Shown here: positions 1 through 64,000 of the stretch, piece after piece | Position numbering within the stretch: the first letter of the stretch is position 1 | Layout: each line of letters begins with the position of its first letter | Assembly: GCA_977020255.1 (NCBI GenBank) | Contig: CDROCS010000787.1 | Location: forward strand, 186,001-250,000 | Source: Obrimoposthia wandeli | Taxonomy: Eukaryota | Reading direction: 5' to 3' | Length of the DNA: 64,000 nt | Translations under genes and position numbers: made by a program | Notes under the pieces: model-generated | What the model was told of the DNA's origin: nothing | Database searches by the model: none | The model's input: the letters and a program-made list of their open reading frames with translations, nothing else

Positions 1-3000
1 AAACATATTGCTTGGTTTTAACTTTTCCGACATATAGTTTTGCATCCAAAACATCAAGTCTAGGTTTTAGAACGTTTGTGCTTATCAAAGAAAAGGGCTC
101 TTAATTTCAGTCCATGACTTTGACTCTTGTACCATCCGACGCCAGTAAACTGTTTCCGTGTTGTTAAAAGTGTATGTATGTATCAGTTTGAAAAATCCGG
201 AAATGTATAGATATTTACATACAAGCATGAAATTTCATTTCTTACACACATACACAGTTTGAAAGAACATAGGTGTTTCTCATTAGCGGGAGGACAATAG
301 ATTAGATCAGACACATTCACCTACTCAATGAATCTTTTTTGTTAAATGTTGCTTTAATTTTTAACAACAGACAACTCACTGGCTTGTCTTGTGGTTGAGC
401 TTTAACACACCATTTATTTAATGCCTTTTCTAAATTATCATAATTGGAAATTCGTTTTTTCTTAGGGACTTTTTATTAAAAATGAAATTTATCTCGATGT
501 GACCACCTAGCAATTTTATTTAAATTGTATTTGCAACCAACAGTTCAGGCTAATTGAATTATGTACAAATCTAAGTATAATTCTAAAGTCTAAATTGTAT
601 AAAGATATGAAATAATTATAATTTTGGGATTTCATTTTTCAAGTTTGTTTAATCCAGGTTTCGTTATAATAGGATTATACTGTATTACTTTCAATAAATA
701 CATAATAAATAATTAAATAAATATAAGGAATAAATATCATTTCAATTTGAAAATTGTATTAAACTCTCTTGAATAATTTTTGGAACATAATTGATCATTC
801 AGAATGTTTCAGTTAACAAATTTATAATACAAAATATAACATTAGGTAAAAAGATTATGACTGCAGATTTGTCAAGAAACTCTCAAATGGTAAACAGGGT
901 GAAAAAATATTTGAAATTTATGGCCGGAATCTTTGCATCAACCGAAAGAAACTGTAACGATTTTAAAAATTCTACCTTGGAATCATAGATTTGTTAGACA
1001 TTTGCACTATATTAAATATACGTATTTTCAGTTGTCATAATTTTTTTTATTTTTAATTATAAATGAGTACAAAGAGTTAAATGATTTTAAAAAGTTAAGT
1101 CAAATAAAACAAGTTATGATAACAAAAATAAATTGCGAATTAGATTTGTTTCAGTTTAAGCATAACAATATTGGTTAAAATGAATATAATTTACTGGGAA
1201 AAAACTTCTTTAAATCAGTTATCTAATTATTTTTTCTATTGCTATTCCACAACAAACTAACAATATTTGGCAAATAGCCTTACATGCCAGATGTCCTGAT
1301 TATTATAACAAACAGTTTGATAAATGTCGCCCAGTACCACTTGTCAATCAATATGCCTGGCATTCTGGCATACATTGAAGTAAATTCAATAAATACCCAT
1401 TTTACTGTTCAACATTTTCGGATTTCGCCCTCTTCATAATTTATCTGAAATGGAATTCGTCAAATCACTTTGACTTGTTTAATTTTCTATCATTTTAAGT
1501 TTGTCCAGTACAGTATTTTGTTGAAGCACATGTATAATCATTAGTTACGTGAAATACAATTACTTGCACAATTATTATTTCATAAAGTTTAATTTGGAGA
1601 AATATTATGATTACATTTAGAAATAGTTATCATTTGCGTAGTTATGTACATGTATAATATCTTTAGTTTAATAACTATTGTATATAATATATATTTTCAA
1701 ACATTTTAAATTGCCAAACACTGATTATAGTTATTCTAGCATAATTTAACTGAAGCTGAATCCCAACTAAACTGAATTTTATTTACTGTTACTATTTTTA
1801 AAATATCAATGTTAACTTTAAATACATATTTTCACATAGATAAATTATATTTGTTTATAGTTTTAAATTACTAAGTAAAGTTGATATTTAAAATTTGTTG
1901 ATTAAAAATCATGATGAATTTTAAAACTTATAAAATATATTACTTGAAACATATGGGAAAAGTTTTTTAAAAATTATTAATAAATCGAAATAACATTAAA
2001 ATATTGGTAGTTGATGAATTGTAATGAATTGTAAAGTAACTGGAGACATTTCTCTCGGTAAAATATGGCTTAAATAATAATGTCATTTAATTTTCTGATA
2101 GGAATATTTAAATTTATACAGCAACGAAATACAACAAAAAGGGTTTTTGGGTATTATAAATTAACTAAAATCATTTAGAAACTTTAAAAATATTAAAAGC
2201 ATAATTACAATAAATCATAGGTAAATCGATATTTTAACAAATAAAGAAATTAAGGGTGGTGTTGATATAGCTGGTGAAAGCTAACTCCGTACAAATAAAA
2301 CTTACAACTTGATGCACAAGGTGTAAAATGAAATTATGAGAACATACATAATGGAAAATTTTCCCACATTTTCATCGAATAAAGTTTTTACTTTTTTTTG
2401 TTTTGTTTTTTTTCAATTAATTGATTTACTTACTTTTATGTGATTCAGAGTGCATTAATTTAATATAAATAATTATTTATTTAATAAAGAAAATAGGTCT
2501 ATTCTCAATTGCAACAAATAATATTTATCATATGTATTTAGTTTGAACTGTCATTTATGTTCTATATCAGAAATAAGAGTCTGAAAGTTATTTAAATGTA
2601 TTAGAATTAATTATTTCAAATTATTATATGATTCAAATGAAAAAAATAGCTGTAAAAAAATAGAATTATTTATCATAATAATTTTGACATATACAATGTG
2701 TACTATTTTTGATGTATTAAATTATTTAAAATTTTAAAACCCAATGTAATAGTGTAATTTAAAAAAAAATAAAACGATTTTTATTAATTATTTGATGTAA
2801 AATCTATTTTATTTAAGATCAAATTAATGTATGTTTATCATATTAATTTAATTTTTTAAGTTAAATTAAAATTAAATTAAACAGTTGACAGCTTTCTTAG
2901 AGTAATAACTAATATTATATAATATTTTAGTATTTATTGCTTTAGTTTAACTACTAACTATTAAAAGTAGGTAAATTGTGTATTTAAAACATAGTTAGCT

Positions 3001-3015
3001 TTCAATTATTTTCAG

Positions 3016-3383
3016 ATTCAGACGAATGTACGCCCACGCACAATGTACCTCCACTTCAACTGCACCCACCAAATGCAAACTCGAACACACTTTCAACACC
3101 TTCGCTCGAGCTGCCTCCAGGAGCACCACTGCTTTCTCGACGCCCAACCTTACGAAGACTTCCTCCCGGCTTGTCCAGGCGTCGTTCGAGCAACATTTAT
3201 CCCATGCTGGCACCACCGGCATCATTTTCTACAGGTGGCTCACAACCGTCTGGCCTGTATTCTCTTCCACAACCTCAACCATCTTCTACTCTGGGACCTC
3301 CTATACAACTCATTACTCTTCCACAGCTCGATGGAATACTCCGCTCACAAAAGATTCTTGATATGCGATTGCAAACATTACAA
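3016..3383 (+). CDS. Unidentified gene, internal exon (Pro/Ser-rich low-complexity region leading into a coiled coil)
   Basis: Acceptor ttttcAG at 3014-15 and donor GTaaat at 3384. Open frame (phase 1 to 0): DSDECTPTHNVPPLQLHPP...LSRRRSSNIYPMLAPP...LDGILRSQKILDMRLQTLQ. GC-richer than the flanks. Upstream exons not identified. Confidence 0.8.
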
Positions 3384-4633
3384 GTAAATTGTTTTGTAAA
3401 ATGTGAACCAAATATAAAATTAAACAAAACACTTAAATAAGGCCAAATACATTTTCGAAAAGGTGTAATCTTAAATTTCAGGTATGAAACTTCAAATTTT
3501 TGTATATACAAATAAAAAACTATACAATAATGTATTTTTTTTCAAGTTAAAAGTAGCATATTATAAGTGTTCGTATTCTTATTATGATAGAAACTATTAT
3601 ATTATAATTAAAGATTTGCAAAAGTATAAAAACGAAGCCTGTGGAAAACATGAATCCCCTACTGTTAACTTGAAAAGACAAGCATTAGGAAATCGTCTAA
3701 TCTAAGAGTATATAAAGTAATCGCAAAGAAATCTTTTTTTTAAGGAAGAATTCACTAAAATGAAAATTAGCCTTATTAATATTTTTCTCGTGAAAGAGAA
3801 AGTTGTAAGGCATTGTGTGACTAAATTTCCTTTTAACTCGTTGTAAGCTTTTTCTCACTGGATCCAAGTATACTTACAACGTTCGCCTGTCACTATTAGA
3901 CAGCAGAGATGGTTCAAAAAGTGTTGTCAAAAAGCTTAATTATTTTACATAACAAAAAAGACATAAGAATATCATTGAAAGATTTAAGTTGAATAATTCT
4001 GAATTATAAGTCTTTCATCGGATATTATCAATTCACAGATTTCTAAGCATATGATGTTCTAGTAAATCCAATTAACAATCTATATCCCTCTGGACTGGAA
4101 AATAAGGCTTATATCATATCTTATTCAGATGCTCCTCAGTGGATTATCGTGGCAAGATTCTATCCCTTAATGTTTTTTTAAATACGAATTTTCAAAACAA
4201 AAATAAACTTGGACCAATGCTATTATCTGAATACTGGAAATTCTAAAGTCCTTAGATAAAGAAGAATATAATTAGGAAATGTTGTGTTCGATTAATACTT
4301 GTTCGTAGCTCTTAGATTTGTACACCGTAAACAAATATTTATATTATATTATCTTATACATGCAGGTCATGAAAACTGTTTAAAGTCAGTGTAGATGGTT
4401 TCAAAATATTTAAAATTTAAAGAAAAAAAAACTTATATAATCGTATTGAAATTTATTTTTAAATGTATCTGGAAAATGAAGTCATGGTAAAAGTGAACAA
4501 AGAATCCAGATGAAAATCCATGATTAATTTTAGAATTGAACAATAAATTTGAACCAAATTATGGGCATACAGAAATATTTATGAAGATTTCTTAGATAAA
4601 AGTACAATTTGAAAAAAAGTATTTTATTTTTAG

Positions 4634-4771
4634 GCTCAGTCTGATCAACTTAATTGTGCCTCTGGCAATTCAAGAATCAAAGAAGAAATCGAACATGTGC
4701 GTCTGCTTGTCGGTGAAAATTTGACCGTTTTATCGAGTATTCTCAGTGCAGTTTTTAAAATTCAAGAAGTG
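4634..4771 (+). CDS. Unidentified gene, internal exon (amphipathic/coiled-coil helix)
   Basis: tttAG acceptor and GTAAGT donor; 138 nt, phase 0-0: AQSDQLNCASGNSRIKEEIEHVRLLVGENLTVLSSILSAVFKIQEV. In frame with the previous exon. Confidence 0.8.
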
Positions 4772-5675
4772 GTAAGTAAAATATGTTTTTGACTTAATTG
4801 TATGTCAATTTGACAATAGGCTTATATTAAGTAAATAAAGTTAAATATAACAGATTAAATAAATAATTTTGTTTTAAAAATGATACGTAAAAAATGAAAG
4901 TTAATTAGAATGTTTTATTCGACAATTCTAGTTCTTAAAATTGATTTAAGGGTGTCAATTATCACATCTATGTTGCTTCTTGGAAAATGGCTTCATGTAT
5001 GCATAATTTTGATGTTGTTTTTGATGTTTAGACGCTAGCATAGTGCAAAAAAGTTCGTAATACACTACCTGAAAATTTCGAAGGCAATGTAATTTAGTGT
5101 AAAAATAAGTATACAAATGAATATATATAATTGACTAGAAGGCTGTGGCAATTATCTACTCAAAATGTCGAATTTCAATGTTTTGATTACTTCACATTTT
5201 ATTGAATTATACATTACATTTTATTGTTTGTTGAAATAACTTTTCTATTTTGTTTTTGCTGCAAATTAAAATTTCTATCTTTTTCAATTGATCAAAGAAT
5301 CTAAAATTAAAATTTGATTTTTACTCTTGAGGATGTGACGTTTCTTAGGCGATCTCATTTATTAAATTAATTATTATTATTTGTAATAACTTATAAAGTT
5401 AGATATTTTAAGATCAATTTTTACATGTCATAGTTTCCGAGTAACTGTGATTTATAGTTTAGGGAGTCAAATCGGATATAAAAGTAAAATTGAGAAAAAA
5501 ATATAAATTTCTAAAAAAAAAAAACGCAATAATTAATCAAATATTCATTATGTTTTTTGGAACTTTCTGAAAATTTCGAAATAATGAATTTGTATTTATT
5601 ATCGTTTATTATTTATATTTATCATAAAATATTTTTTAAAACTCTGATTTAATTGTTTAATTTTACTTTTACTAG

Positions 5676-5807
5676 GTAACTAATATCAGTAACAACATGG
5701 AACAATGGTTTCTTGTTCAAGCCTCAGGAAATCAACTTCGAACGGTCGTAGTCGACGAAACTAGATTTTCTTCTAGAACATCAAGGGCTTCTGATACTCG
5801 AATTTAA
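5676..5807 (+). CDS. Unidentified gene, last coding exon
   Basis: tttactAG acceptor, phase 0: VTNISNNMEQWFLVQASGNQLRTVVVDETRFSSRTSRASDTRI then TAA at 5805-5807. Confidence 0.7.
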   Translation, partial: VTNISNNMEQWFLVQASGNQLRTVVVDETRFSSRTSRASDTRI

Positions 5808-7149
5808 TGACACAATATTTTCATGTCAAAAGCACAAAATTTAATTTGTACTATTTTACTGCTTTATTGTATTAATGTATTATGACTTTATAGAGTCTAT
5901 TTTAAAGCTAGAATGATTGTAACTTAATTTAGCTTTGGTGTCTCAAATATGTTAATGAACATCAAAAATTATATCTTGAAATCCATAACCATCATTTGAA
6001 TTATAATATTCGGCACAGATGCACTCTACCACCAGGGAAGGTCACACATATTTGAGGGTTGCTGACTTACTATTTCCAATGGAATAATTATGATTAAATT
6101 AAACACATTACATGATATTTAAATAATAAGGTATTAATAAGCCAAAGGTTTAAAAAAGTTATCAAAAACTATCAAAATTTTTAAAATTTATCAAAAATAA
6201 TTGATTTTTAATAAGTAACATTTAAATATCACGTGACCTTATCTGTTGGTACAGAGAATCTACACTTAATATTTTTATATTAACTGAATATTAATTTTAA
6301 CAAAATATTAGATTCTTGTATCTGTTTGAAAATGGTTTCTTTTTATGTCTCTTAATTTTCACTGAATTGTTCCACGTGATGTTTTATTGAAGAAAAAAAT
6401 TACTATACTTTTTGTCCTATAATCTTGTAAATTATAGCATTTTCCATCATGTGCATATAGTTTAGATTTGTTAATAAACTCATTTATTTAATTGTTCCTA
6501 TAATCATTGAAATTATGTAATTTGTAAACATTTGAGATTGTCATAGATTAATTATGTAAAAAACATTTTAAATATAATCTTTAAACTAATAAAATTAATT
6601 ACAATTATATATAAATGCAAAATTTATCAGAAATAATTGTATTTTCGTTTCATAAATAAAAATACTACTTTTGCATAATATTTTTCCAATTATAAGACTT
6701 GACAATAGATTGTTGGCTATTGCGGTCAACCAATCGTCGAAACTAATATTGAAACCCATAGTTATGTATTTTTAACTTAATTACCTTTAATATGTTTATA
6801 TTAATGCATATATTTTATAATGTATTAAAATATTTGAAAAATGAAATTAAAAATAAGATAAATTTAATGTCTCGATTATGTTAATAAATATACTGCATTT
6901 CAAATTTTTAATATATGTTTTAAAATATCTTGATAATTATAATTTAACAATTATGACATTTTAATACAATAATTTGATAAAAAAAATGTTTTTAGACCAG
7001 AAAATGTTGTTTTAAAAATATCAGATTTGTTTGTTCAGGACTCGAGATTTCACCATTAAAATGTTTATATATATTATAAACACATGACTAAATAAGTAAA
7101 CTCGACATAGATCTACATATATCACTGCAAATAGCTGGCTCTGTATTAT

Positions 7150-8975
7150 AAAATCCAAGCAACGTTTTGAAACAGAGCAGAGAATTGCAATAAAATGTAA
7201 TGTACTAAGTAATACTGTAAATCTAAATAGATGCTCTCGTCCAAGTACGAAATGAACACTATTTTACCTTTATTACATCTAATTGTCCAATTTTTACCCT
7301 ATTTCGAAGGATCCATTAGTCATCATTTGTGGTACATTGATCTGTATGTTATGTAAAGAATATCTATGTTCCTCGGTGGTGCTGAATAATGGTGGTTCTG
7401 TAAAGTCTTCACTTTGATAAGCTTCAAAGTCTTATTTTTTTGTAATTATATAATTCTTTTTTTGTAACAAGTCTTCAAACGGCATCTGAAAGATCTTCAA
7501 TTTTACTATCTTCTTCTTTCTCATTTTCTATATGGTCTTCCTTGCAACTGTTGTCGCTTTTGAGTACGTTGAAATCAATAAAAACCAACTGCTAAAACAA
7601 TCACGCAAAAACGAGCTTTATACTGAATCGAAATAATTTCTAACTAAATGAGACTGGTAATTACTGTTTTACAGTGCCTATTTTATATAAAGTCTCTTTA
7701 ATCGCATTATGCCTGTATAAGAATGTGGCATGCATGACAGTGATGCGATAGGCAAGAATATCAGACAAGACATAAACAGTTTCAGTCAGAAAACTTGCAA
7801 AGTGCAGAAAATTATAAAAACACACCAGAAACATAAATTTAAACAAGTTAACCAGCAAAGTTGTTCTTTAAATACTTAGAAGTTGTGTCGCTATTCAATC
7901 GTTCTAAAGTGATTGCTCCTACTGGTATCGGGTTCCTGTACATCTCGCAGTTTCTATTTGGTTCATCGGACAGATTTGGTTTTGACGGATTTTTAAAATT
8001 TTTAAATAGGTAGCTATTTGTATCCACTGGTTTCTCCTTCTTGCTGGTTCTCTTTTATTTTTTCCCATGAAAACTAAAGGAAGATTGTTACAAAATATGT
8101 CATCGAATCAACATCAGCCACGATTAGGATGGACTATGATGACTGAAATCAGGTTGTCACCTCATTCCCTAAGGTTGCTTGAGCGATCTTTACGGATTAA
8201 AGTGATGTTTTGAAATTTAGGTGATTTGTTTGACTTGCAGAGCTTGTTATCCTGTGTCTGCGCGATGTCAATTTGGTTTGTGCAAAATCTTTCCTCGATC
8301 TCCATTGTCTTGTGGAACATATCGTCGACATTCTACTGGGATATGCGCAGTTGACCTTGACAGAGAAACAGTTTATTGTTTACATTTCTACGTATACCAG
8401 AAAAGATTTTAAAATTTCAATGCGTTATGATTTCATCGATACGCTACAAAGAAACAAATACGATTTTTTGAATATTTTTGTCATGCATTTGACATTCAAT
8501 TGTCAGTTATGTCAATTTTACGAGCTCGATGCCTACATTATCATCGAAGAGCACGGTTTTTAACGGTCCCATTCTCTTAATTCCACTTATCATCTTCCTG
8601 GGTAACCCAGCATGGTGCTCAGTCCTTAAGACTGGCCTAAAAAGTAACACATTCTTATCTAACTGTTTACTAAACTCGTAGTAGAGTACGTTGTACCAAC
8701 TTTGTTACAAATAACTGTGTTTTTAGCATTTACTAATTTTTATTGGAACCCCAACGTATTCGAGGTAGAACAGTGTCCAAGCAACAATCTCCTAAATAAA
8801 TACCAATGAGTTGCATCAATGTTATCCCACTGAGGTGAGGTCACGTATATTGATGATCTAAGTTAAATTCAGATTTGAGAAAATAAGGAGAATCCTATAT
8901 ACAATTCCTATACATTTAAGAAGTCATGAGCTAGAAGCTTCCATAAGAAGTTAATAAGTCCTGTACTTACAATGA
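7150..8975 (-). mobile_element. Possible highly degenerate LTR-retrotransposon fragment (LTR plus gag-like remnant)
   Basis: The minus strand shows an LTR-like end TGTAACA (8703-8709) followed by AAGT-TGGTAC, with TATA-like (~8895) and AATAAA (~8740) motifs in LTR order. A frameshifted CX2CX4HX4C-like stretch (CF.CQG..AHIPVEC) lies near 8330-8380. No second LTR was found. Confidence 0.3.
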
Positions 8976-9175
8976 AATATTAGGCAAAATGCGTATTATA
9001 CCAAAAAATTACAGTGCATTTTATGAAACTTAGCTTGGAAAACTTTAGGAAACTTTATTCATTGAACTTTTGAATGCTATGAATAAAAAATATAAAATAA
9101 TATTTTAGGACCTTTCATCAACTTTTAAATGTTATTTATTTTAAAATATTGTTATAAAGTTTAAATAGTGAAGTG

Positions 9176-9390
9176 GCCTTTTCTATAGGAACAATATAAT
9201 CCAATTCTGAATATCGTTAATAGTAATTTGTGATGTTGCCTTTTAAATAGGAACAATAAAATCCAATTCTGAATATCGTTAATAGTAATTTGTGATGTTG
9301 CCTTTTAAATAGGAACAATAAAATCCAATTCTGAATATCGTTAATAGTAATTTGTGATGTTGCTTTTTAAATAGGAATAATAAAATCCAA
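9176..9390. repeat. Tandem repeat, 62-bp unit, about 3.4 copies
   Basis: TAGGAACAAT recurs at 9186, 9248 and 9310, and as TAGGAATAAT at 9372. The units are nearly identical and have no unique spacers. Confidence 0.95.
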
Positions 9391-10382
9391 GTCTTTTTAT
9401 TCAAATATTTTTAAGTAAATGTTATTTGTGAGATGTCAATATTGCATTTTGCTATTTAAAGCAATAACACATGCAAACACATACAGAGACAGTACTGTAG
9501 TTAAGTGTGTGTGGCAGGATCAGTAACAACGAATGCGCTGCCTCAGTCCATCACAGCACACACATGCACGCAGAAATCAAGTCCGGAAACTCCCTTCCCC
9601 AAAAGTACACTTAATTTGCCAAAAGTAGAATGAAGAGTGCACATCTATCGATTGGCTTTGTAGGGCACACAAATTCCGACGTCACATGTTCTGGTGTGGA
9701 AAAATTGTGTGTATGTCTTTAACTGCAGACAGTCTTTAATCAGTCTTCTGATGATTGTGTCAGCCTCAGAGTTACAGACACTGTTGCCATCGATGTCAAA
9801 CATTGAGTGTTAGCAGATAAAGAGAGAGAGGGAAGACCAGGATGAAGACAGCCGATGTGATAGAGTGGGTAGCCGGGATCAGCAGCGCTGGGAGAGTCGC
9901 CGTTGTTGTTGCCACCGCTCCCATATTGTTTGTTGTCAGCCAGAGAGAAAATTGCATCAAACCGCAATTACATCCGCTGTCTTTTCAGGTAGAGCGTGAT
10001 TGACTGGGGAACGCAACTGGTCCCGCATACACACAACATAAAGAGGGATGTATAGGTGAATTGAGGATGATGTTGATGATGATTCTGGCCGATGATGGGG
10101 AAGGAAGGTGGAATAGGACCAAATCTGTTGGGAGGTCCGGAGAGCTGTTTGGGCTGATCTCGGTCTACTGGTTCTGTTTGTGTGTTCGAGGACTGGTGCA
10201 GTGTGGAGGGTGAATTAGAGGCAGTATGGTGTGGGGCCCACGAAAAGTTGGTACACAGTAGAGAGAGAGGGAGATTGCGCTGTTGGTCAGGTTGCGGTGC
10301 TGTCATCAAAGTCTGCGGTATCCGCCGCTAGAGAGGAACTGGGCGGAAAATTCTGCCATAAATCTATTTTTATCTATATGCC

Positions 10383-10432
10383 GCCTTCCTGACGAGCCCG
10401 GCAGGGCGAAACGGGACCACCCCGTCGGAGGC
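10383..10432 (+). ncRNA. Type I hammerhead ribozyme
   Basis: Stem I GCCTTC(10383-88)/GGAGGC(10427-32); core CTGACGA (10389-95); stem II GCCC-GGCA-GGGC (GNRA loop); GAAA (10408-11); stem III ACGGG-ACCAC-CCCGT; cleavage triplet GTC, with the cut predicted after 10426. All conserved core nucleotides are present. Confidence 0.93.
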
Positions 10433-13400
10433 TGAATTTGAAAAACCTCCCTAATTGTGGGCACTTTAGATAACTATAAAATGTCAATTTAAATTGACTT
10501 TAAATTAATTAATTTTTATTAATTACCCAACAATATTATTCCATTTGATCTGTTCCAATGAATGAAGCAAATGTTGATAAAATATTAAATTACTATTTCA
10601 GCTTTTAAACAATTATTTGACTTCAAATCAAACTAAAAATCTAAATTTCGGCTAATTACATTCTTTAACAAATGTTATCTTCATAAATGTATTATCTGGC
10701 CAATTTAGTCTAGAAAGCTTATACAGGTTGCTTTCAGTTATATTTCTAATATTGTTGAAGCTAGAGTACTTTCACTGCTTAAAGAATAATCTAGGTCGTG
10801 AGTTCTTAAGACTAGTATGTAAGACGTATCCAGATTATTCTTAGCTCTGAATGTTAATTAATTTATTAATATATGTATTGTATTGTGAGACCTTATGGGA
10901 GTCCTTTGTAGATCTGAGCCCAGAATTCGCTTGATCAAATGGTGCAAATCCTGCTAATTCAGGTAAAAGTGTTGGTGGCAAAATTGTCTTCTTCTTCTTT
11001 TGAGAATATTTGTCACTATTTTGTATTGAAGAAAATAATAGTTTTCTTTTATATGTTTCCAAGACAGTAATTGGTCTGCTTGAATTTTTTTCTTCTTATG
11101 TTTATGCGACTGTGTCGCTTAGTGTTGCTGCTTAGTAGTTGTGCTACTGCTTTCTTTTGATAAATATACGGTGTTTAGTGGTGCCTCAGGTGACTATATT
11201 ACTAATTGATTCAGAGTTCACATGAGGTTAATTAACTCGTCCATTTTCCAACACGGAGTTAATTAATTATTTTTTTCTATAACTTTCCAGTTTCAATTTT
11301 AATTTAATTTTCAACGTTCCTAAAATGTCTTTGCAGGAACTGTAAGTATAGCAAAATTATTTTAGTAATTTTAATAAAATTGTTCATTTCTGGACCTCAA
11401 CAGTATGAACAATTTATCAATCACAAAAACTTAAATAAAACATTTTATTATCGTTTAAATTAGCATAAAACGTAATACAATTATTTAAATACAGAGTTAA
11501 AACCTAAAACAAATACAACTACATAGTTCTCAGATACGTAATTTGTGATGTCGAAATATCTGCATACTCCTAAACTATTTTTTGACATTGTTATGGGTCA
11601 TTTGTTGATTATTGAAAAATGCTAGAACCGTGGCGGGTCCGGGAATTTAACAGAAAGGTGTAAATGACGTTCTGCAAAGCTGCCTCAACTTTCTTCTAAA
11701 TTCATATCTTAAGTGACTCGACTCAAATAGTCAGCACATGTCACCTTAGGTTAATTAACTCAATTTCAGAGTTAACTAAGCTCTCATTCTTTGGATATTT
11801 TTCTGGTAATTTTAATTTCTTAATAAATATTTCCCCTTATTTGTACTTACACAGGATTATAATTATAGCTAATTTTATTTTATTTTACCACTTCCAATTG
11901 TTCTACTCTGAAATTCAACAATACTATAATTATTGTCAAATATATTGTATATTTCCTTTAATGAAATGTATTTTTAATGATAAAAATGTCAAGAAGATTT
12001 GAAACATGCTAATGGTAAAAAAACGATCTAAATCACATAGAAGGGTTAAAGCCAATTTAAGAAGAGCGTTTGAAACGACAATCCGAAAAATACTTTGAAT
12101 ATAAATTTACCTTAAAAATAATTTCCTGAAAAGATTTCCGTAAGACTAAACTTTATCACGTACATTTATTTGAAATCATCAAATTGATTAGCAATATACT
12201 TTTCCTGACCTTTAACTATTTTTGAAATGCTTTTTCAGTGTATTTCAAGTTAAGGTTTTTAATTGTTTAGGTTCTGTTTTAATACCTTTAATAACTTGAC
12301 TTTTTTACACCATATTAGATTAAAGAGCCTCGTCCTGTTAAAACGTAAAAGCACCAGCTATTATATTGTTATTCATCATTCAATCCATGTGTTAGCAATA
12401 TAAGGGTAAGCAACAAAATACGTCAGAATTCATCTAACTTTGACATTCACTTTAATTGATAAACATTTTACTGACGTTGTTGGCTTTTGATCCATCACAG
12501 TTTTTTCGTTTCCAAACTTTCATCATCCCTATGTGTTACTGATCTTGCTGATCTAACATGATAATTTGTACTGAATAGGATAAAACAAATTTCAAAATGT
12601 AAAATGAAAGGATCACAAAATTTACAATTATAGCTTACAGAAGATAAACAACTAAAGGAGGAATATGAAATAGTAATAGCGAAATAAGTTTAAATAAAAA
12701 ATATTTGAAAGACAGTGTCAAAATTACAAAGACATTTAAATACATTTAAGATTCAGAGAAAAGAGGATTGCAGTAGTATGTGATTTATCAGAGATCTTCA
12801 AGTAAAAGATAATGAAAGAGATCAACTAGTGTCATTGATTTTGATTATGGAAAGTATAATGTAATAACTTTCCGTCAAAAACTAAATTTAAGAGGGGGTA
12901 CTCGTATGAAGTCGCATATGCACTGAAACAATTATATATTTAAATTATGTACAAATACCGTTTTTTGAATCGAGGATTCACAATACTTATAAAATTCTGA
13001 GCAATAACATTAATTAATACCAAACTCAACATTCATTTACAATTGCATTAATAATTGAAAATAATACTTTTTCATTTATATTTAATTGTATTATAAATAT
13101 GCTAGCTCACAACTTGAAGTGCCAAACCTATTTTATATTTCTATAACGAAATTATTTTAAAATTATTAAAAAACTTCTGTAAAGTTTTATCACCCCACCA
13201 GCATTGAAATAAAAGTTAAAATGTAGATATTTAACCATAATTTATTTGTTATATTAAGATGAAATTGCAAATAACTTATTTTAAACTATTTTCTAAATTA
13301 TTATTTGTATAAATAACAACACATATGATTAATTTTAATAATTTAAAAACAGAATAATTATTTAAAATATTTAATAAAAATATAACTAATTCTGAATCTG

Positions 13401-14214
13401 TTTAGAAATAAATTTGACATACTTTGAAAAATAATAATCAAATAAATTTGTTAAATCACCTTTATATGAAAATATAGTATTTTTTAAAATTGTATTTTCT
13501 ACAATAATGTTTATTAAAATATTCGTCTAACAATTTGTAATTTTAGAAGATTCAAACAAATTAATATACTTGTTGATGATTATTTTGTATCTTAATACAA
13601 ATGGATCAATAAAAAAAACTATATAGAAGTTTCTATAAAGATGAAAAACTTTATTTTATGAATATAAAATAAATTGGTCATCTAGAGACAAAAACGTTCC
13701 CTTGTGAGTGTAGAAAATTTTATTGAGTGAAATAAATGAAGGCATTGTAGCTCTAGATGGGCTTTCTACATGATAGGCTTCTAGGTGTTTAATATGATCA
13801 AATATAAAAGTACATACGTTAATGTTATCTTTTAATGTTATTTATATGTTATAATATCAGTCTTTCATGTAAAATGTAATTATTTTAGTTTCATTTAAAA
13901 TATTTTAAAAATTTAGAAAATTTATTTTTAAAAAAATTCAAAAATAAAATTGTGTTATAAATTTTGTAATGAAGGGCTTAAATAATAGAGTTCGTATGTC
14001 GAAAAATATGTCAAAAATACAACAAGAAATTAGCTTTTCCTGGGAATTATTTCATTGCACCATTACATTTATTTTCTCTGTGTAAATAGTGAAATTTATG
14101 TTGTGTGGAGTCAATTTTGCTTCAGCAACCAATATTAGCCAATCAATATATTCCAAAATCAATAAATTCTTAGAGAAGATCATTTAGAACATTTACAAAT
14201 CAATTTTAGAATGT

Positions 14215-14496
14215 ATGTTAATAGCAATACGTATATCAAGTTCTAACATGGTTGACGATGAGTTTGACCGTTATTGCAATTGGTCACGAAATCCTAATGA
14301 CTTTATTAACAATTATTGTACTTCAGCGAAATACGAAATGGGTTCATATGAAATTTTGGATAGTCCAGATACTGAGATCGCTAATCATGTATCCGAAGAA
14401 AGTGCGAAATCTATTTTCTTAGATGAAAAGAATGACAATGAAAATAATGTATTACTATACCGAGTTAGAAGTTTTCGAAGAACTCACAAAGGAGTA
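14215..14496 (+). CDS. RGK-family small GTPase, first coding exon
   Basis: ATG at 14215 (or 14248). Ends ...LYRVRSFRRTHKGV with donor GTAAGT at 14497. Spliced to 29404 it gives YRVRSFRRTHKGV-INEGDRV, resembling the R(L/V)RSF...GV.N.GD motif of invertebrate RGK N-termini. Confidence 0.7.
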
Positions 14497-15029
14497 GTAA
14501 GTTACATATATTATAAAATAATTTTAAAGACGTAAAGTATTTGACTTTGATTAAAATGTATTTAATAATTTAACGTAAATTCTAAATTGTAATAATATGA
14601 TTATTTAATTTTTCTTTTTATTCATAAAGAGTTTTTTAGACACATACATTATTTATATATGATTAGAAATAGTTTTGGATAATATTAAAAATATAAATTC
14701 TACTGGATATTATGAAGTTTTAATGGTAAGTTTTTATTTCTTTTTATAACTATACTATTTCTGCATAGCATTGTTATTTTTAGACACAAACTTAACAAAT
14801 AGTTATGAATAGATGGCATTAAAAATCTCAAAGAATATGTAAATTTATTATACTTGTAATCGGTTCAAAGATTATTCATCAATTTTAAAGGGTTCACATT
14901 AAATTGGGTAATTTTATTTATCGAATATGTTGTTTGAGAAATGATTTTTAGTAAATATGAATTTGTGTTTCATTTTCATATCTTTCACAAAAATGTTTGT
15001 TCAAATTAATTATGAAATGTACTTTAAAA

Positions 15030-17914
15030 ATTGCTGAATCACGTGTTCTGAGGGATTTGACCAATTAGAGACCAACGATAATTTTTGATCATAAAAGTTC
15101 TCGTCTGACTATATATAGACATCGTGTTTTAGTTAGATGTTGCAAATTATTTATGTGGTAAAGAAGTCGACTTGATTAGTAGTGATTTGATAAGAAAAAT
15201 AAAGAGTCGAGTTTGGTAAAGGTGTGCTTTTGGTGTGGGTAATCCTTTGTTGAATCTAACAGATAAGGATAAGAAAAGCAAGACAAGTTGATATGCTTCT
15301 TTGTGCTGACCAAATTGAATTACAATGGTCAATTATAGAAATCGTAGGAAATCGAGGTGACCCTATAGCTAGGTTAACTCCACTAGGATGGACATGCGTA
15401 GGGAAAGTGAACGTGAATATAGCTGTACAAAACAAACAAATTTCATTCGTGTGTTCTCAACAAATGCTGAGCTCGACGTTTAATTAAAAAGATTTTGAGA
15501 AATTAATTATATTGAAAATAAAGAATATGATATGTTTAAGCCTGATTGAAAAATATATCAATCAATGGTTAAGTCAATTACCAGAGTGGGTGGTCAGTAC
15601 TCAATAAAAATGGCATGGAGACAAAATAAAAATCAATTACTCCCAAATATAAATGTTGTATTAAATAGATTGGAAGGTTTGTATACACGACTTAATAATG
15701 ATGCCTTTTTGAAAAGGGAATATGCAAAAATGAGCAATAACCAAATAGTGAAAGGATATTTAAAGGTGATAGATGAATTAAGGGATGGAAATATAAAATT
15801 GTATTAACATCACTTTTCCGTTATCGGAATGTATAAAGAAACTATAAAGATTCATATTGTATTTGATGTTGTAGCAAAAGTAAATGGAATGTATCCAAAT
15901 AATATCATTGAATGTGAACCTAAGCTACAAAGTAATTTGAAATATATAATTTTGTGGTCTGAAAGAAAAATAGCTTTGGTGTGCAATGTTTCAGAAATGT
16001 ATTTGCAAATAGTTGTTTATTAAGAGGATCAAAGTTAGATGCGATTTCTGTGGAAGAATAACGAAGGGAAACAGGAGAATTATGAATATGAATGAGTTGT
16101 TTTTTGAATTTATTACATCACCAGTTTTCGCAAGTTAATAATAAGAGGAAATGTTTAAAAGATCCGCTGAATCAGTGCTCGAATCTATATATATGTACAA
16201 CAAATTAGATTCGATTGAAGAAGCAATAAGTTTGAATTAAATATTTGCCTGCAGTTTGGAAAGAAGCTATGATGGTAGTGAATATGTGGATTAGCTATAA
16301 TGGAGACGTAAATCATACTATTGAAGTAAAGAAAAGAGCAAGTGGATTTCAAAGAGAATATGAAAGCTCAATAATAATAATAAGCTTTATGAATTAGCTG
16401 GCAAGCAACACAGGATGTTTTAACATTTACAGTAAATTTTAATGATGACTATGTAGTAACCAAGACAAAGGGTTTAGGATATTTGTCCAGAATATTTGAT
16501 CCTTTAGGATTATAAGCCCTGTAGTGATAGTTGCTAGAATAATTATGCAGCGAATTTGGTTTACCGGAAGAGGATGGGATGACAATTTAAGTAATGCTTA
16601 GAAAGAAGTAATTTCAAGTTGGATACAATATTATCATGCCTTAGGTTCAAACACCACGTTACTTAACGAAAATAGACAGCAAGGCTACAAAAATACATTT
16701 ATTTGTGGATGCCTCTATTAAAGCTTATAGAGCTTTAGCACATATTCAAAAACCAATTGGGATAAAGTGAAAGTTCGTCCAATTGCATAAAAAGCAAGAG
16801 TGACACATTTAAAACCAGTAAGTATTTCAACAAATAGCTGCATGTGAAAGAGTTCGATTGACAAAGTTAATTAAAGAAAGTTGCGTTTTAGTGTGATTGT
16901 GAGAACGTACTTTGGTGGATAAAATAACCAAACCGGTGCTATCAAAATTTTGTGACTAATTAGGTAGAACGTACTCAAGAAGACACAATTCCTGAACTAT
17001 GGCAATATGTTCCGTCTCAACAAAAGCCATCAGACATTTTATCTCGAATAAAGGACACATTTTACTGTGCTGATAATAAATTATGGTGGCATGGATCAGA
17101 ATTTCTAAGGAAGAGTGAGACAAAATAGCCATCAAGTTCGAGTTTTCAAAACAAGAATGATGAAATAGAAAGAAAGAAGCCTATAATATCATTAATCACT
17201 TCAATTTTAGATGGCTTCCAGGTAGAGATTTATTTCAGTTTTAGTAGATTAGTAATATTACGAGTTTGGATTAGGTGACTTATTAATCATTGTAAAGTTA
17301 GACAGTGAAACGAAAGATTGGACTAATAAGCGTGGAAGAATTAGAGTTTAGTACATTCGAGGTATGTATTCAAAGAACATCAAAATAAATATTTTTACGG
17401 TGAAGTAAAATAATTGCATTTGTCTAAAAAAGTAAAGAGATCAAGCAAACTGTTGAAAATGAACTCAAAATTAAATTATTCTCAAATCATGCAATTAACT
17501 TTCAGACGTTCATACGTAGTTTTAGATTTCAATTCGAGATTTCCTGAACCTTTGTCAGGAAAATGTTGAATAAATTGGCTATTAATCAAAGAGGAACATG
17601 ACAAACATAAGCATTATGTGGGTATTCAACATATGATAGAAAAGGTGAGAAAACTTATCAGCAAAAGTATAGAAGCTATGCGGACCTTGTATCAAATTTA
17701 AAACAAGGCCCATGTCTCAAATAATAACATCATTATCCGGATTGTGTTTCAAATAACAATTAAGAGCAAGAGTTTGGGTAGATTTTACTGGATATTTTTG
17801 ACCAAGTAAGGTAGAAAGAGAACACATGAAAAGATATATGTTTGTTTATTTACTTGTTTACAAACGAGATCCATTCATTTAGAACTCAGTTACGGCCTGG
17901 ACACTGACGCTTCT
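15030..17914 (+). mobile_element. Degenerate BEL/Pao LTR retrotransposon, left part (protease-adjacent region, RT, RNase H, start of integrase)
   Basis: Broken frames encode DMLL.AD...GDPIARLTPLGWTCVG, RIFDPLGLL.PVVIVARIIMQRIW..GRGWDD, LFVDASIKAY and RSIHLELSYGLDTDA. Many stops and frameshifts; no LTRs found. The left boundary is approximate. Confidence 0.85.
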
Positions 17915-18213
17915 TGTTTGAGGGACCATTAAATTGGTAAAACATAGAAATACACAACATAGATTCTTTATTTATCATTACATTAACTTTCAAATTAAAA
18001 ACTTTCCATAACAACTTCTTCAAATGACCAAGGTCACTTTTTAACTTTTTTAAACAATTCCAAACTTTAACATATTAAAAACTTTTATATATACCTTCAT
18101 CGCTACTTTCATTACCCACCCTACCGTCATCCTAATTATTACTATTTAATTTATTTAATTAATAATATTTAGTATTTAATTCTTTTCTATTAATAATAAT
18201 TAATTCTTCAACA
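17915..18213 (-). repeat. 3' LTR of the nested BEL/Pao element
   Basis: TGTTTGAGG...TTCTTCAACA, a direct repeat of 25495-25796 with roughly 20 differences by eye. A polypurine tract (minus strand TGGGGGAAAA, 18214-18223) abuts it. Confidence 0.95.
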
Positions 18214-21200
18214 TTTTCCCCCATTTGATCAGACTAGATCAATCTACGACTTAACTATATTCTATTTAACTTACTATTATTTCTCATACTCTTTACTCAT
18301 CATTATCACCCAGTCACATGCTTACTTTCATTATTCAGCATTGACATAAGGATAACAATGAGCAAATTATAAAACAGCTCAAAGGACCCAATCTAATTTA
18401 CACAAGCTATGCAGCGCTCTAACTATTAACTTATTTTCCACCCTAATCTTAGCTACTCTCACCTTGCCATCCTCTCCGGTCTCTAATTTTTCCATTCTAC
18501 CTAATTTCCATTTACCTCTCTCCTCTTGCTTCTCTATTATTCACAAGATGTCATCGATCAGTAACGGTGTGCCACTTTTGCCACATGGGTACTATCTCCT
18601 CCATCCATCGCTTCTATAGCATACTGGTTAACTTTTGGACAAATTTCTATCTGTGCTTCGACCTTATTTCATCACTCCCAAACTTCTTCTCAGCATACGC
18701 TTGATTTATTAAAAAAATGGTTGGGTGTAAGAGCCTCAATTTCCTTCGCAACCATGCTCTTAACTCCAATGGATCTAGAATTTACAAGGCTTTCAGCTTC
18801 GATGAATACTGATTGTAATTCTTCGTCAGTCACTTCGGCTCCTCTTAGTATCCGGTATATAGCCATTTTGGCACATTTTATCAGGATCTCAAAGATCCCT
18901 CCAAAATGTGGTACATGTGGTTGGTTGAAGACCCAACGTATCTCCTCCTTTACTAACTCCCTTTGAATCCGATAACCGTCCCGTATTAATTCGCTCACTT
19001 CATTAAACGCCCCCACAAAATTTGTGCTATAATCCGATATTATCATCCGTGGTCTCTCTCTTCTTCCTATAAATCTTTTTAATGCCCTAATAAACCCATC
19101 GACATCCAAACCATAAGCCATCTCTAAATGAATGGCCTGCGTTTGCAGGCATGTAAAAAGGTAAGGGTATATCTTAGTCCTCACTCTTCCTCGTCTTTGT
19201 TTTGTGATGAGTGGCCCTGTAAAGTCCACTCCGACGTTTGCAAAGGCCCTTAACGGTTGTTTGAATCTGAATCCCTGCAAGGGGGCCATCTCTTCGACCA
19301 TCACTGCGGCTTTACTTTTAAAGTATTTTTAAATCGTATTATCCAAGCTAAGACTCTCTTCAACCTCGTCAAGTCGGAATAAGTCTCTATCTTGAAACAG
19401 TTTACTTCCTGTATGAACATTGTTACCTCCTTGTACCGTCTCTTTTTCTCTTTATCTGACTGTATTTCTTCTAAGTCTAAATTTACTAGCCAATTTTATT
19501 TCTGTTTCTTTAGGTACTCCGGTCCTTCCCACAAAATTGTCTCATCAATCAATAGCTGTACATCGACTCCCCGCGATAGTATATCTGCTGGATTTAGCTA
19601 AGTGAACACATACCTTTAGAGCTTTATATCTGTATCCTCTTGGATCATTCCCACTCGGTTGGCTACAAAGGGGTTGTAGTCTCTTTCGGCTGGCGTATCC
19701 ACCATAATACGTTCTAACTGTCCCACCAAAATGTTGTTTTTACCTCCATTAAATTTAAGCCTCCCATATCGTTTGTGCTAACTTCACTCCAATCACTGCA
19801 GCCATCAGCTCTAATCTGGGTACACTTTTTATCCTCACTGGGGCAACTCTACTCTTAGCTGCCATCAATCGCATCGTCACTCTGCCTGCGTCTTCATTAC
19901 GCATGTATGCTACTGCGCCATACGCGGTAGTCGAGACATCCATGAATACGTGCATTTCTTGCTTTTTCTCATTCGTTATCACCCACCTCGGAATCTTTCT
20001 CTGTCAATCGCTTACAATCCGCTATCCATTGTACTATTCTCCTAGTTAATTCTTGACTTACTTTGTGATCCCAATCCGACCCTGTAAGCCAGACTTCCTG
20101 CATAATAATTTTGGCTCTTATGACTATCGGGCTAACAAAACCTAATGGATCAAACACTTTTGATAAAAGCTTAAGAAAGATCGTTTGGTTATGTCGTCGA
20201 CTTCGTAAAATTTTGTTAATATGAAAATATTGTTAAATTTAACATCCCAGTGTACGCCTAATGTTTTTACTGTTAAGTTACCCTCTTTGTCATGTAATTG
20301 TAATGCATTTGCTCTTTCTGAAAGTTGTATTTTTTCATTAACCTCCGGGCTATTGCTAATCCACTTCCTTGCAATCATCCCTGCATTCCCCCATATTTTC
20401 ACCATCTGATCTTTTAGCTTATCTGCTTCGGTTACTGAAGACACTGAATCTAGACTATCGTTCTTGTAGGTTGATTGCAAAATTGTCTCACTGGCTCTTG
20501 GGCTCTTCACTTTAAATGTTCAGCCTCTACTCTGGTTACCAGTTGAGCCAAGAACGGTGAAGCATTTATTCCAAAGACTACTCTCTGAAATTTATACATT
20601 TCCCTCTGGTTCTTTCTATTTTTCCTTAAGAACATTAGCCATGGCCGGTCTTCCTAACATACCTTGATCTGTAAGTACATCTCTGAAATATCACACACTA
20701 ACGCTATTACATTCCTCGGAATCGCAGAAGAATTGCTATAAGATCTCCTTGCAGCTTGAGACCACAATTGATTGCCTCATTTAGACTCATATTATTACTT
20801 TTCCCGCTGCGCCAAAGACTAATCTTACTTGTGTTGTACTTTTTTTCCTTTTTATCACTGGGAAATAAGGTAGTAACCAATTTGTTTCTTTCTCTTCATC
20901 TAGCGTTAACTTTTTTATGTATCCGTTAGTCATATAATTTTTTATTACTGTTGAATAGTCGTCTTTTAATAATCGATCCTTATCCAACTTTCTGATGAGA
21001 CTATTTAACCTTTTTTCGATCATGGAGCTATTCATTCTCAATTCGGCTTTTTTCTCATTCCATAGCAACTTAACTTCATAGCGGTTGTTCTCATGTACCA
21101 CTTCTGCTCTTGATAAGTGTAGCAATTGAGACTCCTCGTAATTTATCTTCCTTTTTCCATCAGGAACAGATTCAACTTCCCAGAATCTTCTTAAATCAAT

Positions 21201-24200
21201 ACCCACTTCTTCCTTACTGAATAGTGTATAGCATATATTGGTCGATTGATTGACCGCGTTTGTCTTGACACATATCCACCCTAGTGTTGTTAATCTCGCA
21301 ATAGGTGCATCACGTGGACCTACTACTTCTTTGATACATCGGTGTAAATCCAGGTGGTCAGCTTCAATTAGTATATCAACCTTCTTTTGGGACTCTTAAT
21401 TCGTAAATTCAATGCCTGCTAAATCTAGCCAGTAAAATGATTCTTCAGACCAGTTTATCACCTCTAAGCTGTCAGCAATTTCCTCCAGCGTCAACATCTT
21501 TACTACTTGTTTAGTTTTCCCATATCCTCTGCTAATTTCGGCTTCTATCTCTTTGCAGTCTAACTTACGCACCTCACCACCAATAACTCCCATTGGCAGT
21601 TCTATTTTTGTATCTCGTGCTCCCAAAATGTAAGCTAGATCCTTACTTATATATGATAGGGTACCAGCGTCATCTAATAGTGCGTTCGCGCATGTTTCAA
21701 TTCATTTTCTCCTTATTATCACTGGCACTGTCCTTAACGCTACGAATGCGCGTGCTTTCTGTTGTTTATCCTTTATTACCATTGTTTTACCTACTACCCT
21801 TTCCCCACTTTATCGTGCAGAAGCCAATGATGCTTTTCGTGACATTCATATGTCCGACATAACTTGTTAAATCTCCACTTCTCCACCGTGTGATTACTGC
21901 GTAAGCAATTCTTGCATACTTTCTCTCTCTCGACCCACTTCTGCCTCGCTGCCACTGTCAACTGTCTAACTTGCTCACATTGATCAGTATATTGGTTGGC
22001 TTTACATTTTGCACATTTGACCTTTCTTTCGAATTTGTGGATTGGTTATTCGTAAGTAATGTGTGAGTGTAATGATGTGTGTCATTGTTTTATCTCCCGT
22101 GTTTTTCAACGTCGCTGGTTCGTCTTCTTTGATTCTCACGACTTCCATTAACCTTGTTGGCTCTCCTTAGATTCTCACTTTCTTGCTGGGTCCATATCTT
22201 TAACATACATACATTTTATTTCTCTCCGTTTTGTTGGAACCACTTAGTCCAATCCATCACTCCTAACATTGGCAACTTTCTCAAAAGCTTGTTGAACAGA
22301 AACCCATTTCCAAGATCACCTTTGTTGTTTTCTTCTCTTGCTCTGATTACTATCTTGTTTATTAATTGTACAAATGCATCCAGATCCTTGGTTTTCTCTC
22401 CATCTTATCACTCTAAACTTTTCAACTTCGTCCATTAAACCTCTATAATTTCTTTCCCTTCCTCCGTATCTTTATTCTAGCAATCTTAAAGCTTCGTCGT
22501 AACTTGTATCTGTGAACCCAAGGTTTTGAATTAATCTGTAGGGTTCACACCTCACATATTCCATCAGCTGTAGCACTTTTTCTTGCTTTGGCGCATTGGT
22601 CAGATCAACGACAGTACCAAATATTACCCTACAACTTTCATAATCTTTATAATCCCCAAAGAAATATGGAATACTAATCTTTTTTAGCCCCTTCCACACA
22701 TTTTGGCCAGACTTATTTTCTCTGGGTTCGTCTCTCATATTCCTTGGTTCTTTTGTGGTCTTACTTTCAAATTCCTTTTCTGCTTTTGCAATATCACTCT
22801 TTATTTCCTTTATCTTGAGTTCGTATTTGTTTTCCACCGTCTGCTCCAACTCTTTGTTATTCTGGTAACTGAATATTCGTATACCTCTTTCTCTTGTCTG
22901 AATCCTCTTTTGTATTCCGTGCTTCCGTCTATTTATCCCCAGCCAATATTATATACAAACTTGTAACCCTCTCCGCGCTCTCATTGTTTACCTCCCACAT
23001 TCTCCCTTTCAACATCATCATCACGACAATATTGCTTTCTTCGCCAATGCTCTCCCCCATCTCAACTTTCCTTCCCTGGCGTTGTAACCAGCAATTCTCC
23101 TCCTCCAACCCATATCGCTTCTGATTCTCCTCCATTGCATCCTTTCCTGTGCCATTTCGTTTCAAGGCACTACCTTTATATGTGCCCCTATGCATAAAAG
23201 GTATTGACCCACATCACTACTTCCTCTAGCAGGCCCATTATCTCCGATAATGTAACCACCACTGAATGCGCACTTCTTCTCTTGGACTTCACCGCTTGAC
23301 CTCCATGTTAATTCTTCCACTCTTTCATCTTCATAAACGCATCTGACTTCTATTGGTTTCTCCTCTGCATCCGAACATTGACATCACTGGCTATCGTATC
23401 TGTCATTCTTTCAACAGTTATCTCTTCTTGACATTGCCACTCTTCTTGAAAGGTTCTAGCCACCTTTTCCTGAGGCCATGGCCACGATCCTTGCGTTTGG
23501 ATGCACGCTGACACCGTCCTCAACCGACATTGCGAAGCATCCCTCCATCAGACTTCGTCTATAGACCTCCGCCAATGCCGGCTGAGGTAATTTCTCGGAT
23601 CGTGCCTGAAATCCTTTGAAATTCTCCACATATGATTCGTCAAAGAATGAGTCAAACGTCTCCTTGAATCGTTTATAATCGCTTATCGAATTAAAACTTT
23701 CCCTGCGATTTAACTTTACTTTTACTATGTATTTCATCATTTTGGTATTTGTTATTTGGTAGTCGTATAATATGACTATTAAAAAATTAACTACTACCAA
23801 CAAAACAAAACTAAATACTATATTTCTATACATGAAATGTCGAAAAATTGAACCTTTTACATTGAACCCTTTTACTTTTAATTTAGAAAATAACGGTGTG
23901 AGTCCCGGTAAAAAAATTGTAAAAAGGTCCAACCTTCAGCAGCGACTTGTCCACTCATAATATTTGGCGCATGATAAAGGGCTCCAGCTGTGGCACCTTC
24001 TCCGATTGTCCGATCGCCCGTCGTATCCATCTTGAAATCTTCAGGTCCTTGTCCATTTTGTCCTGACCATTTTCAAGTGACGCTCCCTGCTCCACGAGTT
24101 TGGTGAGATTCTCTATCTCCAACTTGATCTTTTCCCGAGCCAACTTCTATGCTTTCTCGGTTTTCTTCTTCATTGACGCTATTGTCTTCTGATCCTCTTG

Positions 24201-24204
24201 TGAC

Positions 24205-25400
24205 AAACAAAATCCAAATTCCCGTCTTCCAGCAATAATAACCGCATCGTGTTCACATCGCACGACTAATTTGATATCGTTACCGAGGTTAAACTTTCGG
24301 TATCGATAACCCACTGAACCCAGGTTTAATTTGTCCTTGTCTTCATCCAAGAATGGATTCGGATTATCGAAGGCAAATATTTTATGTTGAAGAACCTGTT
24401 GGGTGAAGGTATGGTTTATAAATGTAGCTTCCAGTGACAAACTGCAGGAAGAATTAATATTATTCGAATCTTCAGCTGGAAATTGTTATTGCCCGGTCTT
24501 TTGTCTAAAATAAGATTATATCCTACTTTCTTGACGAAAATATCCCAAGAATAAACAGAACGTGTACAACACATAAGGGCCGATATGAAAGCATCGGTGG
24601 CAAAAACATTTCCAGCCTTTTCATTAGCCAATTTATGAATTATAGGATCATCTCCAGTGGCAACATTATGAATTATGTGATTCATAAGTTTCAATTTCTG
24701 TATATTATGGGTAATAATTATGTTGTGATTTTTATCATAATATCTTAACTCACCACAAGTATAAAGATCTTCTGGTTCTTCTGAGAGGATCATTGATAGC
24801 TTGTTGAATCAACTAAATGCAATCTCCTCAACTACTTTCCATGTAAATTTACCTTGAACCGAAGCCTCCATATGAATTCGAGCTTGTCTACGATAATAAT
24901 TACCCCATCCTGTAGCATTATTTAAGCAACCGTGTTGCTTATTAATCCTTCTCATGCCTTGTTGCCTTTATCTATTTATGAACTTATATTTCTTAGTCAA
25001 TCCTAAGCGATATTGTTGCTCGAGTTGTTGCTGTTTTTTCTGAGCGACCTTTTCTCTGCGGGTTCTAGTGGCAGCAAATTTGTTCTTCTTTAAAAAGCTT
25101 TATTTTTGATATTTAACAGTATTGACCATATTGAAAGTACTTTCATCATATTCATGTACATATGCATATTGATTTCCTTGAAAATTCATATTATTAATTC
25201 TATCCATCCTCTTCCGTAAGTCAGGACTATAATTCCTTGTCCAATCTGCAAATTTACCTACTTTTATATCTTTATTAAATGGCTGATAAGGAAGATCCGC
25301 AAACCTCTCTGGGACTGTATAAGGATCCCATCCATCAGGGCCATCATCAAATGTTAATAACAAAAATCCAGTTGAGAATTTAGTGTCTGCCCTGGCAACA
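24205..25400 (-). pseudogene. EIF3D: Intronless, 3'-truncated eIF3 subunit D copy inside the LTR element
   Basis: Translates to DGWDPYTVPERFADLPYQPFNKDIKVGKFADWT, NQYAYVHEYDESTF, GNVFATDAFISALMCCTRSVYSWDI, SLEATFINH.F.QQ, NPNPF, SVGYRYRKFNLGNDIKLVVRCEHD, all hallmark eIF3d motifs. There are four in-frame stops between 24800 and 25100 and a ~30-nt frameshifting deletion near 24470. Confidence 0.93.
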
Positions 25401-25480
25401 TCTGACTGAGCTTCATTATCCAGACGAAATATATAGAACTGATTGGTGTTTCCTTATGCCTTCCGTTCTTCTTTCTTCTT

Positions 25481-25494
25481 ACGCTCTGCTACAA
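25481..25494 (-). promoter_or_regulatory. Primer-binding site, initiator tRNA-Met type
   Basis: The minus strand reads TTGTAGCAGAGCGT directly after the 5' LTR, one mismatch from TGGTAGCAGAG, the complement of the animal tRNAi-Met 3' end. Confidence 0.8.
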
Positions 25495-25796
25495 TGTTTG
25501 AGGAACCATTAAATGGGTAAAACATAGAAATACATAACATAGATTCTTTTATAATCATTACATTAATTTTCAAATTCAAAACTTTCCATAACAACTTCTT
25601 CAAATGACCAAGGTCACTTTTTAACTCTTTTAAACAATTCCAAACTTTAACATATTTAAAACATTTATATAAACCTTTATCGCTACTTTCATTACCCACC
25701 CCTCACCGTCATCCTAATTATTACTATTTAATTTATTTTATTAATAATATAGTAGTATTTAATTCTATTCTATTAATAATAATTAATTCTTCAACA
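25495..25796 (-). repeat. 5' LTR of the nested BEL/Pao element
   Basis: TGTTTGAGG...TTCTTCAACA, matching 17915-18213. It is followed on the minus strand by the PBS. Confidence 0.95.
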
Positions 25797-26420
25797 CTTA
25801 TCTTAGAACTTTGACCGATTCATATGTAAATGTGGTTTATCAGACACATTTATATCAGATGATAAGAATAATTTTGAGGGGGTTGTGAAATTAAAAGAGC
25901 TAAAGAGTGAAGGACTCAAGGTACATAAGGAAATGGCAGTCAACAGTATTAAATGGATATTTAATCCACCCAGAGCACCACATTTTGGTGGAAGTTTTGA
26001 AGCTATGGTAAAGTTGGTGCTGTGAGCCATGTATAACATTAACAATGCCGAGTTGACCGATGACGAATTAATCACAGTTTTGACAGAAAGAGAACAGCTG
26101 GTAAATTCAAGATCAATTAGCTATAAAGGAACCCGTGAAGGTGATCCCGAGGTGTTAACTCCCAACCATTTCCTTACATGTGAAGGTTTCACAAATAGCT
26201 CATTTGAAGGTAAAAGAGGACTGAAATGCCGTTGGAGGTTAATTCAAGAGCTAAACAAACATTTATTGAGTCGATGGATGGAAGATGAATTTTTACAATT
26301 TTGTGTGCAACAAAATTGGTGTGAAGAGAATCCACTGAAAATAAATTATGTTGTTTAATTTTAGACAATAAAAATAAAAGATGAACTTAGCCGTTAGGAA
26401 GGATAATTGAATTGATAGTT
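25797..26420 (+). mobile_element. Degenerate BEL/Pao element, right part (integrase core and C-terminus)
   Basis: Resumes the integrase interrupted at 17914: ...FISDDKNNFEG...IKWIFNPPRAPHFGGSFEAMVK...ELTDDELITVL...PEVLTPNHFL...PLGRIIEL. Confidence 0.9.
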
Positions 26421-28039
26421 GTTTTATTAAATAAAGTTATTGATAATAGTACATAAAATCATGTGTTTTCTTTTTTCATCAAATCGACAGTATAATCTGA
26501 TGGATTATAAAAAAAAATCATATTATCACATATATATGGCAACAAAATTTCTGACTTTATATAGGCTATTACACACAAATACACACAAACACATACATTC
26601 GCACGCAAGACACTTTAAAATGCAGAAATAAATGTGTAGTCTTTATTTTGCCGAAATATTTTAAATTTTACTTATCAATATTTGCTGGTAGGGCAAAAAT
26701 TGTTAAATCAGCAATTAATCATCAACAAAAACAAATAAGTTTAATCCCTAGTGATAATATCTACATGATAAAAACTGAATTGCCTACTACGATAGGGAAA
26801 ATAAAAATTAATAAGAATATCGTATAATCCGCATTTCATGTAATCCAGATAAATTTAGGCCACAAAAAAACCGATTATGTGGAATAAATATCATCACAAA
26901 TATTTTTTAATCTAAATCCTTTTCTAATTTATTATATTTATCTGTTATTTATTTCAAAATATTAGGTTTATTTTCATCTTCTCCTTTTTAATATCATACA
27001 ATTTATCATTAAAAATATTTTAACTATTTCATATCCCTTAATACTATCAAGAGAATACTTCCAACTGAGAACCTCTAACAATATTACATTTAAAAAATAT
27101 GTGGATATTAAAATAATCAATCTTTAAAAAAGGTTATATAAATAATAAAGTATAAGATAAAATTTTTAAAATTCTTAAATGCTAATATCTGTAAAAAGTG
27201 ACAAAATTTTAACTGAACAAATTTATGCTTAAAATCTTCTAAATATATCAACTAAACGATTTTAAAACTTATAATATAAGTTAAATAAATATTTATTGTC
27301 AAAAGGAATTTAAACTTTAAAAATAATAATAAAGCATTAACAGTTTTAACAACGATTATGTACATAGATGGCGGGTCATTGCACTCCTCTGACTTCAACA
27401 TAATTGAGAATATGTAACCAATTAAAAATATATTTGTCAAATAGAAAAAAATATTTGAATTGTTTCAATCTTACATAGAAATAGGAAACCATCAGAGTAC
27501 ATAAAAGTTGTATAATTCCAATCCACGAAGAATAAATTACGCAAGAAAATGTGAAAGATGTCTAACTAAATATTGAATATTTATATAATATTTGTAAAAT
27601 ATAGAAATATGTTTGAATTTGTTTATTTAGTGTTATTGCCTGTAAATCAAACATTAGTTTAATATACCTCTTTATTAATCAAATGTTAATAAAGATTATA
27701 ATCAATTATTACATATCTTTTATTTAACTAACATATAATAAGGATAATTTAGGAATTCTGGATAACATTTATAAAAAGAAATCTTTACCAAACTGACAAA
27801 GGATATCTACCAGAATGTAACACATAGTCAAACAATTTAAATGAATTAATCAAGTAATAATGCATAACTAATAATATCACTAATAATAACTAATTAATTT
27901 AATATATTAATTTTCCATTAAGAAAACTTAAAATATTTCTAATTCAATCTAGCAGATTTATCATTAAAATAATGTTTCATATAAATTTCAAGATTCTTTA
28001 GAGGTTTACAATGTAATATCATTTCATGGACCATTCTGA

Positions 28040-28564
28040 ATACATTTTCTGCCACCTCATTTGTCTATGGATTAAGGTCAATATTATCTTAAATATTTTT
28101 CTCAATTACTCTTCTTGCTTTTTCACATATATTTGAGGCTATTAATTTATTCCAATCAATAACGTTTCTAACTGAAAACCATGCTGGGGCCCGAACATCA
28201 ATAATAAAACTCAATTTCTGTTTTTCATAATAATGTTTAATGTGGTTTTGATGGTAAAACATCAAATAAATTCGAAATATTTGACACTTTTATGAACGTA
28301 ATATTTATATATTTTTCTATTTATAGTGTTATAGAGCTGGACTGGCATATCTTGTTTTGTCCAGCATTCCTCAACTTCTTTAGATAATAGAACCGTAACA
28401 TGAGAAAGTTTCAGCCCATTATTTACCTTTTGCAGAGTTTTCAGTCTTTCTAAAACTTGATAAATAGTTGGCAATGTTTTCAACTTTTTAAAATCATCTT
28501 TGTACTCTATAAGTCGTTTTCCTTTCTTCAATGGATGATAACTCATTATTAGATTGTGTAACAA
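28040..28564 (-). mobile_element. Internally deleted DNA-transposase remnant (hAT-like, possibly hATm type)
   Basis: LPTIYQVL...EVEECWTKQDMP...INRKI followed by VRAPAWFSVR and ENVFRMVHEMIL resembles the LPT..QVL / W.KA.IP / Y.P.WF.IK motifs of an invertebrate transposase family. The family assignment is from memory. Confidence 0.4.
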
Positions 28565-29403
28565 TAATTAAATATAATAATTGCAACTTAATTTTAAATA
28601 TTTATAAATACAATTTCTCAAAATTGAAATTAAATTGAAATTGAATTATTACATCGATTTAAAATTAATTCAAATTAACAAAAACACAAAAATTCAAAAA
28701 GTTAATGGTTTTTTTAAGTGTATTAAAAATAAATATATATATTTATATAAAATAGCAATGAAAAACTCACCTTTTGCTGTGTGCCCGATTTCACGAGGTA
28801 AAATATTACTCATAAATATTAATATTAAATATTAATATTCACTCATGATGTAATACAATTCTTATTTATTCAAATTATAGATAGGTGATAATGAATATCA
28901 AAATTATTGGCTAAAAGGAAATGGTAAAAATAAATGATTAAATAATGAATTTCCGAAAATTGAATTCTTTTTAAAGGTACCTGTAGTTTTATTTATATAA
29001 AATAATATCTTAACATAATTGTAGAAAATAATTCTTTCAAATCCATTAGGGTTTGAAATTTGGATTATTTAAGAGCATTTACTAAACTAATTTTATTTTT
29101 TAATTCAACATTTCTCAGTTTTACAGTTATGAATAATACAAATTAGGTCTTATAGTTTGTTTCCTTTATTTAAAATCAATAATTTTAATATTCAGAGGTG
29201 TAAGGTAGGGATTATTCTCCTGTAAGTTATTATTTAGTTTTATAATTATTTTATTTCTTGAACTAAATTCGAAGTAAATCCGATGAAACTATTTCAATAT
29301 CTAATAAATAAATTCAAAAATATTAAGTCTAAAATTAATAATGTTAATTCAGATTCTTGTATAAATTATAATGAAATTACTGGATGTTATTTTAATTATT
29401 TAG

Positions 29404-29707
29404 ATCAATGAAGGTGACCGAGTCAAAGCCTGTAGTACGATGTCGCTGAATTTACCAGCTAGGAGCAAAAGCTTCACAAACGAATCTAAATCTACGTTTT
29501 TGAAAACAGAAAATGTTTCTTTAAGTAGCCCTGAAGAGAACATAAAGATCCCATTGAGAGAAATAAAAGAAGATAAATATTTTCTTGAAAGTGAAATATC
29601 CAACACATTTCTAATTATGGTTTGTGGAACCAAAGGAGTAGGAAAAACGTCATTGTGTGAACAATTTATGTCTTCTGATTCAGCCTATCTCAATGACGAT
29701 GATAATG
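29404..29707 (+). CDS. RGK-family small GTPase, exon 2 (P-loop)
   Basis: atttAG acceptor at 29402-03. INEGDRVKACSTMSLNLPARSKSF...IMVCGTKGVGKTSLCEQFMSSD contains G1 GxxxxGKT. Donor GTaaag at 29708. Confidence 0.85.
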
Positions 29708-30400
29708 GTAAAGTTTTTTTCATTTAGAGTATCCCAAATATTATATATGATTGATGCACATACTACGCTATGCGTTAATGAGTAAATCGAAAGGAAATTT
29801 CCATATATTTTAATAAATATATATTATCTATACTACCTTGATTTAAATCACTCTAACTTGTTTCATTTGTTTTTCAGTGGTTTACTCATCTTCAAAATAC
29901 TCAAACGAAGTGTAATAATATTGATTTATTTGTATGTTACTTATAAGTTATAATGAAAGCATTTAATTATTTGATCATTAGTAAAAATCATTATCCATTT
30001 CTCAAAGGAATGAATAAATAGTTCGTTTAAACGAATTACTGTATTCAACAGATTAATATTTCCATTTTAAAAAATGATTTTTTTCATACCAACGATAACG
30101 TATCTTCAACCCTTTTACTCTATCTTTATTGCCTCATTAAAAAAATCTTATAATTTGGTCTAGCGACTCCAAAGAAGAATAAAATATTTAATAAATAATA
30201 GCAATCAATCAACATAATTTAAATTTATCTAATGTAAATGTTGCACTTAGTTTTTAAAATTTCAGTTAATTTGATCATTTCGGCTCTTTTGGACAATTGA
30301 TAATTAAAATGCTGATTTCGGCCAATTTCCGTTTATGATCAAAAATCAGAAGCAGAATTATTATACACCATTGTAAAAATTATTCATTTACTATATTTAG

Positions 30401-30507
30401 AAGAATTCGATACATTTCTGAAGAAGGTCACTGTTGATCTTGATGACAAAGAATGGAATCTAATATTTCGAGATACAGAAGAAATAAGCATCGCTGAGAT
30501 AGCACGA
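30401..30507 (+). CDS. RGK-family small GTPase, exon 3
   Basis: tatttAG acceptor and GTtagt donor, phase 1-0: EEFDTFLKKVTVDLDDKEWNLIFRDTEEISIAEIAR (beta2-beta3 and G3 position). Confidence 0.85.
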
Positions 30508-31413
30508 GTTAGTAGTTGATTTTTACTTTTATAATTATAAGAATATTTAAATATTCTAGTTTAAAATGTTACTAGAAAAAACATTTCCAAGTTTACATAA
30601 CTTTGAAAATATTGAATTTCAATTTATAAAGTTTATTTTGTAAAAGTACTACAGAAATACCCGTATATAGCGCATTTTTAATAATAAACTATGATTGTAA
30701 GAGTCTTAAAATATAAAATAAAGTAAAAACAACAGTCAACTGGCTTGTTGTCCTTATACATGAGGTTGCTCCATTCTGATTGTTTGGAATATATAATCAA
30801 TAAATATATCTGATAATGTATAATCTATAATATTATTTATGATTATTAAATTTACTATTTTTTGGGGGTCATCCTGTTTCATTGTAATAGAAAGCAAACC
30901 GATACTTAAAGTGATATAAATTGTTTCTTGTTAAATAAATTTCTAAAGCATTTTTAAAATAAAGCTTATTTGTACTTTAATATTTCGTCCATAGAGTAAA
31001 TTAATCTCTTTAGATAGAATTTTAATAAACATTCAGTTTATTAATAAAGAAATTAAATCTCAATATATTCCAGTGGCATCAAGAAATATTTATATTCAAT
31101 TTGAAACGCTTTCATCCGACAAATAAAAAGTCAGAACAAAATATGCAGAATGGTTTGAAAATTTTTATTTTTTCCATCAATAATCTTCTTTTTTTCCCCA
31201 TCAATATTCCATGAAATCAATTTTTTTATAAACTCTATGATGCAACTTATTTAACTTAATTCACCTTACCTTTTGAAGAGACATTGCTAAAACTTTACTT
31301 TGAAAAAATATTAAATAATCTAAAATTGGTCATTAAATACTATTTTTATATGTATGAATATATTTTATATTTTTATTATTTTTATATTTCAATTTTAAAA
31401 TTTTGATTTTTAG

Positions 31414-31579
31414 ATATCTCCAGATGCACTTGTGATTGTTTATTCTGTAGAAAACAAAGAAAGTTTCGACTGGTGTAGCAATTTATTGCAAGCTAATTTT
31501 GATGTATTAACTACATCGGCATTGTTTGTTGTTGCCACGAAATCCGACCTGGAACGTCTACGACAGATATCAAGTGAAA
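31414..31579 (+). CDS. RGK-family small GTPase, exon 4
   Basis: ttttAG acceptor and GTtagt donor: ISPDALVIVYSVENKESFDWC...LFVVATKSDLERLRQISSE. Matches the Ras-fold DA.VIVYS...SF and G4 (TKSD) motifs. Confidence 0.88.
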
Positions 31580-32839
31580 GTTAGTAAATATCAAAATGAT
31601 TTGCTTAAAAATGATTAATTTTACAAGAATGGTGGCCGTAAAGCTTAACTTGAGAAAATGAATAATAAAATTATATATTTAAATCAAAATATAGCAGTAA
31701 ATATTATATATATATTGATAAATTCGTATCAATATTCGTTATTAAAATAGTTAATTTAAAAATATTCTCTTTCAAAACTAGTACATAGTTATATATACTT
31801 ATATATTTAAATTAATGTTTTCGGACGTGGGACGTACAAAAATTTTAGGAATCAATAAGAAAATCACTGCTACATACAATATAATGATATTGATCAGTGA
31901 TATATTTTCTATGCTATTCTGAATTTTTGAATAAAAAAATCAACACTTATACAGCTTTTATTTTAGAAAGATATAACGAGTAACTATAATAAATATATTT
32001 TACACATACGTTACCGGTCATGTATAAGTAGGGTTTCCATACATATGTGTTTGGGGCATATAATACAACTTTCGTGGATAGAAAATTGCAGTGTGTCATG
32101 GGCTCGCATTTCAGAAATGATCTGAAAAATATGCTTTCTAAGCTCGTGTTGGAGAGATTTTCAACAATATTTGCCTCTTTGCTCATCGGGTTATTTTTAG
32201 AAGCCACTCTACAAAGTCGAGAATTAACATATATACATAGTACATAAACGTACTACACCAGGCAACACTGACTGTGTTGTAACTGATATGTATATTTTCA
32301 AATATTAAGTATCGGGAACGAGAAACGTGGGAATTGGTAATTACTATTTAGTAATTACTTTGATGGAGACCAGACCACTAGGGAGTACTCCCCTCTTTCC
32401 GTCATAACCGGAAATGAATTTGTGTATGCCAGAAGTGAATGTGTATACCGGAAGTGATTACGTAATGACCCATAGATGGTCGTCCACACCATAAGGGTCG
32501 GGCTGCGAAAGATTTGAAGGTATGGTTGTGACCATCTATAGTTGACCAACACATATAAAGGGTTAGGATCGTCCATAGATGAAGGGGTTGAGCTCAGTTA
32601 TAACTTGAAAATTTGAAGGTATGGTTGTGACCATGTATGGTTGGTCACCACATCCAAGGGGTTGTGGTCATCTTTAGATTTCCGGGATATTTTTAATATT
32701 TAAAATAAATACTTTAAAACAAAATTTTAAATCTAAAAAAATCAAAATATCATATGAATATTCAAATAAGTTTATAATAAATCCAAAAGAGAAAATAAAT
32801 CACGCACAATAAATCAAAATATAATAATACTAAATCATC

Positions 32840-35172
32840 AGAGAATAATGTACATACGCTAAACTCTTGTTTTTCTGGATCCAACAACTCTTGTCATCCA
32901 TTGAGCAGGGGGCAATTTTCAAAGATTATATTGTGTATAATTAATGGTTCACTGTGCCAATCTTTTTCTGGGGTATACTATGGGTTATTCTATTTTCGTA
33001 GACATCAAAGTAAGTCTGATGAACAACCATGTAATCTTTTAAATTAACTACTTTTGCCTTTTATATTTCATCATCGCCTTCAAACTTGAGTGAATAACAT
33101 TTAGGTTATAAGAAAATCCATTCGTTATAGGCCTGTCCTTCAGATTCATCCTTAAATAGTCCGATCTTATTGTTTAAAACATTAGAGTAAACAATAACTT
33201 TTTCACTATAATTAGAAGTATATACTAATCAATCTGCAATCATATTTTGGTAACAACTGATTTCTTAAATAAACGTTTTTATATTCCAAAAACAATGAGT
33301 CCGTATCTCCAGCATCTTAATTTATTTTACAATTGAGTTTCCAAACCATCTTCATCGATAACGTTTCTTCGAAACGTTTGAAAGACATCGGCTAACAAAT
33401 ACACATCTGTTTTCAAGTATACAAGCACAAGGAAGTACCAAAATGAAAGGCAAAATACCCTTTCCATCGATAAGTTTAGAAGGTAATGCGGTTCTTGTCA
33501 ACGGGATACTCGGTAATGTATTAAGTAATTTTTCTAGAAACGATTGTAAAAATTGCATAGAGTCTTTAAAACGAATTGAAATTTTGTCAAAATGTACAAT
33601 CGTGGCTTTCAGTTGATTGTGGTATTTAATTTATTTTTCAATTTGGAAATATATGTAAAATATGCTTTAGTATATGATGTAAATCATAACGTCGTAGATT
33701 ATGAAATACGACTGGTTATACTGGTTTTTAAAGTTTTCTAGAAAGATTACAAGTATTACATATTGCACCTAAATATTTCCCGGTATTATGATCATGATCT
33801 CTAACATAATAATCACTAGTTTCGCGACAAAGATAACATTGGCTAGCATGTTGAAATTCAAAGTTTTCCCCTAAAAGTCAACGATAATATTTTATTTTGT
33901 ATTACTTTTACATACCAGGGTAAAACTAAATAATTTGCAAATTTTCCAATGAAGATAGAAAACTGTATACGCAATCAGGTCCGATATTATAATGATATGA
34001 CTTTTCATTTTCATCAGTACTCATAAATAGTAAACCAGATGCTATTAGCATATGTTTTTGATAATAGTCATCATCATATACTAAAGTTGCTTCAAAGTCT
34101 ACGTAAACTACATATTTAGGAGACACTGTTTTTGACAAATCTGTGAATTTAACATATTTTTCCTTTGGCATGGTATACATTGTTGTACCTTCATTATTTA
34201 AATCACATAAATCATAATGCTTATCTAATGCCATATCTGATCTAAAACCACGTAGACACTTTTCGCACCATTTTCGAGAAATTCTTCTGGAGTTATATCT
34301 AATATTTAATATGCGATCATGATTGGTTATGCCAATGTAATGAAAACATTCATTATGCTCCAACAGTTCCAAATTAACAATCTGTCCAATATTTTTCTGC
34401 GATCTATATGTAATGTCTATGTAGGGTGTTTTATAACATCAACATATATTTCTTCAATGACGACATCATTGTATAAAAATACATTTATCCTTATATTCGG
34501 GTTCTTTGTCTCAAACTTTGGTATATTTGAAATATTCATTGGGGTATCTATTTTGTCAAACACAAAATCTTTCAAAAAAGATGAATACTTTCCTACACAA
34601 GTTTTATCACTAGTAATTGCACCATGTTTCAAAACAGCCAGAATTGCATAAATAAAAAATAGATTGTCATTGTTTTGAACATTTACAACAGCTTGACTTT
34701 TTGAAAACGATTTTAGTGTTCGAATGTATGAATGTCCTGATAAACCAGATATTTCACTATATTTCGTCATGACAAATGCATATTCTAAAACCTTTATCAA
34801 TTTTCATCCACTTATTTTTTCTGAATATTCTTCAACTTTTTAAACCATAGTTTCTTCGATTCCAGGAATTTTTTCATAACTAAATATTACCGCCTTATGA
34901 GATGCATACCATTCTTTAGTTTTACATTCCTCCTTTTTAAATTCCATCTGTATAATGTATTAAATTTTTGCATTGCCCATATTATTCATTATTTTTACTA
35001 CTTTCACTAGAATATTATCCGAAACTTTCAAATCAATAAGGTTTAGACGAGTGACTTTCATTGATATCGTCGAGTAACTTCCTCCTATCAATGTTTTTAA
35101 GTTAATCGAAGTTTTTTTTATAGTATTTCGAAGTAGTAAATGTCGAATTATGGATTGTAAAGAACCAATCAA
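32840..35172 (-). mobile_element. Polinton/Maverick-like DNA polymerase B gene, fragmented
   Basis: Successive broken frames: HSYIRTL...AVVNVQNNDN...FDKIDTPMNISNIPKFE.KN.NIRINVF; WCEKCLRGF...L.KHYDLC...YVVYVDFE; VRDHDHNTGKYLGAICNTCN (endonuclease VII-like); VFHNL..YD; DVCLLADVFETFR; KIGLFKDE...PKCYS; DDKSCWI. Confidence 0.85.
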
Positions 35173-35813
35173 AAGTATTTATTTTCCTTAAAAATCAAAG
35201 TAATTAAAATTCAATCAATTACTATGTGTAAATATAGGTGATATTATTCATTTATTCACATCGAGGAATGTATTACGTAATAAATGTACTTTTGAACATG
35301 AAATTTCCCCTTCCTTGAGATTAACCAAATATAACCCTTTGTGTGTGAATATTTTCACTTCCTGGAAAGTTGTTATCGTAGCAAAACATAAATTAAAATA
35401 AATATACATGTTTATATAATGTTCAAGTGTAGATTCAAAACAAATCTATGTAACTTGCATTTGCTGCTGTTTGTTGTATTGTTGATATCGGATTTGTTGT
35501 TATTGTAGCGGGAATCGTCTGTGGTATTCATAGTCTCTGGCCTAATTGTTAGTGATAAAACCACTGTTAATCTAAATTAAATGATTAAAAATATTTTAAA
35601 ATAAATAAAAATAATCCTATTGTGCTTTTTGCTTGACAAATGGCATTCATTGAATACTCGTTCATACTCCACAAAATTTTCAAGTTAATCTAAAAGTTTA
35701 ACATAATAAATTCGACAACAGAAAAAAAATTACTTACGTGTTCATTTTGAATTTATGAAAGTATGAAAGTATTTAAAAAGTATGTTGAAATGTAATAATT
35801 TTGATTAATACAC

Positions 35814-35816
<3 letters not shown>

Positions 35817-35870
<54 letters not shown>
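35817..35870. repeat. (AT)n microsatellite
   Basis: About 27 uninterrupted AT units. Confidence 0.98.
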
Positions 35871-35875
<5 letters not shown>

Positions 35876-36095
35876 CATATTACAAATAAACAATTAAACT
35901 ATTCTAAAATTAATTATTGTAAATTGATCTAACATTACAAAATTTTTAATTTCATAAGTAAACATTATATTTCACATTAATATGAGAATAATTACTTGCA
36001 CATAAACTATTTTAAATTATAGTTATTTATAAAATATGGGATTAAATAATTCTAGGTTTACAGATATATTTTTTGTTTTAACTCATTTTGCTGTA

Positions 36096-36610
36096 ATGGA
36101 AAAGTTTTTGAACAATCCAAAACACCCCGATGGTTTTACAGGAGTACAAAAATTATCACAAAGCACAAAGTAGTCAAAAATAAAAACACAGAAATGGTTA
36201 ATAAATGAGTTGTCATATAACTTAAATAAACCAATGAGACAACGATTTCCAACTCGATCATATAAAACAAGTAGTATAAATTCTTTTTGGCAGATGGATT
36301 TGATGGAAATGATTCCTTATTCTTCTATAAATGCCAGGTTTAAGTATATTTTAACTTGTATTGATGTATTTAGTCGATAATATGCAAGAGCAATTCCTGT
36401 AAAATCAAACTCAGGAATAGATATGTTACATGCTATAGAATCTATAATTAGTAATAGTATTCCGGATAATATCCAAACTGATGAAGGTAAAGAATTTTAT
36501 AATAGTCATGTTCAAAAATTGTTTAAAGTAAATAAAATTAATCATTATTAAGAATATTCACAATATAAAGCAGCTGTTGTTGAAAGATTTAACAGGACTT
36601 TAAGAGATGT
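36096..36610 (+). mobile_element. Polinton/Maverick-type retroviral-like (rve) integrase, truncated pseudogene
   Basis: P.HP.GFTG..KL, LNKPMRQRFPTR, FWQMDLMEM, YILTCIDVFSR, NIQTDEGKEFYN, KAAVVERFNRTL carry the D-D-E triad. In-frame stops are present. It is oriented divergently from the PolB gene. Confidence 0.88.
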
Positions 36611-37968
36611 AAATAAGAAAAATGAATTTGACATTTGGATGATTGTAAAATTGATGATTATGTGAACTCTCATGCCTATTTATCTGTTCAATATTTTTAT
36701 TATATCTTCCTGGGTTATCGTATCTCTCAGATACTTGCTGTCTATCTGTATAATTATTATATGTTTCTGGTGACTGTTTTCTTTCTGTGTTCTGATTATT
36801 CGTCCTCCAATATGGCAGAATATACCTACCACCTCTATTCTAGGGTGAGTGTGAGTTATATTTTTTGTTTATTAAAATATGTAGATATTTGACACTATAA
36901 TTTTTTAAATTGGACATTTCAACAACAACAAAAATTGATCAATTTAAATGGCTAAGTAAGTGCAATGTAACTTATGCTAATTTACTTGTTATTGAAGAGC
37001 CTGTGATTTAAATGATTGCTTTTATTATTTTGAAGAAATTTATCTTTCATCTTGGATAATTCAGTCATTGCTAGTGAACTTTGCTGATCTGACCGTGTAA
37101 TATTAAGAAATCTCTGGAAATGTAAAATGATGATTCAGTTCAAGTTTTATTCAAAGCAAGAACTGTGTGGCTTTGTGATGAGACCTAATTAAAGTATTCA
37201 AATGTCCCAAGATTTGCTCGAGAATGACCGTTGCCATTCCAATTGTCATATTTGGTGGAATGCAGTCTTAGGCATTAAATGGCTTGGTAATCAAAGAAAT
37301 CCACGTTGAGATTTAAGGTTTAATTTTAACAAAGTTTGTAACAAAATTAAAAACTATATTAGCCAACATAAAAGTTAATCATCAACTTTATTCCTTTTTC
37401 AGTGTGTGTTTGTATATGTACAGCATGTTTATTTTTATTCATTATTGCAAAAAATCTTTCAGATGTTGAGTTTGGTGTAAAATACCAAATAGAGTTTACA
37501 AATACTAATTTAGATTAATTTCAATTTAAAAGTTCATTAAATTTTAAAATTTCAAAAATGTTTTTCACTCTTTATTCCCAAATGATTATGTTGAAAATTA
37601 CCTTTAACATATTTATTACTGGCTATATGTATGATAAATCACAATAACATACTTTCATGGGCAAATATATTAACTACTACGCTTGTATTAGTCAACAAAA
37701 TCAATGTGATTAATATTAGGTACTACGCGTTGTTTCATCTTATGTAAATTACTATAAGTTAATGCTGTAAATAAGATTTTTGAAAGAAAATATTTTTTAT
37801 TGTAATCAAACATTTGAAAATATATATTTAATTGAAAAAGTAAGTCTTAGTTAATTACACATGAAAGTAGTGTCAATTGTTCATCAGACAAAATGCGTTT
37901 ATTGATGACGTAGGAAAGACGTTTATATCTTTTAGTATATATTTTTAATTTTCCTTATTTTATTGCAG

Positions 37969-38198
37969 AAGGAAAACGACTGGCGGATATTTATGATGGG
38001 GAATTTGCAGAGGTTTCATCCATACTAAATCATATGGTTGACCATCTTCTTGTTCAATTGATTCTGAAAATTAGAAGTCACAAAAGGAAATTGGTTAAGA
38101 AAAATAACTCAATTTCAAAACAAACTTTGAAGCACAAAAAATCTTCACCTGCTGATTTTTTCGTTAATATGTTTCGTAAGCTTTCGAGGGCGATGTGA
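37969..38198 (+). CDS. RGK-family small GTPase, last coding exon
   Basis: ttgcAG acceptor, phase 1: KGKRLADIYDGEFAEVSSILNHMVDHLLVQLILKIRSHKRKLVKK...FVNMFRKLSRAM then TGA. The G5 region aligns to the RGK pattern F.ETS..L.HNVD.LL. Confidence 0.85.
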
Positions 38199-39479
38199 AA
38201 TTTTGGTGGTTATCAGTTTTGAAAAGAAATAATATATATTATATATTTTTTCACTTTTATGAATTAATATTTAAACTGTAAAAAATATTTATTGTATATC
38301 CAACAGAGATAGAGATGGTGGCACAAAACATGTAATTCGATCATTGAAAATATAATTATGACTGGTTGAACGCTATTTCAAAGTTTAAGTCTAAAATTTG
38401 AACTGAAATGCAAAGTCGATATATGTTCTAGTTTCATAGAAATAGTGACTCATTTGCATTGTCTCATAATGCAAACTATATTAAGTGTTACCGATTGTAT
38501 ATATGGTTTTTGTATGTAGTAATTCGAAGTATAGCACATGGGAACGCAACCTTCGTGTTCATCAAATGCAGTATCCTACAGCCTATCAATATAAATTAAA
38601 AATCAAAATTTTAGTTACACTTTTCAAACATAATGTATGTTTAAACCTATAATTCCCATGAGTATTAATTTTTGTTGTAAAAGACAAAAGGTAGGTAAAA
38701 ATAGTTAATAATTTGTTTTAAATTTCCATTTGAAGCAACAGCCTGTTTTTGATATAACTAAGTGTCATTAATATTAATTTTAAAATATTTATCTGTTAAT
38801 AGCCATGTAAAAGCCATAAAATTTAAAAACCTATTACGAATAACTGGGTTATTGGTTCGTTATATTAAATTTTATGTTATTCACAGTTTAGTACTTTTTT
38901 CATCTGAAATCGATTATTTATTTCATTTTTGGATCATTTTTCTATATATTCTTTAACTCTAGCTCATTTTAACTATCATCAACTGGATGCATATTTTAAA
39001 CTTCAAATCACAAAATAAGTTACTTCAATTTATGAATATGAATTCATTGTTAGTGTATTTAGAAAAATTAAAAGCTACCTCCGAGATTACTAAGAATTAC
39101 AAAAGAACTTTAGAAGAAGAAAAAATGTTTTTATCATAAATGAAAATAATTTTTTTGTAATTTTTTGTTGTTGTTGTGACACCGTAATTTCTACAACAAA
39201 GAAATACAATGCTAATACAATGTTTACTATGAATATAGTTTTCTTATCTTATCTAGTCACTCAATAAAACTTAAAGTACATGATTTAGAATGTGAAATCA
39301 GAAAGACTGAACACATTAAAAATATAAAATATACATTGACTTGATTCAGTGCTATGCTTACTTCAAAAATTCAATTATTAAGGCAAGTTAAAATGATTTA
39401 TATTTGCTTGGAGAAAAGGTTTAGTGATTCGGAACTTAAGCCAAAAAGTTCATCAGCAATCAATCAACATGCATGGTCC

Positions 39480-39890
39480 CGCACTTTAAAATGATTCGTG
39501 TGTGATTTTTGGCGATGAAGCCGAAACTTTCAAATTGGAAGATGTTCAACTTCATGATTTTGGTAAAAGCTCAAAAGGTTATTATTACTAAAGATTTTAT
39601 TTTGGTAATGAAAAGCAAAGACGAAGCTGAGATTCAAAGGAAATTTCACGAAAGAAAGAACGAGAAGGCATTATATGTTCTTGTGAAGGCTGCAAAGATT
39701 CTCATACAAAGCACTGGGTGTATTTTTGTTTGTCGCTGCTCAAAATAAAGACCAATGACGGTGTAATTTGGACTGCGGGTGGTGGTACACGGAGATTTTT
39801 TGGCTGGCGAAGTGACTGCTGTGAAACAATGACAAACTTGAACACTAACTGTTGTGTTCCTCCTTGTGTCCTTTTTGATCTAATATGAGA
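39480..39890 (+). repeat. Dispersed repeat, homologous to 57720-58110 (degenerate coding sequence)
   Basis: Shared DNA (ggYgatgaagccgRaactttcaa; gctgctcaaaa; atgacaaact; tgtgtcctt) and shared translation GDEA.TFKLE.V.L.D...AAK.L...VC.CSK. Confidence 0.8.
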
Positions 39891-40399
39891 GTTTGCCTGT
39901 GTTTGAGATAGTTGGTCTTAGTAGGAACCTATAGTTTTTTTTGAACCTATTGTTGAGCTTATAACGGGGGAGTGACTCTATCGGTAATTTGTACGATTTA
40001 TTCGTTTACACCATATTTACTTGATTAAAGTAGAGTTGACTAACCAGCCTTCATGACAGGCTTGACTATTTACTTCTTGTACCATGCCAAGGTAGTCCTC
40101 CCGGTTCAAAGGTATCAAAATTATTACCTTCACATTACCTAAAGTTAAATTATATCATACATTCGACCATATTACATTTTAATTTATTTATCAGTGTTAA
40201 ATTAAATAGTGTACATTTAAATAGTGTAAAATTAAATAGAGCCATTAAGCAATCACCAATATTTAAATATTATAGACTTTAACTTGAAAAAGCAAGCTGA
40301 AGGTATTATTGCCTTCGAAAAAACCTTTTCAAATTTAGAAATAACTCAATAAACAGCAATACAGTAGAAAATATTAAAATTCGGTTTGATGTACCTATG

Positions 40400-40800
40400 G
40401 CAAATTATGATCGAAAATTCGTAAACCTTGCCTCAAGCTCATAGTTTAGGCGTAATGTTCAAATTCCTGACTCAAGCCAATTGTTTATACAAAAGGTGAG
40501 ATTTATCTTGATAGACCATCGTATGTTTGGCAAGCAAATAATATCTATATATTTTTAAGCTAAGAATGTACCAGCCGCAAAACTTAGAATTACAACAATA
40601 TGGATAAAATTTTAATTGCCAGATTAGAAATGAGGAGATATGGATACTCTCTTATTTTTCCTCTAGTGTAAGAACGTGGACAAGACAGTCTTATTACTCG
40701 AAATGATTGCTGATGGGTTGTTAGATACCACCTACAACGTGAATAATGAATTGTACAATGACGTTTATAAAAATACCATTTTAAAATTCAAGGATGAATG
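40400..40800 (-). mobile_element. Probable hAT transposase remnant
   Basis: The minus strand gives VIRL..YTRGKIREY..LAIKILSIL...ACQTYDGLS, resembling the hAT pattern IRYV..G.I.E.F...GQ.YDGA.M. Heavily decayed. Confidence 0.4.
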
Positions 40801-41758
40801 TAGTCGGACCTTCTTGTTGATGAGTAAGTATTCCTTATGCCAAAATGTTACTCGCTAAAATCTAGTATGAGAGCTACAGGGGTTTCACTGTGTCATGCCA
40901 AAATTCGACATGAGCATTATCTCTGCATTTAATTTAAAGAATATTTCCATAACATGGTTTAAACAATGCTTATTAGTAATTTTTTCACTTAAATTTAATC
41001 TACCTTTATTTGAAAGTAGACAATTTTAAACAAATTTATATTTATCAGGTAAATACTTCAAGAAAACATTTTTAACAATGAATGTGTTAGTAAAACAATA
41101 ACATTTCAATTAAAAAAAGAAATTAGTTGTAGGTGTTAAGTAAATACCAGTGAAATTCTTAAAATAAAAACTCAAATCCAACATATTATCAGAGGATATC
41201 TGAACTAGAAATTTTAATAAGAAACACGTTTGAAATTATTTATTTGTCACAGGCATACAATAATAATATTCAATACGAAGTCTGAAGCAACAAAAATGAA
41301 TAGAAACAAATAACATGAAAATACAACTGAACCATTAAGAAATTATTATTTATATTCAAATTTAGTGCAAATAACGTAAACATCAGATCTGTGTAGTATT
41401 TAAATGTAAACACAATAAGGTAAAAGAAAGTAATCACTAAGAGCAACAAAGCAGTAGATTCACAACATCAAAAACAGAGAGATAGTATTAATTTGTCCTT
41501 TCGAAGAAAACGTTAAATGGACCGCAAATCACACAGTAAAAATCTGGATTTATTCAGAATATAGAAAATATCTGTTATTTTAAATACAAATTCAAAAATA
41601 CTAATAAAAGATTGTCAGAAATAGTTCGAACAGATTTCTCAGTATAGAAGTTGTGTGTTTCATGAAAAAGGTATATGTACAAAATACAATCATGTCATGT
41701 GACCAGGGAGAGTAAAAGTATTGACACACAGTTGTTTTGTATAAGAGATCAAAAACGA

Positions 41759-42085
41759 CTATTTTAAGACGGCAGCTGCAGATTGTGATAGTAGTGGCTG
41801 TTTGGGTGACGAGGTCAGGGTTGGTAACGGCGACATCGCTACAGACAGCTTCTTCGACATTGTGTTGTTGCCGTTTACACTGCCTGATAGAGATTGCTGC
41901 TGGTGTTGGTGATTACTGCTGCTGTTACCACCACCATTGTTGCTGTGACCAGTCGACGACATTGCTTGCTGCTTTGTACAACCATTCTTTACAAGAAATT
42001 CAGCAGCGAAATCCTTGCCATACATACGGGCGTAAAAGTACGCATTTCGACCATTTACGTCCTTTAAGTCAATCTGGGCTTTGTA
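41759..42085 (-). CDS. AGAP1: Centaurin-gamma/AGAP ArfGAP, last exon (ankyrin end and low-complexity tail)
   Basis: ttcttgcAG acceptor: YKAQIDLKDVNGRNAYFYARMYGKDFAAEFLVKNGC...SAAAVLK then TAG. Confidence 0.9.
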   Translation of the reverse strand, partial: YKAQIDLKDVNGRNAYFYARMYGKDFAAEFLVKNGCTKQQAMSSTGHSNNGGGNSSSNHQHQQQSLSGSVNGNNTMSKKLSVAMSPLPTLTSSPKQPLLSQSAAAVLK

Positions 42086-43929
42086 CTGCAAGAATAAAAA
42101 TAAATGAATATACGAAAAGTAGGAACCAGACCGGTGAACCTTTTTAAGTGCGCGTGTAAAAAGTGTACTAACAATTTTGATCATGTTGACGATAGGGCAG
42201 TTTTATAGATGAAAAATTAATAAAGAATATATTATTTAGTTTTTTTAAAATAATCCATCATAATATTTCATAAAAGATAAACAGATAAATAAATACCAAT
42301 ATCAAATATTTATTAATGAGATTGTTGATGTTGTACCTTAGATGATAAATGCTTTACATTAGGTTTATATTTCGTAAATTTTAGTAAAACACACGTCGAA
42401 TCATCAGTCGTTCTATTTCTGAAACGGTATTTTATGAAATTCCTTTCTAAAAATAATGACTCAAGCATATGTAGAAGATAATACTGTTTCTTTTAAACAA
42501 CTAAAAGTTCCAGGAATGGAATTTTAAGTTCTCATTGTTGCATTTTTTCAATTATACCTATTAAGCGATTATATAGAACTGAATTGAAAATCAATTTCAG
42601 TATCTTCCAAACTATGTCACTCAAAAATCTTAAAATTGAAATTTTGATGTTTCTGTAAATTGTCCGAACTGTGTAAATCTCGAGAAAATAAACTTGTTGT
42701 CTATCGAATTAGTCACTGTAGCAAACACTTGTGTATACTTGATCTGTTTTTTTCATGAGATTCTAGATCCACAGAGAATTTTTTGTGTTTGGAAAATATT
42801 TATGGGTACTGGAAATAAGGTTATGATTGAAAATTTGTAATTTAGCTTCACATACTTTGATCAAATTATGCATCATTGTATTTTTTTGATACGTGCTAAC
42901 TCCAACACACGTGTCATAGGTTCGCCAAGCAAAAATTAGAAAAACCACTTCATATATACAAAATACTTTCTAAAGTAATTGTCAGGATCAATTATAAAAT
43001 ATTAGCTCTCTAAAATCATTATTAAAGATTTTTACATTATTAAAGTGTAAATATTACATTTCTTAAGGTCTGATAAATTAATTTATTTAAAATTATTATA
43101 TTTAATATTTTTTGAATTTTAAAATGAAAATAAACAATCTTAATGTAGTCAATTTGATATAAAGTTGAGAAGATGTCTAAATCCACAAAATAGTACTGAG
43201 GATGAAATGATTGTCAAGAAATAGTTATTGCGTAATTAATATAAATGAATAATTTCAATTTTAAAGATAGGATTAGATTCGTAATTTTAACAATTTTAAC
43301 TAAGACACAAGAATAAAATAAAGAATATGGGAAGGAAGAATATTGTTGTTTTAGGATAGAAATGTAAAAATTGAAAATATTTTTTAATTTCCCTTGTAAG
43401 TCGATTTTTGAAAATGTGTAAATGCATAAAAATTTTGAAATAACAAAGAATAATAAAGTTATAAATTATACTTGAATAATGAATCATTAAAAAAATCAAA
43501 ACTATAGTAATAAATACATTGTCAGAAAAAAACCCAATATAAATTAAGAGCCAGAGTAATCTAATAAATATATTAATAATTACTCTATTTGGTATATAAA
43601 TACAACCTTTAATGAAGTTATATTAAAAAAATATTATAATTGATGTTTAATAAATACATAAGAAAAACGATGCTGCTAAGTAGAATTACTTGTTTGTTTT
43701 ATTTTGTATTTTAAGTATACACTGAAATGAATATTTTTAGAAAATAAAATATTTTAACATGATTAACATAAATATTCATGTTTCTAAAACAAGAACGTAG
43801 CAAAATAACTCACAAGCGTTTATAAATCAAATAATTATGATAGGTCAAAACTGAACACATTTCTACAAAATATAATACTTGATATATTTATTTGATTTAT
43901 TGTAAGTATATATAATTGTTACAGTCAAA

Positions 43930-44370
43930 CAAAATGGTCTACAAAAGAGAGGATGGCTTCCGTGTTGGTTATTCTTAGTCACTTCTTGTCAAGAATATAT
44001 ACAAGCAAACATTAATCATTTGTAGTTTACATTTTATTGACAATAAACATCCCAATGACGAGTATTTGTTTTGGCGAGCTAAATCTTCATCGCATCATGC
44101 AAATGTGACACTAAAATTCTTACAGGACAATAACATTGCAGTTGTTCCAAAAATTATGAATCCTACAAATCTTCTACAAATGCAAATGAATAGATTTTTT
44201 GAAATTTAACGCAACATTTTTATAAAGATGACTGAGTTGGTAAATATTAGAAACAGATAATTCGTCAAATTAAAGAATGTATCCATAAAACAAGCATTGA
44301 TATTATAGATGCGAATTAAATATCTACGCCATAAAACCTACGAAACAGTTGCGTAAATGGTCCCTACAAA
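43930..44370 (+). mobile_element. Tc1/IS630-like transposase remnant
   Basis: FIDNKHPNDEYLFWRAKSSSHHANVTLKFLQDNNIAVVPKIMNPTN resembles the pattern H.D...LFWPDLASSHYA...FVPK..NPPN. Confidence 0.6.
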
Positions 44371-46691
44371 TATCTGTATTAGTTTTAAGTATTTGTGATG
44401 AAGTATGTATTATACCATAATTATTACTTTTTTCATTTCCCTTCTAACTTTTTACAGCCATTGAAATCGTGTGCATAGTTAGTACAGGACGATATTTCGG
44501 CTCCCCACAAAGAGGTGAGCTGTTCAAAAATGTGATTTGCTACGCCAAAAGAATCAAAATATGATTTGTAATGTGATACAGACTCGTAATTATGCAAATT
44601 GATGAAATGTGTTTTGTTGAATATCATATAAATAACTTTTTTTTATAAATTGTGTAATAAAGATGTCATAAACATATATACATTGTACAGCATAGTTACT
44701 ATTATTTATCCAAATTAATTACTGATTAGCTCCAGATTCATAAATCAAAAAAACCAATTTGACACCAACAACAATCATATTAAAAAACGTAAATCAAATG
44801 AGGTGCAAAAATCAAATGTGCTTAATTAGAGTAAAGATATGCATAAATATCTTGAAAAGCAAGCCTGATAATAAATGTCAAACCATGAAGGAAATCTAAA
44901 AATTTGATTCTTCCATTATCGATTGTCTCAAGCAGCCATGTTTTAATAAAAATTCGGCTGCTCTTTGTTGACCAAACACATGAGCATAGAAGAAACCGTT
45001 TCGTCCGTTGATGTCTTTCAAAGAAATATCAGCACTGTACTGAATTGCAATAGTTATTGATATTCTGATGTCATAGAAAATAAATCGAATTCCAACACAA
45101 TTTATATTTAGTTTCCTTAAAACTTGTTAACCTAAATATTCAATATTAATGAACAATTTTGTGGAATTATTTTTCCTATTGTCAGTGTAGTCCACTGTTT
45201 CTCAACCTTTCTTTTGCCACACCCCACTTCAACTTATCTAAAAAATCTGTGTCTCACCATAATTGGACAATGTAAGTAAAAGTATAAACTATTTATTTAC
45301 TATTTTATAAAAGTGTATAATGAAATACGGTTTAATCCTTTGATTTATAAAATGCTAGTGAAATAAAAAATACTTTGGTTGTATCATATGTTGTGTATCC
45401 AACATTTCAATCTACTCAATAAAACAAAAGAAAAAATTATCGTGCCATCACAGATTTACTTCGTCAATGATGAACTACCTGAAAAATATGGTTGAATATC
45501 ATTAGTGAAATATCAAAATGTAAGTATGTGCAGAATTTGAATATATATATAGTTTAAGTTACAAAAATAAAAATGAGTAATTACTATTAAGCTCCTAAAA
45601 GCGATTTTGATAAACATTTCAAACTCAATTCTGAGGGTGTATACCATTTCACCTTACTTGACATCATAGTAATTTCATTGAGAAGATTTATTTTCATTTT
45701 AAAACGGTTTTTAAATATATAAATTTATGAAACCTTGAGTAACGCAACATTTAAACAATATAATCTAATATTTTATATCGTTTTTAATATGTATTTTAAA
45801 GTTTTTGGGGAGATTATATTTTAATATTGTTCGTGACAATTATTCTTTGTGAACATTTTATAAATATGAAGAAAATATGTAAACATAACTTATCTTGTAA
45901 GAATAAATTTCATACCATTTCAGTAAGAACTATTTTGTACGAATTTTAACACATTCGCTGACAATCTCAAAAAACGGACTTTCAATGACGAATCTATTGT
46001 AGAAGATAGAATTTTGGGAGTTAGACAGATTATATTTAAATTTAATTTGGTTTCTAATAGCTGATTGAATAGCATTCTTTAATTATTTTGTAAAAATAGA
46101 TAATTTTCAAGAATTGGTATGTGTTATGCCAGTTATCGAAGGTATTATGTAGTTGTAAAATAATCAATAAAAAACAACTGATATTGCAGCCATCTCCACG
46201 AATGTATTAAACAAGCATATAAAATGAATAAAACAAAAGAGCAAAATTACAATAAATAATTGTTAGCTTAAGGCAACTTAATAACCAAATTGAATTTTGT
46301 ATATTGAGATGCTGAAATTAAAAAAAATAATTTTAGTTTATATGTACTGCACATAATATAAAGTGAAAGCCGATTCAGAAGATTAATAATAGTGATAATA
46401 TAAGGAAAAACAACACATCAATTTGTGCATGATACTGAGTTCTTTTTCATTTTTATTGTGAACTATCTTTAAAAAGAAAAAAAGCTATGAAATTTAATAA
46501 TTGGTCTCTCTAGTAATTTTGATTAGCAATTTTTTAATATGTAATTTTTTAGAAAGAAATACCAGATTGAAATCAATATTACATCTTTCGTACAATCAAA
46601 ATAAAGTTAAAATTCAGTGGTGATCTGGAAAGAATTTTCTTAAGCGATTGTGATAATATTAAATCTACTGCTATCCATTCAGAAAACTCAC

Positions 46692-46971
46692 CCATAGAAG
46701 AAGCTGTAAGCAAACGATATCGCCTATAGCTGCGGCAAAGTGTATCGCGGTTCGAGAGTCGGTCTTAGTGTAGCTTGCATTTACTTCTGCCTCTGAAGCG
46801 ACAGCCAAGCACAGAATCACTTGTCGTATGTCACGACGACTGATAGCATCGATCAACTGTTGTTGATGAGTCCATCCCTGACATGGCAATGGCGGCAGAA
46901 ATTCTCGTCGTTCGTACTTGCTGCGGATCCATTCTTCTTTGTCTCTTGGAGAACTGGTAGGTTCCGGTTTC
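46692..46971 (-). CDS. AGAP1: AGAP exon (end of ArfGAP domain, ankyrin repeat)
   Basis: atttAG acceptor and GTGAGT donor: KPEPTSSPRDKEEWIRSKYERREFLPPLP...DSRTAIHFAAAIGDIVCLQLLLW. Confidence 0.93.
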
Positions 46972-47051
46972 CTAAATTTAATTAAAATTACATGAAATAA
47001 AATAAGCTTAATTCCAACAATTATTCCAAACAGATAAAAAATAAGAAATAC

Positions 47052-47108
47052 GACATATCAAAAATGAATTGTAAATATGTTTCGGGTTTGAAAACTCATC
47101 ATCAGTAC
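47052..47108 (-). ncRNA. Degenerate hammerhead-ribozyme-like motif (Penelope-type minimal form)
   Basis: The minus strand reads GTA-CTGATGA-T-GAGTTTTCAAACCC-GAAAC-AT-ATT-TAC. The core and GAAAC are intact, stem II has one mismatch, and stems I and III are weak. Confidence 0.45.
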
Positions 47109-48639
47109 TGGTGTAAATGAAAATGTAAATCATTAAATAAGTAGTCTTGGGCAACATCTAAAACGTTGTGGAATTATGCAATCACTTTAAAATATATAAG
47201 CAGTTTAAAACAATTATTTTGTATGTTGAATGAAATTCTGATTTGTCAAACACTGTTCTTTCAAAATAATTATTATTTATGAATGATCACAAACTCTTAA
47301 ATAAAAAAGGCTTACTCATATTTTCACAGCAAATCAAGTGAGCAAAGATGGAAGATTTCCAACAAACCTTAACATGTTCCTTAACTCTAGTTTAGAGGCG
47401 ACGATTTGTCTCGTCTATGTATGCAGTATCAAACTCATGATATACCATAAACTAAATTAGGTATAGGAGATTTCAATGTAGAATATTTGTAAAAATATAT
47501 AAAATATCTTAAATACTGTAAAACAAACCTAATTATTGTTTCAAAAGATTTTGTTTATAGTCATTTTGAACTGTCGAAAACCTATGGAATATGGGAGGAT
47601 AAGACAATTATTATGAATCATTTTATCAGAAGTTTTGCTATTGCATAATGAAAAAAAGTTAATTATAACGGAACTTATTGTTTCTCAATAAATATTTTTT
47701 TGTAATTTGTTTAGCATGTGTTAAATATAATCAAGTGTGTGCTAACATTCGTAAATTTTGACGGACCAAAATTTTGACAAACCACATCAAACTCTACGGA
47801 CAAAGCCTTTTATAAAACTGATATTATACGAGTTGTCATTAAAGTTATGTGAAGTTATATACACACCAGTGTCAGTATTTTGTGGTAGGTTGAGAAATTA
47901 AATAGTGAGTCTATTCTTTTAACTCTGACGTCCAGAAAGATAACTTTAGCCTTCATTTCAATAGTAAACGACAGATTTGAATATGAAGCTTAAATTTTTT
48001 TGAAATGAAATTCATTGTAAAAATTGCAAAAATATCATCACAACAATTTTTGTTAAGAAAAAAGGTCAATTTTTCAAATTTCTGTACAATTTAATTTGCT
48101 AAATATGAAATATAATTTATATTACACAAATGTATACATAGAGCAATAATTTTCATTTTCAAGTTTTACAGCACATTATATTTTATTATTGTAAAATATG
48201 TAAGATACGTACATATATTGATTTTGAATTTAGAAAAAAAATAAAAATAACCCCATTATAAAACGGCTTTTACATGCTAAACCTTTATTTATTTATCCAA
48301 AATTTAAATTTTTAGAACCTCTATCATCCTATTTTATCTACACAGTATTAACTGACATATTAAGAACCTTTTTAATCTGGATAATTTATATATTTCCCTT
48401 TTTAATATTTTCTTATTTGTATCAATTCGTTTACAAAAACTAATTAGTTTACTTGTCCATTTATGTTTTCATACTTAAAGTTAGAGTACTGAATTCGTGC
48501 GAACGAATTCTTTATGGACAATTGTCTAGAAGAAATCTTTTTTTTAGACGAAATCTTGATAAATAACATTAGAATTTTTTTTTAATTGTGCATTTTTAAA
48601 AAATATAATGTACCATTAAACAGAAACACTGCACTGTCT

Positions 48640-49260
48640 ACTTCTACTTAATAAATTTTCTCCATTGGCACTAAATCTTCGTTTACTGTTTCCAATTTTC
48701 AAGCCAGTTTGAAAAGATGCACACATTCCAAAAGGTTGCTCGATGAACATGTATTAACTGGCAGTGAAAATCTTTCATCCGTTTCGCAGCTTTGAGTAGA
48801 TTCTGCCGTGTAAATAATAGTTACGTTCCGTCACTACACTGGCTATCGGGATGCTGGCCGGGAGTTTAGCTACCCTGGACAAAGGAGTTTCCAAATAAAG
48901 GCATTCCACCACGTCGAAGAATTTTTGGTATTGGACCGATTTTAAGGCGAGTTTCTCTGACAACCTTCACTGTGTTTGTGATGAATATTATCAATAAACT
49001 TATCACATATGTGAATAGGTTAGTCAGACATAAGTAAATACTATGGAAATATACAAATATTTGGTCAAAACATGTTTCAATTTAGAATGTTTGGTGTCAT
49101 CATATTATCAGGTCAATACGGTATTGTATTGAAGGCCTTCCTTGTTATTTTTCACGAACATTGTCATTTTGGCTAACCACTGCCCTCAATCAGCCATAAA
49201 TAGCTCTTCCTTGCCGGCGAAAACGTTGTTATTGTACAATTAGTTTTCCAGTTATTCGAC
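48640..49260 (-). mobile_element. Possible mariner-type transposase remnant
   Basis: A GC-richer patch translating to VAKLPASI...RIYSKLR, with a faint resemblance to mariner GKVMAS.FWD...YY..LL. No clear catalytic motif. Confidence 0.3.
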
Positions 49261-49592
49261 TGTTAATCCACCCGTTTGATTTTGATGTTCTCGGGTTAAA
49301 TTAACAATTATTTAAACAATTACAATTTAAAATATGATTTTTAATAAAAAAGATTTTATCTAATTTTATATTAAAGGACCAAATATCCGAACCATTGTCT
49401 ATTTCACAATTCTACGATTTATTTTCTGTTAATTTTATTTGTCAAAAAGAGACAATCAAATCATTGGATTGCATTGTATTAAAAAAGGAGCATATTATGT
49501 ATAACGCACACATACAAGCTGCCTTCTTTTTAATATTCAAAATAATGCCCAAATTAGGAAGGTTTGAGTGTACTTTAATGGATATTTGCTTA

Positions 49593-49841
<249 letters not shown>

Positions 49842-49983
49842 TTATGAATGCATATAAAATTATTACTGAGTCTTCAAATCTTCAAACAATTTATAAAATT
49901 ATCATACATAAAACTTTTCATTGCACTTTTTTGTGTAATCAAATGCCCTTTAATTAGAAAATAATTTGAGAATTTCAAACATA

Positions 49984-52115
49984 CAGTAATGCGCCAAACA
50001 GTGCAAGTTTTACTATAGTGCAGATTTCGTAAAATATTAGTAAATAAATAAAATATAGAATTAAACTATATTTAATACTTTAAAAATATCAATATTGATT
50101 TCAAGATCTATATATAATATTCTTAAAACTCACATTTAAAAAATTATTCTTTCATCTGATATTTTTCCGAGTCAATGTTGCAGAATGCTATTATTAAAAC
50201 AGATTTTATTGAAATGTTAAGTCAAACAAAAGGAAGCACAGACATTGTTGGTTCAAACAAACGACTGTGGTGGAACATTAGAAAATAAACTAGATATTAT
50301 AAAGTGTCATGAAGATGGTGCATCATTGGCTAAAATTTCACGCGATTATAAAATAAATGAGTCATCTGTGTGTGCCATTGTAAAGAAGAAACAACAATAT
50401 AAAGATCATGGAATTGCTACTGCATCGTACATGATAGAAAGAATTGCTAAAAATAAATACAAAAACATGTTGAATATGGAGCGACTTTTATTAATGTGGA
50501 TTGAAGATAGTAATGCAAAAAGAATTCCACTCAGTCAACTTATTATTCAAGAAAAAGCACGAAGTCTTTTTAGCGCAGTTACCACTCAAAATGAAAGGGA
50601 TACCTTTATGACTACAAATGAAGAAATCTTTTTTAATGCGAGGCGCTTTAAAGAACGTAAAAAATTCATAATGTTAGAATTGTTAGTGAAAGTACTAGTG
50701 CTGATGTAGAAGCAGCCGCAAAATATCCTGATGAATTAAAAAAATGTATTGAATATGGTAATTACAGTGATAATCAAATATTTAATGTGGAATAAATAGG
50801 ATAGTATTGGAAGAAAATGTATACTTGAACATATTTAGCTGAAAAAGAAGAATCACAACCAGGGTATAAAATTAAAAAAGATCGTCTAACTCTTTTGTTA
50901 GGTGGCAATGCGTCTGATGAATTTAAATGGAAGCATATGCTTGTTTACCGGACAAACAATCCAATAGCTTTAAAATAAAAACTCTCCCAGTATTGTGGCT
51001 ATCGAATCGAAAGGCATGGGTTACGAGAGATTTATTTGAAGACTGGTTCACAAATTATTTTTGTCCCGCAACTGAACGATATTGCAAAGAAAATGACATT
51101 GAATTTAAAATTATTTTGTTAATTGATAACGCACCAGGAAATTCACCTGCACTTGGGAATTTAAATAACAATGTTAAAATTATATTTTTACCACCGAACA
51201 CAATTTCGTTATTACAGCCGATGGACTAAGGAGAGATCGCAACATTCCAGGCTTATTATATGAGACAAGCTTTTTCTCAAGCAATTAAAGTTACGACAGG
51301 AGAAAATGCCATTTCATTAACTGATTTTTGGAAAAAACTATAATATCAGAATTTCAATTAAAAATATTGATTCAGCATGGTGTGAAGTTACTGTTAGCAA
51401 CATGAGAGCTGTATAGGAAAAGCTTTTGCCTCAATACGCAAATTATTTTGGTGGTTTTGAACCTCAAGTTCAAACAGTTGTAGAAAATATTGTTCAGATC
51501 GGGAAAGAGCTTGGATTTAATAATGTAGACTATGCTAATGGGCGTGAATGCATCGACTCTCATTCTGGTGAGCTCGATATCAAAACTCTCGTAGAAATTG
51601 ATCAGCAACGAGCATATGAAGAAGAGGAATAAAAGAATCAAATTATGATCCAGTTGAAATTAAAGAATTTAGCATTGCAGACACGGACAAATTATTTTAA
51701 CTCTATGATGAAGTTTCCAAAATTATTATGAATAGAGACCCAAATGTCGAACGCATCATCCAAGTGCGAACCACTGTTAAAAAAGTATTCGATGCTACAG
51801 AGAACTTAATGCCACTAAAACGAAGACGAAATCAGTGCAAACTTCTTTGTTCAAATATTTTTCTAAACAATAAAATCCTTTCACTATTCTTTTTGTTTCA
51901 ATAAAGATTTAATTATAAATTTGTTTCATTATCTGTCAATGCTCTTTTTTGATGCATTTAATAAATTTTAATTATTTTATTGTATGTACGTATCGATATT
52001 TATTCAGTCGTTACTATTACTATTAAACCCATTATATAATGCATCAAACAGTGCAGTTCCGAACAGTGCGGGACAATTCTGGCACGAATAACCCGCACTG
52101 TTCGGGGTATTACTG
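49984..52115 (+). mobile_element. Tigger/pogo DNA transposon with TIRs and TA target duplication; transposase inactivated
   Basis: TIRs CAGTAATGCGCCAAACAGTGC / GCACTGTTCGGGGTATTACTG are each flanked by TA. ORF pieces give an HTH (KLDIIKCHEDG.SLAKISRDY.INESSV..I.K), a CENP-B-like HTH (MERLLLMWIED...LIIQEKARSLF) and DDE_1 (SNRKAWVT..LFEDWF...LLIDNAPG...FLPPNT.SLLQPMD). Multiple stops and frameshifts. Confidence 0.93.
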
Positions 52116-52486
52116 TACTTAAATATTAAAAAAACTTCAAAAGCATATTGATTTATAATTACCTTTAAGTTGTTTGTATTCTTTCTGAATAAAGAGAATA
52201 AGCAAAGAGAAAAGCTTCAGTTTTTTCTTCAATGACATTAACGTTGTTTAAAATACATTCAAGTTTATTCAAATGATTAAAATAATCACAAATACATACT
52301 AGAGTATTATCAGCGCACAAATAGTAGTTAATATTAGGATTTGAAATTACATCTTCTAATTTTATCATATAGGTTTAATTAAAACTTTGTAAATTGGTCC
52401 AAGAATTGAATCTTGCGATAAACGTTTTTCAAAATATGTAGAAATATGAAAAAGTTGCCTGAAAGTAAAATTACTAAAATTCCTAC

Positions 52487-52858
52487 TTGGCTGTCCACAA
52501 TCTGCACAAAAGTCATTTCCGCTGACACCGGTGATTTCCTGGATCATCTTGCGCCTGGCCTCGGCATCAGAGAGGTGTGCGGAAGCTCCTACAGCTTCTC
52601 CATCTACACTTGACTGGTGAGAACCTGCTGACGCTGCATGCTGTGAGCGATTGGCTGATTCGCGCTCCCCAGTTCCGGTCTCCTGAGAAGAGTCTCCACC
52701 ATCCAACACCGGCGACCGACGAATGTCCATATTTTGCAGACACTCTAAGATAGCTTGCTCGATGTACCCCACCCACTCGTCACGGTCCTCTTCACTGCTC
52801 GTTTCAAAACACCATTGCTTTCCATCCAGCGACACGATTTGGAATTCAAATGTTTCAT
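52487..52858 (-). CDS. AGAP1: AGAP exon (C-terminal half of the split PH domain and start of ArfGAP)
   Basis: DETFEFQIVSLDGKQWCFETSSEEDRDEWVGYIEQAILECLQ...GNDFCADCGQP; 372 nt, phase 1-1. Confidence 0.93.
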
Positions 52859-53358
52859 CTAGATGATAATTTATTGGAATTAAAAATAATAAAATTATAT
52901 GAAATTAGCAATAGATGAAATGTTCATGTTGCACTTTGAGGTCATTGTGTTTCTGTATGTGAATGTTTTCCTATTGTTTTCATTACTGATGTTTTGTGAG
53001 CTAAGATGCTTTTTTTCAGTTTTGGTGGAATTACGCAGTAGTGATTTATGTTAATAAAAGTGTCGAGTTTTTGTCATTAGAAGATTTTTTGGTATGAGTA
53101 ATTCTTTGTTGGATATGACAGCTAAAGATCCAAAGAATGGTACAACCACTATTATATTTCTTGATGATCATTTTTAGCAATACAATTATACTTAGATTTG
53201 TTGTTAGCAATCATTTGAATATATGTAAAGTCATATTTATCAAAACAGGCATGGATCATAAACTATTAATAACTTATTATGTTTTCATCTTCCATGTAGA
53301 AAAAATTATCTTTCATTAACAAAAATAAAATTCGAATAAAATTGCTGTATAAACTTAC

Positions 53359-53418
53359 CACTAGAAGTGAATTTCTTTCGTTGTTTCTTTGCAATATCCT
53401 TCAATCCCCTGGCATTAC
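53359..53418 (-). CDS. AGAP1: AGAP short exon (basic PH-insert segment)
   Basis: tatttAG acceptor and GTAAGT donor; 60 nt: GNARGLKDIAKKQRKKFTSS, equivalent to the basic KKHRRKKS segment of AGAPs. Confidence 0.8.
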
Positions 53419-53461
53419 CTAAATAGAGATATAATTGTACATTAAATCAGAAGCTGGCAAC

Positions 53462-53624
53462 CTGTTGGATCACTTGTTCTATTCCGCGACTTTATTGCAG
53501 AGATAGTTACGCCAGCTCCCATATTTGGGATACCTCCAGCTCCTTGTCGGTAAGCAACACCCGGAATTTTTACTGTTACGCGACTAAGATCTATTTCTTT
53601 ACCATGCACATTCTCCATATAGTC
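53462..53624 (-). CDS. AGAP1: AGAP exon (PH domain)
   Basis: ttacAG acceptor: DYMENVHGKEIDLSRVTVKIPG..., matching AGAP DYMQNVHGKEIDLLRTTVKVPG. Confidence 0.92.
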
Positions 53625-54903
53625 CTGTAAAGCCAATATAGTTCTTTTCAGGTTTACAGTGAAAAAAATATTAAACATAATAAAATAACAAAATAATGTA
53701 TCATTAAATTGAAATTATGAATTTGTGATAATTTTTTTTAAAATATCAAATTAATTGATCATTGAGCAGTTCCATGCAAAGATCAACAGTAGATTCGAAA
53801 TTTATTAAAAAATATTTTTTGAATAATGATATAAACTTTAACATTCAAAAGCTTCTTTCTGCAATTGGACCTCTTAAAGATTTTTAAGAATCAACTTTCA
53901 AAAAATTTCAAATTGAAAAAAACGCTTCTTTGATTATATTTATTTGTGAAACGATCTATAAATTCAAAATATTAATATTGAGTTTCAAAATAAAAATATT
54001 ATGCTTGATATTAATATTCTACTTTTATGTTTATCATAAAAATATTTGTAAACAAAAATTACCCTTTTAATTGTTTATTTAATTAAATTCGGCGACGTTA
54101 GAAATAGCTTTATTTACTTATTGATATTATTTCAGATCATAATACTTAATTTTTTTTATACAAGATAAATATCACACGTATTTCGAATGTTATTGCAATT
54201 TTTGATCAATTTTGTCAGATATATAATTTATATAACATTGCAATTTGAAAACTTTGTTGCGTCAATTACAAAGAACATTAATAATATCTTCTTAACTAAG
54301 ATCATCAAGAGACTGAAACAATTCTTGTACACCTACATTATCTATTTCAGCTAAACCTAGGTGTAATCCAAGTACAGTTATTTCTTATATATTTTCACTT
54401 GGAAATTATTTGCACAATGTTGAATAATATTTTCCATGCAGTTATTATATTGTTTTCTGTAACTTCACTCAACTTTTATGTTAAAGTTAATCAAAATCCT
54501 ATCAGAATTTTTTCAATTTTCTCAAGGTGTTTTCTTTTATTGATTTACTTTGAATGTGACAATCACTTCCTGATCCATAGGCTGCAGTAATAAATTATTG
54601 AGTCGGAAAAAATTATTAAGATTCACGTTTTTTGTATCGATTAAACCACCGAGAACTGGTAGTAAATGTTAACTTATGAAGTACAAAATCGAAAACTTTG
54701 TATTTTTATTGCCGGCATGTCAAATAAAAATGCAGTAAAAAACGCAAAATAACCATTGTGATTTTTTTCTGTACTGTTGAATAATACTATGAGTAATAGC
54801 AAAATTGGGATGCTTATTGTTTTTATTACTAAACATTTAAATGACAAATATACACTTGTTATTCTAAAGCTACGCTAAAAAGTACAATTAAAGAAAAACT
54901 TAC

Positions 54904-55074
54904 ATTTAAATTAGGATGATAAGTCAAATGGGCATCACTGGTCAGAGTAACATATTTCTTTTTCCTTTCCTTGGCTAGAGTACGATCATTTCTTCTTTTA
55001 TACAAAACACCTTGTTTGAGTGGAATTGTTCTGCCAACGCCCAGACCATTAGCAGTCGTCTTTTTCTCGGTTTT
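54904..55074 (-). CDS. AGAP1: AGAP exon (start of PH domain)
   Basis: 171 nt, phase 0-0: [48 protein letters not shown], matching AGAP IGSGRAIPIKQG.L.KRS...KEWKKKYVTL. GTAAGT donor. Confidence 0.93.
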
Positions 55075-55817
55075 CTAAATATAGATTATGCCAATTAATA
55101 AAAGACAACTCAACGACACAAATCATGTAATAAATCTCCGTACCCATATGATTGTGAAGGCTATGCCGCGATAAAACATACATAATCAGTGATGATCAAT
55201 GTGAACCTAATATATTATTCATGCAAACACTCGGTGTGTCACAATGTGATAACGATATACAATCTGAGCAAGTTGTTGGACGAACTAAATCAAGCTTAGT
55301 GGTAGAAAACATTTAGAATAGAAATTCAGTGTAGTCAAAATATTCAACATCATTCTTGGACAGATATAAAAATGTTCATTGAAACTGTTAGAAAATAATA
55401 GAATAGGAAAACTGAAAATTCTATATAAATAAAATAAAATATATAAATAAAAACTTTGAAATGCACACTACGTCAGCTCCATGATCAAATGTCCGAATTG
55501 AGAGAAGTTGGATATTAACTTTTTGTTAAACATAAATAAGAATACTTACAAAGGAAGGCTTTCAATTGGGACGATCGGAATTGAATGAAACAAATGTAAT
55601 TACAGTTAAGTTGCAGTCAAAATTTCCATTTTATGTTAAACCGAAACATTGATAAACAAACCTAAATAACGTTGAAATTTATTTACTGTTTCATTAGCCA
55701 GATAATTTTGTTAAATAAAATTAAAATTATTAGGTTAATTAAAATCTGTTTTTTGACAACAATTATTAAATATAAAAAAATACATAAGATCTTTGTATTT
55801 ACTAAAGAATTAAGGAA

Positions 55818-56520
55818 CTAATAGTCAAAAGAAAGTCCTTTTCGTTGAATAATTCTATTTGGCAAGCAGTCATAAAGTTTCTCTATATAATCTTTGATTG
55901 CATGATATGTCTTCAGTTCTAGTAAAGTTTTCCGATTTTCTTTCCTAACATTTTCTTTTAAAATAGACAATACATTTTCAATTATATTACGATCGGCAGA
56001 TAGTTTTAAAGTTTGAAATTCATATTTCGTAAAAACGTTGAATTTATTACATGCAGCATTGTTATGTTGAAAACATTTGGAATTTAATATAAATCTAGGT
56101 ATTTTCATTATCATTTGCTAATATTTTGAGCTATTTATAGTGACATATATAGGGTACAAATTTTTAGTTCTTTAAGAATATATGTTGCCCCAAAATAGAC
56201 ATAATAGACAGGAGCTCTGAATACTGGAATTATAGACACTATTTAGAACGTTTCTTTTGTTTATTGCTCTTCTGATATACTTTGTAAGTTTTGGTACAAA
56301 CTGTATCGTGGTTTTAACACTGTATGACATTAATACATTCATTTTTCAATCGAAATTCGTTAGCATTGAGTGACATATTTTCATTGGATTAATAAATTTT
56401 ACCAATCGATTATCAAGTAAATCTGATACATTCGTTTTTAATTGATTGAGTAATGCAACTTATAAAATCCACAATTTTCTTTCGATGTCTTTCCATTTTT
56501 TTATTAGCTTTCTTATGTCA
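55818..56520 (-). mobile_element. Tc1-like transposase remnant
   Basis: CFQHNNA...SADRNIIENVLSILKENVRKENRKTLLELK...LYDCLPNRI.Q.KG matches the Tc1 C-terminal pattern FQQDNA...SPDLNPIEN.W..LK...ELK...SMP.R...G. Confidence 0.7.
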
Positions 56521-57719
56521 AATTATTCAGTTTTAAACTTTTAAACATTACAAATTAATACTAATCACTCGAGAAAAAACAATGTAATGTATCACGTTTA
56601 AATTTCAATAATATAATAGAAAATTGATGGTTACAAAATGCAGTAATTAATTTCTAAATAAACAATACTTTTAAAATTACATATGGATCATAATTTGTTT
56701 CCAGTTATAACAATAAAAAGTTTATATTAATTTATTTAAATAATACAACTTGATTTTTATACCGTGCCAAAAATAGTAAAATATTATACTTCCAAGGCTA
56801 AAAAAAGTATGTATTTACAAAAACAAAAAACGTTACATGTTATATTTAATATATATTTTATTGAAAATTTTAGAAATGAAAATAATTTTAAGTAAAATAA
56901 CTTCTAAATACCAATTATCAAATAAAAATAAATGTTCCAAATAATATAGAAAATTCACATGATATTCTTTAAACTTTTCTAATTAATATTTCAATTTTCT
57001 AATTAAATTTTAAAATTATGAAAGATATAAATTAAAATATTATAATAAAGTATAAAATTAAAAACTTAAATAATTATCATATTAAAAAGACAAAAAAGAC
57101 AAAAACAACAAAAAATTAATAATATCTTTATAGTGCAACTAGGGTAAATTTAATTATCAATATTTATTATTTACACATTATATTTGTTAATAAATAATAA
57201 AAAACTACAAAAATTAGTTTCTTCTAAAATTGAAAATGATATATTTAACATATTTTAGAATTACTATACTCAAATCATGTAAATTGTAATATTTTCGATA
57301 AAATAAATTTAAAATTTTCCAAGCCTTTTTTGTCTAAATACAGTTGTTTTGTGATCTCACTGAAAAGTCTTAGGATAGTATAATATTTTACCTATCTATA
57401 TGCAAAATTCCAAGTGTCCAACAGGGAAGTCCACACTTGTTAGTTAAATTACCCATGATCAAATACCTGTCATACAACCAAGTAACAAATTTGCCTGGTA
57501 CATTGAACTTGACTGCCTAATACATTATTACTATTGTTACCTAATATGATACTAAATTATAATATCATCATATTTTAATAATTTGATTCTATAGACAATC
57601 CACATATGGTTACGAATTTTCAATAACTTAGTAGCTAAGGATCAAGTTTTAAATGTTAATGGAATTAGTTACAGTAAGTTTTTAAAAAAATACAATGCAA
57701 AACATGGTAATTGCTACTG

Positions 57720-60100
57720 GTAGCATAGTTTTTTGGTGATGAAGCCGGAACTTTCAAGTTAGAAAACGTTCATCTCTATGATTTATGCAGTTCAAGAAAT
57801 GTTATGATTAAAGATGATATCTTGATTATGAAAGGGATAGAAGATGAGATTCAATGGATAATTGACAAAAGAAAGATTGAGAAGGTGCTGTGAGCTGCCA
57901 AGGTCCTACAAAGCTCTGAATGGATTCTGGTTTGCAGCTGCTCAAAAGGTGGACCGACAATGGCGAAACACGGACTCCAGATGAGGAACCCCACGGAAAC
58001 CTCCAGACATCCCCAGTTCTAGCGTGGTCGACTGCTACGGAGCTATGACAAACTGAAATACTGACACTGGTGATCTTTCCTGTGTCCTTTCTGATCTCGA
58101 CTATTTGTCTCCTGAGTGTGTACATGTGTCTGGGATGGCATGAGTCTGGAGTACAAGACCGATCGACAGAGACTAACATCTACATTATTGTTGATTGTGC
58201 ACAGTTAAATCATGCGAGTTGTTTGGGAAATTTTGATGAAATTATGATTGTTTGAAGAGTAATCATGAATGTTCGAGGAGCTCAGAAACGACTGTTGGAT
58301 TCGTGGACTGGACTGGAGATAAAAATTAGTGACAATAACAGAGTGATAAAAAGCAATGACAATAATACGTAACAAATTGAAGAGACGGAGAGTGAATATA
58401 TTAATCGGAAGGAAATTAAATGAACAAAATAGAGATGGGTATAATTGAAAGAGTAAAGCGGATAAAAATAGAAGTAACATGAGAATACCAAATAATGAAT
58501 AAAATGAAATAGTAGCAGAAACAATTAAATACAGAGCCTCGGGCTTTGGTTATTTAGTAAAGAGAGTGAAGAAACGAGAAATAATCATATATATTTGAAA
58601 CCGTATCTATCTTTTTATAATGTTTAATTTAGAAACCCACATATATTGTGAAAGCGATTGCCGAAAGACAATCACATCAGAGGTTAAGTCAAATGAGTAT
58701 GTTGAAAGCATCCAAACAAGAATTAATGACAATAAAGGCATGCCATCAGATAGACTTAGTTTCGAAGGTATGAAATCACAAAATAATCACATGTAGACCG
58801 AGTACAGAATCAAGAGAGGGAGCACTATTTATTTGGGGTTACAATTGAAAGAGGAAGAGTTAAGTAAAGGAATGATGAAAAAGCGTTTATTAAAAACAAA
58901 ATTCACAAGGTGTAATTTAGCGATGCAAAAATGAAAATGAGATAAAGGTAAGACAGTATCAAAATGTGATGGAGGATGTTACTATGAAGAAAGCAGACTT
59001 AGAGAGGTCTACTGAGTTAGCAAAAAGGATCGTAATAATATTAACACGGCTTAGAAAAAGAAAGCAGTTATTCATACCATACATTGCTAAAAACGTTTTT
59101 ACTAATTAATTCTACAGTTTATGGAGTGGAAACAAAGAAAAAGTCAAAGAGTTTCTATTAAAATATTTCTGAAATATACCCAGCAAAGACGCAGATGAAA
59201 TAGTATGACGGACATATATGAGGTTGAATAAATCACTAGGTCCACATGAACATAACCCAAGCCAATGTGGTGGTCAAAAAATAACTTGATATACCTGAAA
59301 ATAAACAGCACATTCAGGAGAACATTACACCAATCATTGCAATGAGTTTAGGAAATTGTGCCAGGAAGAACGATGGAAAAAGGTAAAAGACAAAAAATTG
59401 TTTAAAAATTATTTAAAGGCCATTGACAAAAGATTTGTAAATGCGGACAATGATGTCATATAGATGGATGTAGTCAAAGGCATTTTATACATTAAAATAC
59501 AAACGAAAGACAGAATAATCTGATGAACCAGGTGCATTTGTAGGTTTAACAGCAAATTATGGTGACTTTCGAACAATTCCGATGATAATTAAAAATGAAG
59601 GGAAGGAAATAAAAATGATTGCTTTTATTGGATAATGCCAGTACCACCAATTACATTAGTCAGGAGATTAGACAGAATTAAAAGTAACATTCCAATCGAA
59701 TTAATTAGAGGAATAGTAAAATAAATGAAATAAAATTGAAAATCTGGAAAGATTTTTGAAAGAAAAGTTAGTGCATTATTTATTAAAGAATTGAACGGAA
59801 ATCTAAGACTCATAGATTGGTTGAAGTTAAAAAGAGTTGACCACATTTGAAGAATATGAATTTCCTGTCAGAAAATAGCAGATAGCTGGCGTAGATACAC
59901 TCAGATGCAGATATGCTGGAAATGTACACTTGTATAGAGGAAAGGATATGTAAATGCGACTAACATATGACAAGGAAGACGATACTAGGATGAACATGTA
60001 TTGGGAAAACCTATGTAATTCAAACAAGTTGTATCCAAACATATTTAACAAATACTGAATTAAGTCAACAGCTCAGACAGTTTTGAGAAATCGAACAAAT
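57720..60100 (+). mobile_element. Degenerate Ty3/gypsy-like retroelement carrying an unknown ORF and a ubiquitin-like domain
   Basis: A purine-rich decayed coding strand. It shows a ubiquitin-like segment (58640-58855), protease-like AF.LDNASTTNYISQEI (~59620-59670) and RT-like NGNLRLID..KL.ELTTFEEYEFP (~59790-59870). No LTRs identified. Confidence 0.55.
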
Positions 60101-60937
60101 ACCAAACTATGATTATTAAACTATATGGACCTGTATTTTTCGAGAGATTAGATATTTATAAAAACCAATTAGATTAGGTACGCTTGCTCCATTCATACAG
60201 CAATATTATCCTAACTCACATTATCTTTTTGGCCAAACCTCACCAGCAGTCACAACGCCAACTTAACATTTCCAGTGTTATTAGAAAATGAAATCCAATT
60301 GATTTCAAAGACTAAAAATCAGACATTAGTGCCTCAACTAAGACTCATTAAAAACAGTAGTTTTCATATATTTTTTAATATCTCATATGTGAAATATATA
60401 TTTGTACTTGACAAGGTGTTTTATTATTCAAAGTATAAGTATCCTGTATTTTATCGAACACAGGTTATAAAAAAAGCACTCTCCAATTATTTTTATTTTA
60501 ACAAAACAGTAATAAAACATTTACTCATATATTTCGAGCTTGTTTCCATAACATTATAGTCCAAATATATTCCCATAAATTCATTTTTCATTTATAAATA
60601 ATAAATCAATCATATTCATATACACGAAAGATTTAAAGTGTAAATAAATAAGCTGACACTAAATAAAAACTAAGTAAGCATATGGTTAATTTACAATTAC
60701 ATCTAAACAATATTGTCAGACTAAATACGAATAAAGCAACCTTACACAACATATAATGAGGCAAGTACTAAATCAATCAACAACACCAATAGAGAAAAAC
60801 GAAAATGAAGGCTATAGATGTGGCTATAGTGCACATTCAAATTATATGACAAGGATATAATGCTGCAATTAATAGTTGTTCAACTACTAAGATTACACAC
60901 TTCTCTGCAAATAGAGTTGAGAAATGAAAATACTCAC

Positions 60938-61024
60938 AAAGAGTGTGGAACGTCGTCTGACTTTCCGTAACTGATTAGGGGTTCCTGATGCAAAGCTATT
61001 GGTCTTTTCATCTATTTCAATTTC
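60938..61024 (-). CDS. AGAP1: AGAP exon (linker after the GTPase-like domain); earlier exons lie beyond the window
   Basis: ttcttAG acceptor and GTGAGT donor; 87 nt: EIEIDEKTNSFASGTPNQLRKVRRRSTLF, comparable to AGAP TP...RK...RRSNLF. Confidence 0.85.
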
Positions 61025-61254
61025 CTAAGAAAAGAATTGAATTTACTTTAAATGCCAAAAGCAAGGAATCTCAGTTTCTAGACTAATATAAGATACAAAA
61101 TAATTAAATGTAATTGACAACATTCATACATTATTAAAATGAAATATTTCCTAAATATTTTTTTGTATTTTTCCTTCAATATATGCCAATGTAGATTTGT
61201 AGCTCAAGTATATTTATTTTATTTCGTTTAGTCATAATGAAAAATTATTATCTA

Positions 61255-61544
61255 CTATAGTTAGTTGGAGGCGTCTTTTTACATCGAAAATCATACCTAA
61301 GTGCCGCAATCTTTCGATTTTTATAGTTACGAAACATAAATTTCATATATTAATATCTCTAAAATTACAATAATGCTTTTAATTAAAATAAATTTAAAAA
61401 TTCATAAATATTTTTAACTACTGCTTATTTTTTATTTTTTAAAAAAAAATTCTAACAATTTTGAAGTTATGAAAATCTAAAAGTAAATAAACTTTAAAAT
61501 CATAACGATTTTCGACGTAAAAAGACACCACCAATCAGTTATAG
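61255..61544. mobile_element. MITE-like element (~290 bp, ~38-bp imperfect TIRs)
   Basis: CTATAGTTAGTTGGAGGCGTCTTTTTACATCGAAAATC is the near reverse complement of GATTTTCGACGTAAAAAGACACCACCAATCAGTTATAG. The interior is AT-rich and non-coding. Confidence 0.75.
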
Positions 61545-62959
61545 TTGCATATAGTTATATCTTTCTTAATTAATTTACTCTATTACCTTTAAGAACACAC
61601 TTATAAAGTGTTTTCAAACCACTAAAATCTATACATTGTGCGATTTGTCAGAAAAAACACGCTATAAAAAAGTATCATCAGTTACACTCAAATCCACAAA
61701 GCGAGCTTTTGATGTTTCTGGAATTAATCTTCTTAAAAAACATAAATAACACAATCACGGAAATCTAAACGTATATATTGACTGATCACCTTACAATATA
61801 ACCTGAAGCCTACGTAAATCTAGACAAATCATCAAAAAATTAAAATTATTACTTGATTTTATCTATCAGTGTTGTCCTTCAGAATTTTTATCTGACTAAT
61901 GCCGTCAATTTTGTAATCAAATGAATTTCCCAATAAATTCATCTCATTATTAATCCCTTAAGGACTATTCTAGGAGACAAAAAATTACGATTTTTTGATA
62001 TATATTTAAAAAACATAAGGTAAATAAGAAGCTTACATGTTTCATTTTTTTATTCTACCTGGTATAAATTAGGAAATATTATATGTGTAACATTACTTCT
62101 ATTTAAAAGTTTTTAAAACAAAAATTGCAACAAAAAACATTATATTTTAAAATTTAGTAACAATTTTGATAAGAGTTTAAAAGTGTTACACATTACAAAA
62201 GACTATGTTTTTACACGCAAAGCATCGTTTGACACGAGATTGCTATGACTTACATAAAACATATACGAAATTTAACATCATATTCTATAATACTAAAATT
62301 TGATTGGATGTTATCAATCGACAATTCTATTGGAGACTTTCAAGAAATATTATTTTCACGCTATACTCGATTTTTTTTTCACGTTACACATATGTACCAT
62401 CAGTTCTTAATGGGTTTACCAAATAATTAGATTACTAAACCGCCAATAATCAAATATATCCGTTAATATCATACTTGTCAGGATGTTACTTAAGTACACT
62501 ACTAATATTCACGTACTTGAAAGGATTTTTATCAATGTTTATTGTCATACTAAACACAAATGAATATTAATAAAACCAACATTTGTATGCCAAATAATGT
62601 CAGATTAAATTATGGTGATAAATATTATATCAAATGTAAAAGAAAATGCAAACACTTGAAAATCCTAAAAATCATCGAAAAAAAATATTTAAAAAATTAA
62701 ATGTAATTAGAACGTTTTTAAATGACAAAGCTCAATGACGAATAAAATTTATTTCCAAAAACACTTCTTGTGCAATAGAAATAAATAAATTAAGTGTAAA
62801 AATGGTCATTAAAGTTAAAGGACATAAAAAAACGAAATTCATAAAGTTTTCATTTGAATAAAGAAAAAACATATACTAATTTTTCTACTCAGCTGCTAAA
62901 ACCGGAAATGTGCGTATTTTGTTTGAATTTTTAATATCAAACACAACAAAAACAGCAGC

Positions 62960-63500
62960 TACATAAAAATGGTAGAAATAGTTTCTTTGTGGATGGTTTT
63001 TTGTTGTTGTACTTTGGGATCATGGGCCCTACAGTTTTCTACCACTATTCAACCTTTTATCTTTCATTACTAAGCTTATTGTCTTTTGACAGAAGCCATT
63101 CGGTAGAAGTTTTATAAGTCATTCACGCCTTTTTGCTTTTGTATGTAGCCGGTTGACATTTGAGGTTTTCCGACATCTTGGTTTCGCTTACTTTCTTATT
63201 ACTAGTAATGGAAGCTTAAATAAAGCCATCCATATTGCATATGACATGTTTTAAATTGGCTTTCTTACCTCCGTAATATGGGTTACCTTAGAAAGTGTAC
63301 TTTCTATTTGAGAGAATCCAGAAGATTAGGCCTGTTTCATCATCGTTATAAATAGTCCTTCATAATTTCTGAAATTTTACTAAGTCAGTTCTCAACTCTT
63401 TGTTTAAATACCTCACCGTATTCACCATTTCCAACCCAAAATGTAATTTCATTACGTCACATAAATTAAAGTATAATTTTCAAATGGTATTATAATTTTT
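62960..63500 (-). mobile_element. Pogo/Tigger (DDE_1) transposase remnant
   Basis: The minus strand gives IYNDDETGLIFW and TYKSKKA*MTYKTSTEWLLSKDNKL, matching IYN.DETGLF and Y.SNKKAWMT..IF.EWL..LD. Confidence 0.7.
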
Positions 63501-64000
63501 TAATTTAATTTTAAACAAAATAAATATTATTTTTCATTACAATAATACATTTTAGAACACTTTAGAAACATAGGACTGTGGAATAAGGTAGTTACAATTG
63601 AAAATACGCCATAAAGTGTAAAAAAACTATAATAAGTACGTTATAACCGAAATTGCGTTATATGCAAATACGCTTTAACCATAGTATCATTAAATGTATT
63701 TATATACAAATGTAGTTGAGACCAGGGAAGCATGGTTTGTTAAAACGGGAATATAAAATGATTTTTACACTACTGAAGTATTATTTTAAAAATATTATAA
63801 TCATTTAATAAAATTATTTCATTTACTACCATTCTGACAAAAAAACGTTATATTTATAATTATCAGTTATTAATACGTGAATTATCCTAATAACTTTCAA
63901 TGCAGGTTGACAAAATAATTTTTCAAAATAAAATGTCAATAATAGAACAGGAAAATGTACCTGATTCGTTTGGAAATTTGTGGCAGGACTTTGGCCAGCT

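What the first reader, a model, noticed from the sequence alone, without database searches (positions are those of the whole stretch)
10383..10432. Intact type I hammerhead self-cleaving ribozyme
Every catalytic-core nucleotide is present (CUGACGA, GAAA, GUC). All three helices pair: stem I is 6 bp with one G-U, stem II is 4 G-C pairs with a GGCA GNRA loop, and stem III is 5 bp. This is a full monomer-competent fold rather than the minimal dimer-dependent type. It lies between two + strand genes in sense orientation, so any read-through or upstream RGK transcript crossing it would be cut after 10426. Hammerheads are established in animal retrozymes, satellites and Penelope-like elements; this instance and its carrier could be undescribed.
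Basis: partly seen in the sequence, partly recalled or inferred. Interest (0 to 1): 0.9.

Follow-up and report, generated by a model that had tools for sequence, protein, structure and literature searches.

The report
Hammerhead ribozyme inside a solo-LTR-like repeat
A complete self-cutting hammerhead RNA motif is really there, but it is cargo of a very abundant mobile-element repeat, sitting near one end of a 1.4-kb LTR-like insertion, and there is no sign that it serves the neighbouring genes; LTR-type carriers are reported in the papers I read for plants but not for animals.

Summary
The motif at 10383-10432 (+) is confirmed. All core bases are present, helices are 6/4/5 bp, and the cut site is after C10426. 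Rfam Hammerhead_1 aligns end to end at 25.3 bits, below its 34-bit cut-off. A strict descriptor hits once in the window and never in 3000 simulated windows.

It is not a lone device between genes. Contigs of four runs of one sample pile up about 1000-fold over the flanks from 10380 to about 10485-10498, so the ribozyme plus a 55-65 nt tail is a repeat module with thousands of copies. Many copies have a different helix III loop.

Here the module lies 100 nt from the right end of a 1383-bp insertion (9150-10532). The insertion has TGTT...AACA ends and a 4-bp ATAT duplication, and it splits an older AT-rich repeat. That makes it solo-LTR-like.

Loop 2 (GGCA) is not GNRA, and no RGK gene was found upstream.

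I could not settle which strand the LTR reads on, so retrozyme-like processing and cutting of antisense RNA both remain open. Cleavage is untested.

The scan noted hammerhead-bearing LTR-like elements before on other DNA of this genome. In the papers I read, animal type I hammerheads sit in non-LTR retrozymes and Penelope-like elements, so I class this as a new variant of a known kind.

The parts
10383..10432 (+). Type I hammerhead ribozyme motif, 50 nt. Helix I is 10383-10388 with 10427-10432. Core CUGACGA is 10389-10395. Helix II is 10396-10399 with 10404-10407, loop GGCA 10400-10403. GAAA is 10408-10411. Helix III is 10411-10415 with 10421-10425, loop ACCAC 10416-10420.
   Evidence: Sequence read. 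RF00163 full-length alignment at 25.3 bits. The hammerhead fold at -21.4 kcal/mol lies close to the MFE of -22.5. Strict descriptor: 1 real hit, 0 in 3000 simulated windows.
10426..10427 (+). Predicted self-cleavage site: after C17 (10426), before G10427.
   Evidence: Position follows from the standard hammerhead numbering applied to the alignment. Not tested experimentally.
10380..10498 (+). Very high-copy repeat module: the ribozyme plus a 55-65 nt AT-rich tail that ends in the 16-nt palindrome 10483-10498. The right limit is uncertain (about 10485-10498) because 10500-10527 was masked by the read-laying tool.
   Evidence: Summed contig depth is 45,000-104,000 here, against 7-32 in the outer flanks and 83-2470 in the rest of the element. 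Loose ends show other copies diverging before 10380.
9150..10532 (.). Solo-LTR-like insertion of 1383 bp, 41.5% GC, with 5'-TGTT...AACA-3' termini. Its reading orientation is unresolved.
   Evidence: Contigs of paralogous copies of the flanking repeat join about 9140 to about 10543 with only 14-25 other letters between. It is the only TG...CA plus 4-bp duplication candidate within 40 nt inside and 26-27 nt outside the final ends; simulated frequency of such a TGTT...AACA pair with a 4-bp duplication is about 0.002. No terminal inverted repeat beyond 4 nt.
9146..9149 (.). Left copy of the 4-bp target-site duplication ATAT.
10533..10536 (.). Right copy of the 4-bp target-site duplication ATAT.
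9168..9394 (.). Tandem array of a 62-bp unit, 3.7 copies at 95% identity, inside the left part of the element.
   Evidence: Tandem Repeats Finder and the repeat finder. Depth 570-1440 shows it is repeated elsewhere too.
9470..10340 (.). GC-richer interior (48% GC) of the element, low to moderate copy number, with no convincing coding capacity.
   Evidence: Composition. Depth 83-2470, rising towards the ribozyme. The 113-aa antisense ORF has no Pfam hit and no homologue.
10446..10450 (+). CCUCC that can pair with GGAGG (10427-10431), the 3' strand of helix I. This forms a competitor hairpin to helix I, or a hairpin at the 5' end of the 3' cleavage product.
   Evidence: Folds of 10427-10460 and 10355-10500. 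The share of the hammerhead fold in the ensemble drops from 0.036 to 0.007-0.01 once the downstream tail is included.
9067..9145 (.). Left half of an older AT-rich repeat that the element interrupts. The right half runs from 10537 to about 10800.
   Evidence: Depth 364 and 130-1080 in these bins. Contigs elsewhere hold the two halves joined (tables 2, 5, 5c, 8).

Best explanation
**What it is.** The sequence is a structurally complete, cis-acting type I hammerhead ribozyme. It is the conserved 5' part of a repeat module of about 105-120 nt that is present in thousands of copies in this animal genome.

**Where this copy sits.** The module lies 100 nt from the right end of a 1383-bp element (9150-10532). 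That element has TGTT...AACA termini and a 4-bp ATAT target-site duplication. These are the marks of integrase-type insertion, so I read it as a solo LTR or a solo-LTR-like non-autonomous element. It inserted into an older AT-rich repeat.

**How it would work.** Any RNA read through it on the + strand can fold the three-way junction and cut itself after C10426. The upstream piece would end in a 2',3'-cyclic phosphate and the downstream piece would begin with a 5'-OH at G10427. Its stable 5-bp helix III should let it work as a monomer.

**What is shown and what is inferred.** Shown: the motif, its repeat-family membership, and the insertion with its termini and duplication. Inferred: catalytic activity, the LTR nature of the carrier, and the role in the element's life cycle.

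**Two roles remain open, depending on the strand of the LTR.**
- If the ribozyme is in sense, it would process element RNA at both LTRs into a unit-length RNA that can be circularised, as in plant retrozymes.
- If it is antisense in U3, as earlier untested-here follow-ups report for Gypsy elements of this genome, it would cut antisense or read-in transcripts about 100 nt inside the LTR.

Any effect on host transcripts would be incidental.
For: - **Motif.** All core bases are present and the helices are 6, 4 and 5 bp. The alignment to RF00163 is end to end, 25.3 bits, E = 0.001 on 801 nt and 4227 families.
- **Chance.** The descriptor finds 1 site in the window and 0 in 3000 simulated windows.
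- **Fold.** The hammerhead fold lies 1-3 kcal/mol from the MFE in contexts from 50 to 383 nt.
- **Family.** Depth is 45,000-104,000 at 10380-10473, against 7-32 in the outer flanks. At least 58-68 distinct contigs per run carry a single variant at 10464. Loose ends show copies whose helix III loop is CUAACAA instead of ACCAC while the stems are kept. No substitution within 10383-10432 is among the listed variants of at least 5% share, whereas the tail shows several indels.
- **Carrier.** Joints of paralogous contigs skip about 9141-10542. There is a single TG...CA plus 4-bp duplication solution, with TGTT...AACA ends and simulated frequency about 0.002, and no terminal inverted repeat.
- **Analogy.** Plant retrozymes have hammerheads in LTRs, 4-bp duplications and many solo LTRs (PMC4918200).
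Against: - The Rfam score is below the gathering score (25.3 against 34), and the match drops out of both whole-window scans.
- No other copy could be fetched as sequence, so there is no covariation test. The variant table was truncated (42 rows not shown).
- All four runs come from one sample. Their kind is unknown, and contig depth is only a rough proxy for copy number.
- The left end of the element (9134-9200) has only flank-level depth, so a conserved LTR scaffold is not shown.
- Depth rises gradually towards the ribozyme. Such a gradient is also what 5'-truncated non-LTR or Penelope-like copies would give.
- ATAT is an easy duplication to find by chance in AT-rich DNA.
- A downstream CCUCC competes with helix I.
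- No loop 1 to loop 2 tertiary contact can be recognised. No RNA data could be laid.
Confidence: 0.65

Rival explanations
1. The ribozyme module is the 3' end of a Penelope-like element, or of a non-LTR retrozyme or SINE-like derivative, copied by target-primed reverse transcription. The 1.4-kb piece is then a 5'-truncated copy or pseudo-LTR, and the TG...CA ends and ATAT duplication are coincidence.
For: [quoted passage not shown] Most are found as single dispersed motifs from truncated copies (PMC4209133; PMC8557442; PMC7229834).
- Depth rises stepwise towards the ribozyme, from 83 to 2470 and then to about 100,000, as with 5'-truncated copies and with non-autonomous elements that share a 3' module.
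- The left terminus has no excess depth.
Against: - The insertion has exactly one TG...CA solution with a 4-bp duplication and TGTT...AACA ends, simulated frequency about 0.002.
- No RT or GIY-YIG remnant and no ORF with a Pfam hit lies in the 1.2 kb upstream.
- No tandem arrangement of the unit is seen here.
- Metazoan Penelope-like hammerheads are described as minimal, with a 0-2 bp helix III that works as a dimer (PMC4209133). This one has a 5-bp helix III.
Confidence: 0.2
2. The motif is a host regulatory ribozyme placed between two + strand genes. It ends or destabilises read-through or 3'-UTR transcripts of an upstream gene.
For: Any + strand transcript crossing the site would be cut if the ribozyme is active. 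Hammerheads in mammalian 3' UTRs and introns are known (cited in PMC7229834).
Against: - The motif is one of thousands of copies of a repeat module and lies inside a transposon-type insertion.
- No upstream RGK gene was found; the RGK-like ORF is 19 kb downstream.
- There is no evidence of transcription here, because no RNA run was served.
Confidence: 0.04
3. It is a chance look-alike or a dead relic: a GC-rich stretch that happens to satisfy the hammerhead descriptor, with no selection for cleavage.
For: - The Rfam score is sub-threshold.
- The z-score of the 50-nt fold is only -1.44.
- The MFE structure differs slightly from the hammerhead fold.
- The scan read many windows, so a few chance matches at 25 bits are expected overall.
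Against: - There are 0 hits in 3000 simulated windows.
- The motif is retained in a family with thousands of copies, without listed core variants and with loop-only variation in helix III.
- By-eye type I hammerheads with a long helix III in loci L001, L003 and L004 are also missed by Rfam at E of 0.1 or lower. The low score therefore reflects the model, not the motif.
Confidence: 0.05

Closest known systems
Plant LTR retrozymes (Cervera, Urbina and de la Pena 2016, PMC4918200)
   Same: The hammerhead is embedded in an LTR-type repeat with a 4-bp target-site duplication. Many copies are solo LTRs with an isolated ribozyme, and the interior is non-coding. The ribozyme is a conserved island in otherwise heterogeneous sequence.
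   Different: The plant elements carry type III hammerheads, have LTRs of 300-400 bp, are over 55% GC, and have a defined PBS (tRNA-Met) and PPT. Here the ribozyme is type I and the repeat is 1383 bp in an animal genome of about 29% GC. No PBS, PPT or paired LTRs can be seen, because only a solo copy is present. The sense orientation is not established.
Metazoan non-LTR retrozymes (Cervera and de la Pena 2020, PMC7229834; review PMC7761336)
   Same: Type I hammerhead with the 6-bp helix I and 4-bp helix II geometry. Invertebrate versions are reported to have a stable helix III and to cleave as monomers. Copy number is very high, and the ribozyme lies in AT-rich non-coding repeats.
   Different: Those are 150-450 bp tandem repeats said to lack LTRs, PBS and PPT, with larger duplications. 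Here there is a single dispersed copy inside a 1.4-kb TG...CA element with a 4-bp duplication, and no tandem unit.
Hammerheads of Penelope-like elements and Terminons (PMC4209133, PMC8557442)
   Same: Type I topology, location in a terminal repeat near one end of a retroelement, and many dispersed single motifs.
   Different: Metazoan Penelope-like hammerheads are minimal, with helix III absent or 1-2 bp, helix II 6-8 bp, and action as dimers. This one has a 4-bp helix II and a 5-bp helix III. No RT-GIY-YIG ORF is nearby, and the termini look integrase-type.
Bacterial and phage type I hammerheads with a long helix III
   Same: Core and helix II are identical (CUGACGA, GCCC/GGGC, GAAAC), and helix III is long and G-C rich. 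The 24 specified bases of the search pattern are shared.
   Different: Those lie in contigs of about 60% GC, with an ATG-started ORF following in L003 and L004. There is no sequence relation outside the ribozyme. This is a resemblance of the motif only, not of the carrier.

Membership tests
Hammerhead ribozyme, type I (Rfam RF00163, clan CL00010) | Conserved core: C3 U4 G5 A6 N7 G8 A9, G12 A13 A14, the A15.1-U16.1 pair, and H17 at the cut site | tested here: met
   CUGACGA at 10389-10395, GAAA at 10408-10411, A10411-U10425, C10426
Hammerhead ribozyme, type I (Rfam RF00163, clan CL00010) | Three helices around the core, with the open end in helix I | tested here: met
   Helices of 6, 4 and 5 bp, with loops closing II and III and helix I open
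Hammerhead ribozyme, type I (Rfam RF00163, clan CL00010) | Score at or above the family's curated gathering score (34 bits) | tested here: not met
   25.3 bits, and absent from the gathering scan. The shortfall goes with 9 rather than 2 unmodelled letters in helix III and 4 rather than 6 in loop 2. Three by-eye hammerheads with a long helix III in L001, L003 and L004 are also missed.
Hammerhead ribozyme, type I (Rfam RF00163, clan CL00010) | Loop 1 to loop 2 tertiary contact that gives fast cleavage at physiological Mg2+ | tested here: inconclusive
   Loop 2 is GGCA. No internal loop is recognisable within the 6-bp helix I, and distal pairings are only weak predictions.
Hammerhead ribozyme, type I (Rfam RF00163, clan CL00010) | Site-specific self-cleavage | not testable with these tools
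   Needs an in vitro or in vivo assay.
Hammerhead ribozyme, type I (Rfam RF00163, clan CL00010) | Covariation that supports the helices across homologues | tested here: inconclusive
   Only a loop III replacement with kept stems could be read from loose ends. No copies could be fetched as sequence.
LTR (solo LTR) of an LTR retrotransposon or LTR retrozyme | 5'-TG...CA-3' termini with a short inverted repeat | tested here: met
   TGTT at 9150 and AACA ending at 10532
LTR (solo LTR) of an LTR retrotransposon or LTR retrozyme | Target-site duplication of 4-6 bp and an empty site in paralogues or orthologues | tested here: met
   ATAT on both sides, simulated frequency about 0.002 together with the termini. 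Paralogous contigs join the flanks with 14-25 letters between. Those are diverged paralogues, not a true empty allele.
LTR (solo LTR) of an LTR retrotransposon or LTR retrozyme | Full-length relatives with two such repeats flanking a PBS, an internal region and a PPT | not testable with these tools
Earlier scan notes claim such elements, but I did not check them.
LTR (solo LTR) of an LTR retrotransposon or LTR retrozyme | U3-R-U5 organisation (promoter and polyadenylation signal) that fixes the orientation | tested here: inconclusive
   TATAAA at 10475 (+) is only 57 nt from the end. AATAAA lies on the minus strand at 9401. TATA-like boxes occur in the 62-bp array. None is decisive.
Metazoan non-LTR retrozyme | Tandem repeats of 150-450 bp, each with a type I hammerhead | tested here: not met
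   There is a single hammerhead in 64 kb and no tandem unit around it.
Penelope-like element pseudo-LTR | An adjacent RT plus GIY-YIG ORF, and a minimal, dimer-type hammerhead | tested here: not met
   No such ORF or Pfam hit lies within the element. Helix III is 5 bp, not minimal.

The most novel reading that the evidence does not exclude
This animal genome holds LTR-type mobile elements whose terminal repeat carries a conserved, monomer-competent type I hammerhead module, amplified to thousands of copies. There are two versions of this reading.

- They could be the first animal counterpart of plant LTR retrozymes, with unit-length RNA cut out at both LTRs, circularised, and copied by Gypsy reverse transcriptase.
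- If the ribozyme is antisense in U3, they could be a retroelement-encoded device that destroys antisense or read-in transcripts and so limits double-stranded RNA and small-RNA silencing of the element.
Probability: 0.35. Interest if true: 0.75.

Novelty: new variant of a known kind. Interest (0 to 1): 0.5.

Why it matters
In the papers I read, hammerheads of animal genomes are tied to non-LTR retrozymes and Penelope-like elements, and LTR-borne hammerheads are described only for plants, with type III motifs. A type I hammerhead module kept at thousands of copies and carried by integrase-type (TG...CA, 4-bp duplication) elements in an animal would join the two worlds. It would offer a tractable system to ask what a ribozyme does for an LTR element: circular-RNA intermediates or defence against antisense RNA. 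For this single locus the practical message is smaller. It is transposon cargo, and nothing found here makes it a host gene signal.

Tried and rejected
- **Rfam gathering and whole-window E-value scans.** The hammerhead was not reported; it appears only in a local 801-nt scan.
- **Other copies in the window.** None were found by blastn, by pattern or by descriptor.
- **Other copies from public collections.** The exact core pattern found 4 metagenome contigs, all about 60% GC with unrelated carriers, and no viral contig.
- **Translated ORFs as a back door.** I searched the protein collection with ORFs across the ribozyme (52 aa) and in the element's interior (113 aa), hoping to reach other genomic copies. 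Neither found any candidate. An exact look-up of a window ORF found no record.
- **RNA evidence.** The run search returned only runs of unknown kind from the same sample, and the single read-laying run was already spent.
- **Organism.** Run and organism names are coded, and an Atlas look-up of an Arf-GAP/PH-like exon gave no usable taxon.
- **First boundary guess.** I first placed the boundary at TG 9450 ... CA 10486 with an ATTT duplication. I rejected it after the joints put the insertion limits near 9140 and 10543.
- **Terminal inverted repeats (DNA transposon, Ginger-like).** None were found beyond TGTT/AACA.
- **Coding capacity of the interior.** No Pfam hit.
- **Orientation from TATA and poly(A) motifs.** Not decisive.
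- **Literature.** Two searches found no paper on hammerheads in animal LTR elements.

Full report
**1. Observation**

The 50 nt at 10383-10432 on the + strand read as follows:
- helix I 5' strand GCCUUC
- core CUGACGA
- helix II GCCC/GGGC, closed by GGCA
- GAAA
- helix III ACGGG/CCCGU, closed by ACCAC
- C17 at 10426
- helix I 3' strand GGAGGC

Every invariant hammerhead position is present. Helix I has 6 bp with one G-U pair, helix II has 4 G-C pairs, and helix III has 5 bp counting A15.1-U16.1.

A local Rfam scan aligns the stretch to Hammerhead_1 (RF00163) over all 45 model positions. The score is 25.3 bits, with E = 0.001 for 801 nt, both strands and 4227 families. That is under the curated 34 bits, and the match is absent from both whole-window scans. 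The shortfall goes with the unmodelled letters: 9 instead of 2 in helix III and 4 instead of 6 in loop 2.

Three metagenome sequences that share the same core and fold by eye as type I hammerheads with a long helix III are L001, L003 and L004. They also go unreported at E of 0.1 or lower. The low score therefore says more about the model than about the motif.

A strict descriptor required helices of 6, 4 and 4+1 bp, the full core and H17. It finds this site and no other in the window, and nothing in 3000 first-order Markov windows of 64 kb. A relaxed version gives 2 hits in 3000.

The canonical fold costs -21.4 kcal/mol against an MFE of -22.5. It stays within 1-3 kcal/mol of the optimum in contexts up to 383 nt.

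- GGCA is not a GNRA loop.
- The 'upstream RGK transcript' found no support. The only RGK-like P-loop ORF is at 29440-29727, downstream.

**2. It is a repeat module**

I laid Logan contigs of four runs of one sample on 9000-11000 at 80% likeness or more. The summed depth in run X1 was:

| Region | Depth |
|---|---|
| outer flanks | 7-32 |
| most of 9536-10339 | 83-2470 |
| bins covering 10340-10473 | 45,000-104,000 |
| 10474-10540 | 14,000 |

The other three runs show the same shape. Loose ends show that other copies become unlike just before 10380. This is 3 nt before helix I, after a partly conserved ...CAUUUUUACC.

The right limit is about 10485-10498. It is blurred by the tool's masking of 10500-10527 and by a 16-nt palindrome at 10483-10498.

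Many distinct contigs cover the module; for example, 58-68 per run carry C>T at 10464. The copy number is therefore in the thousands, although contig depth is a rough measure.

Two sets of loose ends (10415 behind, 10421 before) read GAAACGGG-CUAACAA-CCCGUC. A large subfamily thus has a different helix III loop with the same stems. Among the listed variants of at least 5% share, none lies in 10383-10432, while the tail has indels at 10434, 10441, 10449 and 10474. The list was truncated, so this is suggestive and not a formal conservation test.

**3. The carrier**

Several contigs join about 9090-9140 directly to about 10538-10611 with 14-25 other letters between (tables 5 and 5c). An older AT-rich repeat exists elsewhere without the roughly 1.4 kb that lies between here.

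I scanned 65-nt stretches spanning both limits (40 nt inside and 26-27 nt outside the final ends) for TG...CA ends with a 4-6 bp direct duplication. There is one solution. The element spans 9150-10532 (1383 bp), starts TGTT, ends AACA, and is flanked by ATAT at 9146-9149 and 10533-10536.

In simulated AT-rich flanks, any TG...CA with a 4-bp duplication turns up in 8% of trials. With TGTT...AACA it turns up in 0.24%. The predicted 15-letter empty-site filler resembles the 14 letters seen in a paralogue.

There is no terminal inverted repeat beyond those 4 nt, no tandem hammerhead unit, and no ORF with a Pfam hit.

The element is a mosaic:
- a 62-bp x 3.7 tandem array at 9168-9394
- a 48% GC interior of low to moderate copy number
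- the very high-copy ribozyme module
- an AT-rich end

This is what a solo LTR looks like, or a solo-LTR-like non-autonomous element. The cut site lies 106 nt from the right terminus.

First-stage notes on other pieces of this genome describe TG...CA solo-LTR-like elements with hammerheads, conserved ends, swappable interiors and tandem-array cassettes. I used one of them as the lead to look for the termini and tested that here. The rest I could not test.

**4. Mechanism**

What the sequence allows: any + strand RNA through the site can fold the junction and cleave after C10426. With a 5-bp helix III no second copy is needed.

A CCUCC at 10446-10450 can sequester the 3' strand of helix I. This would favour cleavage during transcription, before the competitor is made, and would give the 3' product a 5' hairpin. 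That is inference.

The role for the element depends on the LTR's orientation, which motif scans could not fix.
- **Sense.** The arrangement is that of plant retrozymes. Cuts in both LTRs give a unit RNA without R, which is ligated to a circle and reverse-transcribed from a PBS (PMC4918200).
- **Antisense.** Three earlier follow-ups in this genome report hammerheads on the strand opposite Gypsy genes (untested here). With this LTR on the minus strand, the motif would lie 100-150 nt inside the 5' end of U3. It would cut antisense or read-in RNA.

I lean slightly to the antisense arrangement by analogy only.

**5. Rivals**

- **Penelope-like or non-LTR retrozyme 3' end.** This is the main rival. 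It fits the published carriers and the depth gradient. It does not fit the termini, the 4-bp duplication, the absence of RT-GIY-YIG remnants, or the non-minimal helix III.
- **Host regulatory ribozyme.** Unlikely, given the repeat-family membership and the lack of an upstream gene.
- **Chance look-alike.** Unlikely, given the simulation and the retention across the family.

**6. Comparison and novelty**

The motif is an ordinary member of the hammerhead class. Stable-helix-III type I hammerheads that cleave as monomers are reported for invertebrates (PMC7761336).

What differs from the published picture is the carrier. The papers read here state that metazoan hammerhead repeats lack LTR, PBS and PPT and have larger duplications (PMC7229834, PMC7761336). 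LTR-borne hammerheads with 4-bp duplications are described for plants, with type III motifs (PMC4918200). Two literature searches found no animal LTR case.

I therefore rate the finding a new variant of a known kind, with three caveats:
- Only a solo copy could be studied.
- Activity is untested.
- The scan had already noted the same kind of element elsewhere in this genome.

Noticed in passing
window 17915-25701: LTR retrotransposon with 207-bp LTRs (17915-18121 and 25495-25701, 94% identical) and integrase- and RT-like ORFs on the minus strand. Its LTRs carry no hammerhead match and show no similarity to the 9150-10532 element.
   Followed up: partly
window 9067-9145 and 10537-10800: An older AT-rich repeat (depth about 130-1080) is split by the hammerhead-bearing insertion. 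Contigs elsewhere hold it uninterrupted.
   Followed up: partly
L001:682-709(-), L003:766-793(+), L004:410-437(+): Metagenome contigs of about 60% GC hold by-eye type I hammerheads with the same core and helix II and a long helix III; in L003 and L004 an ATG-started ORF follows shortly after. Rfam does not report them at E of 0.1 or lower. L002 scores as Hammerhead_3 at 44 bits, below its 48.5 cut-off.
   Followed up: partly
window 54893-55008 (-): Sub-threshold match to U6atac snRNA over the whole model (23.7 bits, gathering 33, E = 0.096).
   Followed up: no
window 39276-39334 (+): Sub-threshold match to the GAIT element (33.5 bits, gathering 37, E = 0.013). Probably chance.
   Followed up: no
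window 2988-3437: A stretch of about 450 nt is open in all three + frames and is GC-richer than its surroundings. It could be another compositional island or repeat. It was not examined.
   Followed up: no
window 33926-34800 (-): Two adjacent ORFs of 148 and 127 aa have a zinc-finger-like start but no Pfam hit. They may be a remnant of a mobile-element gene.
   Followed up: no
window 10483-10498: A perfect 16-nt palindrome (GTCAATTT/AAATTGAC) lies where most copies of the hammerhead module stop resembling this one.
   Followed up: no

What the first reader, a model, noticed from the sequence alone, without database searches (positions are those of the whole stretch)
24205..25494. LTR retrotransposon carrying a captured host eIF3d (cap-binding translation factor) sequence
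Within about 100 bp of the PBS, and in the element's sense orientation, lies about 1.2 kb of intronless eIF3d sequence. It covers the N-terminus through RCEHD, roughly the first two-thirds of the protein. It retains the 5' end, is cut at the 3' end, and shows no poly(A) or TSD. That is the opposite of a typical LINE-made processed pseudogene and fits capture by template switching during reverse transcription, as in retroviral transduction. eIF3d is established as the eIF4E-independent cap-binding subunit of eIF3. If the family propagated with this cargo, it may have used it to bias or interfere with translation, which is speculative. The copy is now disabled, like the rest of the element.
Basis: partly seen in the sequence, partly recalled or inferred. 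Interest (0 to 1): 0.85.

Follow-up and report, generated by a model that had tools for sequence, protein, structure and literature searches.

The report
Retrotransposon copy carrying an eIF3d fragment
A dead BEL/Pao-type LTR retrotransposon carries, between its 5' LTR and its gag region, an intron-free copy of the first ~70% of translation factor eIF3d, a clear but ordinary case of a retroelement picking up a host mRNA, with no sign that the cargo ever did anything.

Summary
On the minus strand, 24210-25390 is colinear with eIF3d residues ~1-390 of 548 (Pfam PF05091; PDB eIF3d E ~1e-20 to 1e-28). It starts ~105 nt after the 5' LTR, in the element's sense orientation, and ends sharply at 24210. 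It has no poly(A), no TSD of its own and no terminal repeats.

The carrier is a 7.9-kb BEL/Pao-like element (17915-25796; LTRs 299/302 bp, TG..CA, 94.3% identical). It sits as one unit, with a 5-bp TSD (4/5 match), inside the integrase of an older BEL/Pao-like element. So the cargo lies within a single integration unit.

The cargo and the element's own genes are decayed to a similar degree (minimum 3.4 versus 4.4-5.3 breaks per kb). The cargo's third-codon-position composition is not element-like.

The best explanation is LTR-mediated retroposition, meaning template switching onto an eIF3d mRNA during reverse transcription. This is already described in animals, including BEL/Pao elements (Tan et al. 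2016, PMC5131818).

Not testable here: whether other copies share the junctions, and what the host EIF3D gene looks like. No relative of the element or close relative of the cargo was found in any collection. The translation-interference idea has no support, because only 63% of the cap-binding domain is present.

The parts
17910..17914 (.). Target-site duplication, left copy (CTTCT)
   Evidence: It directly abuts the 3' LTR. The right copy at 25797-25801 is CTTAT, a 4/5 match.
17915..18213 (-). 3' LTR (299 bp, TG...CA)
   Evidence: Direct repeat with 25495-25796, 94.3% identity, K2P 0.059. A purine-rich tract (PPT-like) lies immediately upstream in sense orientation, at 18214-18223.
18391..21386 (-). 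pol region of the BEL/Pao-like element (RT, RNase H, integrase, DUF5641-like tail); broken
   Evidence: Pfam PF05380 'Pao retrotransposon peptidase' hits at E 8.5e-20 and 2.6e-12, with a weaker RT_RNaseH_2 hit. The integrase is 52-54% identical to P0194/P0211, which carry PF00665 and PF18701. tblastx matches the outer element's pol. Minimum of 16 breaks in 18400-21399; the longest open stretch is 204 codons.
21387..24209 (-). gag-side region of the element (element-like purine-rich composition); broken
   Evidence: No Pfam hit. A DUF1759-like gag motif was seen by eye only. The break density of 4.4-4.8 per kb is far below shuffles at about 13 per kb, so this region was coding. Third-position purine is 0.63, like pol at 0.62. 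Minimum of 13 breaks. It contains an AT-rich outlier block at about 23740-23930.
24210..25390 (-). eIF3d-derived cargo: colinear with eIF3d residues ~1-390 of 548 (N-terminal tail, basic RNA-binding region, first 63% of the cap-binding domain); broken
   Evidence: Supported. It is 40-46% identical to about 170 eIF3d proteins, and 43 of 52 bilaterian-invariant columns are kept. Minimum of 4 breaks (3 stops and 1 frameshift against the best homologues), and no in-frame ATG at the expected start. GC3 is 0.28 and third-position purine 0.43, unlike the element.
25391..25494 (-). Leader between the 5' LTR and the cargo (putative PBS plus element leader and/or eIF3d 5' UTR)
   Evidence: Read directly from the sequence. 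The first ~55 nt are purine-rich like the element and the rest is not. The PBS could not be verified: there are no tRNA genes in the window and no host tRNA set.
25495..25796 (-). 5' LTR (302 bp, TG...CA)
25797..25801 (.). Target-site duplication, right copy (CTTAT)
15281..17914 (+). Older BEL/Pao-like element, pol up to mid-integrase (the insertion target, left part); broken
   Evidence: tblastx to the inner element's pol. P0211 residues 2-186 end at 17911. Minimum of 23 breaks, 8.7 per kb.
25797..26358 (+). The same older element, integrase continuing (the insertion target, right part)
   Evidence: P0211 residues 191-379 align at 25810-26355. There is a weak DUF5641 hit.

Best explanation
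This is a chimeric copy of a BEL/Pao-type LTR retrotransposon made by LTR-mediated retroposition.

Inferred mechanism. During minus-strand DNA synthesis in the particle, the reverse transcriptase was copying the element's RNA towards its 5' end. At a point near the start of the gag region it switched onto a co-packaged eIF3d mRNA, landing at about codon 390. It copied that mRNA to or near its 5' end, then switched back to the element's leader just downstream of the primer-binding site.

Shown structure. The resulting cDNA has the order LTR, leader, eIF3d(1-390), gag-pol, LTR. It integrated as one unit, with a 5-bp target duplication, into the integrase gene of an older BEL/Pao-like element.

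Since then the cargo and the element's genes have decayed together. The cargo is a passenger: it lacks the last third of the cap-binding domain, and nothing indicates that it served the element or the host.

Shown here: the anatomy, the nesting, the sharp junction, the absence of LINE hallmarks, the comparable decay and the foreign codon composition. Inferred: the template-switch steps, their order, and that the source was the host's own eIF3d mRNA.
For: (1) The cargo lies between the two LTRs of a single element. That element interrupts the outer integrase between reference residues 186 and 191 and has a 4/5 TSD.

(2) The cargo is in sense orientation, 5'-complete and 3'-truncated inside a domain. 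It has no poly(A), no TSD of its own and no TIRs.

(3) It is colinear with the protein over about 390 codons. For comparison, the Mytilus EIF3D gene spreads the same part over at least 8 exon matches in 12 kb.

(4) Minimum break density is 3.4 per kb in the cargo. It is 4.4-5.3 per kb in the element's coding regions, 8.7 in the older element and about 13 in shuffles. The cargo frame was therefore open at about the time the element's frames were.

(5) There is a sharp compositional boundary at about 24200. The cargo's third-position composition (GC3 0.28, purine 0.43) differs from the element's (0.39-0.51, 0.62-0.63). The cargo has not been resident long enough to drift to the element's composition.

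(6) 83% of bilaterian-invariant columns are kept, against 44% overall identity. This is inside the range of functional non-bilaterian eIF3d controls, so the source was a functional gene.

(7) There is direct precedent. [quoted passage not shown]
Against: - No parental sequences are available, neither the host EIF3D gene nor an 'empty' family member. Microsimilarity at the two junctions, the hallmark of template switching, could not be tested.
- In the published cases part of the element's ORFs is usually replaced. Here gag-pol seems largely kept, and what was lost, if anything, is unknown.
- The TSD has one mismatch.
- The cargo is only 40-46% identical to every eIF3d retrieved. Its origin from this host's own gene is therefore assumed, not shown.
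- Equal decay cannot separate 'carried in at integration' from 'inserted soon afterwards'.
Confidence: 0.72

Rival explanations
1. Post-integration insertion. An eIF3d cDNA or DNA fragment was pasted into an already integrated element, for example as filler captured during double-strand-break repair. It landed by chance between leader and gag in sense orientation.
For: Only one copy is known. Junction microsimilarity is untested. Break-repair filler also lacks poly(A) and TSD. The cargo's break density is slightly lower than the element's, 3.4 against 5.0 per kb pooled.
Against: The difference in break density is not significant: about 5.9 breaks expected, 4 seen. The position just after the leader, the sense orientation, the 5'-complete and 3'-truncated shape, and continuation in the same reading phase into the downstream element sequence are each what template switching predicts. 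Under this rival each would be a coincidence. The published filters for LTR-mediated retrocopies are largely met.
Confidence: 0.13
2. Propagated, functional cargo. A sub-lineage of the family carried an eIF3d(1-390)-gag fusion through several rounds of transposition. It benefited from this, for example by binding the eIF3 core or the 40S subunit through the N-terminal tail, or by acting as a dominant negative.
For: The eIF3d reading phase continues into the first ~80 codons of element sequence after the junction, interrupted once. The cargo frame was open at about the time of integration. Conserved eIF3d positions are preferentially kept. Secondary retroposition of such chimeras is documented.
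Against: All of these points are equally expected for a fresh one-off capture of a functional mRNA, and phase agreement has a 1 in 3 chance. The cap-binding domain is cut at 231 of 368 residues. The cargo's codon composition has not drifted towards the element's. No second copy or eIF3d-gag-pol fusion protein appeared among 819 representative hits or 3143 profile hits.
Confidence: 0.08
3. An ordinary LINE-made processed pseudogene of eIF3d that landed in the element.
For: The cargo is intron-free and colinear with the protein.
Against: The cargo is 5'-complete but 3'-truncated. It has no poly(A) (longest A-run 4) and no TSD. This is the reverse of the LINE signature.
Confidence: 0.03
4. A resident, naturally intron-poor host eIF3d gene or pseudogene that was flanked or disrupted by transposable elements.
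For: Some animals have nearly intron-free EIF3D genes. The Tribolium gene is 2.0 kb for a 1.7-kb CDS.
Against: The piece lies inside the LTR pair. The LTR pair in turn lies inside another element's integrase, whose reading resumes exactly on the far side. No eIF3d C-terminal third is present anywhere in the window.
Confidence: 0.02

Closest known systems
LTR-mediated retroposition chimeras in animals (Tan et al. 2016, Genome Res, PMC5131818), e.g. Pao/BATUMI-borne retrocopies in Drosophila and the BEL18_AG-flanked retrocopy in Anopheles
   Same: An internal, partial, intron-free copy of a host mRNA flanked by both LTRs of one element. It is 3'-truncated, has no poly(A) and no TSD of its own, and the carrier belongs to the same superfamily (BEL/Pao).
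   Different: In this window the element's gag-pol seems largely retained rather than replaced. Junction microsimilarity could not be examined. The copy is old and decayed (LTR K2P 0.059), not young or polymorphic. The cargo gene, eIF3d, was not found linked to retrotransposon capture in the one literature search made.
Bs1 of maize and rice LTR-element-borne retrocopies (as cited in PMC5131818)
   Same: An LTR retrotransposon carrying fragments of cellular genes between its LTRs.
   Different: Bs1 carries pieces of three genes, is non-autonomous, and is present in one to five copies with shared structure. In this window one gene piece is carried and only one copy is known.
Retroviral transduction of cellular genes (acutely transforming retroviruses; established knowledge)
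   Same: Host mRNA sequence is recombined into a reverse-transcribing element by copy-choice. A fusion with gag in the same reading phase is possible.
   Different: Transducing retroviruses normally lose essential viral genes and are selected for the cargo's activity. In this window there is no evidence of selection, and the cargo is a truncated housekeeping factor.
LINE-mediated processed pseudogenes
   Same: An RNA-derived, intron-free gene copy.
   Different: Those are 5'-truncated, 3'-complete, carry poly(A) and are flanked by TSDs. All of these features are absent here.

Membership tests
LTR-mediated retrocopy (template-switch chimera) | Retrocopy lies inside one LTR element, with both LTRs of the same element flanking it | tested here: met
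   LTR pair at 17915-18213 and 25495-25796, 94.3% identical. The cargo at 24210-25390 lies between them.
LTR-mediated retrocopy (template-switch chimera) | No L1/LINE hallmarks: no poly(A) and no TSD around the retrocopy | tested here: met
   Longest A-run is 4. The only flanking repeat is a low-complexity 9-mer. No TIRs.
LTR-mediated retrocopy (template-switch chimera) | Processed (intron-free) relative to the parental gene | tested here: inconclusive
   The cargo is colinear with the protein over ~390 codons. The Mytilus orthologue is multi-exon but the Tribolium orthologue is nearly intron-free. The host gene was not found.
LTR-mediated retrocopy (template-switch chimera) | Microsimilarity between mRNA and element at both fusion points | not testable with these tools
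   This needs the host EIF3D mRNA and an 'empty' family member, and neither was retrievable. A shared AAGAAGAAA / AGCGT motif near both borders is noted but is low-complexity.
LTR-mediated retrocopy (template-switch chimera) | Element discontinuous: part of its internal sequence replaced by the retrocopy | tested here: inconclusive
   gag-side and pol regions are present. Whether leader or gag N-terminal sequence is missing cannot be judged without a relative.
BEL/Pao LTR retrotransposon | LTRs ending TG...CA, short TSD, PPT before the 3' LTR | tested here: met
   The TSD is 5 bp with a 4/5 match.
BEL/Pao LTR retrotransposon | pol with Pao-type domains (PF05380, integrase plus DUF5641 tail) in the order RT, RH, IN | tested here: met
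   PF05380 at E 8.5e-20 and 2.6e-12. Integrase and DUF5641 by homology to P0194/P0211.
BEL/Pao LTR retrotransposon | gag with DUF1759 domain | tested here: not met
   No Pfam hit at E<=1 on any gag-side piece. Only a motif resemblance by eye, and the region is decayed.
BEL/Pao LTR retrotransposon | PBS complementary to a host tRNA | not testable with these tools
   No tRNA genes in the window and the host is unknown.
eIF3d (PF05091) | Significant match to the family profile | tested here: met
   Three pieces hit at E 1e-15 to 7e-35, all above the gathering score. PDB eIF3d chains are also hit.
eIF3d (PF05091) | Complete cap-binding domain (human residues 161-527) and an intact reading frame | tested here: not met
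   The match ends at human residue 390, which is residue 231 of the 368-residue chain 5k4b. Domain limits are taken from PMC10165153. There are at least 4 breaks.
LINE-made processed pseudogene | 3' poly(A), flanking TSD, 5' truncation bias | tested here: not met

The most novel reading that the evidence does not exclude
The eIF3d(1-390) frame was translationally fused to gag, and this chimera multiplied as a sub-family. That would be an animal LTR retrotransposon lineage carrying the eIF3-core/40S-binding tail and RNA-binding region of a translation initiation factor. Such a lineage could have tethered its Gag or its RNA to initiating ribosomes, or interfered with host eIF3. Alternatively, sitting in a nest of transposons, the locus could feed small RNAs against the host eIF3d transcript.
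Probability: 0.07. Interest if true: 0.7.

Novelty: new member of a known kind. Interest (0 to 1): 0.3.

Why it matters
This is a clean, well-bounded fossil of host-mRNA capture by a BEL/Pao element. The nesting inside an older element shows that LTRs, cargo and gag-pol form one integration unit.

It adds one more example, and a new cargo gene, to LTR-mediated retroposition. That mechanism creates partial gene duplicates and gene fusions in animals. As a single decayed copy with a truncated domain it has no evident biological consequence.

It would become interesting only if the source genome holds several insertions with the same junctions, or intact eIF3d-gag fusions.

Tried and rejected
Other copies or relatives:
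- blastn of the element against the rest of the window found nothing. tblastx found only the older, different element.
- Protein-collection searches with the 125-aa cargo piece and the 204-aa integrase piece gave no near-identical hit. The best were 44-70% over parts, and 54%.
- A metagenome scan with a 24-mer shared by both LTRs gave 0 matches. A scan with the cargo protein gave 0 confirmed loci.

Host EIF3D:
- The representative search (819 hits) and a profile search (3143 hits, 120 listed) gave no protein more than 46% identical over the whole cargo, or 57% over the best piece.
- The closest proteins are slow-evolving marine invertebrates (Lingula, Mytilus, a crinoid). This places the source only as 'metazoan-like, long branch'.
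- The host species was not identified. Rfam gave 0 matches and the tRNA scan 0 genes.

eIF3d-retroelement fusion proteins among the hits:
- Long hits turned out to be fusions with unrelated neighbours (Fcf2 and others) or insert-bearing eIF3d.

Nature of 22850-24209:
- No Pfam hit and no eIF3d similarity. It is treated as native element sequence on composition and break density.

Other checks:
- Helitron- or MULE-style DNA-level capture: no TIRs or terminal repeats.
- Two encoding-contig look-ups (Lingula, Nymphon) were not on record.
- Converting LTR divergence to an age was rejected, because no rate is known for an unidentified host.

Full report
**What is there**

The window is AT-rich (about 25-30% GC) with islands of higher GC. 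Two direct repeats mark an LTR pair:
- The repeats are 299 and 302 bp, at 17915-18213 and 25495-25796.
- They are 94.3% identical (K2P 0.059), and both run TG...CA in minus-strand sense.
- A purine-rich tract precedes the 3' LTR.

Between the LTRs, the minus strand carries a decayed BEL/Pao-type pol:
- Pfam PF05380 'Pao retrotransposon peptidase' hits at E 8.5e-20 and 2.6e-12.
- The integrase is 52-54% identical to P0194/P0211, which carry rve and DUF5641 domains.

**Nesting proves one integration unit**

tblastx of the element against the rest of the window shows a second, different BEL/Pao-like pol on the plus strand. It runs 15281 to 17908 and resumes at 25888.

Alignment with the reference integrase P0211 confirms this. 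Residues 2-186 end at 17911 and residues 191-379 start at 25810. The 7.9-kb element therefore sits exactly inside the older element's integrase. It is flanked by CTTCT on one side and CTTAT on the other.

Everything from 17915 to 25796, the eIF3d piece included, thus lies inside a single insertion into an older transposon. The older element is more decayed, at 8.7 minimum breaks per kb, which fits the nesting order.

**The cargo**

Open pieces of the minus strand between 24210 and 25390 were searched separately.
- Three pieces match Pfam eIF-3_zeta at profile positions 5-90, 190-288 and 317-395 of 532.
- The same three match human eIF3d at residues 9-90, 188-288 and 313-390 of 548.
- About 170 full-length eIF3d proteins align by tblastn to 24207/24237-25345/25390 and nowhere else in the window.
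- The pieces are colinear with the protein, with no intron-sized gap.
- Past 24210 no frame shows eIF3d similarity: 0 hits, against 210 for a control piece.
- GC and sense-strand purine content jump at about 24200.

The cargo therefore equals eIF3d residues ~1-390. This covers the N-terminal tail, the basic RNA-binding region and 231 of the 368 residues of the crystallised cap-binding domain (domain limits from PMC10165153).

It begins 104-116 nt after the 5' LTR. The first ~55 nt of that leader are purine-rich like the element. The remainder may be eIF3d 5' UTR, which is an inference.

**Borders**

- No poly(A): the longest A-run is 4.
- No flanking direct repeat other than a low-complexity 9-mer, AAGAAGAAA, with an adjacent AGCGT.
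- No terminal inverted repeats.
- The eIF3d reading phase continues into the first ~80 codons of element sequence after the junction, interrupted once. This has a 1 in 3 chance of occurring by accident.

**State of decay (counts only)**

The cargo shows 3 in-frame stops and 1 frameshift against its best homologues. It has a minimum of 4 breaks by a parsimony count, no in-frame ATG at the expected start, and one length difference of about a dozen codons relative to bilaterian proteins.

Minimum breaks by region:

| Region | Minimum breaks | Per kb |
|---|---|---|
| eIF3d cargo | 4 | 3.4 |
| Stretch between cargo and the gag-like motif | 6 | 4.4 |
| gag-to-protease stretch | 7 | 4.8 |
| RT-RH-IN | 16 | 5.3 |
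| Older outer element | 23 | 8.7 |
| Shuffled sequence | - | ~13 |

The cargo frame was therefore open at roughly the time the element's frames were. The 1.36 kb between the cargo and the recognisable gag motif behaves as former coding sequence of the element.

**Where the cargo came from**

It is only 40-46% identical to every eIF3d retrieved. The closest are slow-evolving invertebrates (Lingula, Mytilus, a crinoid, a nemertean). Algal proteins are at about 36%.

Even so, it keeps 43 of 52 columns that are invariant in 92 bilaterian proteins. This lies within the range of 24 functional non-bilaterian controls (60-92%, median 77%). The source was therefore a functional eIF3d of a lineage that is divergent or unsampled here, followed by modest neutral decay.

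Third codon positions are compared:

| Sequence | GC3 | Third-position purine |
|---|---|---|
| eIF3d cargo | 0.28 | 0.43 |
| Element gag/pol pieces | 0.39 | 0.62 |
| Pieces at 22929-24143 | 0.51 | 0.63 |
| Host-like ORFs in the window | 0.43 | 0.48 |

The cargo's composition is unlike the element's and closer in purine content to the host-like ORFs. This argues against long residence of the cargo in the element lineage.

**Mechanism**

The anatomy is what Tan et al. (2016, PMC5131818) describe as LTR-mediated retroposition. In their cases, partial, often 3'-truncated retrocopies without poly(A) or TSD sit between the LTRs of one element. They are made by template switches of the reverse transcriptase between the element's RNA and a co-packaged mRNA. 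Their examples include the Pao element BATUMI and mosquito BEL18_AG.

A 5'-complete cargo placed next to the leader fits a specific path. The enzyme switches onto the mRNA while copying the start of the gag region, runs to the mRNA's 5' end, and is then forced back onto the leader. This path is an inference.

Microsimilarity at the junctions, the decisive signature, needs the parental sequences and could not be tested.

**Rivals**

- *Later insertion of a cDNA fragment during break repair.* This cannot be excluded with one copy. It would make the position, orientation, shape and phase agreement all coincidences.
- *LINE-made pseudogene.* This fails on every hallmark.
- *Resident host gene.* This is excluded by the nesting.
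- *Propagation and use of the cargo by the family.* This has no positive evidence. No second copy and no eIF3d-gag-pol fusion appeared in any search, and the cap-binding domain is cut.

**Limits**

- The host species, its EIF3D gene and other members of the element family were not found in the collections reachable here.
- Intron loss is therefore only indirectly supported. The Mytilus orthologue is multi-exon but the Tribolium orthologue is nearly intron-free.
- The PBS is unverified.

Noticed in passing
window 15281-17914 and 25797-26358 (+): An older, different BEL/Pao-like element is the insertion target. Its pol is 35-60% identical at protein level to the inner element's and more decayed (8.7 minimum breaks per kb). 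No LTRs were found for it and its 5' extent is undefined.
   Followed up: partly
window ~23740-23930 (-), inside the element's gag-side region: An AT-rich block (GC ~0.30-0.35 against 0.45-0.50 around it) with local direct and inverted repeats (I1 at 23741-23815, D6 at 23853-23881). It may be a small later insertion or a leader-like spacer.
   Followed up: no
window 25480 and 24170 (-): The 9-mer AAGAAGAAA, with AGCGT just upstream, occurs near both borders of the cargo. This could be the microsimilarity used for template switching or just purine-rich low complexity. It cannot be decided without parental sequences.
   Followed up: partly
window 9162-9394: Tandem repeat with a 62-bp period, about 4 copies, 91-94% identical.
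   Followed up: no
window 50245-50709 (+): ORF with CENP-B_N and HTH_Tnp_Tc5 DNA-binding domains (E 1e-6 and 5e-6). This is a pogo/Tigger-like transposase remnant.
   Followed up: no
window 52365-52835 (-) and 41759-42184 (-): GC-richer open stretches that look like exons of a host gene. There is a weak PH-domain hit at E 0.008, and an ankyrin-like, N/Q/H-rich stretch seen by eye only. If they belong to one gene, its introns exceed 10 kb and hold transposons.
   Followed up: no
window 58001-60000 (+): Strong purine skew on the plus strand (GC skew +0.24, AT skew +0.22, GC 0.33), resembling the composition of the retroelement body. It may be another retroelement fragment.
   Followed up: no
protein P0290 (Lepidogalaxias salamandroides, 997 aa): A fish gene model annotated as eIF3d carries RT_RNaseH domains (PF17919, PF17917) in front of PF05091. 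It is either an annotation merger with a nearby retroelement or another eIF3d/retroelement juxtaposition.
   Followed up: no
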